From a virus (Duplodnaviria > Caudoviricetes): a stretch of 56,076 nt of DNA. Shown in pieces: positions 1-56,076 of the stretch (within the stretch, counting starts at the first letter, position 1; each line of letters opens with the position of its first letter). Both the position numbers and the translations under genes were made by a program. The stretch spans positions 1-56,076 of the IMG/VR virus record IMGVR_UViG_3300012953_000039; one strand, given 5' to 3'. Below the pieces are notes generated by a model that was not told where the DNA came from, did not search any database, and was given only the letters and a program-made list of their open reading frames with translations.

Positions 1-2
1 AA

Positions 3-1226
3 GATTTAAAACCTTGGCAAAAAGGTTTTGAACTAGATTATTTAAAAGACCTAGAGAAAAGGTTTAATAGTTATAATAAGTTTGCTCAACACGAATTGAG
101 TAAATTTAAAAAGAACAATATAGCAGACGCATTAGACAAAGACCAAATACAACTATTAGGTAAAGGTTTAATACACTATACAAAGACTAAAGTTAAATCA
201 AATATCTTTATGTTTCCAGGTGTACTATTAGGTACTAAACAACCTGGCGATATAAACATAAAACACTTTGGTTATAAAACAGAAGATGATATCAATAATA
301 TCATTACAGAATTAAAAGAGAATACAGAATATACTAGTAATAATGTTTGGTTGTTTATTAATGAAGAAAGTCAAGAAGACAAAAGTATCGCTGATAAGGC
401 AGGATTTAATAAGATAGGTGTTAAGTACAATTCAGTTGCAGATATCATTGGTGTCTATTATAAAGACGCAGAGAGTAAGTTTGAAGATACACAACACCCT
501 AAAGTACCTGTGTATGAGAAGTATACACTTAAACCTTTTGCATTAGACTTTGAAGATGTTGTACCACAAATTGCAAAACAACTAGAAGAAATGGAAGTAG
601 AATTTACTAATCACTATTCTAATTATAATAAGGCAAAATCTTGGAGTGCAATATCATTAAGAGGTTATACACCTGATTATAAATTTATTACTAAACCTAT
701 TGAAATGAATAAGAAGTGGAAAGAAGAACATAAAGATGAACACTTTGAATTACAAGATACAGAGTGGCGTAAAAAGTTTCCATTAGTAGAAAAGATTTTA
801 AGTCAGTTTCAAACAGAAATACATAGAGTAAGATTTATGAATTTGAAACCTGGTGGCGGAGAACTTGAAAGACATACAGACCAAGTTGACCCAGACCTAG
901 GTATTCAAGATGGTAGACTTATGAGAGTACACATACCTATTAAGACAAATGCAAATGTAGAGTTTACAAGTTGGTCAACAACAGGTAGTAAAGTAATTGC
1001 AAATATGGACACAGGTAGTTGCTGGTATCTTGATATAAGAAAACCACATATGGCAATAAACAATGGTAACGATTGGCGTACACATTTAGTTATAGATGTT
1101 GTCGCAAATGAACAAGTCAGAAGTATGTTATCTCCTGACTATCAACAAGATAAAAATTATAATGCAGAAAGTGATTATACAATGAGACTTGATAACGATA
1201 AAAAACTATATAGGAAGGTAATATGA
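3..1226 (+). CDS. 5'-truncated protein with C-terminal aspartyl/asparaginyl beta-hydroxylase-like 2OG-Fe(II) oxygenase domain
   Basis: Frame is open from position 3 (DLKPWQKGFEL...), so the true start lies outside the window. C-terminal RVRFMNLKPGGGELERHTD...RVHIPI...KPHMAINNGNDWRTHLVID shows the HxD...H iron triad and the conserved Arg. Confidence 0.62.
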   Translation, partial: DLKPWQKGFELDYLKDLEKRFNSYNKFAQHELSKFKKNNIADALDKDQIQLLGKGLIHYTKTKVKSNIFMFPGVLLGTKQPGDINIKHFGYKTEDDINNIITELKENTEYTSNNVWLFINEESQEDKSIADKAGFNKIGVKYNSVADIIGVYYKDAESKFEDTQHPKVPVYEKYTLKPFALDFEDVVPQIAKQLEEMEVEFTNHYSNYNKAKSWSAISLRGYTPDYKFITKPIEMNKKWKEEHKDEHFELQDTEWRKKFPLVEKILSQFQTEIHRVRFMNLKPGGGELERHTDQVDPDLGIQDGRLMRVHIPIKTNANVEFTSWSTTGSKVIANMDTGSCWYLDIRKPHMAINNGNDWRTHLVIDVVANEQVRSMLSPDYQQDKNYNAESDYTMRLDNDKKLYRKVI

Positions 1227-1312
1227 AATCATTTTGGATAGTATTTGGTTGTGGTATTCTAGTAGGTTGGTGGAGTGTCGCAATGTTAATGTGGATAGGA
1301 TTTATGTTTTAG
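1223..1312 (+). CDS. small hydrophobic hypothetical protein (29 aa)
   Basis: MKSFWIVFGCGILVGWWSVAMLMWIGFMF; ATGA overlap with the upstream stop; fills the gap exactly. Confidence 0.3.
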   Translation: MKSFWIVFGCGILVGWWSVAMLMWIGFMF

Positions 1313-1313
1313 T

Positions 1314-2069
1314 ATGAAAGCGTATGAGTTTCCAAAAGTAGAAATAGAACAACACGAAGGTATCTATGTAGTCCGTGAAGACAAACTAGAAGGTGGGTCT
1401 AAACGAAGATTTATAGATAGATATATTCGTGAAGAAATGTCTAAAGGTGCAAATGAATTTGTGTTTGGTGGTTGTCCTGCAACTGGATATGCTCAAATGT
1501 CATTACCTTTACAAGCAAAACAATATGGTGCTAAGGCAACATTCTTTATGGCAAAAAGAAGTTTAGATAACTTACACCCTTACCAAAAGAAAGCATTAGA
1601 ATATGGTTGTGATATTCGCTGGGTTGAAATGGGTATGTTAAATGTAACATTATCTCACGCTAGAAAATATTACGAAGAAGACACTTATCATAGAAGAAAC
1701 TTTCCATTGGGTTTAGAAGACGAAAGAGTAATAGAAGATATAGAAGAATTAGGTAAAGCAATCGCAGATGAATGGTCTCACGAAAACTTTTCAGAGATAT
1801 GGACCGTAGGTTCTAGTGGTACTTTATCAAGAGGATTACAAAAAGCATTTCCTAGTTTAGAAGTACATTGTGTATCAGTAGGACACAAAATGAGTGAAAG
1901 AGAACTAGGTAGAGCAAAGTTTTATAGGTCACCTTATAAATTTGATAAACCTATTAAGAAAGAAGAAGCGCCACCGTTTCCGTCTGCACCAACATATGAC
2001 GCAAAGGCGTGGCCATTTATTAAACAATATGCAAAGCCAAGAGCTTTGTTTTGGAATGTAGGAGCGTAA
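1314..2069 (+). CDS. PLP-dependent enzyme, fold type II (ACC deaminase / D-cysteine desulfhydrase-like)
   Basis: VVREDKLEGGSKRRF (Schiff-base Lys motif), VGSSGTLSRGL phosphate-binding loop, PTYDAKAW and LFWNVG. Confidence 0.7.
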   Translation: MKAYEFPKVEIEQHEGIYVVREDKLEGGSKRRFIDRYIREEMSKGANEFVFGGCPATGYAQMSLPLQAKQYGAKATFFMAKRSLDNLHPYQKKALEYGCDIRWVEMGMLNVTLSHARKYYEEDTYHRRNFPLGLEDERVIEDIEELGKAIADEWSHENFSEIWTVGSSGTLSRGLQKAFPSLEVHCVSVGHKMSERELGRAKFYRSPYKFDKPIKKEEAPPFPSAPTYDAKAWPFIKQYAKPRALFWNVGA

Positions 2070-2070
2070 T

Positions 2071-2586
2071 ATGGCAGATATAGATATGACAACTTATTTT
2101 GCAGATGGTTTTGCTACTGGTCAACTAGAGTTTGATACATATGCTTTTGATGATATAAAGTTTCCTCAAATAGATTACGATGTACAAGTAAAACTAACAG
2201 AATATCAACAACAACAATTAGATAAAATAAAGACACAACTAGAGTTACAGATTTCAAAGACTTTCCCTAAATTTGAACTTACAGAAGAACCAGGTTTCTG
2301 GCAAGGTGTAACAAAAGAAAATAACGAATTTCATAATGATTATACTGCTGGAGATAAGTTTAATTCAAATATATTAGTATATCTTGAAGAAGGTACTATA
2401 GATAATGATAATTACATAGAAATATTAGGTGTTGATAAATGTAGAGTATACCCTTTAAGAGGTGAATTCGTATGGTTAAATCAACAACCTCAATTTGAAC
2501 ATAGGGCGAATAATGGTCAAGGTGTAAGAAGAGTAATACATTTTGCATATTATATTCCGTCTATTGACAACAAAGACAAAAAGTGA
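2071..2586 (+). CDS. putative 2OG-Fe(II) oxygenase
   Basis: FHND...NILVYL...VYPLRGEFVWL...FEHRA...RRVIHF: HxD...H...R double-stranded beta-helix pattern. Confidence 0.55.
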   Translation: MADIDMTTYFADGFATGQLEFDTYAFDDIKFPQIDYDVQVKLTEYQQQQLDKIKTQLELQISKTFPKFELTEEPGFWQGVTKENNEFHNDYTAGDKFNSNILVYLEEGTIDNDNYIEILGVDKCRVYPLRGEFVWLNQQPQFEHRANNGQGVRRVIHFAYYIPSIDNKDKK

Positions 2587-2592
2587 TAGAGT

Positions 2593-2763
2593 ATGAGTAA
2601 AGGTAAAGAAGAAGATAAAATATTAAAAGAAATATTAGAAACACAAAAAGAAATAAAAGTGAAATTAGATAAGATAGAAACTAGACTAGAAACACACATA
2701 GAAGAGATATGGAAAGTCTACGGACCTATCAAGAGACAAATACAGAAGTTTAAACTATGGTAA
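2593..2763 (+). CDS. hypothetical protein (56 aa, coiled-coil)
   Basis: Read manually: MSKGKEEDKILKRILETQKEIKVKLDKIE...KFKLW; tightly packed between neighbours. Confidence 0.45.
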   Translation: MSKGKEEDKILKEILETQKEIKVKLDKIETRLETHIEEIWKVYGPIKRQIQKFKLW

Positions 2764-2915
2764 AAGAACGAGAAAAAATATACGAAAGGAACCCTAATAC
2801 AGGAGTTATTCGTTGGCGTTATGTAAACGAAAGTCCTGATAAGTTTGGGTGGCCGAATTATGGTAGAATACTCCGAGAAGGAAAAAAGAAGAAGAACACT
2901 AATAACACTAGGTAA
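2757..2915 (+). CDS. hypothetical protein (52 aa)
   Basis: Read manually: MVKEREKIYERNPNTGVIRWRYVNESPDKFGWPNYGRIL...; overlaps upstream stop. Confidence 0.45.
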   Translation: MVKEREKIYERNPNTGVIRWRYVNESPDKFGWPNYGRILREGKKKKNTNNTR

Positions 2916-2916
2916 T

Positions 2917-3066
2917 ATGAAAATGAATATAGTAGCAAAAGTAGATATAACAGACTATCAAGATGTTGCAGATTGTATAAGAAGTGACCAAGTACCTGCT
3001 TCAGCGATTGCAGAATACTTTACAGATAAGAAATTCTATGCTTGGTACAAAAAGAAATATCTATGA
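2917..3066 (+). CDS. hypothetical protein
   Basis: Track ORF 2845..3066; ATG at 2917 follows the previous stop and is the more plausible start. Confidence 0.5.
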   Translation: MKMNIVAKVDITDYQDVADCIRSDQVPASAIAEYFTDKKFYAWYKKKYL

Positions 3067-3329
3067 AAAAAGAAAGTATTGAAGAGTTTTTAAAAAGAGG
3101 CGGAAAAGTAGAAAAGTGTAAACCTGGTATGGCCTATAATATGGGGTCATTAGATAAGAGTAAGAAACCTAGTTGGACTAGAGAAGAAGTTGAAAGAGGA
3201 GAGGCAAGTGGAACAGCACCTTTACCTGATTTGACTTCAAGACAACAAGTTACATATGGTGGAACAACGGTTGAATATGGGGATAGGGTTCCTGTAGTAG
3301 ACCATAATTTGAAAAAAGAGAATGATTGA
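3063..3329 (+). CDS. hypothetical protein
   Basis: MKKESIEEFLKRGGKVEKCKPG; ATGA overlap with upstream stop. Confidence 0.5.
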   Translation: MKKESIEEFLKRGGKVEKCKPGMAYNMGSLDKSKKPSWTREEVERGEASGTAPLPDLTSRQQVTYGGTTVEYGDRVPVVDHNLKKEND

Positions 3330-3400
3330 GTTTTTATTATTTGTTATGTTTATGATAGTAGTATATTCAATGCCAATATTAATGTTAATGAGGTGGAACA

Positions 3401-4549
3401 ATGAAGAAGTTAACTGACACAAAAGGTAGTGCAACACTAGGCGACTTTGTAGATATACAAGGTGAAGAGAATATTACTAGTAAAGGTAATCTCAAAGGTG
3501 TAGTTACAGACGAGGCAGAATTAGAAAAGAATATACAAGAAGTATATGACTTCTGGCAAGAAGAAGGTTTCCCTTATTATAGTGTAGATGAAACTTGGCG
3601 AAGAGAAAAGATGAAAAAACTATGGGCAGTAGATTGCAAAAATCTATTGACTAAAGATGGTATCATTAAACCTCATCAAGAAGGTCTATCATTGGCGTGG
3701 TCTTATATGCCACATAGTTTTGCTATTAGATGTGGTAAAATGAAAACACCTATGGAGATATTTGAGAATGAAGAACATTTTAAAAAGGGTATTAAGAAAC
3801 TATTAACTGGTTCTTTTTTCGGTAAGTTTTCAGTTGATGATTTAAAACCTATATCGTATGACATATATGGTAAAAGAACTTATAGGTCAGAAGGTGCAAG
3901 ACATAAATCACAAAGTACAATGAGAAGTCTATTAAGAAGATATACAGGTACTCAATGTGTATCAAACTTTAGACCTACAGCGGCCGCTTGTTTATATCAA
4001 AACTTTATGAAACCAAACGAGTTAGTTTGGGATATGTCTATGGGTTATGGTGGTCGTATATTAGGTGCTATTATATCAAGAGTAAATTATGTAGGTACTG
4101 ACCCTGCCAGTTTAACATATGCAGGATTAAAACAGATTAAAGACGATTTTGGTAATGAGAGCAATCATTACTTCTTAAATAGACAAGGTAGTGAGACCTT
4201 TGTACCAAAAGAGAATAGTTTAGACTTTGCATTTACAAGTCCACCGTATTTCAATTGGGAACAATATTCAGATGACGCTGAACAATCATTTAAAAACTTT
4301 AGTACAAATGAAGATTGGAACGAAGGCTTTTTAAGAACGACAATCAAGAATGTATATAAAGGATTAAAACCTGGTAAGTATATGGGACTAAATGTGGCGA
4401 ATATTAAATCTCATAAAACCTTTGAAGATGATACCGTACGACTTGCAGTTGAAGAAGGATTTGAGCATACTGATACATACAAGTTGCAGTTGAGTAGTCA
4501 AGAAAGTGGCGCAAAATATGAACCTGTGTTTATATTGAGAAAGCCGTAA
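3401..4549 (+). CDS. DNA amino-methyltransferase (SPPY type, m4C/m6A)
   Basis: SNFRPTAA, SAM-binding WDMSMGYGGRILG and catalytic DFAFTSPPYF; paralogous to 18610..19887. Confidence 0.8.
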   Translation: MKKLTDTKGSATLGDFVDIQGEENITSKGNLKGVVTDEAELEKNIQEVYDFWQEEGFPYYSVDETWRREKMKKLWAVDCKNLLTKDGIIKPHQEGLSLAWSYMPHSFAIRCGKMKTPMEIFENEEHFKKGIKKLLTGSFFGKFSVDDLKPISYDIYGKRTYRSEGARHKSQSTMRSLLRRYTGTQCVSNFRPTAAACLYQNFMKPNELVWDMSMGYGGRILGAIISRVNYVGTDPASLTYAGLKQIKDDFGNESNHYFLNRQGSETFVPKENSLDFAFTSPPYFNWEQYSDDAEQSFKNFSTNEDWNEGFLRTTIKNVYKGLKPGKYMGLNVANIKSHKTFEDDTVRLAVEEGFEHTDTYKLQLSSQESGAKYEPVFILRKP

Positions 4550-4571
4550 ACCCCCAAAAAGCGTAAAAATC

Positions 4572-4640
4572 TGGTGATACAATCATACTAGGGTAGTCCT
4601 AAAACGCCCCTCAGCGCCGTCCTAGGGCGCCGTATTTTGG
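4572..4640 (+). repeat. GC-rich hairpin repeat, copy A (possible terminator ahead of an early promoter)
   Basis: Core CAGCGCCGTCCTAGGGCGCCGT (4612-4633) matches 51804-51825 at 21/22 nt; upstream ATACAA.CATAC also shared. Confidence 0.75.
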
Positions 4641-4706
4641 TATTCTAGGCGATATTGGGGCATATTACAGATATTTCACATAAGGGCGGTTTTAAGGGCG
4701 TATTCA

Positions 4707-4788
4707 AAAACCCTTATAAATCAACATAAAAAAAAGTTGAAAAAAAGTGAAAATAGTGCTTGACATATATTATTAGATATGGTACCTT
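4707..4788 (+). promoter_or_regulatory. early sigma70-type promoter with A-tract UP element
   Basis: TTGACA 4760-4765, 17-nt spacer, extended -10 TGgTACCTT (hexamer 4783-4788); phased A-tracts upstream. Confidence 0.7.
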
Positions 4789-4821
4789 ATATACATAATG
4801 AAAAAAAGGACTACTGACACT

Positions 4822-7149
4822 ATGATGAATTTTGATTCCAAATCCAATCTTGCGAAATTACTTGCAACCGAGAATATTGAAGTACAACACAATAATGTAA
4901 AAACTGCTAGTTTCAATCTAGTAGATAGAATTCTTACAATCCCTGTTTTTAAAAACCCTAAAGGTGCCGTCTATGATATGTTGATTGCACACGAAGTATC
5001 TCACGCTTTACATACTCCCCAAAAAGATTGGGAAGTTGCCGTTACAGAAAATCCTGATATAAGAGATTATATCAATATCATTGAAGATATCAGAATTGAT
5101 AAAATGATACAGAATAAATATCCAGGTGTAGTCCAAGATTACCTAGATGGTTTCAAGATTTTATGGAATGATAACTTCTTTGGTGCAAGAGATAAAGATT
5201 TAGATTTAGAATTACAATTGGCAGATAAGATTAACTTGTTTTACAAGTCTTCTAAAACATTGTCATTTGATTTTGATAATGCAGAAAAATTATTTGTTGA
5301 TATGTGTAACCAATGTGTTACATTTAACGATGTAGTTGAGGCCGCAAAAAAACTTGCCGAGTGGCAGAAAAAACAAAACGAAAATCTTAAAAAGTTACCT
5401 GACTTTGATAGTCACCCATTAACTAAAATGTATGGTGAACAAGAAAAGAAAGATGACGATGAGGAAAACCAAGGTGATAATCAATCTCAACAATCCGACA
5501 ATCAATCAACTCAATCTGACCAAGAGAAGAAGAGTGGAGAAGATAAGTCCGACAAACAAAACGAACAATCAAAAGAAGAAGGTTCCTCTGATGGCGAAGA
5601 CGCCAACACAAAAGAAAACAACGAAGATAAATCTTCTGGCGTAGATAAAGAAAATCAAACAGGTAATCCTGACGGTGCAGGTGGCAATGATGTTAAAATC
5701 AATATGCCATTGAAGACAATTACTCAAAGTGCAATTGATAAAAACATTGGTGATAAGTATGTTGACAACAAGGCAAAAGGTTTTGCATATCTTGGAATAC
5801 CAGAGGCACAATTAAAGAATATAATCGTACCAACTAAAAGATGGATTAAAGATGGTCTTGACGCTATTAGAAGTCAACAATCTGCTTACAATCCAAATTA
5901 CGAAGAATATTCTCAATTCAAAAAAGATAGTGCAAGAACTATATCATATCTTGTAAAAGAATTTGAAATGAAGAAATCTGCCGATGGTTACAAAAGGTCT
6001 ACTACTGATAAGACAGGTATTATTGACCCTTTAAAATTACATCAATACAAAATTTCAGAAGATATCTTTAAAAGATTATCAGTTATTCCTGATAGTAAAA
6101 ATCACGGAATGATTTTACTTCTTGATTGGTCTGGTTCAATGTCTAATGTTATTGACAAGACCGTAGAACAATTATTACAACTAGTATGGTTTTGTCAAAG
6201 AATTGGTATTCCATACAAAGTTTATTTCTTTTGTGACCCAATTACTGAAAGAGGTTTCAATAACAGAAGAAGAGAAGGTGAAAATTTACAAGATGATAGT
6301 TGGAGATTTAAAGTTGGTAGTATGCAACTTAATGGTTTCAATTTAGTTGAAGTTGCTTCTCACACTTTGAAAAAACAAGAATTAGATAAGTCTTTATTCT
6401 TACTATATGCTTATGCGAAATACTATTGCGATAACTATGGTTACAGAAGAAATAGAGAATGGGTTGAAAGAATACAACCGCCATCACACTTTTATTTGTC
6501 ATCTACTCCTTTGAACGAAAGTTTGGCGTCTATGTATCAGATTGTTCCTATGTTCAGACAGAAATATCAAGTTGATAAAATGTCATTGATTACACTTACT
6601 GATGGACATAGTAACAACTCTAACAAATCATCTTTCTATACGGATCCAGAAAACCCTGGTAAGATGATTGCCAGAGAAAAAAATTATGGTGCAACACCAG
6701 TATTGAAATTTGGTAGAAAAGAATTGAAACTTAAATCTTCAGTAAATTATACAAGAAATGATACTACTGCTTTGTTATTAGAAGGTATCAAAAAGAAGTT
6801 TAATGTTACTACTATCGGTTTCTTTCTTGTACAGAATACTAGAAGGTGGGAATTTGAGAACTATGCTTTATCTGGTAAACAACAAGAATTACCTTATCAC
6901 TTAAAAGAAGAGATACTTTCTAAAATCAGAAAAGAGTTTAGTAAAGAAAAGTGTGCTTCTGTAAAGGCAGAAGGTTATAATGAATTCTTTTTAGTTAATT
7001 CAAAAACTATGAAAGTTGAGAATAACAACTTGAATGAACTAAAAGAAGACGCCAAGAAAGGCGATATCAAAAGAGTATTTGGTAAAAGTATGAAATCAAG
7101 AACGGTTTCCAGAGTACTTTTATCCAAATTTGTTAAACAGGTTGCATAA
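4822..7149 (+). CDS. CobT-like protein: N-terminal HExxH metallopeptidase-like domain, acidic linker, C-terminal VWA domain
   Basis: IAHEVSHALHT; D/E/Q-rich linker; MIDAS motifs LLDWSGSM, STPL, LTDG; adjacent to a MoxR-type ATPase. Start moved to the ATG after AAAGGA (track start 4798). Confidence 0.75.
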   Translation: MMNFDSKSNLAKLLATENIEVQHNNVKTASFNLVDRILTIPVFKNPKGAVYDMLIAHEVSHALHTPQKDWEVAVTENPDIRDYINIIEDIRIDKMIQNKYPGVVQDYLDGFKILWNDNFFGARDKDLDLELQLADKINLFYKSSKTLSFDFDNAEKLFVDMCNQCVTFNDVVEAAKKLAEWQKKQNENLKKLPDFDSHPLTKMYGEQEKKDDDEENQGDNQSQQSDNQSTQSDQEKKSGEDKSDKQNEQSKEEGSSDGEDANTKENNEDKSSGVDKENQTGNPDGAGGNDVKINMPLKTITQSAIDKNIGDKYVDNKAKGFAYLGIPEAQLKNIIVPTKRWIKDGLDAIRSQQSAYNPNYEEYSQFKKDSARTISYLVKEFEMKKSADGYKRSTTDKTGIIDPLKLHQYKISEDIFKRLSVIPDSKNHGMILLLDWSGSMSNVIDKTVEQLLQLVWFCQRIGIPYKVYFFCDPITERGFNNRRREGENLQDDSWRFKVGSMQLNGFNLVEVASHTLKKQELDKSLFLLYAYAKYYCDNYGYRRNREWVERIQPPSHFYLSSTPLNESLASMYQIVPMFRQKYQVDKMSLITLTDGHSNNSNKSSFYTDPENPGKMIAREKNYGATPVLKFGRKELKLKSSVNYTRNDTTALLLEGIKKKFNVTTIGFFLVQNTRRWEFENYALSGKQQELPYHLKEEILSKIRKEFSKEKCASVKAEGYNEFFLVNSKTMKVENNNLNELKEDAKKGDIKRVFGKSMKSRTVSRVLLSKFVKQVA

Positions 7150-7163
7150 ACTATGGAAAAAGT

Positions 7164-7238
7164 GTTGAAAATCAAGGGAAAAAAAGTTGAAAAAAACTTA
7201 AAAAAGTGCTTGACAATGCTTTTAACCTATGGTATGAT
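7164..7238 (+). promoter_or_regulatory. early sigma70-type promoter with A-tract UP element
   Basis: TTGACA 7210-7215, 17 nt, TGgTATGAT (7233-7238); near-identical to the promoter at 49816-49844. Confidence 0.8.
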
Positions 7239-7268
7239 GTATACATAAACTAAAAAAAGGACAATACT

Positions 7269-8510
7269 ATGATTACTTTGAATGAAAAACAAAAAGAGTT
7301 TGTTTCTGCCGCTCAGAAAATGGGCATATCAGAGACAATCACTTCCGACGAAGTTTTAAAAGTTGCCAAATCAATTGGCATAAACTTCAAACCACAATGG
7401 TTGACTAGAAATCCTGAATTAAGGGTTGGTAGAGGCGAATATAAATTGCCTGTAGACGGTCTACCTAGTGTTGAAAAACAAGTTAACACTAAAGTGTTGA
7501 ATGATACTCCTGCACCAGTTACTCAAACTGCTGTAGAGAATGAAACTCAAAAAGAGGCGGCGTATGTTATCTCTTCTTTGACAGGTGATATCGTTCCTAA
7601 AAAAGATGACACTTTCGTATCGTTTGGTAACCATCCTGATATAAGAAGTATCATCAAATCAAAACAATTTTATCCTATATTCATTACTGGACTATCTGGT
7701 AATGGTAAAACTTTTTCAGTTATTCAGGCGTGTGCCGAGAGTAAAAGAGAAATGATTAGGGTTAACATTACAATAGAAACCGATGAAGATGATTTACTCG
7801 GTGGTTACAGACTTAAAGATGGCCATACCGTATGGCAGAATGGTCCTGTTATTGAGGCAATGGAGAGAGGTGCTGTTTTACTTCTTGATGAGATTGACCT
7901 TGCAAGTAACAAGATTATGTGTTTGCAACCTATCCTTGAAGGTAACGGAGTTTATGTTAAGAAGATTAACAAATTCGTAAAACCTGCAAAAGGTTTCAAT
8001 TGTATTGCAACCGCAAATACAAAAGGTCAAGGTTCAGATGATGGTAAATTCATCGGTACTAATATTCTTAACGAGGCTTTCCTTGAAAGATTTCCTGTGA
8101 CCTTTGAACAGAAGTATCCTACTTCTAATACCGAACAAAAAATATTGAATAACACTCTTGCCATATCTGGTAAAAAAGATGTTCAGTATGTTGAGAAATT
8201 GTCCACTTGGGCTGATGTTATCAGAAAGACCTACTTTGATGGTGGCGTTGATGAGATAATCAGTACCAGAAGACTTGTTCACATAGTACAGGCTTATGCC
8301 ATCTTTGGTAATAAGATGAAGGCGATTGAACTATGTACTAACAGGTTTGATGAGGACACAAAGTCTTCTTTTGTTGACCTTTACTCTAAAGTAGATGGTG
8401 GGGCGACTGCCGAATCCATCGCTGAAGACCAAAAGGCAGAGGCCTTGAAGGCACAACAAATGGAGTCCAATGATAGTGAGGAAGATGAGGAAGAAGAAGA
8501 CCTTATCTAA
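7269..8510 (+). CDS. cobS: CobS-like MoxR-family AAA+ ATPase
   Basis: Walker A GLSGNGKT, Walker B LLLDEID, ATANTKG, NEAFLERF, ISTRRL. Confidence 0.85.
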   Translation: MITLNEKQKEFVSAAQKMGISETITSDEVLKVAKSIGINFKPQWLTRNPELRVGRGEYKLPVDGLPSVEKQVNTKVLNDTPAPVTQTAVENETQKEAAYVISSLTGDIVPKKDDTFVSFGNHPDIRSIIKSKQFYPIFITGLSGNGKTFSVIQACAESKREMIRVNITIETDEDDLLGGYRLKDGHTVWQNGPVIEAMERGAVLLLDEIDLASNKIMCLQPILEGNGVYVKKINKFVKPAKGFNCIATANTKGQGSDDGKFIGTNILNEAFLERFPVTFEQKYPTSNTEQKILNNTLAISGKKDVQYVEKLSTWADVIRKTYFDGGVDEIISTRRLVHIVQAYAIFGNKMKAIELCTNRFDEDTKSSFVDLYSKVDGGATAESIAEDQKAEALKAQQMESNDSEEDEEEEDLI

Positions 8511-8532
8511 ATCTATCCATAGTGTGGTCCTA

Positions 8533-8565
8533 GGAGAGAGGTGTAGTGGCCTCTCTCCACTTTTT
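8533..8565 (+). terminator. rho-independent terminator
   Basis: 9-bp stem GGAGAGAGG/CCTCTCTCC then ACTTTTT; outer GTGTGGT/ACCACAC pairing (8522-8574). Confidence 0.7.
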
Positions 8566-8593
8566 ATACCACACATAAATATGAAGGAAAACT

Positions 8594-8860
8594 ATGAAAT
8601 ATAATGAAGATAAAATACTAAACGAAATTAAAAAATACATTGGCGATACATATGGCCAACATTATTCATCTACTAAAGATGGTTTTCAAGTGCAAGATAT
8701 GTTAAGACACTTGGGAATAGATAAAGACTTTTGCCAATCAAATGCAATTAAATATATTTGCAGATATGGTAAGAAGAACGGAAAGAACAAAATGGATTTG
8801 TTCAAGGCAATACATTATCTTGTATTGTTAATTGATAGTGAACAAAAAGGAGGTAATTAG
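8594..8860 (+). CDS. DUF3310-like protein
   Basis: HY...FCQSNAIKYICRYGKKNG...DLFKAIHYL motif. Confidence 0.7.
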   Translation: MKYNEDKILNEIKKYIGDTYGQHYSSTKDGFQVQDMLRHLGIDKDFCQSNAIKYICRYGKKNGKNKMDLFKAIHYLVLLIDSEQKGGN

Positions 8861-8865
8861 TTTAT

Positions 8866-9075
8866 ATGTCAATTACTATAATGGTACGAAATAACAATGT
8901 GGAACAAGCATTAAGAGTACTAAAAAAGAAGTCTCAAAAAGATGGACTTTTTAAAGAGTTAAGACAGAGGCAATATTACGAAAAACCTTGCGATAAAAGA
9001 AATCGTAAGAAAAAAGAAATGATAAAGGCTTGTAAAAAAAGAGATAAAAAATTAGCCGCTATTAGAGGATATTAA
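8866..9075 (+). CDS. rpsU: ribosomal protein bS21
   Basis: VRNNNVEQALRVLKKK...ELRQRQYYEKP...RKKKE signature; 69 aa, basic. Confidence 0.9.
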   Translation: MSITIMVRNNNVEQALRVLKKKSQKDGLFKELRQRQYYEKPCDKRNRKKKEMIKACKKRDKKLAAIRGY

Positions 9076-9077
9076 GG

Positions 9078-9228
9078 ATTTTTACGCTTGATATTGTATA
9101 TATATTATTGATAGGCCATTCGTAAGACCTGTCAAAACAGCGTAAAAATGGTCGCCGTGTACCAGATTAGAATATCAAAATACGGTGTCGCTAGTGTTTT
9201 CGGGATTACACTTTAAAGAAATCCCACC
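9078..9228 (+). ncRNA. candidate structured ncRNA ending in an H-type pseudoknot
   Basis: Pairings 9078-88/9139-49, 9108-15/9128-35, 9154-60/9180-86; pseudoknot 9193-97/9208-12 with 9202-07/9220-25; T-tract follows. Confidence 0.5.
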
Positions 9229-9269
9229 TTTTTAATCATAAGGACTTGTAAATTTAAAATGAATGATTA

Positions 9270-9277
9270 TATAAATA
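9270..9277 (+). promoter_or_regulatory. T4-type late promoter TATAAATA
   Basis: Exact TATAAATA in the intergenic region, about 60 nt before the hsp20 start. Confidence 0.65.
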
Positions 9278-9281
9278 ATAT

Positions 9282-9341
9282 AGAAGACGCCTTAAAGGGT
9301 CTTCTTAAATTAACTTTGCTTAACATAAGGAGGTTACAATG
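9282..9341 (+). promoter_or_regulatory. ROSE-like RNA thermometer in the hsp20 5' UTR
   Basis: Hairpin 1 AGAAGAC/GTCTTCT; hairpin 2 (9311-9336) pairs UUUGCUUA with the SD UAAGGAG, leaving G9318 bulged (ROSE U(U/C)GCU motif). Confidence 0.6.
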
Positions 9342-9800
9342 ACCAATTCAAAAGCAATTCAATTTTTTAACTCGCTAAGACCTGTTACGATAGGATTTGA
9401 CAATGTGTTTGACCATTTTGAACATATGTTAGATACTGATATTAACGGAATGGCAAGAGTTAATGTACCAAACTATCCACCTTACAATATCGTAAAGACT
9501 GGACAATTCACATACGACATAGAACTGGCACTTGCTGGTTACTCAAAATCAGATGTTGCAGTAGACTATGCCGACAATGTATTAACTATAAAGTCTGTTA
9601 AAGATGAGCAGACTAAAGAGGTTGAAGAAAACGAGGGAATGCTACATAAAGGTATTGCCAAACGATTTTTCAGCAAGACTTTTACCATTGCAGATGATGT
9701 AGAGGTAAAAGGTGCCGAACTCAAAGACGGATTGTTAAAGGTTCGTTTAGAGAAGATTGTTCCAGAAGGTAAGAAACCTAGAACAATCAAAATCAAGTAG
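9339..9800 (+). CDS. hsp20: small heat shock protein Hsp20 (IbpA-like)
   Basis: IGFD, NYPPYNIVK, IELALAGY, HKGIAKRFF, AELKDGLLKV; alpha-crystallin domain. Confidence 0.93.
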   Translation: MTNSKAIQFFNSLRPVTIGFDNVFDHFEHMLDTDINGMARVNVPNYPPYNIVKTGQFTYDIELALAGYSKSDVAVDYADNVLTIKSVKDEQTKEVEENEGMLHKGIAKRFFSKTFTIADDVEVKGAELKDGLLKVRLEKIVPEGKKPRTIKIK

Positions 9801-9841
9801 TCTATACTACATTGATTAAAACTAGATAGGAGAACTTTGTC

Positions 9842-9884
9842 AGAGGCGGTCGGAAGCGCCAGATAGAATTCAACGACCGCCTCT
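9842..9884 (+). terminator. 11-bp inverted repeat after hsp20 (probable terminator or stabilising hairpin)
   Basis: AGAGGCGGTCG/CGACCGCCTCT with a 21-nt loop; right arm abuts TTGACT...TATATT (9884-9912). Confidence 0.5.
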
Positions 9885-9937
9885 TGACTTATTCTAGGTT
9901 TTAATGTATATTATAGTTATTGATTTGAAAATAACTT

Positions 9938-10501
9938 ATGAGGACAAATGAATATATGAAAAGAGACTTACAAATTCCAAAAGTAACATTTAGAATTAGA
10001 GAAGGCGATGAGGTTGAAACAGATGGTGGTTGTGCTATCGGTGGTCAATGGATTAATAAAACTACAGATGATTATTTCAAAAATAAAAGAGTAGTATTAT
10101 TTTCATTACCAGGTGCATTTACACCAACTTGTTCATCCCAACAACTTCCAGGATTTGAAGAGCATTACGATACGATAACTAAATTTTCTATAGACGAAGT
10201 TTATTGTATATCAGTAAATGATAGTTATGTAATGAATGCTTGGAGAGACCATATGAATATAGAGAAGGTTAAATTTATACCTGACGGTTCAGGTAACTTC
10301 ACTAGATTTATGGGTATGTTGATTGGTAAAAACCATTTAGGTTTTGGCAATCGTAGTTGGAGATATATGGCAGTAATTAATAACGGACAGATTGAGAAAT
10401 GGTTTCAAGAACCAGGTATCAATAATGAAGGTGTTGATGACGACCCATATATTGAGAGTACTCCAGAGAAGATGTTAGAATACTTACGACAAAGTGAGTA
10501 G
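9938..10501 (+). CDS. peroxiredoxin (Prx5/redoxin family)
   Basis: LPGAFTPTCS peroxidatic Cys motif, SVNDSYVMNAW, PDGSG, RSWRY. Confidence 0.9.
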   Translation: MRTNEYMKRDLQIPKVTFRIREGDEVETDGGCAIGGQWINKTTDDYFKNKRVVLFSLPGAFTPTCSSQQLPGFEEHYDTITKFSIDEVYCISVNDSYVMNAWRDHMNIEKVKFIPDGSGNFTRFMGMLIGKNHLGFGNRSWRYMAVINNGQIEKWFQEPGINNEGVDDDPYIESTPEKMLEYLRQSE

Positions 10502-10505
10502 GCTA

Positions 10506-10534
10506 TTGACAAGGGCGTACACTTATAATATAAT
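10506..10534 (+). promoter_or_regulatory. sigma70-type promoter for the clamp operon
   Basis: Perfect TTGACA-N17-TATAAT. Confidence 0.75.
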
Positions 10535-10561
10535 GTTTAAATAATGAAGGAGAAAACTGAT

Positions 10562-11227
10562 ATGAACTTATCATCCGAGACACTTGCATTGTTAAAAAAC
10601 TTTGCAAATATTAATCAGAATATTCTAATCAAACCAGGGAAAGCGTTGAATACGATTTCTACTATGAAGAATATTCTTGCGACAGCAGAAGTCAAAGAAA
10701 ACTTTGACCAACAATTTGCTATCTATGATTTACCTGAATTTTTGAGAACGGTAGACCTATTTGATACACCAACATTAAAATTTAATGGTGGTTCAAGTGT
10801 AGGTATATCTGGCAAAGACGGTAGGTCAAATAGTAAATATACTTTTGCTGACGAGAGCGTAATTGTTGCTCCAACTAAAACAATTTCAATGCCATCTACA
10901 GAAGTATCATTTACTTTTAAGAAGGCTGACTTTGCTAGACTAATGAAAGGTGTAGTTACATTAAACTTACCTGACATTGCAGTTGTAGGCGATGGAAAGA
11001 CTATGAGACTTATTGCAGACGATAGAAAGAATAAAGCGTCTAATAAGTTTGACATTGAGTTAGGTGAAACTGACAAGACCTTTAAGGCGTTCTTCAAGGC
11101 AGAAAACTTTAAAATGCTAGAAGATGATTATGATGTTGCGATATCAAAACAAAAGATATCACACTTTGTAAATAGAACAAGACCAGTACAATACTGGATT
11201 GCTCTTGAACCTGAAAGTGAATTTTAA
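10562..11227 (+). CDS. gp45: sliding clamp (T4 gp45)
   Basis: MNLSSETLALLKNFANINQNI...IYDLPEFL...YWIALE; directly upstream of gp44. Confidence 0.9.
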   Translation: MNLSSETLALLKNFANINQNILIKPGKALNTISTMKNILATAEVKENFDQQFAIYDLPEFLRTVDLFDTPTLKFNGGSSVGISGKDGRSNSKYTFADESVIVAPTKTISMPSTEVSFTFKKADFARLMKGVVTLNLPDIAVVGDGKTMRLIADDRKNKASNKFDIELGETDKTFKAFFKAENFKMLEDDYDVAISKQKISHFVNRTRPVQYWIALEPESEF

Positions 11228-11244
11228 ATTATGGAGAATATATT

Positions 11245-12189
11245 ATGGCTGATTTTTTGTGGGTTGAAAAATACCGACCAAAAACAATTGAAGATTGTAT
11301 CCTACCAGAGGATATAAAAAGTACATTTCAATCTTTTTTAAGACAAGGCGAGATTAGTAACTTACTCTTATCAGGTACCGCTGGTACAGGTAAGACAACG
11401 GTTGCTCGTGCCTTATGTGAAGAACTGAAATGTGATTATCTTATTATCAATGGGTCAGACGAAGGTCGTCAAATTGATACATTAAGAACAAAGATAAAGA
11501 ACTTTGCGAGTACCGTTTCTTTAACAGAGGACGCTAATCACAAAGTTATAATAGTTGATGAGGCAGACTATATGAACGCTGATAGTGTTCAACCTGCTTT
11601 AAGAAACTTTATAGAAACATTTTACAAGAATTGTAGATTTATATTTACTTGTAATTTCAAAAATAAAATAATCCCTGCATTACATAGTCGTTGTACCGTA
11701 GTTGACTTTAAGATAGTCAATGGTCAGAAGAAGAAATGTGCTGACCTTATGTTAAATAGATTAGGTAATGTATTGAATGAAGAAAAGATTGAGTATGATA
11801 AAAAGGTTCTTGCAGAATTAATTATCAAACACTTTCCAGACTTCAGAAGAACTATCAACGAACTTCAAAGATATTCAGTTAGAGGTAAGATTGATAGTGG
11901 TATTCTATTTACATTATCAGAAGTTAATAACAAAGAACTTATCGCTACATTAAAAGAGAAAAGATTTAATGATATGCGAAAATGGGTTATACAAAACATA
12001 GATAAAGAACCAACTTCTATGTTTAGAAACTTATATGAGTTATTGTGGAAATCGTTAGACCCTAAATCTATACCACAGGCAGTTTTAGTTATTGCAGGTT
12101 ATCAGTACAAGGCAGCCTTTGTTGCAGACCAAGAAATTAATATGGTCGCTTGTCTTACCGAGATAATGGCAAATTGTAAGTTTAAATAA
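11245..12189 (+). CDS. gp44: clamp loader large subunit (T4 gp44)
   Basis: LWVEKYRP, GTAGTGKTT, DEAD, SRC and FPDFRR motifs of RFC/gp44. Confidence 0.93.
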   Translation: MADFLWVEKYRPKTIEDCILPEDIKSTFQSFLRQGEISNLLLSGTAGTGKTTVARALCEELKCDYLIINGSDEGRQIDTLRTKIKNFASTVSLTEDANHKVIIVDEADYMNADSVQPALRNFIETFYKNCRFIFTCNFKNKIIPALHSRCTVVDFKIVNGQKKKCADLMLNRLGNVLNEEKIEYDKKVLAELIIKHFPDFRRTINELQRYSVRGKIDSGILFTLSEVNNKELIATLKEKRFNDMRKWVIQNIDKEPTSMFRNLYELLWKSLDPKSIPQAVLVIAGYQYKAAFVADQEINMVACLTEIMANCKFK

Positions 12190-12644
12190 TGTTAGGCCTA
12201 GGTTACAAAGGCGCTTGTCAGTTAAGAGTAGACGAAGGTTATCAAACTCAAAAACAGAATGGCGCTGGTTACGAAGAACCAGGACACGAAAGGTATTGTT
12301 TATACCTTGGTAGAAGTCATATTCACGACCACGAAACGAATGTGATGGCCAGAGGTCTATTAAAAGTAGGTAGAGCAAAGTATCTATCTGCTGTTATTCG
12401 TAGTCGTAATCAACCAGGTAATGACTTTAGGATTTATTATGCAATCTATGTTCCTAATGATACACAATCTTGGAGACTAGAAGAAATATTTAAACAAAAA
12501 TATAAAGAAAGAAATATTCCTGGTGACGAAGGTCAACAAGAACTATATAATATAAAAGACGATGAAATTAAATTAATAGTTGATGATTTATCTGAACACG
12601 CTTTAGATATTAACCTCAACCCGAAAGTAGTTAGTTATGTATGA
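12189..12644 (+). CDS. hypothetical protein, possibly GIY-YIG/T5orf172-like nuclease
   Basis: YCLYLG...LKVGRA...R...LEEIFK...ELY loosely resembles the T5orf172 pattern; sits between gp44 and gp62. Confidence 0.4.
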   Translation: MLGLGYKGACQLRVDEGYQTQKQNGAGYEEPGHERYCLYLGRSHIHDHETNVMARGLLKVGRAKYLSAVIRSRNQPGNDFRIYYAIYVPNDTQSWRLEEIFKQKYKERNIPGDEGQQELYNIKDDEIKLIVDDLSEHALDINLNPKVVSYV

Positions 12645-13029
12645 ATTGAAAGATTATCTGAATTCCATTAACTTCTCTAAAGAAGATGTAATGGATACCA
12701 CCGATGTAACTTGGATAAAGAAGTATCCTGCGTTTATCGTAAACAAGTGTTTATCGTATCATTACGATACTTTAATCGCTGCCAATGAAATGAATGGTTA
12801 TCATTTCCTCCCTAATAATATGCAGTTTCATTTTTTACTAAATATAGTAAGAAAGAAAAAACGATTTGCTAAATGGTTTAAGGCTGAGAAGCTTAAAAAT
12901 TTAGAGTATGTCAAAGAGTATTATGGTTATAGTAATGAAAAAGCAAAATCCGCTCTGAGCATATTGAATAAATCACAAATTGAAACTATAAAAAAATCCT
13001 TGCAAAAGGGTGGGAGAAGTAAAAAATGA
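12637..13029 (+). CDS. gp62: clamp loader small subunit (T4 gp62)
   Basis: LKDYLNSIN...YPAFIVNKCLS...ANEMN...VKEYYGYSNEKA; synteny. Confidence 0.88.
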   Translation: MYELKDYLNSINFSKEDVMDTTDVTWIKKYPAFIVNKCLSYHYDTLIAANEMNGYHFLPNNMQFHFLLNIVRKKKRFAKWFKAEKLKNLEYVKEYYGYSNEKAKSALSILNKSQIETIKKSLQKGGRSKK

Positions 13030-13472
13030 CAAACGGAGACATTAAATGGTCGCCAGAAGATATGCTTGAAGTTACTATTAAGCAACCTGACGATTTTCTA
13101 AAAGTGCGAGAGACACTTACCAGAATAGGAGTTGCAAGTCGTAAAGACAAAACTCTATTTCAATCTTGCCACATATTACACAAACAAGGCAAATACTTTA
13201 TTGTACACTTTAAAGAACTATTTGCTCTTGATGGTAAGAAAGCAACATTAAGCGATAACGATATTCAAAGAAGAAATACAATTGCAGTATTATTAGCAGA
13301 TTGGAACCTAATTGATATTGTCAAAAAGGCAGACGCAGAAAACAAAGCGCCTTTATCACAAATAAAGGTATTACCTTTTAAAGAAAAGAAAGAATGGAAC
13401 CTTTCTGCCAAATATAACATTGGTAAGAAAGTTGAAGAGAAAACGGAAGCACCTAGTAATGAAGGACAATAA
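13026..13472 (+). CDS. regA: translational repressor RegA
   Basis: DDFLKVRETLTRIGVAS...QSCHILHKQGKYFIVHFKELFALDG. Confidence 0.95.
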   Translation: MTNGDIKWSPEDMLEVTIKQPDDFLKVRETLTRIGVASRKDKTLFQSCHILHKQGKYFIVHFKELFALDGKKATLSDNDIQRRNTIAVLLADWNLIDIVKKADAENKAPLSQIKVLPFKEKKEWNLSAKYNIGKKVEEKTEAPSNEGQ

Positions 13473-14956
13473 TGTTGCAAGTACAAAAATTCAATCAATT
13501 TCTAGCAGAAAAAGTAGATAGAGAAAATAAACCTATACAGGTAGCGGTTATTACTAAAACTAACCCTAACTTAAAGAAAAGAAAAGTTGGTGGTAAAGAA
13601 GATAAAGAGTTAACCGTAAAACTGATATACGATATCTGCGAAGAATTAAAAATTAAATGTGTTGTAATTGAAACTAGACACGCTATCATAACAGGTAAAG
13701 ACGAAGAGAAGAATACTTTAACGGTCTATAACTATGATGGTAAAGATACTGAACAAACATTTATAGGTAAAGATACTATTTGTATAACTAGAGCAGGTTC
13801 AGTAGAAGATGAAAGTGGTATGTCTATCATATCTGCTTTTCAAAACTCTGGTTCGTTTATGGTCAATACAAAGAACTCAATGTTAACTTGTAATAACAAA
13901 ATGACAAGTGCATTATTATTTGAGAAGTTTAATATACCTACACCTAGAACTGCTTTCGTATCAAACGAAAAAAATATAGATGACGCTATAGAAATGATAG
14001 GTGGTAAATTTCCTATCGTATTAAAAACATTAACAGGTACTCAAGGAATTGGTGTTGTTAAAGTTGATAGTTATGAAAGTTTAGTATCTACTATTCAGGC
14101 AATGTGGAAGTTAGGTGCAGAATTATTAATACAAGAATTTATGCCTGTGAAGTTTGATGTAAGAACTTTCGTGGTAGACAATAAGATATTTGCAAGTACA
14201 AAAAGAATTCAATCATCTTTTGATTTTAGAACTAATACACATAGAGGTGCCGAAGCGGTACCATATAAATTAAATGATGATGAAATAGAAATGGTGCTAC
14301 GGGCATCCAGAGCAAGTAAGGCATACCTTTGTGGTGTTGACCATATTATCAATAATGGTAAGATGTATATACTAGAAGTAAATGGTTCTCCTGGCACTGG
14401 TGCAGATTACGAGGGTTACCTATACAAAGATTTAGAAGGACCAAATCCTGGTGGTGCAATATCAGGTAAACAATTAGTTAAGAATTTTGTTAAATACCTT
14501 ACAGATAGAAGTAATTGGGATAGACAATCACTAGTAGAATGTGGTTGGTTAGAAACTATTGAACTAACAGACATAGGTAAGATAAGAGCAAAATTAGATA
14601 CTGGTAATGGTGCCCTTGCTTGTTCACTTCACGCAGAAGATATCCAAGTGAAGGGTAAGAATATATCTTGGAAGTATGATGGTAAGGTATATACCAAACC
14701 AAAACACGGAGAGAGTAGAGTATTCAGAGCCAACGCTGATGGGCAAGAACCTAGTGAAACTAGACAAACGGTATTGTTAGATTTAACATTTAATGGTTTC
14801 ACATACAAAGATATAGAATTCGGATTAGACCAAAGACCAAGGTCTGGTTCAGATGTACTACTCAATAGAGAGTTAATTCGTCAATTTAATGCGAGTGTAA
14901 ATCCTAATAGGACTTTTGTATTAAGTAAACGACTTCCCCCTATTGACAAAGATTAA
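13472..14956 (+). CDS. RimK-family ATP-grasp ligase fused to a retropepsin-like (RimB-type) protease domain
   Basis: PTPRT, VLKTLTGTQGIGV, LIQEF, DVRTFV, FRTNTHRG, LEVNGSPG; C-terminal RAKLDTGN...LLNRE. Confidence 0.82.
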   Translation: MLQVQKFNQFLAEKVDRENKPIQVAVITKTNPNLKKRKVGGKEDKELTVKLIYDICEELKIKCVVIETRHAIITGKDEEKNTLTVYNYDGKDTEQTFIGKDTICITRAGSVEDESGMSIISAFQNSGSFMVNTKNSMLTCNNKMTSALLFEKFNIPTPRTAFVSNEKNIDDAIEMIGGKFPIVLKTLTGTQGIGVVKVDSYESLVSTIQAMWKLGAELLIQEFMPVKFDVRTFVVDNKIFASTKRIQSSFDFRTNTHRGAEAVPYKLNDDEIEMVLRASRASKAYLCGVDHIINNGKMYILEVNGSPGTGADYEGYLYKDLEGPNPGGAISGKQLVKNFVKYLTDRSNWDRQSLVECGWLETIELTDIGKIRAKLDTGNGALACSLHAEDIQVKGKNISWKYDGKVYTKPKHGESRVFRANADGQEPSETRQTVLLDLTFNGFTYKDIEFGLDQRPRSGSDVLLNRELIRQFNASVNPNRTFVLSKRLPPIDKD

Positions 14957-14971
14957 CAATTATAATATAAT
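14943..14971 (+). promoter_or_regulatory. sigma70-type promoter upstream of the ferredoxin/gp43 unit
   Basis: Perfect TTGACA-N17-TATAAT. Confidence 0.75.
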
Positions 14972-14980
14972 GGAGTTATT

Positions 14981-15310
14981 ATGGCAATAAAAATATTAAG
15001 ACTAATAACAGGTGAAGATATCATCGGTGATTTTTCAGAAGAGGCAAGTAATCAAGTCAAACTGAAAAAACCTTTTATCATTTATCCTACCTCTCAACCT
15101 AAACCAGGTGAGGCAATCAAATTTGGAATGTTTACATATATTCCTTATGCAGAAACAGAAGAGATTACTTTTAATAATGATAAAGTAATTACTATTGTTG
15201 ACCCTAAACAAGATTTACTTGCTAGTTATACACAAAGTACAAGTAGCATTATTCAAGGTCCAGGGTTACTGAAAGAAACAAAAGAGACAACCTGGGATAG
15301 CACAAAATAA
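14981..15310 (+). CDS. conserved T4-like hypothetical protein
   Basis: IKILRLITGEDIIG...LKKP...YIPY pattern, typical of small ORFs near gp43. Confidence 0.6.
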   Translation: MAIKILRLITGEDIIGDFSEEASNQVKLKKPFIIYPTSQPKPGEAIKFGMFTYIPYAETEEITFNNDKVITIVDPKQDLLASYTQSTSSIIQGPGLLKETKETTWDSTK

Positions 15311-15664
15311 ATGAGTGATAGTCAACTACTGACTATCTATTTTGTACACAAAGACGGTAAACAAACAGAAGTCAAAGTACCAGCAGGTTTTACAATTATG
15401 GAGGCGGCACGAAGTTATGCCGAACCTTCTATTGATGAGATAGCCGCCGATTGTGGTGGTTGTTGTGCTTGTGGAACTTGTCATATTAATATCAAAGAGC
15501 ATATTGACAAAGTAGGTAGAGTAGAGTATGATAGTTTAGAAAATGAAATTTTAGAGAACAATATGGAATACGATAGAATGTCTTCCAGATTGGCTTGTCA
15601 AGTAATGTTGCAAGAAAAACATAATGGTTTGAAAATATATTTGAGAGATATGGAGTCCGTATAG
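15311..15664 (+). CDS. fdx: 2Fe-2S ferredoxin (adrenodoxin/ISC type)
   Basis: ADCGGCCACGTCH...SRLACQ. Confidence 0.88.
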   Translation: MSDSQLLTIYFVHKDGKQTEVKVPAGFTIMEAARSYAEPSIDEIAADCGGCCACGTCHINIKEHIDKVGRVEYDSLENEILENNMEYDRMSSRLACQVMLQEKHNGLKIYLRDMESV

Positions 15665-18153
15665 TGAATTTTTATAAAGATGTGATTGAACATAGAGGTA
15701 AACTTCTTGTTAGAGGTGTACACGATGGAAAAGAATTTAAAGAGAAGGTTGAGTTTAAACCAACTCTATATGCAATAACGCAAGAGAAAACTAATCACAA
15801 AACATTACAAGGTCAAAGTTTAAAACCTATTACTTTTAATAGTATCAAAGGTGCAAGAGACTTTAAAAGAAGTTACAATAACTCTTCATCGCCTTTGTAT
15901 GGTAATGAACGATATCACTTTCAATATATTGCAAAAGAATATCCTGAAGATATTACTTTTAGTAAAGACTTAATTAAAATATTTACACTTGATATTGAAA
16001 CAACTGCCGAAGGTGGTTTCCCAGATGTAGAAAATCCTACAGAAGAACTTATCTGTTTAACAATCAAAAATCAATCTAACAAAAATATTATTACTTGGGG
16101 TACTAAACCTTTCTTTACAGATAGACCAGATGTAACTTATATTGAATGTAAGAATGAAAAACAAATGTTAATGGAGTTTTTCAAGTTTTGGACAAAGAAC
16201 TATCCAGATGTAATCACAGGTTGGAATACTAAATTCTTTGACTTACCATATCTATGTAATAGAATTAAAAGACTTGTAGGTGATAAAGTTATTAATAAAC
16301 TATCGCCTTGGGGATTAATTGAACAAGAACAAATAACCGTTAGAGGTAAAACACAAACTACTTTTGATATCAAAGGTATTAGTATGTTAGATTATCTTGA
16401 CTTGTATAAGAAGTTTATTCCTGCAAGACAAGAGAGTTATAAACTTGACTATATTGCAAAAGTAGAATTAGGTAGTGATGGTAAAGATAATAACCCTTAT
16501 GATACATTTAGAGAATGGTATACTAATGACTTTCAATCTTTCGTAGATTACAATATTAAAGATGTTGAATTAGTTGACCAACTAGAAGATAAGATGAAGT
16601 TGATTGAACTTATCCTAACAATGGCCTATGAGGCAAAGATTAATTATACAGATGTATTTTCAGAAGTTAGATTATGGGATACATTAATATTCAATCATCT
16701 ATTAAAAGAGAATATTCATATACCACCTCGTACTGATAATGTTAAAGAAGAGAAATATACTGGTGCATATGTTAAGTCGCCACAGGTAGGTCAACATAAA
16801 TGGATTGTATCGTTTGATATTAACTCTCTGTATCCACATTTAATTATGCAATATAATATTAGTCCAGAGAAAATTATCGGTATGAAATCTGATGGTATTA
16901 GTGTTGATAGAATGTTAAAGAATAAAACACCACTTCATCATTTAAAAACTGAAGGTGCAACTATTACACCTAATGGTGCAATGTTTAAGAATGATAGTCA
17001 AGGTTTCTTACCAAAACTTATGGAAAGTATGTACAATGATAGAGTGCATTACAAACAATTAGAATTTAAAGCAAAACAAGAATATCAAAAGACAAAAGAC
17101 CCATTGTATCAAAAAGAGATTGCCAGATGTCATAATATACAATGGGCAAAAAAGATATCATTGAATAGTGCCTATGGTGCAATCGGTAATCAGTATTTCA
17201 GATTTTACGATGTAAGACAAGCAACAGCGATTACTTCAAGTGGTCAATTTGTTATTCAGTATATTGAACAAGAAGTCAACAAGTATATGAATGAGATACT
17301 ACAGACTAAAGATAAACACGATTATATTGTTGCGAGTGATACTGATAGTATCTATCTATGTTTAGATAAGTTAGTAGATAAGATATGTAAAGATAAAACT
17401 AAAGAACAAAAGTTAAACTTTGTTGATAAAGTTGCAACACAAAAGATAGAACCATTTATTGAAAAGTGTTTCAAACAACTTGCAGATTATACAAATGCGT
17501 TTGACCAGAAGATGGTTATGAAACGAGAAGTTATCGCAGACAAAGGTATCTGGACTGCCAAGAAAAGATATATGTTGAATGTGTTAGACGAAGAAGGTTT
17601 TAGATATGAAGAACCTAAACTAAAGATAATGGGTATTGAGGCAGTAAAATCTTCAACACCAGAAGTCTGTAGAACAGGTATTAAAGAAGCAATCAGATTG
17701 ATTATGAATAAAGATGAAGACGCATTACAGAATTATATTGCAGACTTTAAAGTTAAGTTTCATAAGTTTGAACCTGAACAAATTGCTTTTCCTAGAAGTT
17801 GTAATAATTTGAGAAAGTATAGAAGTGATAGTAGTATATTTACAAAAGGCACACCAATACATATTAAAGGTAGTCTAATATATAATTATCATTTACAAAG
17901 TCAAAAATTAGATTACAAATATCCTGTAATACAAGAAGGCGATAAAATCAAATTTATATTGTTGAAAGAACCAAACCCTTTTAAATTTAATGTATGTGCT
18001 TATCTATCTACATTGCCAAGAGAGTTTAAACTAGATGACTATATAGATTACGATTTGCAATTTGAAAAGACTTTCCTTGACCCAATGAGATTTATATTAG
18101 GTGCAATCGGTTGGAACGCAGAACCACAAGCAAGTTTAGAAGCATTTTTTTAG
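15664..18153 (+). CDS. gp43: family B DNA polymerase (T4 gp43)
   Basis: Exonuclease DIET and GWNTKFFD; polymerase DINSLYPHL, KISLNSAYG, SDTDS, KKRY. Confidence 0.97.
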   Translation: MNFYKDVIEHRGKLLVRGVHDGKEFKEKVEFKPTLYAITQEKTNHKTLQGQSLKPITFNSIKGARDFKRSYNNSSSPLYGNERYHFQYIAKEYPEDITFSKDLIKIFTLDIETTAEGGFPDVENPTEELICLTIKNQSNKNIITWGTKPFFTDRPDVTYIECKNEKQMLMEFFKFWTKNYPDVITGWNTKFFDLPYLCNRIKRLVGDKVINKLSPWGLIEQEQITVRGKTQTTFDIKGISMLDYLDLYKKFIPARQESYKLDYIAKVELGSDGKDNNPYDTFREWYTNDFQSFVDYNIKDVELVDQLEDKMKLIELILTMAYEAKINYTDVFSEVRLWDTLIFNHLLKENIHIPPRTDNVKEEKYTGAYVKSPQVGQHKWIVSFDINSLYPHLIMQYNISPEKIIGMKSDGISVDRMLKNKTPLHHLKTEGATITPNGAMFKNDSQGFLPKLMESMYNDRVHYKQLEFKAKQEYQKTKDPLYQKEIARCHNIQWAKKISLNSAYGAIGNQYFRFYDVRQATAITSSGQFVIQYIEQEVNKYMNEILQTKDKHDYIVASDTDSIYLCLDKLVDKICKDKTKEQKLNFVDKVATQKIEPFIEKCFKQLADYTNAFDQKMVMKREVIADKGIWTAKKRYMLNVLDEEGFRYEEPKLKIMGIEAVKSSTPEVCRTGIKEAIRLIMNKDEDALQNYIADFKVKFHKFEPEQIAFPRSCNNLRKYRSDSSIFTKGTPIHIKGSLIYNYHLQSQKLDYKYPVIQEGDKIKFILLKEPNPFKFNVCAYLSTLPREFKLDDYIDYDLQFEKTFLDPMRFILGAIGWNAEPQASLEAFF

Positions 18154-18161
18154 AGAGTAGT

Positions 18162-18623
18162 ATGGATAAATTAAGAGAAATAAAATCAATAGATATAACT
18201 AAAGACGCAGTACGACCTCACTTATCGTTAGAGTTTAGAACTACTAACGGCAGAAAGATTTTTGTATTACAAGAAGACGGCGAAGAGATTAGAGACCTGG
18301 CATATTGTTGTGTAGCATTTTGTGATAAGGTACCTACGAATGAGAAAGAACTAGAAGAGTATTCTAATCCTACTGGTAAGATTGCAATTGCATATACCGT
18401 ATGGTCTACAGAATGGCGTAAGGGTGCAGGTAGAGATATCATATTTGCAATCAGAGAAAAACTAATTGAAGATACAGAAAGATTATTTGGTGTAGAACGA
18501 ATGATTACATTGTCGCCACTTACAGAAATGGCAAAAAGGTTTCACGAAAAGAACGGTGCAAAATTATTAAACCATAACGATGAAAGTTATAACTTTGAGT
18601 ACAATTTAAATGATGATGAATGA
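18162..18623 (+). CDS. putative GNAT-fold protein
   Basis: AYTVWS...RKGAGRDII...TLSPLTEMAKRFHEKNGA resembles the acetyl-CoA-binding R/Q-x-x-G-x-G loop and AxxFYxxxG motif. Confidence 0.5.
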   Translation: MDKLREIKSIDITKDAVRPHLSLEFRTTNGRKIFVLQEDGEEIRDLAYCCVAFCDKVPTNEKELEEYSNPTGKIAIAYTVWSTEWRKGAGRDIIFAIREKLIEDTERLFGVERMITLSPLTEMAKRFHEKNGAKLLNHNDESYNFEYNLNDDE

Positions 18624-19887
18624 ACAAGATATTGAAGAATATCATAATATAGGTAAGGCAACATTGAACTTAAAAGACTATGCAAATGAGAATGGTCTAC
18701 CTATTATGGATAGAATTCAGTTTGATAGATGGACAGAAGAACTAGGTAAAGAACAATTTAGAGTTTTACTATCTCAATATATCGCTGAAGAGAGACCAAA
18801 GTTTCCGTTAAAGAATATATCTCACGAAGATATGAGAAAGAACATTATTGATTTATCAAAGTTTGATACTTCAAAGATATGTACACCTAAAGAACAAATA
18901 GAGAAAAAGGTATTTGAAAAATATGAAGACTACGAATATGGATTTGAAAAACACGGCCTTGGGATTATTGATGGTGGTAATCAATTTAATTTGTGTAGCA
19001 ATTATTTCCATCAGCATTTACGCTTGAATTGTAGTAGTTATGGATTTAGAGCACCACTAGAAGTATGGCAGAATGGTAATGCAAAAGACATATGGAAGTG
19101 TTTAGGTCCTATCTGGAGAGGTATCAATTCAGAAAGAGTTTTAAAAGAGGCAACTTATTTAAGTGCATTTAGATTAGGTACATATATTGCAACACAATTT
19201 AAACCTGTTGTTGCAAAAACAATTTACGATATTACGAAAGCAGACACCGTGTTAGATACAAGTTGTGGTTGGGGTGATAGATTGGCAGGTTTCTTTGCTA
19301 GTCAGGCAACGCATTATTATGGTTGCGACCCTAATCCTAACACATATAAACAATATATGAAACAGATAGAAGAGTATACTAAAATATTTCCTAATAAGAA
19401 AGTTAAGATATACAATTGTGGTGCAGAAGATTTACCTTATGATGAACTACCTGATATAGATTGTGCTTTTACAAGTCCACCATATTTTAGTACAGAAGAA
19501 TATAATAAAGGTGGCGAGAAAGAAGAAAACCAGTCGTGGTTTAAATTCAACGAATACGAGAAATGGAGAGACGAGTTTTATTTACCAGTTGCAGATAAGA
19601 CACTAGCAAAATCAAAGTTTATGTTAGTGAATATTATGGACCCTAAAGTCAAGAATGTTAGACATAGGTCTAGTGATGAACTGATAAATAGAAATAGAGA
19701 TAAATTCATAGGTCAAATTGGTATGGTAATTATGCAAAGACCTCAAGGTAATGCAAAGTTTAAAACCAAAGAAGAACTAAATGAGTTTATGGCTATGAAG
19801 TATATAGAAAATGTATGGTGTTTTGGACCTAAAGATTATGACTTCTTTTCAGCGAGTAGAAAAGGAACATTGGAAAATTTCTTATAG
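18610..19887 (+). CDS. DNA amino-methyltransferase (SPPY type)
   Basis: ATQFKPVVA, LDTSCGWGDRLAG, GCDPN, DCAFTSPPYF. Confidence 0.82.
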   Translation: MMMNEQDIEEYHNIGKATLNLKDYANENGLPIMDRIQFDRWTEELGKEQFRVLLSQYIAEERPKFPLKNISHEDMRKNIIDLSKFDTSKICTPKEQIEKKVFEKYEDYEYGFEKHGLGIIDGGNQFNLCSNYFHQHLRLNCSSYGFRAPLEVWQNGNAKDIWKCLGPIWRGINSERVLKEATYLSAFRLGTYIATQFKPVVAKTIYDITKADTVLDTSCGWGDRLAGFFASQATHYYGCDPNPNTYKQYMKQIEEYTKIFPNKKVKIYNCGAEDLPYDELPDIDCAFTSPPYFSTEEYNKGGEKEENQSWFKFNEYEKWRDEFYLPVADKTLAKSKFMLVNIMDPKVKNVRHRSSDELINRNRDKFIGQIGMVIMQRPQGNAKFKTKEELNEFMAMKYIENVWCFGPKDYDFFSASRKGTLENFL

Positions 19888-19891
19888 GTGC

Positions 19892-19920
19892 TTGACAAAT
19901 GAAATCAAATAGTATAATAT
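19892..19920 (+). promoter_or_regulatory. sigma70-type promoter for uvsX
   Basis: TTGACA 19892-97 with TATAAT/TAATAT 15-17 nt downstream. Confidence 0.6.
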
Positions 19921-19929
19921 GGAGTAATA

Positions 19930-20943
19930 ATGACAGATTTTTTAAAAGATATAATTAAAGAAACAGGTAACGAATATGCCACTCTGGCGAGTGAAGGCAT
20001 AGACGCTGGCGATGTAACGAACTTTGTTGATACAGGTTGTTACTCCTTAAACGCTTTATTGTCAGGTAGTATCCACGGTGGTATGCCTGCAAACAAAATT
20101 ACTGCAATCGCAGGTGAGGCCGCTACAGGTAAAACTTTCTTTGCATTAGGAATATGTAAACACTTTTTAGATAAAGACCCAGACGCTGGAGTTATATATT
20201 TTGAAAGTGAAAGTGCCGTATCTAAAAATATGATTGAAGATAGAGGCATTGATAGTAAGAGATTTGTAGTTGTACCAGTTGCAACCGTGCAAGAATTTAG
20301 AAGTCAAGCAATTAAAATCGTAGACAAATACCTAGAACAAGGTGAAGATAAAAGAAAACCTATTATGTTTGTTCTTGATAGTCTTGGTATGTTATCTACA
20401 ACAAAAGAAATGGAAGACACAGCAGAAGGTAAAGAGACTAGAGATATGACAAGGTCTCAAATTGTGAAGTCTACATTTAGAGTTTTAACATTGAAACTTG
20501 GTAAAGCAAATATACCTATGATTATGACCAATCATACTTATGATGTTATAGGTTCAATGTTCCCACAAAAAGAAATGGGTGGAGGTTCAGGTTTAAAATA
20601 TGCCGCTTCATCTATCATCTATCTTGGAAAAAGAAAAGTAAAAGACGGCACCGATGTCGTTGGCAATATTATTCATTGTAAAAATTACAAAAGTAGGTTA
20701 ACAAAAGAGAACTCTATGGTTGATGTTTTGTTAACATACGAAAAAGGATTAGACAAATATTATGGTCTTATGGAACTTGCTATTGAAGCAGGTATCTTTA
20801 AGAAAGTGAGTACAAGAATTGAGTTACCTGATGGTACAAAAACATTTGGTAAAACGATTAATGAAAATCCTGAAAAGTATTATACAAAGGAAGTATTAGA
20901 GAAGATAGATGAACAAGCCAAAAAACAATTCCTCTACGGATAA
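19930..20943 (+). CDS. uvsX: RecA-like recombinase UvsX
   Basis: [41 protein letters not shown]. Confidence 0.93.
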
Positions 20944-21232
20944 AAAGAAAAGATACGAATTCGTTATCAAAGAAGGTGACGAGTTTTCATCAATTAGAAT
21001 TACCGAAGGTGTATACAAAGATGTTATATACCAATATGGTAAGGTGCAATTTGCAAAAGAAGAAACGCAAAATGGCCAAATGCCTTTACAATTTCAATGG
21101 ACATTAAAAAAGAAACCAGAAAAGTTAGACCTGGATATTGACAAAGAAGGATTTATAAAGTATATTGGAGATATATTAGTTGAAATTATGGATGAAAGAA
21201 TAAAGGATGGGACAATCATTGATGACAAATAG
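20909..21232 (+). CDS. hypothetical protein at the T4 gp40 position
   Basis: Between uvsX and gp41; [11 protein letters not shown]...IGDILVEI. Confidence 0.5.
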
Positions 21233-22589
21233 ATTAGAAGACACAATACTGACAAACTTAATATTCAATGAAGAATATACAAGAAAGGTGTTGCCGTTTC
21301 TTAAAGATGAATACTTTGGTACAAGAAGTGATAAAATTATATTTTCACAAATTTATGATTTCGTTAATAAATATAATAATCTTCCGACTAAAGAGACCTT
21401 GATTATAGAATTAAATACTCGTAAAGATATAAATGAGGAAGAATTTAAGGCTATAAAAACAACAATCGCAGGACTTAATCCTGTAGAAGCAGATTTAGAA
21501 TGGTTGTTTGATACTACAGAGAAGTTTTGTAAAGACAAGGCGGTAAACAATGCAGTACTTAACGGCATTAAAATCTTGGATGGAAAAGACCAGAAAAGAA
21601 CTCCAGAGGCCATTCCTTCAATTTTATCTGAAGCTCTTGCTGTGTCTTTTGATAATCATATTGGGCACGATTACATTGATGACGCAGATGATAGATTTGA
21701 TTGGTACCATCGTAAGGAGTTAAAACTTCCATTTGACTTACAATATTTTAATAGAATAACTAAAGGTGGCGTACCACAAAAGACTTTGAATGTATGTCTT
21801 GCTGGTACTGGTGTAGGTAAATCGCTGTTTATGTGTCATTTAGCGGCTTCAAGTATACTTGAAGGTAAGAATGTTTTATACATTACATTAGAAATGGCAG
21901 AAGAAAGAATTGCTGAAAGAATTGACGCTAACTTATTAGATGTTACAACAGACGATTTACTTGCATTACCAAAACAAATGTTTGATGATAGAGTACAAAG
22001 ATTAAAAGACAAAAGTCCTGGTAAGTTAATTATTAAAGAATACCCAACGGCGTCTGCTCATAGTGGACATTTCAAAGCATTATTAAATGAACTTGCATTA
22101 AAGAAAAGTTTTAAACCAGATGTATTGTTTATTGATTATTTAAATATATGTTCTTCTAGTAGATTTAAAGGTGGTAATATATCATCATACTTCTATGTAA
22201 AAGCAATCGCAGAAGAATTAAGAGGTCTTGCTGTAGAGTTTAAGTTGCCTATATTTACTGCTACTCAAACAACAAGAACTGGTTTCGTATCTACAGACAT
22301 TGGTCTTGAAGATACTTCAGAAAGTTTTGGTCTACCTGCAACGGCAGACTTTATGTTTGCATTAATGACTAGTGAAGAGTTAGATAGTCTTAATTAGATG
22401 AAAGTAAAACAATTGAAAAACAGATATTCAGACCCAGCAATAAATCGTAGTTTTATCATTGGTGTTGATAGAAGTAAAATGAGATTGTATGATGTAGAAC
22501 AAAAAGCACAAAATATAGTAGATAGTAACCAGGAGAAAGATATTGAAGAAACTGACCCATACGATAAGTTTTCTGATTTCAAAGTTTAA
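21222..22589 (+). CDS. gp41: replicative helicase (T4 gp41, DnaB family) interrupted by an in-frame TAG at 22395-22397
   Basis: LAGTGVGKSLFM, YITLEMAEE, IIKEYPT, IDYLNIC, ATQTTR, SESFGLPATAD; KQLKNRY continues in frame immediately after the TAG (track ORF 22398..22589). Confidence 0.9.
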
Positions 22590-22590
22590 T

Positions 22591-22863
22591 ATGCCAAGAA
22601 AAAACACAGCCCCCATAAAACAAAAAGGAACTAAAGAGTTGCAACCTGGAGAGAAACTACACTATACAAAGAGTATGGTAAAGAAACGAGGTAAGATTTA
22701 CTGGAGGGTTACTGAAAAACCTACAGGTACTATTGTAAAAGATTATTTTTTTGAAAAGGACGCTAGAGCATTAGTTAGATTTCAAAATAAAGAAAGAGTA
22801 TGGGAAGCAAATGGAGGTATTCCACACTTCCTTTGTGAACAAATTAATTTGAAAAAAAGTTAA
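22591..22863 (+). CDS. hypothetical protein
   Basis: ATG at 22591 right after the gp41 stop; ends WEANGGIPHFL... Confidence 0.55.
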   Translation: MPRKNTAPIKQKGTKELQPGEKLHYTKSMVKKRGKIYWRVTEKPTGTIVKDYFFEKDARALVRFQNKERVWEANGGIPHFLCEQINLKKS

Positions 22864-22910
22864 AAAAAATGCTTTTTTTGCTTGACAAGCTTTATAGGTC
22901 GTGTTATAGT
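22849..22910 (+). promoter_or_regulatory. early sigma70-type promoter with A-tract UP element
   Basis: TTGACA 22882-87, 17 nt, TGtTATAGT (22905-10), followed by ATATACATAA as at 4760 and 7210. Confidence 0.75.
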
Positions 22911-22941
22911 ATATACATAATCAATAGAAAAGGACTAAATT

Positions 22942-23202
22942 ATGACTAACTTCACTAACGACCCTATCAATTTTCTTTCTGCCAACGAAGGTCAACTTGA
23001 ACTTCATACTAAAGAAGGTCTTACATATATGACCGATAAGGTAGAAACTATCGCAAAGATTTTATCTAATCACGGTGTTCCTGTTTCAGTAAACACTTCA
23101 TCTTCAATGGACTTTGCAGATGAATATGGTTTCGCAAATTGGGACGGTGCTCAAAAACTTTGGGCAAGTGCATTAGAACTATTAGGTTACTCTGTAGAGT
23201 AG
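22942..23202 (+). CDS. early hypothetical protein
   Basis: Own early promoter and AAAGGA RBS; 86 aa. Confidence 0.65.
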   Translation: MTNFTNDPINFLSANEGQLELHTKEGLTYMTDKVETIAKILSNHGVPVSVNTSSSMDFADEYGFANWDGAQKLWASALELLGYSVE

Positions 23203-23209
23203 TTTAGTA

Positions 23210-23288
23210 GGGTGTAGTAGTGGCATAGACCTAGGTTATAATACTACTTAAATGTGTCCTGAAACAATCGCCTGCCAAGGAACAGCCC
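23210..23288 (+). ncRNA. candidate structured RNA upstream of tRNA-Arg
   Basis: GGGTGT/ACAGCCC, AGTAGTG/TACTACT, TCCT/AGGA, possible TGGCA/TGCCA pairing. Confidence 0.3.
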
Positions 23289-23316
23289 ATTTTCATTCAA
23301 CAATCTCACAATTATT

Positions 23317-23393
23317 CTGCTCGTAGCTCAACTGGATAGAGCACCAGTCTTCTAAACTGGATGTTGCAGGTTCAAGTCCTGCCGAGCAGGCCA
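23317..23393 (+). tRNA. trnR: tRNA-Arg (anticodon TCT)
   Basis: Acceptor CTGCTCG/CGAGCAG, D-arm GCTC/GAGC, anticodon arm CCAGT-CTTCTAA-ACTGG, T-arm GCAGG-TTCAAGT-CCTGC, encoded CCA. Confidence 0.95.
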
Positions 23394-23407
23394 ATTGTTT
23401 TTAGTGC

Positions 23408-23436
23408 TTGACATAGGGATAAATATGATGTAGTAT
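23408..23436 (+). promoter_or_regulatory. sigma70-type promoter
   Basis: GCTTGACA-N17-TAGTAT before the 23468 ORF. Confidence 0.55.
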
Positions 23437-23467
23437 ATTCTTAATATTAACAAATGGAGATATTTAA

Positions 23468-24871
23468 ATGGCAGTTTTAGGAAAGACAGATTTTATCCGA
23501 GACGGTAGTAACTATCGTTCTTCTGGTGGTAAATATGCTGGTAAAACTAGATTTGAAATCGTTGATTTGATGATTGAGAATAATGAAACTTTTGTAGAAG
23601 GCAAAACATCTACTGGTCGTAAACTAAAAGCAATTAGACGAGTATCTAAAACAAATGTCTATCCTGTAATATTACAAGTTAAATCTAATACAGGAAAAGA
23701 TATAGAAGAAATTTCAATTACAAAAATTTTTAAGTCACCACTATTTGGTGGTGGAGGTGGTTCAGGTGGTGGTGCGGCCGTAACTGCTGTAACAGAAAGC
23801 GCTCAATGTTATTATTGTTCACTTGCTTTCAATGTTAAACGAGGACCAATTAAATTAACAGATTGTACAGACGCTAATTTAATGAAGGCGGCCAAGTATG
23901 TACAGGCAACCGTACAAGTAAAAGCAATGGTAGATAGATTACCAGACGATTGGCCTACTACACTAATCAAAAGTGCAAACGAAATTTATAAAAAATATAG
24001 TAGTAAAGTTACAGGTTCAGTATACTTTCATAGAGGTTCACCTTTTATGGATAAAGTATATAGGGCAAAGAAAGAAGTTATGAAGTTAGATAAACAATCA
24101 GGCACACCACAGGCACCTGGTTCGTTTTCAGATGACAAATGGAATCCTGGTGACATATGGATGACCACAATGTCTCCTGGTGCAGACCCTTTGAAAGAAT
24201 TTCAGAAAGATTGGTCTATATTAAATCAAGCAGTTTTAGATAGGGCAGGTCGTCTGCAAAATCCTAAAACATTTTTACTTGGTATCTCATTAAAGAAATT
24301 AGGTAACACCGTAACACTAAAAGAGTTTAATTCTCCAGGCAGAATTAAGATGGTTAAACATCAATACAAAGGTTATAAATGGGGTACAAATAATAAATTC
24401 TTTTCATCAATTGATATGTATATGGGAATGGGTACTGGTCAAGTCCAGTTTAGAGCATTTGCTTCTACATCATCTTGGCAAGGTGAAATAAAAGGTGTAT
24501 CGGCCGCAGGTGGTAAAATTGGTGGTGGTAACTTAAACTTTTATTTAGAAAGACATTTACGAAAAAGTATTGGTGGTGGTCTTAAAGGTAAGAGTTGGAA
24601 AGAAACACCAGGTAATCAAGTTAAGTTAAATGAAATGTATCTACTATTTAAGAAGTGGGTACCAAAAGACCAACTAGTAGAACCTAATGTTTTTATTAGT
24701 ATGTGTATTGAGAAAGGTGGTAGTTTTATCTTCTCAAAAAATATGTGTTTACAATTTTTAGACACATTTATGTCAGGTACATCTAGTCAAAGAAACGATG
24801 TTTGTACTGATATTATTAGATATGCTTCTAGTAGTAGTGACCAATCTTCTTTTTTTGTGAAGGTGTCATAA
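23468..24871 (+). CDS. putative PD-(D/E)XK-fold nuclease
   Basis: TAVTESAQ, DKWNPGDIW and LLGISLKK resemble a restriction-endonuclease-like core; Gly-rich linker GGGGGSGGG. Confidence 0.5.
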   Translation: MAVLGKTDFIRDGSNYRSSGGKYAGKTRFEIVDLMIENNETFVEGKTSTGRKLKAIRRVSKTNVYPVILQVKSNTGKDIEEISITKIFKSPLFGGGGGSGGGAAVTAVTESAQCYYCSLAFNVKRGPIKLTDCTDANLMKAAKYVQATVQVKAMVDRLPDDWPTTLIKSANEIYKKYSSKVTGSVYFHRGSPFMDKVYRAKKEVMKLDKQSGTPQAPGSFSDDKWNPGDIWMTTMSPGADPLKEFQKDWSILNQAVLDRAGRLQNPKTFLLGISLKKLGNTVTLKEFNSPGRIKMVKHQYKGYKWGTNNKFFSSIDMYMGMGTGQVQFRAFASTSSWQGEIKGVSAAGGKIGGGNLNFYLERHLRKSIGGGLKGKSWKETPGNQVKLNEMYLLFKKWVPKDQLVEPNVFISMCIEKGGSFIFSKNMCLQFLDTFMSGTSSQRNDVCTDIIRYASSSSDQSSFFVKVS

Positions 24872-24875
24872 AACT

Positions 24876-24883
24876 TATAAATA
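24876..24883 (+). promoter_or_regulatory. T4-type late promoter TATAAATA
   Basis: Exact motif, intergenic, heading the 24952-33904 gene block. Confidence 0.75.
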
Positions 24884-24951
24884 GTAGCAGACGAAGTGAA
24901 TAGTATATTGATGGATAGTTTATTTGTATATGGAAAAAATGAAGGAAACCA

Positions 24952-26166
24952 ATGTTTAGTTTTAAAGGATATTCTTCTAGTGGTGCGAATACACACCTAG
25001 AACACCTAGAAGATAGTATAATCAACGATGGCGCTAAGGGTGGCAGAAATGCAATTGCATTTTTAAAATCTTTACAAAAAATGCTCTCGGCAAATGTTAG
25101 CAATAAAGTTAATGTTACCGTGAAATGGGATGGAGCGCCTGCTATCGTTTGTGGTACTAATCCTGAAAATGGCAAATTCTTTGTCGGCACAAAATCTGTA
25201 TTCAACAAAACACCAAAAATCAATTACACATCTTCAGATATAGCACGAAACCATCCAGGTGGTGTCGGTGCAACACTTCAAATAGCATTAAGAGAATTAA
25301 AGAAACTAGGTATTAGAGGTATCGTACAAGGCGATTGTCTCTTTACTAACGACACAAAGAAAGTCGTAAACATAGATGGTCAATCTATGATATCATTTAC
25401 ACCTAACACAATCACATATGCAATGCCAGCCAATAGTGCAGTAGGTAGAAAAATTGCAAGAGCAAGAATGGGTATTGTATTTCACACACAATATAATGGT
25501 AAGACTATGGATAGTCTAAACGCTTCATTTGGTTATGTATCAGGAATTAGAAGTGGTAGTGTATGGGTACCATCGGCACAATACAAAGACGCTAGTGGTA
25601 GTGCAAGTTTTAGTCGTGCTGAACTTACAAAGTTTAATGCACAATTAAGAATGGCAGAAGGTAGTTTAAATAAGGCCGCACCATTACTAAATCAATTTGA
25701 TAGTAGAGACGAATTATCTGTAGGTTACAGATTAAAAACTTATTTCAATAGTATCGTAAGAGGTACTTCTGGTATGGGTAGAGTAAAAGATTTAGTTGAT
25801 AAGTTTCCAGATTACTATGAGAACTTTATCAATGCAGAAATAGACGCTAGAAAAACACCGAAAGGTAAAGAAAAATTTAAAGTCGCAAAAGAAAACAATA
25901 CAAAGTTTATTGCTCGTAATAAACAATCTTTATATTTTGCAATCGCAACTTATGTAACATTACAAAATTGTAAAGGTATTGTATTAAGTAAACTTGCACA
26001 AATACAAAGTGTAGGACATTTTTTGAGAACTGATAGTGGTTATAAAGTAACAGCACCTGAAGGTTATGTTGCAACTGACCGTGTCGGTAATGTTGTTAAA
26101 CTGGTAGATAGATTAGAGTTTAGTAGAGCAAACTTTACTATCGCCAAAGATTGGGTGAAAGGTTAA
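24952..26166 (+). CDS. ATP-dependent ligase / covalent nucleotidyltransferase-like protein
   Basis: Motif I-like TVKWDGAP, VQGD, motif IV-like PEGYV, motif V-like VKLVDRLEFS; N-terminal THLEHLED. Confidence 0.6.
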   Translation: MFSFKGYSSSGANTHLEHLEDSIINDGAKGGRNAIAFLKSLQKMLSANVSNKVNVTVKWDGAPAIVCGTNPENGKFFVGTKSVFNKTPKINYTSSDIARNHPGGVGATLQIALRELKKLGIRGIVQGDCLFTNDTKKVVNIDGQSMISFTPNTITYAMPANSAVGRKIARARMGIVFHTQYNGKTMDSLNASFGYVSGIRSGSVWVPSAQYKDASGSASFSRAELTKFNAQLRMAEGSLNKAAPLLNQFDSRDELSVGYRLKTYFNSIVRGTSGMGRVKDLVDKFPDYYENFINAEIDARKTPKGKEKFKVAKENNTKFIARNKQSLYFAIATYVTLQNCKGIVLSKLAQIQSVGHFLRTDSGYKVTAPEGYVATDRVGNVVKLVDRLEFSRANFTIAKDWVKG

Positions 26167-26200
26167 TATGTTATATGATACAACAGGTTCAGGAGGCGCA

Positions 26201-26800
26201 ATGCTAGGATTTAAAGATTACATAATAAATCATTTGTTAGAAGCAAAACAAACTAGAATTATTATTATGGGTGGTCCAGGTTCTGGCAAGTCAACTTATT
26301 CAGAATATTTAATTAGACACTTTGGTATTAAACACATTTATCCTGGTGGTCTATTAAGAAAAGAAATAGACAAAGGTGGTCCAGAAGGTATGAAGATTAA
26401 AAAACTTTTAGACCAAGGTAAGTTTGCACCAAACGATGTTGTACTAAAATTAGTAAAAGAAGCATTATCAGAAGATGACGCTTCAAAAGGATATGTTCTT
26501 GATGGTTATCCTAGATATATGCAACAAGTAAGAGATATGGAAAGAGAAGGTATCGCTTATGATGTTGTTGTTTATCTTGAAGTTAGTGAAGAAGAAGTAA
26601 TTAAGAGACTGACAAAGAGAGGTAGAAAAGATGATAAGCCAGATATTATTCGTAGCAGAATTGCTTTATACGAAAAAGAAACAGGTCCAGCGATTGAACA
26701 CTACAGAAAAAAAACAGGTTTCATTTCTATCAAGGCTCAAGGAAAAGAACCTGGCGACATTGCAAAAGATATTATCAGGGAGATAGAAAGTGAACTTTAA
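26201..26800 (+). CDS. adk: adenylate (NMP) kinase
   Basis: IIIMGGPGSGKST, GYVLDGYPR, RGRKDD...RIALY; AGGAGG SD before ATG 26201 (track start 26168). Confidence 0.88.
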   Translation: MLGFKDYIINHLLEAKQTRIIIMGGPGSGKSTYSEYLIRHFGIKHIYPGGLLRKEIDKGGPEGMKIKKLLDQGKFAPNDVVLKLVKEALSEDDASKGYVLDGYPRYMQQVRDMEREGIAYDVVVYLEVSEEEVIKRLTKRGRKDDKPDIIRSRIALYEKETGPAIEHYRKKTGFISIKAQGKEPGDIAKDIIREIESEL

Positions 26801-27104
26801 CGATTATCAGAATTTTACAAGTGTAACAGCAATTTATGATGACAAAGATAAAATAAATTATCCTATGATTGGACTATGTTCAGAAGTAGGAGAAGTTGCA
26901 GACAAAATTAAAAAGAATATGAGAGACGGAAACACATATTCAAAAGAAGATATCGCAAAAGAATTAGGAGATTGTTTGTGGTACATCGCTGCTTTATGTA
27001 GAGATTTAGATATCAATATGGAAGATGTAGCAGAAGCAAATTTAGAAAAGTTAAGAAATCGTATGAAACAAAATACAATTTCAGGAAGTGGTGATGACCG
27101 ATAA
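26790..27104 (+). CDS. mazG: MazG-like NTP pyrophosphohydrolase
   Basis: GLCSEVGEVADKIKK...KELGDCLWY...NLEKL...GSGDDR. Confidence 0.88.
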   Translation: MNFNDYQNFTSVTAIYDDKDKINYPMIGLCSEVGEVADKIKKNMRDGNTYSKEDIAKELGDCLWYIAALCRDLDINMEDVAEANLEKLRNRMKQNTISGSGDDR

Positions 27105-27384
27105 GTATAGACCACTACCAGATAATTTGACAATTAAACTATCGCAGATAGAAGGTTATGGTATATTCGCAAAAGAAAATATTGATAAGTGGACTGACTT
27201 GGGTATTGGTTGGTTGACACACGGAAGAGAATTATTTAGAACACCATTAGGTGGTTTCATTAATCATAGTGATAAACCTAATGTACAGAAAATTGAAGTT
27301 GATGGAAAATATTATGTACAAACATTAACAGATATTAAAAAAGGAGAAGAGATAACTTTAAAGTATACTCTTTACAAAGTATGA
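27094..27384 (+). CDS. SET-domain protein
   Basis: IEGYGIFAKENI, GFINHSDKPN, DIKKGEEITLKY: the three SET signature motifs. Confidence 0.8.
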   Translation: MTDKYRPLPDNLTIKLSQIEGYGIFAKENIDKWTDLGIGWLTHGRELFRTPLGGFINHSDKPNVQKIEVDGKYYVQTLTDIKKGEEITLKYTLYKV

Positions 27385-30300
27385 AACAATTTAAATCCAT
27401 AATACAAGAGGGAGTTTACGACCCAGGTATCTTCAAGGCGTTCTTCCTTGCAGGTGGTCCAGGTAGCGGTAAGACATTCGTTACTAGTAGAACTACCGTT
27501 GGTATGGGTCTAAAGATGGTTAACTCTGATACAAGATTTGAAAACTATTTAAAGAAGGCAGGTCTATCTTTAAAAATGCCTGACAATGAGGCAAGTGTAA
27601 GAGACCCATTAAGAGCAAGAGCAAAACAAGTTACTGGTGACCAGATGGACTTGTATATTAAAAACAGATTAGGTCTTGTTATAGACGCTACAGGTAGAGA
27701 CTATAACATAATACAGAAACAAAGAAGTATGTTGATGATGTTAGGATACGATTGTTATATGGTATTCGTAAACACTTCTTTAGATGTTGCGTTAGAAAGA
27801 AATCAGACTAGAACTAGAACGGTACCAAAAGACATTACAATTAAATCTTGGAATGCAGTACAGAATAATATAGGTCGTTTTCAGAATATGTTTGGTTCTT
27901 CACAAATGATTATTGTTGATAATAACAATGCGAGTGAAGACACACTAAACAAAGTTTATAGTAAAGTTAGAAACTATGTAAGGGCACCTGTTAAATCTTA
28001 TATTGCAAAACGATGGATGGAAAATGAACTCCGTAAAAAGAGATTAGGTATTAGAGAAAGTGTTAATGATATGACACACCCTAAAACAGAACCAAAACCT
28101 GTAAACAATGTTGTAGGTGACTGGAAGAATATAGATGTACCATCACCAACTTTAAATGATAGTGAAGAGACTAAATCAGAAATGATGATGATGTCTAAAC
28201 TATTTGAACAAAGAAACAATGCAATTGTACAAAGTATTAAAGACCACGACAATGAAGTATTTTATGGTATTGAAAGTTACTTAATGAAATACAATTTAGA
28301 ATATAAAATGAAAGATATTCAAAATCTAAAGAAAATAGGTAGTGGTGTTGTAAGACATTTTAAAAACAAGTTTCAAAGACCAAGACCATATGAACTTGCA
28401 GATGGTTTAAATATGAAATTTAATCATATGGAACTTATATCAGATAGTATGAAAACTCCTGCGTATCCATCAGGTCATAGTTTACAATCAAGATTGATTG
28501 CAGAATTTTATGGTAAGTTATATCCTAAACATAAACAAAACTTAATTGACTTGGCAGATGAATGTGGTTATGGTAGAGTACTTGCTGGTTGGCATTATCC
28601 ATCTGACCATATTGAAGGTGTTAACATTGCTAAAAAATTAATCAATATGGTTAATTTACAAGAAAGTATTATTGATATACCAAGAAGAACTTATGCACCT
28701 GCTGTATTTGATAAAGAAGATACAAACAATCCTAAAATAAAACCAAGTGTTATTAAACTAATCAAAGACCAATTAAAAGTATTTGAAAAAGAATATCCTA
28801 TTATGAAGTATGGTTTGATTGGTTCTATACTTACAAAGAGATATAGAAATGACGCAGATTTAGATATCAATGTTTTATTTAAAGTACCAGAAAAAGATAG
28901 AGAAGAAGAAAGAACTTTATTATCTCTTAAATATCTATCAACAAAGAATCCTGATAACATACAAGGTAAATTAATACCTGGTACACAACACCCTATTAAC
29001 TATTACTTTTTAACTGACCCTAAACTTTACAAAGACCAAGAACAAAAGGCAGACGCTGTATTCTCAATTACTAGAAATACTTTTGTCAAAAGGCCTGAAG
29101 ACTTTGAGTTTAATGTTAGTGATTACATTGATGACTTCAATAAAAAAGTACAAGAGTTAGATGTTGTCAAAGGTGAATTAAAAAGAGATATAATAGACTA
29201 TGACGAATTAAAAGAATTAGGTCCTAAAGAAATAGAAGGTTTACAAAATAAGATATCAAGTAAACTAGATGAGATAGAAAATGATATAGAGGACATAATA
29301 AGAATTGGTGACGGAGTTGACGCTGAAAGAAGAAAGGCGTTTGATACAGATATGTCGCCAGACGAAATCAGAAAGTATGCTATAAAAAACAGATTACCTA
29401 AAAATGTAATCTATAAGATGTTAGAGAAATATCATTACATTACTTTCTATAAAAAGTGCAAAAAGATTATGGATGACGGAGTTGTAACAGACGATGAAAT
29501 AGATAGTCTTAAAGAAGCAGTCGGTACACCAAAGAAACATATCGCATTTACATTTGGTAGGTTTAATCCACCAACGATAGGTCACGAAAAGTTAGTAAAC
29601 AAAGTGGCGTCTGTAGGAGCGAATGATTATCTCATTGTACCAAGTGGGTCTAATGACCCTAAAAAGAACCCATTAAAAGTTAATGACAAAATTAGAATGA
29701 TGAAAAATATGTATCCTAGACACCAGAGTAAGATAAAACAAATACCTGGCGCTAGAACAGCAATTGAAGTTATTAATAAATTAAATGGTAGAGCAAACGA
29801 AATAACAATGGTAGTTGGTTCAGATAGAGTAAGAGAATTTGAAACACTACTTAACAAATATAACGGAGTACAAGCAAGAGGTACTAATTACGAATTTGAT
29901 AAAATCAATATTGTAAGTGCTGGAGAAAGAGACCCAGACGCTGAAGGCGCTATGGGTATGTCAGCAAGTAAAATGAGAGACGCCGCTAAGAACGATGACT
30001 TTAATAGTTTCAAAAAAGGGTTACCAACTTCTTTTAGAGACAAAGAAAAGTTATATGGTCTAGTTAGAAAAGGTATGAACTTACAGGCAAACTTTAGTGG
30101 TCCTGGTATAGGTACATATAAACCTACAGCGAGTGTTGAGAGTTTTACTCAATGGCAAATAAGAGACTTGTATATCCGTGAACAACTATTTAACATAAAC
30201 GATATTGTAGAAGACCAAGAGCAAGATGTACAAGGAAAAGTAATTAGAAGAAGTACAAACTATATTGTAGTAGAAGACGATAATTCTAAACTACATAAAT

Positions 30301-30926
30301 GCTGGATATGGAATTGTATTCCAACAAGTAATATAGACGAAGTAAAATTACACGAAGTAAATCTAAACATAGACTATGGTTTTGAAGCAGTATCAGAAAC
30401 GGAAGTCAAAATGCAAGAAGAGAAGAACAATGGTAAACAAATTTCTGAAAGAGATAAGATACCGCAAGATAAAGATGTGGCCAAAAAAGACGGTACGCAA
30501 CCTAAAAAATACTACAAAGATATGTCAAAAGGCACAAAAAGTAAAAGAGCAGATTACTTTGCCAAACAAAAATATAAGAAGTCAGACGATGACAACGATT
30601 ACAAGGCTGCGCCTGGCGATAAAGACGCTAAGACAAAGACTAGTAAACATACAAAGAAATACCAACAAATGTATGGAAAAGAAGCATACGAAATAGGTAA
30701 AGAATACGCCGACCATACGAAGAGTATGACACCTGGTGAACCAGAATATAAGAAAGACGACAAAATAACTGATAAAGATATCAAAGAATGGGCATCCTCA
30801 AATGATACTATTGATAAATATAAGAAACGATATGGAGAAAACTATCAAAACGAGATAGATGAGGCTGTGAAAAAGATGGAGGAGAGATTGAAAATTCAAT
30901 CTTTTAAAGACTATGTTAAGATTTAG
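27381..30926 (+). CDS. multidomain protein: zeta-toxin-like P-loop kinase + PAP2 phosphatase + pol-beta-type nucleotidyltransferase + HIGH-family cytidylyl/NMN-adenylyltransferase + basic C-terminal region
   Basis: AGGPGSGKT and LVIDATG; KNKFQRPRP, YPSGH, RVLAGWHYPSD; IGS...DADLDINV; FGRFNPPTIGH and MSASKMR. Confidence 0.8.
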   Translation: MKQFKSIIQEGVYDPGIFKAFFLAGGPGSGKTFVTSRTTVGMGLKMVNSDTRFENYLKKAGLSLKMPDNEASVRDPLRARAKQVTGDQMDLYIKNRLGLVIDATGRDYNIIQKQRSMLMMLGYDCYMVFVNTSLDVALERNQTRTRTVPKDITIKSWNAVQNNIGRFQNMFGSSQMIIVDNNNASEDTLNKVYSKVRNYVRAPVKSYIAKRWMENELRKKRLGIRESVNDMTHPKTEPKPVNNVVGDWKNIDVPSPTLNDSEETKSEMMMMSKLFEQRNNAIVQSIKDHDNEVFYGIESYLMKYNLEYKMKDIQNLKKIGSGVVRHFKNKFQRPRPYELADGLNMKFNHMELISDSMKTPAYPSGHSLQSRLIAEFYGKLYPKHKQNLIDLADECGYGRVLAGWHYPSDHIEGVNIAKKLINMVNLQESIIDIPRRTYAPAVFDKEDTNNPKIKPSVIKLIKDQLKVFEKEYPIMKYGLIGSILTKRYRNDADLDINVLFKVPEKDREEERTLLSLKYLSTKNPDNIQGKLIPGTQHPINYYFLTDPKLYKDQEQKADAVFSITRNTFVKRPEDFEFNVSDYIDDFNKKVQELDVVKGELKRDIIDYDELKELGPKEIEGLQNKISSKLDEIENDIEDIIRIGDGVDAERRKAFDTDMSPDEIRKYAIKNRLPKNVIYKMLEKYHYITFYKKCKKIMDDGVVTDDEIDSLKEAVGTPKKHIAFTFGRFNPPTIGHEKLVNKVASVGANDYLIVPSGSNDPKKNPLKVNDKIRMMKNMYPRHQSKIKQIPGARTAIEVINKLNGRANEITMVVGSDRVREFETLLNKYNGVQARGTNYEFDKINIVSAGERDPDAEGAMGMSASKMRDAAKNDDFNSFKKGLPTSFRDKEKLYGLVRKGMNLQANFSGPGIGTYKPTASVESFTQWQIRDLYIREQLFNINDIVEDQEQDVQGKVIRRSTNYIVVEDDNSKLHKCWIWNCIPTSNIDEVKLHEVNLNIDYGFEAVSETEVKMQEEKNNGKQISERDKIPQDKDVAKKDGTQPKKYYKDMSKGTKSKRADYFAKQKYKKSDDDNDYKAAPGDKDAKTKTSKHTKKYQQMYGKEAYEIGKEYADHTKSMTPGEPEYKKDDKITDKDIKEWASSNDTIDKYKKRYGENYQNEIDEAVKKMEERLKIQSFKDYVKI

Positions 30927-31452
30927 TGATTATGTAGGTAAGATAACTACTTCTTTACATTATCATATAGAGAATAACATACCTCTTGCAGAGAATGTGT
31001 ACAGAGTACATAGTGAAGAGTTTTATAAACTTTTCAGAGAAGCAAGAGACCTCTGGGTTGATGGTTTACTTGATGTTGAAAGTGATTGGGATAGAACTTT
31101 ATTAGAGAGTGATATTGGAGAGTTTGCAGATTACGAAGGTATGAAAGTACCATTAGATTGTCCAATACAAGAGGAGGAGAAAAAAGACCCACCTCTTAAC
31201 AAACCTAAAAAAGGTGGACCCAAAAAGTTTTATGTATTCGTAAGAGACGGTGATAAAATAAAAAAAGTAACTTGGGGTGATACTACAGGTTTAAGAGTTA
31301 AACTTGATGACCCGAAGGCGAGAAAGAGTTTTGCGGCCAGACATAGATGTGACCAGCAAAAGGATAAAACAAAGGCCGCTTATTGGGCTTGTAACTTACC
31401 TCGTTATGCAAAGTCGCTAGGACTTTCAGGTGGAGGTAACTTTTTTTGGTAG
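30913..31452 (+). CDS. conserved phage protein (probable internal virion protein)
   Basis: KKFYVFV...KKVTWGD...RKSFAARHRCD...AAYWAC; N-terminus MLRFSDY. Confidence 0.6.
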   Translation: MLRFSDYVGKITTSLHYHIENNIPLAENVYRVHSEEFYKLFREARDLWVDGLLDVESDWDRTLLESDIGEFADYEGMKVPLDCPIQEEEKKDPPLNKPKKGGPKKFYVFVRDGDKIKKVTWGDTTGLRVKLDDPKARKSFAARHRCDQQKDKTKAAYWACNLPRYAKSLGLSGGGNFFW

Positions 31453-31461
31453 GAGGTTTAG

Positions 31462-31734
31462 ATGAGTTGTTTTTACGATATGCGAGAAGACGAGACACAA
31501 ACTTCTTGGCAGAGAGCATTTAATCACGATGTCAAAGACGAAGAGTTAGTTTGGCATAGAGACGAGAACGATAGAATTGTAAAAGTTATTTCTGGCGTAG
31601 GCTGGAAGTTTCAATTTGATAATGAACTACCGATGACTATGGAAGTGGGGAAGAAATTTAAAATTCCTAAAATGACTTACCATAGAATTATAAAAGGTGA
31701 AGGACGACTAATTTTAGAAATAAAGGAAATTTAG
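31462..31734 (+). CDS. cupin-like protein
   Basis: LVWHRDENDR...WKFQFDNELP...IPKMTYHRIIKG two-His cupin pattern. Confidence 0.55.
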   Translation: MSCFYDMREDETQTSWQRAFNHDVKDEELVWHRDENDRIVKVISGVGWKFQFDNELPMTMEVGKKFKIPKMTYHRIIKGEGRLILEIKEI

Positions 31735-31743
31735 GAGAAAACA

Positions 31744-33594
31744 ATGACAAGATATACAAAATCAATGAGAGAAGCACTAGAAGAAGTGTGGGCGAATGAT
31801 GTTGCCATAGAAGAAGGCAAGATGAAAACAATCGCTACTCTTTTTGACCAGGGTAAATCTGCTGAAGAAATTGCGAAGAAAATGAAACTTCCTCTTTCAA
31901 CTATTAAAACAATTCTAGGTGAGACAGATATCAAAGAAGATACCTTAAACGAATTTACAGACGCTCAAATTGCTAAACTAAAGAAAGAATATATGCCTTT
32001 AAAAGGTGCTAGAATTTCTATGGCGAAAGCAAATCAATTGAGAAATATCTTTGATAAGATACCTGACCACGCTCTTCCTAAATTATTTAAAGCAGACATA
32101 CCATTTATATCTGCAATGTCAGTATCAAGAATGATACAAAAGAAAATACCTGTACCAAAAGGTATTAAACTTTCTGCGTTTGAACAGAAGTCTTGGGAAC
32201 AAGTACAAGAAGAAGAAACTCCTAAAGAAGAAATAAAAGAATTTAAGAAAATGAAAGTTACCATACGAGATATGGATAAACGAAAACAAGCAATCACAGA
32301 TTTACAGAAACAAAATTTAGGTGTTTCAGTAACAGGTGGTGTAATCAAAGTTGATGGTAAAGGTAGAGACCTTAATAACTTTGCAAAAGATTTAATGAAC
32401 TTCTATGGTGCAAATGTTGTTGCTGAAGAAGTTGAAGAGATTAAAGAATACAAAGAGTACCTAGAGTATATGTGTAAAAACTCTGGTCAGGCAAGAGCAA
32501 TTGCTAATATGTTCAAAGGTAAAACAGGTGGTGGTGAAGTATCTGCCTCTGGTTCAGAAGTTAGAATTGATAGTGCAAAAGATGTAGAGAGTATTCATAA
32601 GGCTGTTATTGCGAAGTACGGAGACGATGTAAGAGTAATGACTGCTGAACAAACAAGTTTAGAAGAAGGCACAGGAACTATTAAAGGTTTCAGAGACGAT
32701 AAAGAAAAGTCTAATATGGTTTCACTTGCTAAACAACACGGTCTAAAAGTATCAGATGTACCTGGTGGTATTGAACTAAAAGGTAATATGAGAAAGATAC
32801 TAGATATGCAATTGGCAACTAGGTCTCACTTAAAGACAGAAGAAAAAGAAGAAGATATGACTAAACCTACTCAATTAAAATCTTTTAAAGATATGAAAGA
32901 TGAGAAGGAACCTAAAGAAGAGAAGAAACCTAAAGTAGATGTAGACGCTCTTAAAGACCAAATACAAATGTTGAAAACTAAATTAGAGAATGAAAAGAAT
33001 AAGGCAATCAAACCTGAACCTAATTCAGAAACAGGTGAAGTACCTTTACAAGTAGGTCTTGCACATAAGATTTTAAGAGATAAACAAGAAAAAGAAAAGA
33101 CAAAAATGAAAGAAGGTTTTGCTTCAGACGCTCAAAGAAAGGCCGCTTTTGCAAACGGTTATAAAGAAAAGGGCAAAGATAAAAAAGAGGCAGACTTATC
33201 TAAATCACAAATTAAGATGGTACATAAAAAAGCAGATGATTTACCGAAGAAATCCTTTAAAGATAGATATGGTAAAGACGGTGATAGTGTAAGATACGCT
33301 ACTGCTACAAACATCATTAAGAAAAAAGAAAAAATTGAAATGGTAAATCATCCTGCAAAGATGAAGTACGAACAAATTTCTGCCTTAAAGAAAAAGTCAG
33401 ATAAATCAGGAATGCCTTATGGTATTCTTAAAAAAGTATATGACAGAGGTATGGCTGCTTGGAAAGGTGGACATAGACCTGGTGCAAGTCAACACCAATG
33501 GGCTTTCGCTAGAGTAAATTCATTCATCACAAAATCTAGTGGCACTTGGGGAGGTGCAGATAAAGACCTCGCCGCTAAAGTAAAAGGAAAATAA
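31744..33594 (+). CDS. modular Lys/Glu-rich probable internal head protein
   Basis: Short modules separated by (L/I)-x-E; C-terminal LKKVYDRGMAAWKGGHRPGASQHQWAFARVNSF. Confidence 0.55.
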   Translation: MTRYTKSMREALEEVWANDVAIEEGKMKTIATLFDQGKSAEEIAKKMKLPLSTIKTILGETDIKEDTLNEFTDAQIAKLKKEYMPLKGARISMAKANQLRNIFDKIPDHALPKLFKADIPFISAMSVSRMIQKKIPVPKGIKLSAFEQKSWEQVQEEETPKEEIKEFKKMKVTIRDMDKRKQAITDLQKQNLGVSVTGGVIKVDGKGRDLNNFAKDLMNFYGANVVAEEVEEIKEYKEYLEYMCKNSGQARAIANMFKGKTGGGEVSASGSEVRIDSAKDVESIHKAVIAKYGDDVRVMTAEQTSLEEGTGTIKGFRDDKEKSNMVSLAKQHGLKVSDVPGGIELKGNMRKILDMQLATRSHLKTEEKEEDMTKPTQLKSFKDMKDEKEPKEEKKPKVDVDALKDQIQMLKTKLENEKNKAIKPEPNSETGEVPLQVGLAHKILRDKQEKEKTKMKEGFASDAQRKAAFANGYKEKGKDKKEADLSKSQIKMVHKKADDLPKKSFKDRYGKDGDSVRYATATNIIKKKEKIEMVNHPAKMKYEQISALKKKSDKSGMPYGILKKVYDRGMAAWKGGHRPGASQHQWAFARVNSFITKSSGTWGGADKDLAAKVKGK

Positions 33595-33595
33595 T

Positions 33596-33904
33596 ATGGC
33601 ATATTTAAAATCAAAACCTGGTTCAGTTGAAGAGGCAATCACGGCTGCAGTAATGCAAGAGAAGTTGTCACCTAAACAGAAGAAGATAGATAAGAACAAT
33701 AATGGTAAGATTGACGCTTCAGACCTTGCAAAATTAAGAGCAAAGAAAGAAGATAACAATTCAGATACAATATTACCAAAGTCTCAATCTCCTAAATCTG
33801 ACAATTTAGATATTAAAACTACGGAACCTGTTAAAAAAATTACAGATAACAAGTCAAAGACTGATAAAATAGAAGTAAATCCTAAAATTGACTATTCTGC
33901 ATAA
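33596..33904 (+). CDS. hypothetical protein with EF-hand-like loop
   Basis: IDKNNNGKIDASDL. Confidence 0.55.
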   Translation: MAYLKSKPGSVEEAITAAVMQEKLSPKQKKIDKNNNGKIDASDLAKLRAKKEDNNSDTILPKSQSPKSDNLDIKTTEPVKKITDNKSKTDKIEVNPKIDYSA

Positions 33905-33923
33905 GAAATAGTTAATTTTTTGC

Positions 33924-33952
33924 TTGACTTTTACTTTTTTATGAGGTATAAT
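33924..33952 (+). promoter_or_regulatory. sigma70-type promoter
   Basis: GCTTGACT-N17-TATAAT. Confidence 0.65.
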
Positions 33953-33981
33953 ACAAGCATAATGATAAAAGGATTAACACT

Positions 33982-34551
33982 ATGAAATACAAAGAATTAA
34001 GAAACGATATAATACTAGAGAATTTTAGACAGAATAATAAGAAACTTCCTAGAATATATTGTGATATGGATGGTGTCCTTTGTAATTTTGAGAAGTCTGC
34101 CGAAAAGGCAACAGGTATGTCCATAAATGCTTGGGCAAAAGAACCTGGTAGAAAATACAAAACAATCAGAGATAAATGGCAACCAATTATGCAGACCAAA
34201 AACTTTTGGGCTACAATGGATTGGAATCCAGGTGGTCAAAGACTATGGTCTTTCATTAGACAATACGACCCACATATTTTATCTGCATATGTAGAACAAA
34301 CTACTGACCCTAATTGTATTCCTGGCAAGAGTAAATGGGCAAGAACAAGATTAGGAATGTCTGGTAGTAAAGTAAATTTAGTAAAACGAAGAGAAAAACA
34401 AAACTTTGCTAAAGTTGGTGGCCTGCCTACAATCTTGATAGATGACTATATTAAGAACATTAATCAGTTTAAGGCAAGAGGTGGCATAGGTATACATCAT
34501 ACAAGTACTGCTAAGACAATATCTGAATTGAAAAAACTTGGCTTCAAATAA
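33982..34551 (+). CDS. HAD-family 5'(3')-deoxyribonucleotidase-like protein
   Basis: IYCDMDGVL, ILS, K, ILIDD...GGIGIHH HAD motifs. Confidence 0.8.
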   Translation: MKYKELRNDIILENFRQNNKKLPRIYCDMDGVLCNFEKSAEKATGMSINAWAKEPGRKYKTIRDKWQPIMQTKNFWATMDWNPGGQRLWSFIRQYDPHILSAYVEQTTDPNCIPGKSKWARTRLGMSGSKVNLVKRREKQNFAKVGGLPTILIDDYIKNINQFKARGGIGIHHTSTAKTISELKKLGFK

Positions 34552-34552
34552 G

Positions 34553-34560
34553 TATAAATA
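34553..34560 (+). promoter_or_regulatory. T4-type late promoter TATAAATA
   Basis: Exact motif upstream of a structural-type gene. Confidence 0.75.
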
Positions 34561-34606
34561 GTATTGTTATAACAAAATTAAGTTAACTTAAATAAGGAGA
34601 ATTACA

Positions 34607-35194
34607 ATGGGACTATGGGGAGCAGACACGAATGACGAGAGCAAACCTAAAAACCTGACTACTGAGCAAAAGAAAGAAGTTTTTGCTAATAAAAGTGGAT
34701 GGGTTCAACAGGCAGGCACAAAGGCGTCAGGAAACGACAACGCAAGCGCTACACCCGAGGTATTAGTCGCTATTGGTGATTTAGCAACACAATTAGGACA
34801 AGCAACAATTGACGCTGTAAACTTTGAAGTTGGACAGACGGTATCTGGTGCTGGTGGTTCAGTAGTAAAAGTATTTGTTCATTTCAACGAACAAGTTACG
34901 GTTGCAACTGCTTCACCTCTTATGGTTGTTGATAATGACCAAACTGGTTCAGGTGGGAGTGCAAATTTAACTCTTACTATGGACGGTACGCTTCCAGTAA
35001 CAAGTGATAGTTTACAATTTTCAGCAACGGCTTCAAATGCCGCTGTTAATGCAACCGATGTTTTATCAATCGGTGCTCAAACTATTGACTTGAACGGTGG
35101 AACGATAGTAGACACTATTGGTGGTGGAAATGCAGTAAGAACAATAAGTGCCGCTCAAGGTACTGCTGCTGGCACTATCACGGTTGGTAGTTAG
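34607..35194 (+). CDS. putative virion structural protein (Ig-like/decoration)
   Basis: MGLWG start, GW..., EVLVAIG, VHFNEQVTV; G/A/T/S-rich beta composition; late promoter and terminator. Confidence 0.55.
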   Translation: MGLWGADTNDESKPKNLTTEQKKEVFANKSGWVQQAGTKASGNDNASATPEVLVAIGDLATQLGQATIDAVNFEVGQTVSGAGGSVVKVFVHFNEQVTVATASPLMVVDNDQTGSGGSANLTLTMDGTLPVTSDSLQFSATASNAAVNATDVLSIGAQTIDLNGGTIVDTIGGGNAVRTISAAQGTAAGTITVGS

Positions 35195-35221
35195 TAAAAA
35201 AACAACAATAATAATAATTCT

Positions 35222-35249
35222 AGGGGACCTCTTCAGGTCCCCTTTTTTT
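35222..35249 (+). terminator. rho-independent terminator
   Basis: AGGGGACCT-CTTC-AGGTCCCCT followed by TTTTTT. Confidence 0.88.
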
Positions 35250-35252
35250 ATG

Positions 35253-35260
35253 TATAAATA
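35253..35260 (+). promoter_or_regulatory. T4-type late promoter TATAAATA
   Basis: Exact motif directly after the terminator. Confidence 0.75.
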
Positions 35261-35327
35261 GTAGTAATGGTCCTGATATGATGTCAGGAGTAGTTTACCG
35301 TTAACTCGGAATTATAGGAGAACTAAA

Positions 35328-35777
35328 ATGGCAGATAAAAAAATCACAGCCCTTGATGACTTGGGCACAGCATTGGCAAGTGTGGATTTGTTCCACATTG
35401 TTGATGACCCTTCAAACACACCAGTAAATAAAAAGGTAACGGCAAAGAATGTCTTTAACCGAATACCTACTTACCTAGGACTTGCAGAAACTTCAGAGGC
35501 ATTAACTAGTGCTTCAACAGCAATCAATGTAACTTCAGCGATTGCAGAAGTAGACCAATCAGGTGGTACAACATCGTTGTCTCTTGCAGATGGTACAGAT
35601 GGTCAAATTAAGACCGTCATTGCAATTGGAACTGGTGGTAACAATATAGTAATAACACCAACTAATTTGAGAGGTGGTTCAACTATCACTCTAAACGGTG
35701 AAGGTGAAACGGTTACTTGTTTATTTAAAAATAGTAAATGGAATGTAATCGCACATAATGGTGCTACAATAGCATAA
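35328..35777 (+). CDS. putative virion structural protein
   Basis: MADKKITAL...NKKVT...LADGTDGQIKTV; small-residue-rich; late promoter. Confidence 0.55.
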   Translation: MADKKITALDDLGTALASVDLFHIVDDPSNTPVNKKVTAKNVFNRIPTYLGLAETSEALTSASTAINVTSAIAEVDQSGGTTSLSLADGTDGQIKTVIAIGTGGNNIVITPTNLRGGSTITLNGEGETVTCLFKNSKWNVIAHNGATIA

Positions 35778-35800
35778 TAAATTTTTGAGGAGATATAATT

Positions 35801-36040
35801 ATGGCTTTATCAATTGGAGTAGTTGAGAAAGAATACAATACATTATTTAAAGAACGAGCAGCTTTGACTGAAACGGTCAATAAGTTAGAACAAGACTTGG
35901 CAAATGCGAAGTCTCAACTTAATGCCATACACGGTGGTGTACAAGTTTGTGAAAAACTTTTGGCAAAAGCGGACTCGGACTTAACATTAAGAGAAGCAGA
36001 GAAAGAACTTAAACCTTTAGTGGAGCAAAAAAGTGAGTAA
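35801..36040 (+). CDS. coiled-coil hypothetical protein
   Basis: GAGGAG SD; heptad-rich 79 aa. Confidence 0.6.
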   Translation: MALSIGVVEKEYNTLFKERAALTETVNKLEQDLANAKSQLNAIHGGVQVCEKLLAKADSDLTLREAEKELKPLVEQKSE

Positions 36041-36041
36041 T

Positions 36042-36203
36042 ATGGATACAATAACTAGAAAATCTGAAACCCTACAGGAAATATTAACTACAAATCCTAA
36101 CGAAGTTAATAAAGAAAAGGAACTTAATGATTTTGAAGAAGATTTAGTTAATCCTAAATCTGATAAATTAAAAGAAAAAGAGGAAAAAAATGAAAACATT
36201 TAA
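36042..36203 (+). CDS. hypothetical protein (53 aa)
   Basis: Read manually: MDTITRKSETLQEILTTNPNEV...; fills the gap. Confidence 0.4.
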   Translation: MDTITRKSETLQEILTTNPNEVNKEKELNDFEEDLVNPKSDKLKEKEEKNENI

Positions 36204-36618
36204 AGAACATTTAAAAGAAGGCAATGGAAAAATGGTTGGTACTTCTACTAGTAATGCAGTAGAAGATGGCAGTATGTCAACAGCCAATTTGAAAGACCCA
36301 TCCGTTCTACAAAGAGTTAATGCGTTTGTTGGTTCTGTAGCAGATATGGAATATATCAAGGCTCAGTACGCAGTAGACAAGTTAAGAGAAAACCTTATGA
36401 GAATAGGATTAGATATTAGTCCTATGAAATTAGAAGGTGCAAGTGGTACGGTAACAGGAGAAGTTAAGCAATTTGGTGGTACTTATGGTAAGACTACTGA
36501 AACTAAACCTGAAGATGTGGTAGTAGATAATGGTCCAGGTATTGATAATTTAAAATTAGAAGTTAAATACGAAACATTGTCTAACGGTTCATCAAAGGTT
36601 TACGCTAAACTAGTGTAA
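36190..36618 (+). CDS. probable internal head protein
   Basis: N-terminus MKTFKEHLKE closely matches the T4 capsid-targeting sequence. Confidence 0.6.
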   Translation: MKTFKEHLKEGNGKMVGTSTSNAVEDGSMSTANLKDPSVLQRVNAFVGSVADMEYIKAQYAVDKLRENLMRIGLDISPMKLEGASGTVTGEVKQFGGTYGKTTETKPEDVVVDNGPGIDNLKLEVKYETLSNGSSKVYAKLV

Positions 36619-36622
36619 ACAT

Positions 36623-36985
36623 ATGTTCAAACAGATAACCGAAGATAATTGGTTATTGTATGCTCAAAAGCATTATGATAATCCAACATTTGAAACTGAA
36701 AAAGAATTTTGGGATGATATAAAGAGATTTAAATATCTCAAAAGATTGTTTCGGAAGTATGAACTCACAGGTAAATTAAAGATACGCCTTGTGGTAAATC
36801 ATATTATCGTTTTACAAAATGTCTTTGGTACAGACGCCGCTATAACTTTATTGTTATATAAAAATGATATAAAGTATTGGCCAATGTTAAAATCTGTTTT
36901 TCAGTATCTTAATTATTTGTTTCCGAAAGAGTTAATTGCTTTAACGGAAGACGAATTTATAAAGAGAGAATTAGAGAGACTATAA
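36623..36985 (+). CDS. conserved T4-like hypothetical protein
   Basis: YAQKHYDNP...DIKRFKYLKRLF...NHIIVLQNVFG. Confidence 0.65.
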   Translation: MFKQITEDNWLLYAQKHYDNPTFETEKEFWDDIKRFKYLKRLFRKYELTGKLKIRLVVNHIIVLQNVFGTDAAITLLLYKNDIKYWPMLKSVFQYLNYLFPKELIALTEDEFIKRELERL

Positions 36986-37575
36986 TGGCAAGTAGAGCAG
37001 TAGATTTATTAATAGCATATAGAGTGATTAAGTTATTAGTTACTCCGTTTGACAAGCAAGAAGCATTTGCTACAGGTATCATTGATAAAAATGGTAAGGT
37101 TTTAAAACCAAACAGACTATTAAAAACATCAAAAGAAAAATCATCGTATACTATGTTACATAGATTTGTTTTTAACCTAAAACGAATACTAGGTAAAGTT
37201 GGTCTTGGTGGTCGTATTGGTAGTTTCGCTACAGCACTTGCATTACTAGTTAAAGAAGATAAAGATTTTGCAGATAGACATAGTGCAATATTAGAAGAGA
37301 CTTGTATGAAATATTTAAAGTCAATAGATGAGTTTAAATATCCTACCTTTGTTAACGAAGAATACTTTGTACAAAGAAAATTACAAGAAGGAACATATAT
37401 GTTGAAAGAAGACCTGTATGATGGTGATGAGTTTATTTCAAAAGATAGTGAAATCGTCTGTATGGAAGAAACCTCACCCATAAATAATATATTAGGGCTA
37501 GACATATACAATTTACACACAGAAAGTGGATTAGAAGTTTTAGTCCCAGGAGATTTATTATATGCAAAACTTTAA
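36985..37575 (+). CDS. conserved T4-like hypothetical protein
   Basis: YRVIKLLVTPF...GIIDKNG...YTMLHRFVFNLKRIL. Confidence 0.65.
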   Translation: MASRAVDLLIAYRVIKLLVTPFDKQEAFATGIIDKNGKVLKPNRLLKTSKEKSSYTMLHRFVFNLKRILGKVGLGGRIGSFATALALLVKEDKDFADRHSAILEETCMKYLKSIDEFKYPTFVNEEYFVQRKLQEGTYMLKEDLYDGDEFISKDSEIVCMEETSPINNILGLDIYNLHTESGLEVLVPGDLLYAKL

Positions 37576-38446
37576 AGATGTATGGGAAGCGTGTTGGACT
37601 GGTTACAAACAGGTTGGTTTCAAGAAAAAAGGAAACAAACAAGTACCTAATTGTGTACCAGAAGAAGCAGAAGCAATATTTGATTTAGATGAAAAGGCAA
37701 AAGAGTTTCATCTATTTACAAATAAACCAGACGCAGAAAAGAAAGCAAAAGAGATTGGTGGTAAAGTAGTAACTGGTACTGGTAAGTCAACTGGTTATTT
37801 CGCCGCTATGAAAGAAGACGCTCCAGCAAATGCTGTCGCAGGAGGTGGGGTATCTATGCCACCAGACGCAGTACAAGATAAGAAAAAGAAAAAAGATGAC
37901 GCTGAAGATGTTTTAAGAAGAACAATAATGAAAAAGTTATCTTCAAAAATTCAAGAAAATAATGTAGGTAATAATGCTATACTAAATGGTGTATTAGACC
38001 AATTAGATAGATTAGATGTAATCGTAGATGAACTTACATATGGAAAGTCAGAAGCGACTTTCGTAGATACAACTCCCAAAAAAACAATACTAGAAAAAGC
38101 AAAACTAAAAGAATATGGTAGTGGTGCTCTTGGTAGTATTGGACAAGGTAGTTATGGGGCAATGCACCCTATCGCTTCACTAGGTGATACACCACCAAAG
38201 GGTAGACATAGAACTATGAGAAGTGTAGGACTTGTTTCACAAAAAGACCCTAGGCACGGTATAGACCAAGACAAGAAAACAGCAAACTTAAAAGTTGTTG
38301 CAAGAGAAGACGCACCTGATACCGAAGACGCAATGAAAAGATACAAAGCAGGTAAGGCAGGTTTTGGTGATATAACCCACCTAAAAGCAAAAGGATTAAT
38401 AAAGAGGTCAGATGGAACAAAACGAAAATCTGACAAATACAAATAA
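37562..38446 (+). CDS. probable internal head protein
   Basis: MQNFKDVWE then ACWTGYKQVGFKKKGNKQVPNCVPE; further E-terminated modules (MKE/DAPAN, LKE/YGSG). Confidence 0.55.
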   Translation: MQNFKDVWEACWTGYKQVGFKKKGNKQVPNCVPEEAEAIFDLDEKAKEFHLFTNKPDAEKKAKEIGGKVVTGTGKSTGYFAAMKEDAPANAVAGGGVSMPPDAVQDKKKKKDDAEDVLRRTIMKKLSSKIQENNVGNNAILNGVLDQLDRLDVIVDELTYGKSEATFVDTTPKKTILEKAKLKEYGSGALGSIGQGSYGAMHPIASLGDTPPKGRHRTMRSVGLVSQKDPRHGIDQDKKTANLKVVAREDAPDTEDAMKRYKAGKAGFGDITHLKAKGLIKRSDGTKRKSDKYK

Positions 38447-38455
38447 GGAGTAAAT

Positions 38456-38956
38456 ATGTTTAATGGTTTATTAGACGCTATATTCTTACCACCTAGAAAT
38501 TGGGTGTTGAATAAGGCTCTGAAGTTTAAGTCAAAGGATTTGAATAATGAAGAAATTGCAAAGTTGATAGTTGCAGGAGTTGAAGTTAAAGATAAAGGAC
38601 AAAATAAAGGTGAGATTACGGTACCTGCTGGGTACATAACTGACCTTGCAAGTGTACCAAGAATATGTTGGGCTTTTATTGCACCATTTGATGTTGCAAG
38701 AGCAGCCGTGATACACGATATACTATACGAAAAAATTAACGGTGCTTTTAAAGACGGAAGAATACCCACAAAGAAACACCGAGAACTATATAGAAGTATA
38801 GCAGATAATATATTCAGACAAGGTATGGAAAATTCAGAACCTTCAGTTCCTAATTGGAAAATCAAGTCTGCCTTTTACGCTGTAAGAATGTTTGGCCGTT
38901 GGGCAATCAATTCTTCTGCACCAAGAGGACAAAAACCACCATTGGTATTGAAATAA
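38456..38956 (+). CDS. DUF1353-family protein
   Basis: VPAGYITDLASVPR...AAVIHDILY...AD..F...AVRMFG. Confidence 0.75.
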   Translation: MFNGLLDAIFLPPRNWVLNKALKFKSKDLNNEEIAKLIVAGVEVKDKGQNKGEITVPAGYITDLASVPRICWAFIAPFDVARAAVIHDILYEKINGAFKDGRIPTKKHRELYRSIADNIFRQGMENSEPSVPNWKIKSAFYAVRMFGRWAINSSAPRGQKPPLVLK

Positions 38957-38957
38957 T

Positions 38958-39227
38958 ATGTGGTTCTTTTTAGTTAAGTCAGTCGCTGGTGCTATCATAG
39001 GGCAATCTACAAATGCTTGGTTTAAGAAAACTAAAATGGGTATTTGGTTTTACAAGAAAGTAGATGGCTGGTATAATTGGGCTGCGAAGAGATACGATTT
39101 ACAAATACTAACACAGGAAGAAAAACTTATTAAAAAGTTTCCTATGTTAGTCGCAAAGATAAATAAATTAGAAGACCAGTTAGCAAAACAAAAACTGGAA
39201 ATAGTAAAACTTAAAGGGAGAAAATAA
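38958..39227 (+). CDS. hypothetical protein
   Basis: Track ORF, packed in the operon. Confidence 0.55.
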   Translation: MWFFLVKSVAGAIIGQSTNAWFKKTKMGIWFYKKVDGWYNWAAKRYDLQILTQEEKLIKKFPMLVAKINKLEDQLAKQKLEIVKLKGRK

Positions 39228-39337
39228 TGTTTTTAACAATAGGTTTAATTATAGGGTTTGTATTAGGTTGGTATGTCAATGAAAAATTTGAAGACCTTGC
39301 CGAACTCGCTGGTAAGTTAAAATTTTGGAAGAAGTAA
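39227..39337 (+). CDS. small membrane protein (36 aa)
   Basis: MFLTIGLIIGFVLGWYVNEKF...; GGGAG SD and TAATG coupling. Confidence 0.45.
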   Translation: MFLTIGLIIGFVLGWYVNEKFEDLAELAGKLKFWKK

Positions 39338-39434
39338 GTCTTTGGATGTTTAGAAAAACATTAGTAGAGTATATTTGTATTAACAATTACTCTCCTAGAC
39401 AGGCAAGACTTATGATAATGGAGAAAATAAAGTA

Positions 39435-39914
39435 ATGATATTTGGATATGCAAAAATGATAATGGTTGGTGTGTTGGTCGCTGGTATCGCAGGTGCTGGT
39501 GTATATGTAATGAAGTTACAAAAAGACAACGCAATTCTTAAAGCCAATCAAATCAAACTAGAGCAATCAGTAGAAAGTCAGAAGAAAGTAATAGAAAAGC
39601 AGAAAGCAGACTTTGGTCAGATACTTGAAGCGAACAAGAAAATGAACGCTTTAGTTAATAATCTACAAAAAGATTTAGCAGATTTAGATAAGAGATTTAC
39701 TAAAGGTGGAAGAGACTTTGGTAAAGTTGCATTAGAAAAGACAAAGGTAATAGAGAAGATAATCAATAGTGGTAGTGATAATGTTCTCCGTTGCGTAGAA
39801 ATATCAATGGGAGCACCATTGACAGAAGAAGAGAAGAAAGCCACGAAGAAGTCTCAAATTAACAGAGAATGTCCAACAATAGCGAACCCGAATTATGTAC
39901 CATATAATAATTAG
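39435..39914 (+). CDS. inner-membrane spanin (Rz-like)
   Basis: N-terminal TM helix, long coiled coil, C-terminal Cys pair; overlapped by a lipoprotein gene. Confidence 0.65.
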   Translation: MIFGYAKMIMVGVLVAGIAGAGVYVMKLQKDNAILKANQIKLEQSVESQKKVIEKQKADFGQILEANKKMNALVNNLQKDLADLDKRFTKGGRDFGKVALEKTKVIEKIINSGSDNVLRCVEISMGAPLTEEEKKATKKSQINRECPTIANPNYVPYNN

Positions 39915-40254
39915 TATATTACTCATATTCATTCTATCAGGTTGTTCTAGCGTCAAGAAACTTGACATATTTACAACAGAGGTAGAAAGACAAGAGTTAG
40001 ACCTACCTAAACCTACTACACCTGAATTAGAGAAGTTAAGATGGATTATCATCACTTCTGAAAACGCAGACGAGGTATTTGCAAAACTCAAAGAAGAGGG
40101 TATAGACCCTGTCTTATTTGGATTAACAGATAAAGATTTTCAATTAATCGCAAAGAATTTCGCACATATCAGAAATCATATGAAACAGACTAACGACCTA
40201 ATTGACGCATATAAAGAATATTACGAACCTGATAGTCAAAAATCTGACAAGTAA
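39895..40254 (+). CDS. outer-membrane spanin lipoprotein (Rz1-like)
   Basis: Lipobox LSGC, Pro-rich segment, overlaps the i-spanin candidate. Confidence 0.65.
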   Translation: MYHIIISILLIFILSGCSSVKKLDIFTTEVERQELDLPKPTTPELEKLRWIIITSENADEVFAKLKEEGIDPVLFGLTDKDFQLIAKNFAHIRNHMKQTNDLIDAYKEYYEPDSQKSDK

Positions 40255-40293
40255 AAAAGTCAAATTTTTCTTTTAAAACAAAAGCCTACTTTT

Positions 40294-40301
40294 TATAAAT
40301 A
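40294..40301 (+). promoter_or_regulatory. T4-type late promoter TATAAATA
   Basis: Exact intergenic motif. Confidence 0.7.
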
Positions 40302-40358
40302 ATCATATAGACAAACACTATGTCTATGAGAATTAAGAAATAAAAAAGGGAACACACA

Positions 40359-41195
40359 ATGGATAGATTATCAAAGTCTATTTTGTTATGTGTTGTTATG
40401 ATTGGACTCTTCATAGGGTCTTCTTGGGCTGATACTACTTCAAATGGGGCGACTACCAATGCACAGACAAATACTTCTGGCAGTAATACCACTATATCTG
40501 GTGGGTACTCGCAAGAGAGCACTACTACATACCAATCTGGTTCATCTAGTAGCACGACCTCTACAACTAACAACTCTACAAACAACACTTCAAGTCTAAA
40601 AGACCAACAGAATACTGCCTCAGCACCTTCTATGAGTGCGATGTCGCAGGATGTTTGTGCCGTAGGTATATCAGGTGGATTACAATATCCAGGTATTGGT
40701 ATGTCTTTCGGAAAACATATGATAGACGAAAATTGTGAAAGAATTAAACTATCCAAAGTTTTAAACGATTTAGGAATGAAGGTTGCTGCCGTATCAATCC
40801 TATGTCAAGACCCTAGAGTATTCTTTGCAATGGAACAATCTGGTACTCCTTGTCCTTTCCAAGGTAAAATTGGAGTAGCGGCTGCAGAAGAGTGGAAAAA
40901 ATACGATAAATTAAGACCTGATTTTGATGTCTATACAGAAAGATTGGCTCTTATACAAAACAGAAACAAAGAAGACGAAGACAAAACAGCAGAAGAGAAA
41001 TCTCTACAAATGCAACTTGACGAAACTACCGTTATTCTTAATGCAATCAAAAAAGAAAATGAGAAGATTGAGAACTACACAAAGAAAGTTGAGAAGCAGT
41101 TAGAGAAAGAGAAGAAAAAGAATGAGAAAAAGAAAAAGAAAAAATCTTCTGCAAACTTTGATACTTCAGGAACAGAAACACCAAAGGTTAAGTAA
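40359..41195 (+). CDS. secreted Cys-containing hypothetical protein
   Basis: Signal peptide (SWA/D), S/T/N-rich stalk, TASAPS...C...NCERIKLSK...CQDPRV...GTPCP. Confidence 0.65.
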   Translation: MDRLSKSILLCVVMIGLFIGSSWADTTSNGATTNAQTNTSGSNTTISGGYSQESTTTYQSGSSSSTTSTTNNSTNNTSSLKDQQNTASAPSMSAMSQDVCAVGISGGLQYPGIGMSFGKHMIDENCERIKLSKVLNDLGMKVAAVSILCQDPRVFFAMEQSGTPCPFQGKIGVAAAEEWKKYDKLRPDFDVYTERLALIQNRNKEDEDKTAEEKSLQMQLDETTVILNAIKKENEKIENYTKKVEKQLEKEKKKNEKKKKKKSSANFDTSGTETPKVK

Positions 41196-41231
41196 TGGAA
41201 TTTATACTAATATATTTAGGAGTTATGGCAT

Positions 41232-43388
41232 ATGTCTGGTTTAAAGTGGACCGTTTTGCTGACGATATTAACCCTTACAATTTTTTCAGTAAATAGTAGT
41301 AAGGCAAATACAACTTGCGTCACCAATAGTTTAGGGGATAGAACCTGTACAACCGTAACAGGTAACATTCTTAGCAACTCAACATTCGGTACAGGAAATA
41401 CTACAACCACAACTGACTGGTCAACAACTGGTTCAGATGGTATTCACACACACGGAAACTTTGGATTTACATATCCTAATGGTGCAGATAGCACAGGTGG
41501 TGTACTTGCGTTTGAAGGTCACGATGAAGATAATGTATTTCAAGACAGCGCCCTAGTTGGCGATGGTCACTTAACACAATCACAAATTAACGAAGGTTTT
41601 GTTTCAACGATGTCTGCCGATGTCTGGTTTTGGAATAATATTGAAAATACCTTCACAATGAAACAAACTATCACAGCCGCTGATGGTACCGTTACTACAC
41701 AAACTAGAGTAATAAATGACCACGACCCTAATAGAAGTTTCAATGGTGGTCAGTTTACAAATTATACAGATAGTTATACTCAAAATCCAAACTCACAAAC
41801 AGACTTTACAATAAGAGCCGAAGTATTTAACCTAGGTGATGGTTCAAATAATGACAATCTACACCGTGGTCCCGATGTAGACAATGTTCAGTTATCTATT
41901 ACTACACTAGGACAAACTACAAGTTGTCAACAATTAGGTACTTGTACAAGTGCTGGTACAGATTTAAATAACGCATTAGATTTAAAAGACGATACAACAG
42001 GTATAGATTTATTTGAACAGATTGACCAAGATGTAGAAACGGCAATTGAAGATTTCCAACAAGCAGAATTTAGTAACGAAGTTAATCTACCTACTACTAT
42101 GGATTTTGGTATTGTAGATATGACAGCAATAGAAGAATTAGAGGTTATAGTACCAAATGAATTTGGTGGCTTTGATGAGATACCTTTAGAAGTATTTGTA
42201 GTAGAAAGTTTTGATAACTTTATAGACACAAACGATTTAAGAGACACTTTTGAACAAGAATTAGTTGTACAAGATATTAGCGAACAGGAATTTTTTAACG
42301 AACTATCAAGTCAGATGGCAGAAGAACTTACTATGGAAATGAATTTTGACAGACCTCTGCCACCTATGGAAATGCCAATGGATGATTTACCTCCTATTGA
42401 AATGCCAATGGAAACTGATATGATGACTGAAATGCCAGAACTGATTGAGATACCAGAAGATGAAATGTTTGGCAGTACAGGCGCTGAAATTGATTTTGGA
42501 AGTCCTAATATGATGACCGAAATGCCTGAACCTGAAATGATAGAAGAAGACTTTGATATGGTAGAACCACCTATGGAAATGGAGACAATGACCGAAGAGA
42601 CTATGGTTACAAGTCTACCACCTGGGATGCGTGAACCTGAAATGGAGGAACCAGAAACTATCAGAGAGGAGATACCTAATGTAAGAAACGAACCGATGAC
42701 GGAAGAAAATACCGTAGAAGAAGAACCAGCAATGGCAGAACCTTCTATGGCAGATGAACCACAACCAGAGGAACCAAATGCAAATAATACAACTTCAAAC
42801 AACGAACCTACTGACACCGAGACTATTGAAGAAAATGAGACAGGCCGTCCGAACACAATGGAGACAGAAACACAATCAGAAGAAACTCCAACTGAAACTA
42901 GAATGGCTGAAAATACGGAAACAGAAGGAGAGGAGACGAAGACGAATAATGAAGAAAGAGTGGATGCAAGAGAGACTGACACTACAGAGACAGCAGATGT
43001 TAAGGTTAGAACTACAGAAAATGTACAAGTCAGTAGCATAGGTATAAAAGTTGCAAAGATTATCGCAAAACTTGAATTAACATTGAAGAGGGTTGATGAT
43101 AAGGTTAAGGCAATTCAATATGTAACACTTAAAGGTATTCAATCAGAAGCACCTAATTTAAATTTATATGCAAAGAAACAATTTTATCAACCAACTTCAC
43201 TTCAAGATGGTAATCCTGATTTCTTTAATCAACTAAATATTGAGCAACAACAAATATATGGTAATGTAACTCTTGCACAATACAGCGATAAAGACCCGCT
43301 GATTGTACAGAAGAGAGAACTTAATAGAATAAATAGTGAAAAACAGAGATTGTTGATAGAGATACAACAATTGAAAGAAAACTTATAG
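41232..43388 (+). CDS. large secreted protein with acidic Glu/Met/Pro-rich low-complexity region
   Basis: Signal peptide (SKA/N), beta-rich N-domain, long EMP-rich tract. Confidence 0.65.
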   Translation: MSGLKWTVLLTILTLTIFSVNSSKANTTCVTNSLGDRTCTTVTGNILSNSTFGTGNTTTTTDWSTTGSDGIHTHGNFGFTYPNGADSTGGVLAFEGHDEDNVFQDSALVGDGHLTQSQINEGFVSTMSADVWFWNNIENTFTMKQTITAADGTVTTQTRVINDHDPNRSFNGGQFTNYTDSYTQNPNSQTDFTIRAEVFNLGDGSNNDNLHRGPDVDNVQLSITTLGQTTSCQQLGTCTSAGTDLNNALDLKDDTTGIDLFEQIDQDVETAIEDFQQAEFSNEVNLPTTMDFGIVDMTAIEELEVIVPNEFGGFDEIPLEVFVVESFDNFIDTNDLRDTFEQELVVQDISEQEFFNELSSQMAEELTMEMNFDRPLPPMEMPMDDLPPIEMPMETDMMTEMPELIEIPEDEMFGSTGAEIDFGSPNMMTEMPEPEMIEEDFDMVEPPMEMETMTEETMVTSLPPGMREPEMEEPETIREEIPNVRNEPMTEENTVEEEPAMAEPSMADEPQPEEPNANNTTSNNEPTDTETIEENETGRPNTMETETQSEETPTETRMAENTETEGEETKTNNEERVDARETDTTETADVKVRTTENVQVSSIGIKVAKIIAKLELTLKRVDDKVKAIQYVTLKGIQSEAPNLNLYAKKQFYQPTSLQDGNPDFFNQLNIEQQQIYGNVTLAQYSDKDPLIVQKRELNRINSEKQRLLIEIQQLKENL

Positions 43389-43398
43389 GAAAAATCAA

Positions 43399-43740
43399 AT
43401 GGACAAATTAAAAAATAATCTAGCAAGTATCGCCGCTCTGATAGCAGCCATAGTTGCAATTGGTGGTGGTTTTGTAAAGTATGGTGAACTTACTACAAAG
43501 TTAACTGCTTTAGAAAATCAAAAAGGCGTGAATATCGCACCACTACAAGAACAAGTTAAACAACTACAGATTGACCTAACATCTTTAACAACTAAAGTTG
43601 ATGGTATGAATGTAGATGTAGATTTATCTGATATGGATAAAAACAAAACAGGAATTGCAGTAAACAATAAAGAAATTGAAGTTTTAAAATTACAAATACA
43701 AGAGTTAAAATTAAAGTCTTCAAATCCCTTAGCGAACTAG
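43399..43740 (+). CDS. membrane-anchored coiled-coil protein
   Basis: IAALIAAIVAIGGGF TM segment followed by heptads. Confidence 0.6.
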   Translation: MDKLKNNLASIAALIAAIVAIGGGFVKYGELTTKLTALENQKGVNIAPLQEQVKQLQIDLTSLTTKVDGMNVDVDLSDMDKNKTGIAVNNKEIEVLKLQIQELKLKSSNPLAN

Positions 43741-43751
43741 AGGACAATTAA

Positions 43752-44234
43752 ATGGAAAGAAACGGCAACGGTAACGGCGAGACTAGAAAGACTATATCTT
43801 CACTAGGAAAAGAAGTCGCCGACAATAGAACAAGTATAGAGGTTTTAAAATCTGAACTTCAGCAATCTACTATGGTACACAAAAGACTAGACACAGCGAT
43901 TGAGAAGTTAACAGGTATATCTTCTAGCATTAAATCTATGCTTGCCGTACACGAAGAGAAATTATCTCAAGCAGAAAAACTAGACGAAATCATCTTCTCT
44001 AAATTAAAAGATAGACAAGAAGATACAGAAAAAAGATATTCTGCATTAAAAGAAAATATAGAACTTACAGAAAAGAGAATAATGAACGAAATCAAGTCAA
44101 TCAAAAATACACTTGGAGATAGAGTAAATGTACTAGAAAAGTGGAAATGGTTGATTATTGGTGGTTCTATAGTAATTGGCTTCATCTTGGCAAGAAACTT
44201 TCCGCTTGTCGTAGAATTGATGAAGGTCCAGTAA
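43752..44234 (+). CDS. coiled-coil protein with C-terminal TM helix (holin-like candidate)
   Basis: LAVHEEKL...RVNVLEKWKWLIIGGSIVIGFIL. Confidence 0.55.
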   Translation: MERNGNGNGETRKTISSLGKEVADNRTSIEVLKSELQQSTMVHKRLDTAIEKLTGISSSIKSMLAVHEEKLSQAEKLDEIIFSKLKDRQEDTEKRYSALKENIELTEKRIMNEIKSIKNTLGDRVNVLEKWKWLIIGGSIVIGFILARNFPLVVELMKVQ

Positions 44235-44261
44235 GGGTTATCACTATTTTCGGATAGGTGC

Positions 44262-44290
44262 TTGACATAGTACCTCATTTAGTATATGAT
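44262..44290 (+). promoter_or_regulatory. sigma70-type promoter for primase/nrdAB
   Basis: GCTTGACA-N17-TATGAT. Confidence 0.7.
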
Positions 44291-44318
44291 GAGTACTAAA
44301 TGAAAAAAGAGTGCAAAT

Positions 44319-45323
44319 ATGTCAAGTTATATTGACCTAAAATTTATCAACGAAATATCAGCAAGACTTGGTCACTTCAAGAAAAAAGGGGATTACCTCT
44401 TCAACTTCAGGTGTCCACATTGTGGCGATAGTCAAAAATCTAAACTGAAAAGTAGAGGTTATTTCTATCGTGTAAAAAATGATATGTTCTTCAAATGCCA
44501 CAATTGTGGTATGGGACAAAATCTTGCTAACTTTCTAAAATTTATTGACCCAAAAGTTTACGAACAATATCTATTAGAAAGATATAAAACGGCGTCACCA
44601 GCGACACCGAAACCAGAGTTTAAATATGATTTTAAACCTGATATAAAAGATGACTTCATAAGTGATTTAACTAAAATTGCTGATTTAGATAAAGAACACC
44701 CAGCAAGAAAAGTTGTAGAGAAAAGACTTATACCTGAAAAGTTTTATGATAAGTTGTATCTCTGCAATAAGTTTTATTCGTGGGCACATAAGATAGCACC
44801 ACGAAAATATAATACAAGTAAATACGACCACCCTAGATTAGTCATACCTTTTTATGATGAACAAGGTAAAGTATTTGCATACCAAGGCCGTGCATTTGGA
44901 AACGAAACTCCAAAGTATGTAACAATCAAGTTAGACGAAAACAAACAAAAGATATTTGGACTAGAAAGAGTAAATTATACACAACATATATTTGTGGTTG
45001 AAGGTCCAATTGATAGTTTGTTTTTAGATAATTGTATTGCGGCTGGTGGGGCAGACTTAACTTTAGATAGTAAGATTGACCCTAGTAAAGTTACATATAT
45101 ATTTGATAACGAACCGAGAAATAAAGAAATAGTAAGTCGTATGGAAAAAATAATAGAACAAGGTTACAATATTTTTATTTGGCCAAACGACATTCAACTG
45201 AAAGATGTAAATGATTTGATTATGACAGGAGTTACGAAAGTACAATTAAGTGAAATTATAAGTATCAACACATATTCAAAACTATCAGCAAGTCAGCAAT
45301 TAATAACATATAAGAAAGTATAG
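44319..45323 (+). CDS. gp61: DNA primase (T4 gp61)
   Basis: Zn-ribbon CPHCGDS...KCHNCG, RLVIPF, TOPRIM VVEGPIDSLF, DNEPRN, KDVND. Confidence 0.93.
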   Translation: MSSYIDLKFINEISARLGHFKKKGDYLFNFRCPHCGDSQKSKLKSRGYFYRVKNDMFFKCHNCGMGQNLANFLKFIDPKVYEQYLLERYKTASPATPKPEFKYDFKPDIKDDFISDLTKIADLDKEHPARKVVEKRLIPEKFYDKLYLCNKFYSWAHKIAPRKYNTSKYDHPRLVIPFYDEQGKVFAYQGRAFGNETPKYVTIKLDENKQKIFGLERVNYTQHIFVVEGPIDSLFLDNCIAAGGADLTLDSKIDPSKVTYIFDNEPRNKEIVSRMEKIIEQGYNIFIWPNDIQLKDVNDLIMTGVTKVQLSEIISINTYSKLSASQQLITYKKV

Positions 45324-45336
45324 AGGGATAAAAATT

Positions 45337-47706
45337 ATGGGCGAAAACGGTGTAAGCGAAATTTATGTAATTAAGAGAAACGGCAGAGGACGAGAACAAC
45401 TTAATATTGACAAAATACACGATATGGTAGAATACGCCTGTGAAGATATAAAAAGTGTATCTGCCTCCCAAGTTGAAATGAATAGTGGACTTCAATTTTA
45501 TGATAACATTCCTACCGACCAAATTCAACAAATATTAATAAAATCTGCTTCAGATTTAATCTCACTAGAAACACCAAACTATCAATATGTTGCCGCTAGA
45601 CTATTACTTTATAGTTTGAGAAAATCTATTAACAGAAGATTGTGGGACCACCCTAGTTTAAAAACACATATTAAGAAATGTGTAAAACTTGGTGTCTATG
45701 ATAAGAACATTTTAGATTGGTATTCAGAGGCAGACTTTGACCGTATGCAAACTATGATAGACCACGATAGAGATTATAATTTTACATATGCAGGTTTAAG
45801 ACAAGTTATGGATAAGTATCTTGTTCAAGATAGAAGTACAGGTGACATTTACGAGACACCTCAATTTATGTATATTATGATTGCGGCTACTATATTTGCA
45901 CAATATCCTAAAAATAAAAGATTAACATATGTAAGAAAGTATTATGAAGCGATTAGTAAATTTAAAATTAACATTCCAACTCCTGTTATGGCAGGTGTTA
46001 GAACGCCTATTAGACAATATGCAAGTTGTGTCCTTGTTGATGTGGCCGATAGTCTTCCTAGTATATTTTCTTCTGATACTGCTATAGGTTATTATACTGC
46101 TCAAAGGGCAGGTATTGGTATCAACGCAGGAAGAATTAGAGGTATCAACTCAAAGATTAGAGGTGGTGAAGTTGCACATACTGGTGTAATACCTTTTCTA
46201 AAAAAGTTTGAGGCAACCGTAAAATCTTGTACACAAAATGGTGTAAGAGGTGGTTGTGCTACGGTACACTTTCCTATCTGGCATAAAGAGATAGAAGATA
46301 TTATTGTATTGAAAAACAATAAAGGTAGTGAAGATAATAGAGTTAGAAAATTAGATTACTCTATTCAAATATCTAAACTATTCTATGAAAGATTTATTAA
46401 CAATGAAGATATAACTTTGTTTTCACCACACGAAGTAGATGGTTTATACGAAGCATTTGGTACAGATAAATTTGATGAACTATATTTAAGTTATGAAAAG
46501 AATACAAAAATTTATAGAAAGAAAATATCTGCACAATCTTTATTCTTTGACTTACTAAAAGAAAGAGCAGAGACAGGTCGTATCTATATTATGAATATAG
46601 ACCACGCTAACTCACACTCTTCATTTAAAGACAAAGTTAATATGAGTAATTTATGTCAAGAGATTACATTACCTACAGACCCTATAGAACATATAGACGG
46701 AGAAGGTGAAATTGCATTATGTATTTTAAGTGCAATCAATGTAGGTCTTTTGAAAAATTTAGACGAATTAGAAAGTCTATGTGATTTATCAGTAAGAGCA
46801 TTAGAAGAAGTAATAGACCATCAGAAGTATCCTGTAAAGGCCGCTGAAGTATCTACAAAGGCGAGAAGAAGTCTTGGTATAGGTTATATTGGTCTTGCTC
46901 ATTACCTTGCGAAAAAAGGTTATACATACGACCAGAAGATGGCGTGGAAAGAAGTTGATAAATTAACAGAGGCATTTCAGTATTATCTATTGAGGGCGAG
47001 TAATGAAATCGCAAAAGAAAAAACTAAATGTGATTACTTTGATAGAACAAAATATTCCGATGGTATCTTACCTATTGATACTTACAAAAAAGAAGTTGAT
47101 GAGATTGTAAATCGTAAACTCAGCTTTGATTGGGAGACATTAAGAAAAGATATAATGCAGTATGGGCTACGACACAGCACTCTCTCTGCCCAAATGCCTT
47201 CGGAATCCTCTAGTGTGGTATCAAATGCTACAAACGGCATTGAGCCACCTAGAGACTTTTTAAGTGTTAAGAAGTCAAAGAAAGGTACATTGAAACAAGT
47301 TGTACCTGACTATGCTAGATTGAAAAACAATTATACTTTGTTATGGGATATGAAAGACAATACTGGATATATAAATGTTGTATCAGTAATGCAGAAATAT
47401 TTTGACCAAGGTATATCAGGCAACTGGTCTTATAATCCTGAACTATTTTCAGAGAACCAAGTACCTATTTCTACAATGGCAAATGACTTATTAACAACTT
47501 ATAAATATGGGTGGAAGACTTCTTACTATCAGAATACATATGACGGTAAGAAAGAAGAAGTTGAACCTTTACACCCTATGACTTACGATGAGCAGGCAGT
47601 AGGTTCAGTAAACTTACAGCCAGAACAAGAAAAGAATGTGTTACAAGATATCACTATTCCTACAACACCAGAAGGTGAAGAGGAATGTGAGGCGTGTAAT
47701 ATTTAA
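45337..47706 (+). CDS. nrdA: ribonucleotide reductase class Ia alpha subunit
   Basis: ATP cone VIKRNG, PTPVMAG, SCVL, SNLCQEI, MPSESSS, C-terminal CEAC. Confidence 0.97.
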   Translation: MGENGVSEIYVIKRNGRGREQLNIDKIHDMVEYACEDIKSVSASQVEMNSGLQFYDNIPTDQIQQILIKSASDLISLETPNYQYVAARLLLYSLRKSINRRLWDHPSLKTHIKKCVKLGVYDKNILDWYSEADFDRMQTMIDHDRDYNFTYAGLRQVMDKYLVQDRSTGDIYETPQFMYIMIAATIFAQYPKNKRLTYVRKYYEAISKFKINIPTPVMAGVRTPIRQYASCVLVDVADSLPSIFSSDTAIGYYTAQRAGIGINAGRIRGINSKIRGGEVAHTGVIPFLKKFEATVKSCTQNGVRGGCATVHFPIWHKEIEDIIVLKNNKGSEDNRVRKLDYSIQISKLFYERFINNEDITLFSPHEVDGLYEAFGTDKFDELYLSYEKNTKIYRKKISAQSLFFDLLKERAETGRIYIMNIDHANSHSSFKDKVNMSNLCQEITLPTDPIEHIDGEGEIALCILSAINVGLLKNLDELESLCDLSVRALEEVIDHQKYPVKAAEVSTKARRSLGIGYIGLAHYLAKKGYTYDQKMAWKEVDKLTEAFQYYLLRASNEIAKEKTKCDYFDRTKYSDGILPIDTYKKEVDEIVNRKLSFDWETLRKDIMQYGLRHSTLSAQMPSESSSVVSNATNGIEPPRDFLSVKKSKKGTLKQVVPDYARLKNNYTLLWDMKDNTGYINVVSVMQKYFDQGISGNWSYNPELFSENQVPISTMANDLLTTYKYGWKTSYYQNTYDGKKEEVEPLHPMTYDEQAVGSVNLQPEQEKNVLQDITIPTTPEGEEECEACNI

Positions 47707-47729
47707 TAAAGAGAAAGATAAAAAAATAA

Positions 47730-48833
47730 ATGGCAACTAGTGTGTTTAATAAAGAAAAAGGTTTAGACTTTACAAAGCAACCGATGTTTTTCGGTGAAGA
47801 TTTGCAGGTACAAAGATATGATAGTATGAAATATCCTATCTTTGATAAGTTGACACAACAACAATTAGGTTTCTTCTGGCGACCAGAAGAAGTTTCATTA
47901 CAAAAAGATAGGTCAGATTGGTCACTATTAAGACCAGAACAAAAGTTTATATTTACTTCTAATTTGAAATACCAAACAATGTTAGATAGTGTACAAGGCA
48001 GAGGACCTTGTTTGGCATTTTTACCTTTTGTATCATTACCAGAATTAGAAGGTTGTATTGTAACTTGGGACTTCATAGAGACTATTCATAGTAGAAGTTA
48101 TACATACATCATTAAAAACTTATATTCTAATCCAGGCGAAGTATTTGATACTATCATAGACGATAAGAATATAGAAGTTAGAAGTGAAAGTATTACTAAA
48201 CATTACGATGAACTAATACAATTAGGTAATAAGAAATCTATTGGTATGAAAGTAGATGAGTATGAACTAAAAGAGAAGTTATGGCGTACACTATGTACGG
48301 TAAACATACTAGAAGGTTTAAGATTTTATGTATCGTTTGCTTGTAGTTTCGCTTTTGGTGAACTTAAATTAATGGAAGGTAGTGCAAAGATTATATCATT
48401 TATTGCAAGAGACGAAAGTCAACATCTTGCTGTATCACAAAGAATTATTAATAACTACAGAGGACCAGAGAATGATAAAGTTATGAATAAGGTTATTAAA
48501 AACAATGAAAAGTATGTAGAGAAGTTATACGATGACGCTGTATTAGAAGAGAAAAGGTGGGCAACACATTTATTTTCTAAAGGTTCTATGGTAGGTCTAT
48601 CAGAAAAACTACTACATAACTATGTTGAGTGGACTGCTAACAAGAGAATGAAGGCAATAGGTTTAAAAGCAAAGTATGATGTTGGAAGTGCAAACCCATT
48701 ACCTTGGACCGAACATTGGTTCAATTCAAGAAGTCTACAAAATGCACCACAGGAAACAGAGATTGAAAGTTATGTTATCGGTGGCATTAAACAAGATGTA
48801 GAGAAAGACCAGTTTAAGAAATTTAAATTATAA
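47730..48833 (+). CDS. nrdB: ribonucleotide reductase class Ia beta subunit
   Basis: FFWRPEEV, ETIHSRSY, LEGLRFYVSF, RDESQH, APQETE. Confidence 0.97.
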   Translation: MATSVFNKEKGLDFTKQPMFFGEDLQVQRYDSMKYPIFDKLTQQQLGFFWRPEEVSLQKDRSDWSLLRPEQKFIFTSNLKYQTMLDSVQGRGPCLAFLPFVSLPELEGCIVTWDFIETIHSRSYTYIIKNLYSNPGEVFDTIIDDKNIEVRSESITKHYDELIQLGNKKSIGMKVDEYELKEKLWRTLCTVNILEGLRFYVSFACSFAFGELKLMEGSAKIISFIARDESQHLAVSQRIINNYRGPENDKVMNKVIKNNEKYVEKLYDDAVLEEKRWATHLFSKGSMVGLSEKLLHNYVEWTANKRMKAIGLKAKYDVGSANPLPWTEHWFNSRSLQNAPQETEIESYVIGGIKQDVEKDQFKKFKL

Positions 48834-48834
48834 T

Positions 48835-49005
48835 ATGAACAAGAGAAAGTATCATTGTCCTCATTGTGAGGAGGAGTTTACATTAGTATGGGAGCAAGAA
48901 GATTTAGAACCAATCTCTTGCGTCTTTTGTGGTGCGGCTCTTGACAACGCAGATGAAGAAGAACTTATTGAGGAGCAGGAGGATGACGAAGATAATTGGA
49001 ATTGA
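48835..49005 (+). CDS. small zinc-ribbon protein with acidic tail (56 aa)
   Basis: Read manually: YHCPHCEEEF...SCVFCGA...EEEDDED-like tail. Confidence 0.6.
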   Translation: MNKRKYHCPHCEEEFTLVWEQEDLEPISCVFCGAALDNADEEELIEEQEDDEDNWN

Positions 49006-49552
49006 TTATTCTTTGACTTGTCCTTGTTGTTGTATATTTGAAAGTGAAGATTTAAGTTATGAAAATGCAAAGTTTTATTATCTTACAAGTACTAAAAAAT
49101 ACGAAGGTGTATTTTTAGATGGTAAAGTTATTGGTGACAGAATAGAAGACTACACCAATCAACAAGAACGACACGATAATATATCTAATTGGGTATTCAA
49201 AAGAGCAGTAGGAAATAGTATTAATCCTACGGTATTCATAGAAGACTATTCTTTTGGTAGTAAAGGTAGGGTGTTCAACCTTGCCGAGAACACAGGTTTA
49301 CTTAAACATAAACTTTACAAAAAGAATATGAAATTTGTAACACTAGTACCATCAGTTATTAAGAAGATGGCAACTGGTAAAGGTAACGCAGACAAAACAA
49401 GAATGTATGATAAGTGGTATGAAGAAACAGGTATAAATCTGATGGAAGCACTAGACCAACAAACTCTATCAAATCCTGTTACTGATATAGTAGACGCTTT
49501 CTACATTGCAAGGTGTGGCTATGACCAAACTATGGACAAAGATAAAGAATAA
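48983..49552 (+). CDS. RuvC-like Holliday junction resolvase
   Basis: IIGIDYSLT, FIEDYSF, KKMATGKGNADK, DIVDAFYIA acidic catalytic residues. Confidence 0.8.
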   Translation: MTKIIGIDYSLTCPCCCIFESEDLSYENAKFYYLTSTKKYEGVFLDGKVIGDRIEDYTNQQERHDNISNWVFKRAVGNSINPTVFIEDYSFGSKGRVFNLAENTGLLKHKLYKKNMKFVTLVPSVIKKMATGKGNADKTRMYDKWYEETGINLMEALDQQTLSNPVTDIVDAFYIARCGYDQTMDKDKE

Positions 49553-49766
49553 GGATAGATGGTTAGGACTTGCAATCGCAATTTCTTCAGTTTACATACT
49601 ATCAGAAGCAAATGTAAATACTCAATGGATAGGTTGGTTCCTTTCAATTATAGCGTGTATAATGTGGGTCTGGTTCGGGTACAGAGATAAAGATTATCCG
49701 AGAGCATTGATGGAATTGATGTATTTACTACTATCTATGCGAGCAATGTTCAATTGGCTCGCCTAA
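49521..49766 (+). CDS. small membrane protein
   Basis: Three hydrophobic segments. Confidence 0.55.
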   Translation: MTKLWTKIKNKDRWLGLAIAISSVYILSEANVNTQWIGWFLSIIACIMWVWFGYRDKDYPRALMELMYLLLSMRAMFNWLA

Positions 49767-49844
49767 AAACCCTTTAAAATCAACAAAAAAACTTCAAAAA
49801 TAGTGAAAAAAGTGCTTGACAACGCTTTTTACCTATGGTATTAT
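49766..49844 (+). promoter_or_regulatory. early sigma70-type promoter with A-tract UP element
   Basis: TTGACA 49816-21, 17 nt, TGgTATTAT; near-identical to 7201-7247. Confidence 0.8.
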
Positions 49845-49850
49845 GTATAT

Positions 49851-50093
49851 ATGATGAAAAATAACAATATATCTAATATTCTTAAATGGCTCGGAACAGG
49901 TGTTTTGATACTTGGAGTAGGGCTAAACTCTATCAATATATACCCTTTAGGACCTATTATAACGGTTTTAGGAGGGTTCCTATGGGTATTCGTAGGTATC
50001 ATATGGAAAGAGTATTCTATCATCACAACTAACCTAGTATTATCAGTCGTATCAATCGTTGGATTGATGTGGAATATGGGGTATTTCTCTTGA
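49851..50093 (+). CDS. small membrane protein
   Basis: LKWLGT...NIYPLG...GIIWKE three-TM pattern; likely leaderless after the promoter. Confidence 0.55.
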   Translation: MMKNNNISNILKWLGTGVLILGVGLNSINIYPLGPIITVLGGFLWVFVGIIWKEYSIITTNLVLSVVSIVGLMWNMGYFS

Positions 50094-50143
50094 TTTTAGA
50101 ACAAAATAAGAACAAAAAAAGTGATATTTTATGTGGATTTTGC

Positions 50144-50171
50144 TTGACATTATATACAGATATGTTATTAT
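50144..50171 (+). promoter_or_regulatory. early sigma70-type promoter
   Basis: GCTTGACA-N16-TATTAT with extended TG; AGAACAAAA direct repeat upstream. Confidence 0.6.
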
Positions 50172-50216
50172 ATAGTATGAATTTAATTAACAACACTAAC
50201 AAAGGAGACAAACACT

Positions 50217-50462
50217 ATGTCTAAAACTATGCAATGGGCTTGGGATACAGCCGAAGAACAAGTTGATAATCTAATATCTAAAATGATTGATGGTCAATTT
50301 GATTGGGATACTTGTAAGAGTAAAATCTTATCAGTACAAAATGTTGAATTAACTGGAATTGACGAAAACAATGTTGATGAAGTTATGGACGAACAATCTA
50401 AAAACGATAGTGATGTAGATATCGCTATCAATTTAGAAAACGATAGTAAATTAGGTAAATAA
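50217..50462 (+). CDS. early acidic hypothetical protein
   Basis: AAAGGAG SD; D/E-rich 81 aa. Confidence 0.65.
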   Translation: MSKTMQWAWDTAEEQVDNLISKMIDGQFDWDTCKSKILSVQNVELTGIDENNVDEVMDEQSKNDSDVDIAINLENDSKLGK

Positions 50463-50535
50463 TGATATTATCGTTTTTCCTACTTATGGGATTTATGTTA
50501 ACAACAATTATAATATTGAGAAAGGTATTATCATA

Positions 50536-51033
50536 ATGACACTACTAGAACATCTTAAAAATATCAATGCGAAATCTAAAGAGAAGATGGATAAAGAACC
50601 AGGTCTTTGGATTGGTATGATTACAGAAGATTTAGAACATTGGAAGAATTATGGTATTACAACTCCTGCTCAACTAGACAGGTATTTCCTAGAAACAGAT
50701 GTTTACGAAATGCACAAAAGTGCCTATGGCGTAAAAGGTAGACATTACGAATTTTCTAAAATGTCAGACGATGACCTTAAAAAAGAATTTGAACATTTAT
50801 GTAAAGTGGCGCAGTACGAAATGGAACAAGAAGAGAAGGCAGAGAAAGAGGCCTATAACAACTTTGAAAAACAGATTAAGAAAAATCTTGAACTTGGCGC
50901 AAGTGATAGAGAGAATGCTATTCAATGGGTATTAGACGCCGAAGGTCTAACAGAAGAGAAAGATACAGGTTATATTTGTTATACTCTAGGTCTTTCATAT
51001 GATAAAGAATATATTTTTAAAACAAAACACTAA
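50536..51033 (+). CDS. hypothetical protein
   Basis: 165-aa ORF; HKSAYGVKGR...GASDRENAIQW. Confidence 0.65.
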   Translation: MTLLEHLKNINAKSKEKMDKEPGLWIGMITEDLEHWKNYGITTPAQLDRYFLETDVYEMHKSAYGVKGRHYEFSKMSDDDLKKEFEHLCKVAQYEMEQEEKAEKEAYNNFEKQIKKNLELGASDRENAIQWVLDAEGLTEEKDTGYICYTLGLSYDKEYIFKTKH

Positions 51034-51047
51034 CGAGAGGATACATT

Positions 51048-51299
51048 ATGATAATTAATATTGGTGATACAATCAGAGACGAAAAAGGTAGAGAAGGTGT
51101 TATAACTAACATCGGTATTGCTACTGAAAAGACAGACATCGCTGCCGAGTTAGATACGGCCGCTTCTGTAAAAACATATGATACTGAATTAGATTACACA
51201 GGTGCAATTACCTTTGGAAGTAATTGGTGTTATTTTATGCAGATAAAAGATGTAGTTAAGAAAAACGAATATATAGAAGATAAGAGTTGGATGGAGTAA
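51048..51299 (+). CDS. hypothetical protein
   Basis: GAGGA SD; track ORF. Confidence 0.6.
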   Translation: MIINIGDTIRDEKGREGVITNIGIATEKTDIAAELDTAASVKTYDTELDYTGAITFGSNWCYFMQIKDVVKKNEYIEDKSWME

Positions 51300-51302
51300 G
51301 AA

Positions 51303-51503
51303 ATGATTGATGTAATAATCGTAATAGACGAACTCAAAAAAATCAAACAAGAATTGACACTTGGCAATCAGGCAATGGCGATTAAACTCATTGACGAAGG
51401 TATTGCTTATCGTGAAAAAGAAATCAAAGAATTTGAAGAACAAGAGGCACCTAAAATGCCAATGGGTGACCTTGCAAACGACCCTATAAAAACATTTAAT
51501 TAA
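51303..51503 (+). CDS. hypothetical protein
   Basis: Track ORF, GGAG SD. Confidence 0.55.
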   Translation: MIDVIIVIDELKKIKQELTLGNQAMAIKLIDEGIAYREKEIKEFEEQEAPKMPMGDLANDPIKTFN

Positions 51504-51514
51504 AAGGAGTTTAT

Positions 51515-51760
51515 ATGTTTACTGAAACAATATTAGGTCTATTTGTACTATCTGTATTAGGTGGTGCTTTTGTTTATTTTCTAATTGAATACAATGATAA
51601 GATAAAGAAGAAATTGAAATTAAGTGAAACAAGATTTTGGAAAAAGAATGCTCAGATGGAATTACCATTTGGCAAAAGAAAAAGAAACCAGATGATTAAT
51701 GAAGGTATTGCCAACAGAGTGAAAAAGGCAAGAAACAAGAAACCAAGGAAAACCAAGTAA
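51515..51760 (+). CDS. hypothetical membrane protein
   Basis: AAGGAG SD; N-terminal TM, basic tail. Confidence 0.55.
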   Translation: MFTETILGLFVLSVLGGAFVYFLIEYNDKIKKKLKLSETRFWKKNAQMELPFGKRKRNQMINEGIANRVKKARNKKPRKTK

Positions 51761-51764
51761 TTTA

Positions 51765-51832
51765 TGGTATACAAACATACACAGGTATGCCCTAATGCCG
51801 CCCCAGCGCCGTCCTACGGCGCCGTTTTTGGG
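51765..51832 (+). repeat. GC-rich hairpin repeat, copy B (possible terminator)
   Basis: GCGCCGT-CCT-ACGGCGC hairpin then CGTTTTT; homologous to 4572-4640. Confidence 0.75.
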
Positions 51833-51834
51833 CG

Positions 51835-51894
51835 AAAACCCTATAAATCAACGATTATCCAATGCTTGACAGGTAATCAGATTTATGTTACTAT
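51835..51894 (+). promoter_or_regulatory. early sigma70-type promoter
   Basis: AAAACCCTATAAATCAAC box, TTGACA 51866-71, 17 nt, TGtTACTAT. Confidence 0.7.
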
Positions 51895-51923
51895 AACACT
51901 AACAATTGAGAGAGGTCTAAAAT

Positions 51924-52241
51924 ATGTCGTTTAGTTACACGAAAGAAATGGTACACGATGAATTCAAAATCGCTGCCGCCAAAGATAAAAAAGGCAAAAA
52001 AGAGAAATACGATAACCGTATTCAATTTCTAAAAGAAATGAAACAACTCAAAAAAGAAAATCCAAGTGCGATGAGGGATGTTCATATTACTCAAAAACAA
52101 TTTGATAATTTGATATTCGCCTGGTCGGCACCTAATCCAAGAGACCACTTCTATATGAAAGTCTTTGGTAGAACTTACTTGGACCAGAAACAATTTGAGG
52201 CAAAGAAGTATGGCAAAGACAAAGAAGAACTACTTAACTAG
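51924..52241 (+). CDS. hypothetical protein
   Basis: GAGG SD; track ORF. Confidence 0.6.
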   Translation: MSFSYTKEMVHDEFKIAAAKDKKGKKEKYDNRIQFLKEMKQLKKENPSAMRDVHITQKQFDNLIFAWSAPNPRDHFYMKVFGRTYLDQKQFEAKKYGKDKEELLN

Positions 52242-52536
52242 AGAAATGCGATTAGAGATAGTAAGAAAAAATCACAACAAGTGGTTGAAGTCTATCGGCG
52301 TGAATTTAGATAGTAATGGTAAAGTGATTAATAACTTTCAAGGTTATCCTTTTCCAGATTACTCTTCTAATAGAAAATCACTACCTTGTTCAAACAGGAT
52401 AGTGTCAGGTGCAACGAAAAGAGAGGTTATTAAACCTAAACTACCTGAAGGTAAAACAATCAGTATTGCATACAACAAAGGTAATTATCAAGTTGTAGAC
52501 ATTGCTGATATTACAACAATGGGAAGGAAAGTATGA
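52210..52536 (+). CDS. hypothetical protein
   Basis: C-terminal ISIAYNKGNYQVV...MGRK; ATG 52210 is the likelier start. Confidence 0.55.
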   Translation: MAKTKKNYLTREMRLEIVRKNHNKWLKSIGVNLDSNGKVINNFQGYPFPDYSSNRKSLPCSNRIVSGATKREVIKPKLPEGKTISIAYNKGNYQVVDIADITTMGRKV

Positions 52537-52778
52537 ACAAAATACTTTTAGTATGTGCGATGGTGTTGTTTGCAACAACAACTATTGCAGAAGAAAACAA
52601 AACAATTACACCGCAAGAGTTTGCTAACACTATTATACAGACACCAGGCAAACTTGTAAATTTTATACAAGGTGAAGTTGAGAAATCTAAAGACTACCAG
52701 GCAAAATCTTGGGCGTCTGCAAAAGAACAAACAACTAATAATTGGAATACGATTAAGGGTTGGTTCGGGAGTAAATAA
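52533..52778 (+). CDS. secreted hypothetical protein
   Basis: Signal peptide MNKILLVCAMVLFATTTIA/E. Confidence 0.55.
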   Translation: MNKILLVCAMVLFATTTIAEENKTITPQEFANTIIQTPGKLVNFIQGEVEKSKDYQAKSWASAKEQTTNNWNTIKGWFGSK

Positions 52779-52984
52779 TGGACTTTCAATTAACGAGTAA
52801 TAATGATGGTACATTTCTTATTAGGCCTGTGTCCGCAAGGGCAGAGGTCTGGTGGAAAGAAAACAATATGAATGAGAGATATGTTGTAGACAATACGGTC
52901 AATGACTTTAAAATAATATTAACAGAAAACAACAAAAAGGTATGCGATGAGATTAGACAAAATAATTTTGATTTTACTAATTAG
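52778..52984 (+). CDS. hypothetical protein
   Basis: TAATG coupling; track ORF. Confidence 0.5.
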   Translation: MDFQLTSNNDGTFLIRPVSARAEVWWKENNMNERYVVDNTVNDFKIILTENNKKVCDEIRQNNFDFTN

Positions 52985-53504
52985 TATTTCACTAGGTGCT
53001 TGTAGTACGGCACATAAGTTTCCAGACGCTTCTGGTGGTGAACGAGTAGATGTTAATAATACTAAAGGGTTTAAATTTAACAGAAGTCATTTAGGTGCAA
53101 CACTAGGTGGTGCCACAGGTGCGATGACCTGTGTTGAATTGATTGGGACAGACCCATACATTGCCGCTGGTTGTGCCGTAGTTGGTGCTCTTGCAGGTGC
53201 AGAGTTATTATATGCAAGTGATTATGATTTACACCAGGCAGTATTTGTAGACCACTTGAACAATGGTCCAGGTAATGCAAGTTATACGAACTGGTTGAAT
53301 AGCAAAACAGGTTCAAATGGAACGATTAAGATTAATAGAAGTTATGCTCAAGGTCCACTTATGTGTAAAGAATATGAAAGTGCATTTAATATAAAATCAT
53401 CTTGGCCTGTGATAGGTATTTCAGATACAGATGTAGACACTAGATTTGGTGTTGTATGTCAAATGCCTGATGGCAGATGGATTGAGAAAGGTCTAATTAG
53501 ATAA
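52947..53504 (+). CDS. glycine-zipper lipoprotein (17-kDa surface antigen-like)
   Basis: Lipobox LGAC, GATLGGATG...VGALAG zipper, W.N..TG..G, CKEY...CQMPDGRW. Confidence 0.7.
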   Translation: MRLDKIILILLISISLGACSTAHKFPDASGGERVDVNNTKGFKFNRSHLGATLGGATGAMTCVELIGTDPYIAAGCAVVGALAGAELLYASDYDLHQAVFVDHLNNGPGNASYTNWLNSKTGSNGTIKINRSYAQGPLMCKEYESAFNIKSSWPVIGISDTDVDTRFGVVCQMPDGRWIEKGLIR

Positions 53505-54076
53505 TGCGAACTCTAAAAGATTATGTATTGTTTATCTTATCACTATTAGTTGTGATTTGGATATCAATGAATTGGGCAAAGGCAGAAACTTTTACGATGA
53601 AGAAAGTAGAACCACTTGATGGCGAAGTAATGCAGATTAAATCGGCACCTGTGGATAATGTATATATAAATGATATACACGAAAAAGTCAATAAGAAACT
53701 TAAACTTATGGAAGAGAACGAAAAGAATAATGTTCTTCATACAAAAGTTTTAGATAGATTTGAGAGAGACGGACAATGGTGTTTTATCAAGATTGTGATT
53801 AAAGAACTAGATGATAATACTATTGTTAAAGAAGAAATTATGGAATGTGCAGATACCGAACACGGTAGAACTGATAAAGAAAAGATAAAAGAATTGGAGA
53901 AGCAAATTGAACTTGAAAAGGCAAAGAAACCTGGTTATTGGGAATTGTTTGCCGCTTTTTATTATAAAGATTTGAATGCTCCAGAATATTGTAGGTTGTA
54001 TTCTCAACCTTCACACGCCTTTAAATCCTTCGGAAGAGCGTGTTTAACAAATGAAGGACAATGGAAGAGAAGGTAA
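53504..54076 (+). CDS. secreted hypothetical protein
   Basis: Signal peptide (AKA/E), Cys pairs, C-terminal CR...GRACL...GQW resembling the upstream lipoprotein end. Confidence 0.55.
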   Translation: MRTLKDYVLFILSLLVVIWISMNWAKAETFTMKKVEPLDGEVMQIKSAPVDNVYINDIHEKVNKKLKLMEENEKNNVLHTKVLDRFERDGQWCFIKIVIKELDDNTIVKEEIMECADTEHGRTDKEKIKELEKQIELEKAKKPGYWELFAAFYYKDLNAPEYCRLYSQPSHAFKSFGRACLTNEGQWKRR

Positions 54077-54077
54077 A

Positions 54078-54233
54078 ATGATGAAAAATCTTATTATTCT
54101 TGGTCTTCTAATTATTATTATGACAGGTGCTACGGCCAGTGATGTGGTTGCCTATGTTGAAGAAAACCAGCTTATTGACAAGTTTAGCGAAATGTTGTAT
54201 AGTATAATTGGGAGTATAAAACAGAATGGTTAA
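54078..54233 (+). CDS. small membrane hypothetical protein
   Basis: MMKNLIILGLLIIIMTG. Confidence 0.45.
   Translation: MMKNLIILGLLIIIMTGATASDVVAYVEENQLIDKFSEMLYSIIGSIKQNG
54175..54203 (+). promoter_or_regulatory. sigma70-type promoter
   Basis: TTGACA-N17-TATAGT before the lipoprotein gene. Confidence 0.55.
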
Positions 54234-54870
54234 AAATATAATAAAAATAGGTGCGATTGCCGTATTGGCGATTACACTAAATGCTTGTTCCTCAAAGACT
54301 TACAAGATTAAGCAAGAGAGCGACAAGATAGTAAATGAAGTGCCTAAATGGTATATGGCAGACTTTGATAAAAAGAATGCTTGTGATATATCAATGTGGG
54401 CAGATAATGGCGTATGGAAGACAAAAGATGACGAGAAGACTTGTATCTTTGGAGTTGGTACTTCTGTATCTCCATCACTAGAACTTGCAATTGAAAAAGC
54501 AAAATTGATTGCCAAGGCAGAAATGGCAGATATTGTCGCTGGTGAAATGAATAAGAAAGCGAAAATCTTTGTAACAGAAGTAGGTAAGACAAATGTTAAG
54601 ACCGTTGTTACAGAGGTAGAAACTGCAATGGTTAACATCATCGCAAATACACCTGTAAGAGGGTATGAAATCTTTGCTCAAGAAGTAACTAGAACGAAAA
54701 AAGGTTACTATCGTGCTTGGATAGGTTTAAGATTACCTCTTGGTGAGTTTAACAAGATGTATGACTACACAATTGCAGAAGTTGTGGACGCCTACAAGTT
54801 GAAGTCCAAGGCCGCAGACGCTTTCAAAAGTGTTGAGGATACTGCAAATGGAAAAAAAGAAGAACAATAA
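54226..54870 (+). CDS. lipoprotein (LPP20-like)
   Basis: Lipobox LNAC, VPKWY, GVGTS...LAIEKAKLIAKAEMA. Confidence 0.6.
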   Translation: MVKNIIKIGAIAVLAITLNACSSKTYKIKQESDKIVNEVPKWYMADFDKKNACDISMWADNGVWKTKDDEKTCIFGVGTSVSPSLELAIEKAKLIAKAEMADIVAGEMNKKAKIFVTEVGKTNVKTVVTEVETAMVNIIANTPVRGYEIFAQEVTRTKKGYYRAWIGLRLPLGEFNKMYDYTIAEVVDAYKLKSKAADAFKSVEDTANGKKEEQ

Positions 54871-55132
54871 TATAATCGTATACTCCAAGAATAATTGTGG
54901 GTATTGCGATAAGGCAAAGGCCTTGTTAAAAGGCCTTGGTCTATCTTTTGAAGTAAAGAAGATGGAAGAATTTGAGAGTGTAGACGCTATGATAGAAGAC
55001 ATAGGTAAAAAAGTAAGGTCTATGCCTCAAATTAAAATAGATGGTGAACTTGTTGGTGGTTACAATCAATTAGTTGAATATTATAACAAACTTGGAAAAG
55101 TTGATTTCAAAGGTACTATAACAAATGAGTGA
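54848..55132 (+). CDS. glutaredoxin
   Basis: VYSKNNCGYCDKAK...SMPQI...VGGY. Confidence 0.88.
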   Translation: MEKKKNNNIIVYSKNNCGYCDKAKALLKGLGLSFEVKKMEEFESVDAMIEDIGKKVRSMPQIKIDGELVGGYNQLVEYYNKLGKVDFKGTITNE

Positions 55133-55721
55133 AGACGACAACAATAAACCAGGCGAGGCGTACAAAAATATAATCTTGTTTCCAGAGAATAAGATGGTAC
55201 GCCAACCAAAAGAAACCGACCCTAAAGCAACCAAGAAGATGAGAGATTATCAGGCGGCGAAGTTTGTAGAGGCGGCAACAGACGAGATTGGATTAGATTT
55301 AGTACGAAGATTTGTACAAATGGGATTAGACACAAAACAAGATGTATTTACAAAAGACTTAGCGTTATCAATGGACGCTATCAGAGGATTACTTTACAGA
55401 CAATTTAATATGAAACACCCTATTCAAAAGGTTGTAGATGACGCCGTTAAATTAAGAATGAATAAGACAGGCGTAGTTACTGCAAGAATAGAATATGCAA
55501 ATATGACAGATGAAACTTCTGCCACAACTAAACCTTTAAACAAACCAGTATCAGATGACTTAAACGATAGAAACAATGGGTTCTTTCAGTTTACAGAAGA
55601 CTTTGAATTTAGACCTGACTTTGATAATAACGAACAAACAGAGAATGAAGAAGATAAAACAAGTTATGTATTCTTACCAGATGATGGTAACGATGGTCCA
55701 CCGAGTGATACAGAAAAATGA
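55125..55721 (+). CDS. hypothetical protein
   Basis: NIILFP...DAIRGLLYR...HPIQ; acidic tail. Confidence 0.6.
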   Translation: MSEDDNNKPGEAYKNIILFPENKMVRQPKETDPKATKKMRDYQAAKFVEAATDEIGLDLVRRFVQMGLDTKQDVFTKDLALSMDAIRGLLYRQFNMKHPIQKVVDDAVKLRMNKTGVVTARIEYANMTDETSATTKPLNKPVSDDLNDRNNGFFQFTEDFEFRPDFDNNEQTENEEDKTSYVFLPDDGNDGPPSDTEK

Positions 55722-55939
55722 TGACAGAAAAGATTAGACACGAATTTGGTTTTATAGAAGCAAAGACTTCTGGTGGTGCTGTATTTGAGCAAGGTGTAAA
55801 ACAATCTAAAGAACATAAGGCAATTAGAAAAATAGCAGAACCTTTAATGGCGAAACATTGGAAAGATAAGGTTACTAATTTACATAGAATTTATAAAGTA
55901 GCAGAATACCTACTTAAAAGAAGTAAAAGAGCAAAATGA
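55718..55939 (+). CDS. hypothetical protein
   Basis: ATGA overlap; track ORF. Confidence 0.5.
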   Translation: MMTEKIRHEFGFIEAKTSGGAVFEQGVKQSKEHKAIRKIAEPLMAKHWKDKVTNLHRIYKVAEYLLKRSKRAK

Positions 55940-56076
55940 TAACAGACATATTAAAAGATTTACGAGAATTGAGAGACGAAATGGTACAGAAGAACTGGCC
56001 TGCTCAAAGATTGAGTAATATTATCTTAAAATATGAAATGAAACAACCCCCAAAAGAAACTATGGCTGTTCACGAT
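55936..56076 (+). CDS. hypothetical protein, 3'-truncated
   Basis: MITDILKDLRELRDEMVQKNWPAQRL... open to the window end. Confidence 0.45.
   Translation, partial: MITDILKDLRELRDEMVQKNWPAQRLSNIILKYEMKQPPKETMAVHD

Follow-up and report, generated by a model that had tools for sequence, protein, structure and literature searches.

Does a single long open reading frame (ORF) of a marine phage, assembled from four enzyme modules, encode a polyprotein that a prohead protease cuts into ejectable enzymes? A preliminary description of the window, i.e., the whole 56,076-nucleotide stretch of viral DNA analyzed here, had proposed this for the ORF at 27381..30926 (+), in which (L/I)-x-E motifs mark the domain junctions. 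The phage is a T4-like marine myophage related to the pelagiphage HTVC008M, and the ORF is located in a hyper-variable gene island (Table 1).

Table 1. Features of the gene island (positions in the window; a slash marks the end of a leader or motif).
Feature	Position	Strand	Basis or remark
467-aa ORF, 5' of late box	23468..24871	+	phrog_1462
T4-type late-promoter-like box TATAAATA, extended TATAAATAGTAG	24876..24883	+	
DUF6267 protein, 404 aa, first gene past late box	24952..26166	+	Pfam, E 5e-122
Adenylate kinase with N-terminal extension (from M12: MLGFKDYIINHLLE/A)	26168..26800	+	
Leader MKQFKSIIQE, then G11	27381..27410	+	residues 1-10; T4 internal-protein-like
P-loop kinase module	27411..28058	+	residues 11-226; fold ~13-222
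Junction 1 motif IRE, then S	28050..28058	+	residues 224-226
PAP2 module, class-A acid-phosphatase-like	28059..28664	+	residues 227-428; fold ~260-423
Junction 2 motif LQE, then SIIDIPR	28656..28664	+	residues 426-428; low-confidence linker 424-433
Pol-beta-type nucleotidyltransferase (~434-579) and helical domain (~580-709)	28665..29516	+	weak Pfam, Atlas, model
Junction 3 motif LKE, then A	29508..29516	+	residues 710-712; edge of low-confidence linker 710-717
HIGH-family (NMNAT/PPAT-like) nucleotidyltransferase	29517..30080	+	residues 713-~900
Small beta domain, low-complexity region, C-terminal helix	30183..30923	+	residues 935-983, 984-1130, 1131-1180
Tandem near-duplicate of leader-coding segment	30903..30945	+	ORF tail and next gene start, different frames
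142-aa ORF, start MKTFKEHLKE/G	36190..36618	+	first six residues identical to T4 IPI

Module organization

The ORF is present as described and encodes a single protein of 1181 aa (136.3 kDa, pI 9.0). Its leader is followed by a P-loop kinase, a PAP2 phosphatase, a pol-beta-type nucleotidyltransferase (NTase) with a helical domain, a HIGH (NMNAT-like) nucleotidyltransferase, a small beta domain, a charged low-complexity region (33 K+R and 30 D+E per 147 aa), and a C-terminal helix. Pfam matches to AAA_33, PAP2, NTP_transf_2 (weak), and CTP_transf_like occur in the order claimed for the four enzymes. The kinase module matches AAA_33 at 22-162 (42 bits, cut-off 27) and Zeta_toxin at 19-184; its model (pLDDT 71.6, residues 1-12 disordered with pLDDT <50) retrieved a bacterial polynucleotide kinase as the top Foldseek hit (4gp7, E 1e-7), with adenylate and other NMP kinases close behind. 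For the PAP2 module (PF01569 at 323-417, 37.5 bits, cut-off 27.2), comparison with the PDB gave 7f18 by phmmer (E 9e-8) and by Foldseek (E 1.8e-6, also PhoN). The NTase module scored under the cut-off for NTP_transf_2 (462-511, 18.7 bits vs. 21, E 0.0023); a G-S...D-L-D motif is readable in the sequence, and the Atlas groups the module with viral NTP_transf_2 clusters (0.97). The HIGH module matches CTP_transf_like (PF01467) at 724-823 (38 bits, cut-off 21) and phrog_395 (E 2.9e-72), and resembles NadD (8aih, 9e-5), NadM (2qjo), and PPAT in Foldseek, while NCBIfam NMNAT models scored far under their cut-offs. A Pfam search of the protein revealed no peptidase domain. The C-terminal tail, QSFKDYVKI, is shared by a subset of homologues only, the rest ending in ...MIEKL; the tail (F-K-D-Y-V-K-I, 30903-30923) and the start of the next gene ((M-L-R-)F-S-D-Y-V-G-K-I, 30922-30945) form the two halves of the near-duplicate.

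Motifs at the domain boundaries

All motifs of the preliminary description (IQE10/G, IRE226/S, LQE428/S, LKE712/A, LHE992, and the QSFKDY tail) were found, with S, S, and A following the internal junctions. Its caution that (L/I)-x-E is common by chance was justified, since the 15 [LI]xE motifs of the protein are near the shuffle expectation (10.5 +/- 2.9; at least 15 in 9% of shuffles). The coincidence with domain boundaries was confirmed using boundaries defined independently of the motif. In the AlphaFold model, the only linkers with pLDDT <50 that separate the folded modules PAP2, NTase, and HIGH are residues 424-433 and 710-717; in split relatives, the kinase gene ends at about residue 221-224, and NTase genes begin exactly at ...E/SIIDIPR. 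Four boundary intervals for the motif's P1 residue (6-12, 223-259, 424-433, and 710-717) were picked once the model was known, yet without reference to the motif. All four contained a P1 in 1/20,000 shuffles for [LI]xE and in 0/20,000 for [LI]xE[GSA], so that the coincidence with these fold-based boundaries is far beyond chance. The four sites represent four of the five [LI]xE[GSA] sites in the whole protein.

Fusion history and origin of the junctions

Among the 120 homologue matches listed, architectures comprised K-P-N-C (2), P-N-C (48), N-C (48), K-N-C (18), and others (K, kinase; P, PAP2; N, NTase; C, HIGH module). The kinase is a separate, overlapping gene in close loci and stands alone in L004, L016, and HTVC008M, the latter having one gene for the kinase (gp129) and another for the cytidyltransferase (gp130). 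Aligned with the DNA of L004, L007, and L013, the ORF lacks 36+28 = 64 nt at junction 1, a loss that takes out the kinase stop codon and the ATG of the PAP2 gene; part of the junction is old sequence translated in a new frame, the ancestral V-A-E/D becoming I-R-E/S. The ORF arose by a recent in-frame fusion of a P-loop kinase gene to a pre-fused PAP2-NTase-NMNAT-like gene, and the junction 1 motif is an accidental by-product of the fusing deletion. It is hardly conceivable that assembly or sequencing errors merged two genes. In the nearest relatives this region does hold two genes, and there is a shift of frame; however, two independent contigs (L002 and L003) share the same 1181-aa ORF with 99% identity, giving three contigs in total, the protein cluster P0004 comprises 51 member sequences on 4 contigs, and the difference is a 64-nt loss and no single-base indel.

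Junctions 2 and 3 are fossil leaders. Stand-alone NTase genes start with MKTFKE/SIIDIPR (21+2+5 proteins) or MRFKDFIKE/S, and this leader persists inside fusions as ...M[RK]K[ST]F[KQ]E/S, e.g., ...MRKTFKE/S. Junction 3 corresponds in alignments to the leaders with which HIGH-module genes start when they stand alone (HTVC008M MKTLKE/L, S-CREM2 MKNFSSFLTE/A, S-SCSM1 MKSFLQFLKE/A, and P-RSM4 MKKFNAFLIE/A; leaders are also present in S-CREM1 and Melnitz). The coincidence of motifs and boundaries thus results from gene fusion in which the short leaders were retained, one as the N-terminus and two as junctions 2 and 3; the joints are, first of all, former gene starts and not purpose-built cut sites.

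As anticipated, modules were added or lost among homologues exactly at these joints. The conservation expected for the junction motifs applies to the glutamates: Glu428 is kept in 115/116 homologues (99%), E712 in 100%, and A713 in 98%, which contrasts with variable neighboring stretches. It does not apply to the strict [LI]xE motif, found in 42/116 homologues at junction 2 (P3 Phe in 66, Val in 7) and in 71/121 at junction 3 (P3 Lys in 28, including the nearest, 79%-identical relatives), nor to junction 1, which is confined to the window, L002, and L003. The conserved junction glutamates could instead be structural, which counts against a role in cleavage or packaging.

Leaders in the island

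In relatives, modules encoded by separate or differently fused genes each open with a leader of 6-19 residues (e.g., MKTFKE/S, MKFKEFLLQE/G, and MKFKDFIDIDGLKHAKIEE/K). The typical island leader, M-K-x-F-K-[DE]-[FY]-[LI]-x-E, lies outside the enzyme fold, as do residues 1-10 of the present protein in the AlphaFold model. A 10-aa leader ending in [LI]xE/G occurs in 25/25 kinase-first homologues, E10 and G11 are invariant in 17/17 aligned kinases, and PAP2-first proteins show ...KI[DEA]E/KP near residue 19 in 40/48 cases among the matches listed. Neighboring genes show similar starts. The Pfam ADK match of the adenylate kinase begins only at residue 33, leaving ~18 extra N-terminal residues, and its relatives start with MDTFKQYLFNFLNE/A or MKTFRNFYEQQLLE/D. 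The DUF6267 protein starts with MFSFKGY..., and related leaders in Melnitz and C48C1 read LINFSKYITE/D and MMLDFKNFITE/Q; in other phages DUF6267 is fused to the HIGH module, and phrog_455 unites both parts. In the T4 record, IPII and IPIII start with MKTYQEFIAE/A and IPI with MKTFKEF...ITE/A. The 142-aa ORF, which shares the IPI start, gave no family match. The MKTFKE stretch of IPI is presumably not a cut site itself, cleavage occurring after ITE19, a point against the full polyprotein model.

The leader pattern is not specific, which counts against a targeting role. A strict regular expression matched 4/44 island ORFs and 9/355 others (p = 0.044), with DNA polymerase and UvsX among the hits, and a lenient search for an early [LIF]xE matched 10/46 and 45/353, respectively (p = 0.11).

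Late box and virion data from relatives

The ORF belongs to a gap-free gene string (24952..33904) whose first gene starts 68 nt downstream of the TATAAATA box. The window holds 6 matches to TATAAATA, all on the + strand. The box precedes the DUF6267 start by 75-78 nt in 9/9 close loci, and was found upstream of this gene in 0/3 distant isolates (HTVC008M, Melnitz, and C48C1). A box of the same type, TATAAATAGT, precedes structural genes of HTVC008M and a 109-kb relative, and late boxes also precede S-CREM2 gp154 and S-SCSM1 genes 89-92. The island is also located 3' of a sigma70-like promoter; it is part of a replication/nucleotide-metabolism region and holds, in the same gene string, the ordinary cytoplasmic enzymes adenylate kinase and MazG. 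No head genes were found within the window, a fragment of ~30% completeness. This setting, the promoter, the missing late boxes of the three isolates, and the lack of head genes count against packaging. A protease of the gp21 type, matching Peptidase_S77 (E ~1e-35), is encoded by close relatives.

Virion data exist for two cyanophages that share the synteny helicase/MazG ... island ... primase-NrdAB. In CsCl-purified S-CREM2 virions, the cytidylyltransferase gp154 (31% identity to residues 724-979, E 3e-31) was detected by mass spectrometry (MS), together with its neighbors gp155, gp156, and gp160 (PMC10665884); gp156 contains a pol-beta NTase motif. The S-SCSM1 NMNAT (40% identity, E 5e-53) was likewise reported among MS-detected virion proteins (PMC9602691). 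In the S-SCSM1 annotation, the designation as virion protein extends from this NMNAT to four adjacent island genes; one product (SSCSM1_90) is homologous to the 467-aa ORF (tblastn, 30% identity, E 6e-33). According to a second-hand report, the virion proteome of S-CBWM1 also includes an NMNAT-like cytidylyltransferase. Virion-detected enzymes may be abundant contaminants, as the S-CREM2 authors note (PMC10665884), and no NMNAT-like enzyme is listed in the virion proteomes of two other T4-like cyanophages, S-CREM1 (14 proteins) and S-SCSM2R (23 proteins). A literature search for virion proteomes of the present phage or of pelagiphages in general gave no hits.

Comparison with known systems

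The closest likeness is to the T4 internal head proteins, all of which use a capsid-targeting sequence (PMC5694885; PMC3012670) and carry diverse cargo behind a conserved leader (PMC3012670), as the island proteins would here. Leaders such as MKQFKSIIQE/G, MKTFKE/S, and MKFKEFLLQE/G share length and pattern with those of IPI, IPII, and IPIII; the ip genes adjoin tRNA genes outside the head cluster (T4 record), the island genes are also outside it, and a gp21-type protease is present, here in relatives. However, T4 internal proteins are small and mostly non-enzymatic, whereas the putative cargo here would consist of enzymes of 20-135 kDa, several of them in one chain with internal leader remnants. 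T4 Alt, an ADP-ribosyltransferase, is a head-packaged, injected enzyme with a 6-residue leader and a second, internal cut (gp21 removes 6 residues at ITE-6 and 63 at LTE-619; PMC5694885), but it has a single catalytic domain of other fold and function. Polyvalent proteins combine unrelated effector domains in one polypeptide thought to be DNA-borne, with extensive domain shuffling and proposed proteolytic domain release (Iyer et al. 2017; PMC5512222). A combination of unrelated domains and their shuffling also occur here; polyvalent proteins, however, often contain their own peptidase (MPTase) and MuF, DarB, or relaxase anchor domains (PMC5512222), while the present ORF, devoid of a peptidase domain, would need the prohead protease in trans at leader-derived sites. 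PAP2 has 0 occurrences in the available text of that paper (PMC5512222). In the giant phages phiKZ and SPN3US, a gp21-like protease is described to cut ejection proteins, sometimes at several sites (PMC5694885); this head-internal cargo is also cut after the Glu of a three-residue motif, but the motif is A/S-x-E, and phage lineage and cargo differ. The virion NMNAT-like 'cytidylyltransferases' of S-CREM2 and S-SCSM1 are true homologues of residues ~721-980 (31-42% identity) with the same island position, leader type, and late boxes, but are single-module or smaller proteins; the available portions of both papers hold no mention of a leader or processing and treat packaging as unproven (PMC10665884; PMC9602691).

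Packaged cargo or cytoplasmic enzyme

The ORF might encode an ordinary cytoplasmic multi-enzyme, i.e., an auxiliary metabolic gene whose product is never packaged. Its N-terminal motifs would then reflect AT-rich or amphipathic gene starts of a generic kind, or joints left by recombination, and would have no targeting function; the fusion would simply couple enzymes acting in the metabolism of nucleotides, NAD, or RNA ends. The gene setting, the sigma70-like promoter, the weak motif specificity, the contamination caveat, and the two proteomes that do not list the enzyme are consistent with this, as are the NMNAT/PPAT-like HIGH module, the top fold matches of the kinase, which are polynucleotide kinases, and a kinase-phosphatase-NTase order reminiscent of the RNA-repair enzyme Pnkp of bacteria. 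However, the leaders extend beyond the folds, even on the adenylate kinase, and are of the same length and pattern as the leaders of T4 internal proteins; what MS detected in two cyanophages were the products of whole series of neighboring island genes and not just one abundant enzyme; the late box is present in 9/9 close loci; and the T4 ip genes likewise lie outside the head cluster. We therefore regard a purely cytoplasmic role as possible but doubtful. We lean toward packaging through the N-terminal leader with trimming of that leader, which is plausible because leaders are T4-like, homologues were detected in virion preparations, a late box is present, and relatives encode a gp21-type protease; to this extent, the targeted-cargo interpretation of the preliminary description is partly supported.

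The full polyprotein strategy, a special case of leader-directed packaging, fared less well and appears unlikely. One signal would load the chain, and cuts after E10, E226, E428, and E712 would release four ejectable enzymes of ~24.6, 23.4, 33.3, and 53.8 kDa. In its favor, all four sites combine [LI]xE with a following G, S, S, or A, junctions 2 and 3 fall in short low-confidence linkers with a near-invariant Glu, junction 1 changed toward the motif, and both T4 Alt and giant-phage ejection proteins provide precedents for internal cuts (PMC5694885). Moreover, the fossil leaders in P-N fusions are well kept, Met included, which suggests that the joint may still function. Several points speak against cleavage at every junction, however: junction 1 is lineage-specific and a product of the 64-nt deletion, P3 varies at junctions 2 and 3 (at the latter even among the closest relatives), and a motif this short is not specific by itself. 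The retained Met codons could also serve as internal translation starts that yield separate enzymes without proteolysis, as a Met precedes Glu428 by 6-11 residues in most PAP2-NTase fusions (M423 in the ORF; Leu in its place in 9/48 P-N-C proteins among the matches listed). We consider this very improbable, since the M423 ATG has no Shine-Dalgarno-like sequence upstream in the window (gctaaaaaattaatcaat ATG), and neither junction 1 nor junction 3 retains a Met.

What is directly established comprises the gene with its modules and fusion history, the leader family, where the linkers lie, the late box, and the protease of relatives; from the resemblance of the leaders to T4 capsid-targeting leaders, we infer late expression, packaging, trimming, delivery, and substrates. 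The TATAAATA box would drive late synthesis of the fusion protein, its N-terminal leader would mediate entry into the prohead core, and a gp21-type protease would trim it after Glu10. The four-enzyme fusion protein may hence be injected enzyme cargo, which would be delivered along with the DNA to act on nucleotides, NAD, or RNA ends.

Four Enzyme Modules in One Reading Frame

Pfam and PHROG matches placed a P-loop kinase (K), a PAP2 phosphatase (P), a pol-beta-type nucleotidyltransferase (NTase, N) and a HIGH-motif module (C) in exactly the order claimed in the preliminary description, within a single open reading frame (ORF) of 1181 residues, and every motif quoted there was found in the ORF sequence. 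The joints between the modules lie at 226/227 (J1), 428/429 (J2) and 712/713 (J3); here and below, a slash marks the position after the motif's last residue. The 10-residue leader MKQFKSIIQE precedes G11. Coordinates are collected in the table.

Features of the window, of the ORF and of aligned gene starts
Feature	Position	Strand	Remarks
69-aa ORF	8866-9075		Resembles ribosomal protein bS21 (by eye)
494-aa ORF	13472-14956		Flanked by regA-like and DNA polymerase genes; matches phrog_2599 'ribosomal protein S6 glutaminyl transferase', E 2.8e-13
tRNA-Arg (anticodon tct)	23317-23393		Upstream edge of the island
Sigma70-like promoter	23408-23436		TTGACA-17-TAGTAT; one gene further upstream of the late box
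TATAAATAGTAG box	24876	+	68 nt before the DUF6267 gene
DUF6267 gene	24952-26166		E 5e-122
Adenylate kinase	26168-26800		
SET-domain protein, 98 aa	27088-27384		Pfam E 4.8e-11; 4-nt overlap with the ORF start
Four-module ORF	27381-30926	+	1181 aa
P-loop kinase	ORF residues 22-162 and 19-184		Pfam AAA_33 and Zeta_toxin, respectively
PAP2 phosphatase	ORF residues 323-417		Pfam, 37.5 bits (cut-off 27.2)
Pol-beta-type NTase	ORF residues 462-511		NTP_transf_2, 18.7 bits, below the Pfam cut-off of 21
HIGH-motif nucleotidyltransferase	ORF residues 724-823		CTP_transf_like, 38 bits (cut-off 21)
HIGH-motif nucleotidyltransferase	ORF residues 717-1036		phrog_395 'cytidyltransferase', E 2.9e-72
Tail duplicate	30903-30945		End of the ORF and start of the next gene
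616-aa protein	31744-33594		Carries DUF5824
ORF with Cys-containing module	37562-38446		Module at the N-terminus
ORF clusters	39435-43388; 52533-54870		Signal-peptide/lipoprotein-like N-termini
TATAAATA box	40294	+	Precedes one of the two ORF clusters
HTVC008M gp130	6648-8435 of the HTVC008M locus		Cytidyltransferase, DUF5824 at the C-terminus
HTVC008M gp130 start	Aligned to J3		MKTLKE/L
S-CREM2 gp154 start	Aligned to J3		MKNFSSFLTE/A
S-CREM1 start	Aligned to J3		MKRYTNFLSE/A
S-SCSM1 start	Aligned to J3		MKSFLQFLKE/A
P-RSM4 start	Aligned to J3		MKKFNAFLIE/A
Melnitz start	Aligned to J3		MKKFSEIIE/A

The HIGH module carries an invariant T-I-G-H at residues 732-735 and was matched by Foldseek to NadD (9e-5) as well as to NadM and PPAT; it belongs to the HIGH-motif nucleotidyltransferases (NMNAT/PPAT superfamily). 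It scored far below the NCBIfam cut-offs for NMN/NaMN adenylyltransferase equivalogs (25.7 bits for TIGR00482, with a cut-off of 112; other models were also far below theirs). The PAP2 module is a PAP2/class-A acid phosphatase (E 9e-8 against 7f18) and displays KNKFQRPRP, PSGH and GRVLAGWHYPSD, the three catalytic motifs. It resembles soluble class-A enzymes and, being internal, can have no signal peptide. For the kinase, the top Foldseek match was the Pnk of C. thermocellum (1e-7), followed by adenylate and other NMP kinases at about 1e-6. For the NTase, placement went no further than clusters of viral stand-alone NTP_transf_2 proteins. In PDB searches with phmmer and with a family profile, PAP2 was the only part placed, apart from a weak assignment to PPAT. 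As a guess, the modules could serve NAD salvage or regeneration. Bacterial Pnkp has the order kinase-phosphatase-nucleotidyltransferase, and because the module order recalls it, end-healing of cleaved RNA is another guess.

Junction Motifs Coincide with Fold Boundaries

The preliminary description had cautioned that (L/I)-x-E is common by chance, and this holds: the protein contains 15 [LI]xE motifs, compared with 10.5 +/- 2.9 in shuffled sequences, so the motif at any single boundary is unremarkable. We therefore turn to its placement, for which boundaries were obtained independently of the motif. In an AlphaFold model built from 55 homologues (mean pLDDT 60.6), the PAP2 fold spans about 260-423, the NTase 434-579 with a helical domain to ~709, and the HIGH fold 718 to about 900; between these folds, pLDDT falls below 50 in just two short segments, 424-433 and 710-717. 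A separate kinase model (pLDDT 71.6) has its fold at about 13 to 222 and leaves residues 1-12 disordered (pLDDT below 50), so that the leader lies outside the kinase fold. The P1 residue (the one before the putative cut) fell into all four boundary intervals in 1 of 20,000 shuffles, and [LI]xE[GSA] did so in none of 20,000. Leader and joints account for four of the five [LI]xE[GSA] sites in the protein. The coincidence that had been described is thus right and non-random.

Conservation of the motifs was assessed in 90%-cluster representatives, which are mutually related, so that the following counts are not independent events. Glu at P1 is nearly invariant at J2 and J3, the residue two positions before it (P3) varies, and the J1 motif is unique to the lineage of the window. 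Among the matches listed, P1 of J2 is Glu in 115 of 116 and Asp in one, while P3 is Phe (66), Leu (31), Ile (12) or Val (7), leaving strict [LI]xE in 42/116. At J3, Glu is present in 100% and the following Ala in 98%; strict [LI]xE occurs at the joint in 71 of the 121 listed, an inserted S/T/N gives Lys at P3 (SLKTE/A) in 28/121, nearest relatives included, and Met or Val stands there in about 22/121. The kinase leader reads [LI]xE/G at residue 10 in all 25 kinase-first homologues among the matches listed, with E10 and G11 invariant (17/17), and PAP2-first proteins show ...KI[DEA]E/KP at about residue 19 (40 of 48 listed).

Fusion History of the Joints

A large protein collection was searched for homologues; of 8000 candidates scored, 3041 had E <= 1e-5. 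Of these relatives, 120 were listed and, together with the query and its copy, assigned to architectures by sequence anchors. Modules were gained and lost at the joints, as had been suggested: among the matches listed we found P-N-C (48), N-C (48), K-N-C (18), K-C (4) and K only (1), and K-P-N-C in the query and its 99% twin. Stand-alone proteins that begin with the NTase open with MKTFKE/SIIDIPR, MRFKDFIKE/S or MISKFKDFIQE/S, and PAP2-NTase fusions read ...NITMRKTFKE/SIIDIPR at the joint, a fossil start that has retained its Met. An internal translation start at M423 was rejected, as a ribosome-binding sequence is absent. J3, likewise, can be aligned with where HIGH-module genes begin when they stand alone (table).

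For J1, the relatives differ in gene arrangement. In those with 77-79% identity, a 224-aa kinase gene extends over the PAP2 gene's start; in 75% relatives, the kinase is a separate gene and PAP2 is absent. DNA alignment revealed that 36 + 28 = 64 nt are missing in the window and in a contig carrying the same ORF at 99% identity, whereby stop codon and ATG are gone, the frames are merged, and part of 'LGIRE' is old sequence in a new reading frame. As the fusion is common to three independent contigs, it is real and recent; an assembly artefact was rejected on the same grounds and because the difference is this 64-nt loss. The ORF tail, QSFKDYVKI, is absent from many homologues and nearly duplicates, in tandem, the leader of the following gene: the last seven codons of the ORF (F-K-D-Y-V-K-I) and the first codons of the next gene (F-S-D-Y-V-G-K-I) lie in different frames. 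This suggests another possible scar of recombination at leader-coding DNA.

Genome Setting and Expression Signals

The window, a viral fragment of 56 kb with a completeness of about 30%, has a GC content of 30-38% and nearly every gene on the + strand; it covers the region for replication and nucleotide metabolism in a T4-like myophage. Pelagibacter phage HTVC008M (Kyanoviridae) is the nearest isolate, and megablast of 20 kb of the window against phage records gave no nucleotide-level match. No gp21-type protease was found within this fragment; the records of HTVC008M and of the relatives at 79% and 75% do contain a Peptidase_S77 (gp21-type; E about 1e-35).

Six TATAAATA matches occur in the window, all on the + strand. 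Ten genes separated by gaps of <=9 nt, the first of them the DUF6267 gene, form a string that reaches to 33904 and includes the ORF; the late-type box ahead of the DUF6267 gene is kept at 9/9 close loci and missing from HTVC008M, Melnitz and C48C1. All 18 boxes of a 109-kb relative lie on the coding strand, where they precede structural genes, protease and scaffold and also the island, i.e., the variable gene region that includes the ORF. Given the sigma70-like promoter and two weak terminator-like sites within the string, the timing of its expression may be mixed.

Several neighbouring genes deserve description. The upstream tRNA has a counterpart at the same relative place in S-SCSM1, and T4 ipI adjoins the T4 tRNA cluster. 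A SET-domain protein lies directly upstream of the ORF. The DUF6267 protein contains a K-x-D-G motif (KWDGAP) reminiscent of ligase/capping nucleotidyltransferases, had no match in either PDB or NCBIfam, and is fused to a HIGH module in other phages (phrog_455). The adenylate kinase has ~18 extra N-terminal residues ending in L-L-E/A, and a cut after L-L-E would leave a near-canonical adenylate-kinase start. Since DUF5824 is placed differently in HTVC008M and in the window, it is a further mobile module of the island; in HTVC008M the homologue of the 616-aa gene comes with a TATAAATAGT box of its own. The ORF at 37562 has a small N-terminal module containing Cys (C-W-x-G-Y-K-Q-V-G...N-C-V-P), which recurs within the tail of some HIGH-module homologues (P0059, P0092, P0094 and P0104) and in S-CREM2 gp160, itself detected in virions by mass spectrometry (MS). 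Outside the island, the 494-aa ORF starts with the leader-like MLQVQKFNQFLAE/K. By eye, the 69-aa ORF resembles bS21, and an S21 gene is annotated in HTVC008M. N-termini of the signal-peptide/lipoprotein type in the two ORF clusters include MSGLKWTVLLTILTL... and MVKNIIKIGAIAVLAITLNAC.

A T4-Like Leader and an Indirect Link to Virions

The leader resembles the T4 capsid-targeting sequence, although the pattern alone is unspecific: MKQFKSIIQE/G compares with MKTYQEFIAE/A at the start of IPII and IPIII in the T4 record. IPI starts with MKTFKEFTSTTTPVSTITE/A and is presumably cut after residue 19. Marine leaders and those of the T4 internal proteins share a length of 10 or 19 residues, an M-K-x-[FY] start and an [LI]-x-E end, and the marine 'MKTFKE' matches the first residues of IPI exactly. 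According to reviews, T4 internal proteins are a diverse set whose only common feature is the capsid-targeting sequence (PMC3012670), which all T4 internal head proteins use (PMC5694885); gp21 shortens the injected enzyme Alt by 6 residues (ITE-6) and by 63 residues (LTE-619) (PMC5694885).

A short motif alone proves nothing. A strict leader regular expression hit 4/44 island ORFs and 9/355 others (p = 0.044), catching DNA polymerase and UvsX as well, and a lenient early [LIF]xE hit 10/46 and 45/353, respectively (p = 0.11). A genome-wide leader signature was rejected, as clear cases are nearly confined to the island in HTVC008M and the 109-kb relative, even though the regular expressions discriminate weakly; in these two no leader was seen on head-module proteins. 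The case for the leader draws on the motif together with fold boundaries, conservation across the family, late boxes, and synteny with genes detected by MS.

Evidence for presence in virions is indirect and comes from cyanophages. For S-CREM2, CsCl-purified virions yielded MS hits to the cytidylyltransferase ORF154 (3 peptides, 11.2% coverage) as well as to ORFs 155, 156 and 160; the authors write of 'frequent detection' of such enzymes, kinases and cytidyltransferases, in virion proteomes of cyanophages and warn that carry-over is possible (PMC10665884). We found S-CREM2 gp154 to be 31% identical to ORF residues 724-979 (E 3e-31), with a 10-residue leader at its start and a hairpin and CTATAAATAG upstream, and gp156 to carry the pol-beta NTase motif. 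The S-SCSM1 NMNAT is 40% identical to the HIGH module (E 5e-53) and also starts with a leader; for it and the neighbouring genes 89, 90, 92 and 93, the annotation is virion protein (PMC9602691). Gene 90 is a homologue of the 467-aa ORF at 23468 in the window, a NATAAATA box lies upstream of each of genes 89-92, and the S-SCSM1 island sits, as in the window, between helicase/MazG and primase-NrdAB with a tRNA gene.

Discussion

There is evidence for the leader, for modules being gained and lost at the joints, and for a connection with virions, and the interpretation is partly supported. We lean slightly towards packaging of the protein with trimming of its leader. A purely cytoplasmic enzyme is the rather unlikely alternative. 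Against packaging, the enzyme is not listed in the virion proteomes of S-CREM1 (14 proteins) or S-SCSM2R (23 proteins), as far as the available text of those reports extends. An earlier reading of the junction motifs as mere fossils of generic gene starts was revised in view of the cyanophage proteome papers and the T4 record. Full polyprotein processing, with a cut at every junction, would be in line with a cleavage motif at all three joints of the ORF; however, the J1 motif is confined to one lineage and strict [LI] at P3 is kept in only part of the homologues listed for J2 and J3, and we consider this version improbable, more so than the cytoplasmic one. It would give fragments of about 24.6, 23.4, 33.3 and 53.8 kDa, whereas trimming of the leader alone would leave 135 kDa.

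The nearest published concepts are T4 internal proteins, Alt, polyvalent proteins (PMC5512222) and the processed ejection proteins of giant phages. As in polyvalent proteins (Iyer et al. 2017), unrelated enzyme domains share one polypeptide, four in the ORF, and its homologues show at least five architectures; it differs from many of them in that no peptidase or anchor domain (MPTase, MuF, DarB, relaxase) was among its Pfam, PHROG or NCBIfam matches. The searched literature, with subscription journals and supplements outside its scope, contained no printed link of T4-type leaders to these marine enzymes and no relevant paper on virion mass spectrometry for HTVC008M.

A wider proposal, which we hold to be unlikely as a whole, would make a cargo locus of the island that, in marine T4-like phages (Kyanoviridae, pelagimyophages), lies between the helicase and primase-NrdAB genes. 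Its leader cassette, resembling those of T4 internal proteins, would act as capsid-targeting signal, prohead-protease site and recombination joint at once, so that enzyme genes could be freely swapped, split and fused; in fusions like the 1181-aa protein, a single leader would direct loading, and cuts at fossil leaders would release separate injected enzymes that prime the nucleotide, NAD or RNA-repair state of the host. The T4-like myophages of SAR11 and picocyanobacteria rank with the most abundant marine viruses. If their variable island is capsid cargo, many so-called auxiliary metabolic genes, encoding NMNAT-like enzymes, kinases, phosphatases and adenylate kinase, would be at work during the first seconds of an infection without waiting for gene expression, possibly with a role against NAD depletion or RNA-cleaving defences. 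The T4 capsid-targeting rule would then reach far past T-even phages and offer a simple sequence rule to predict injected proteins and to engineer cargo.
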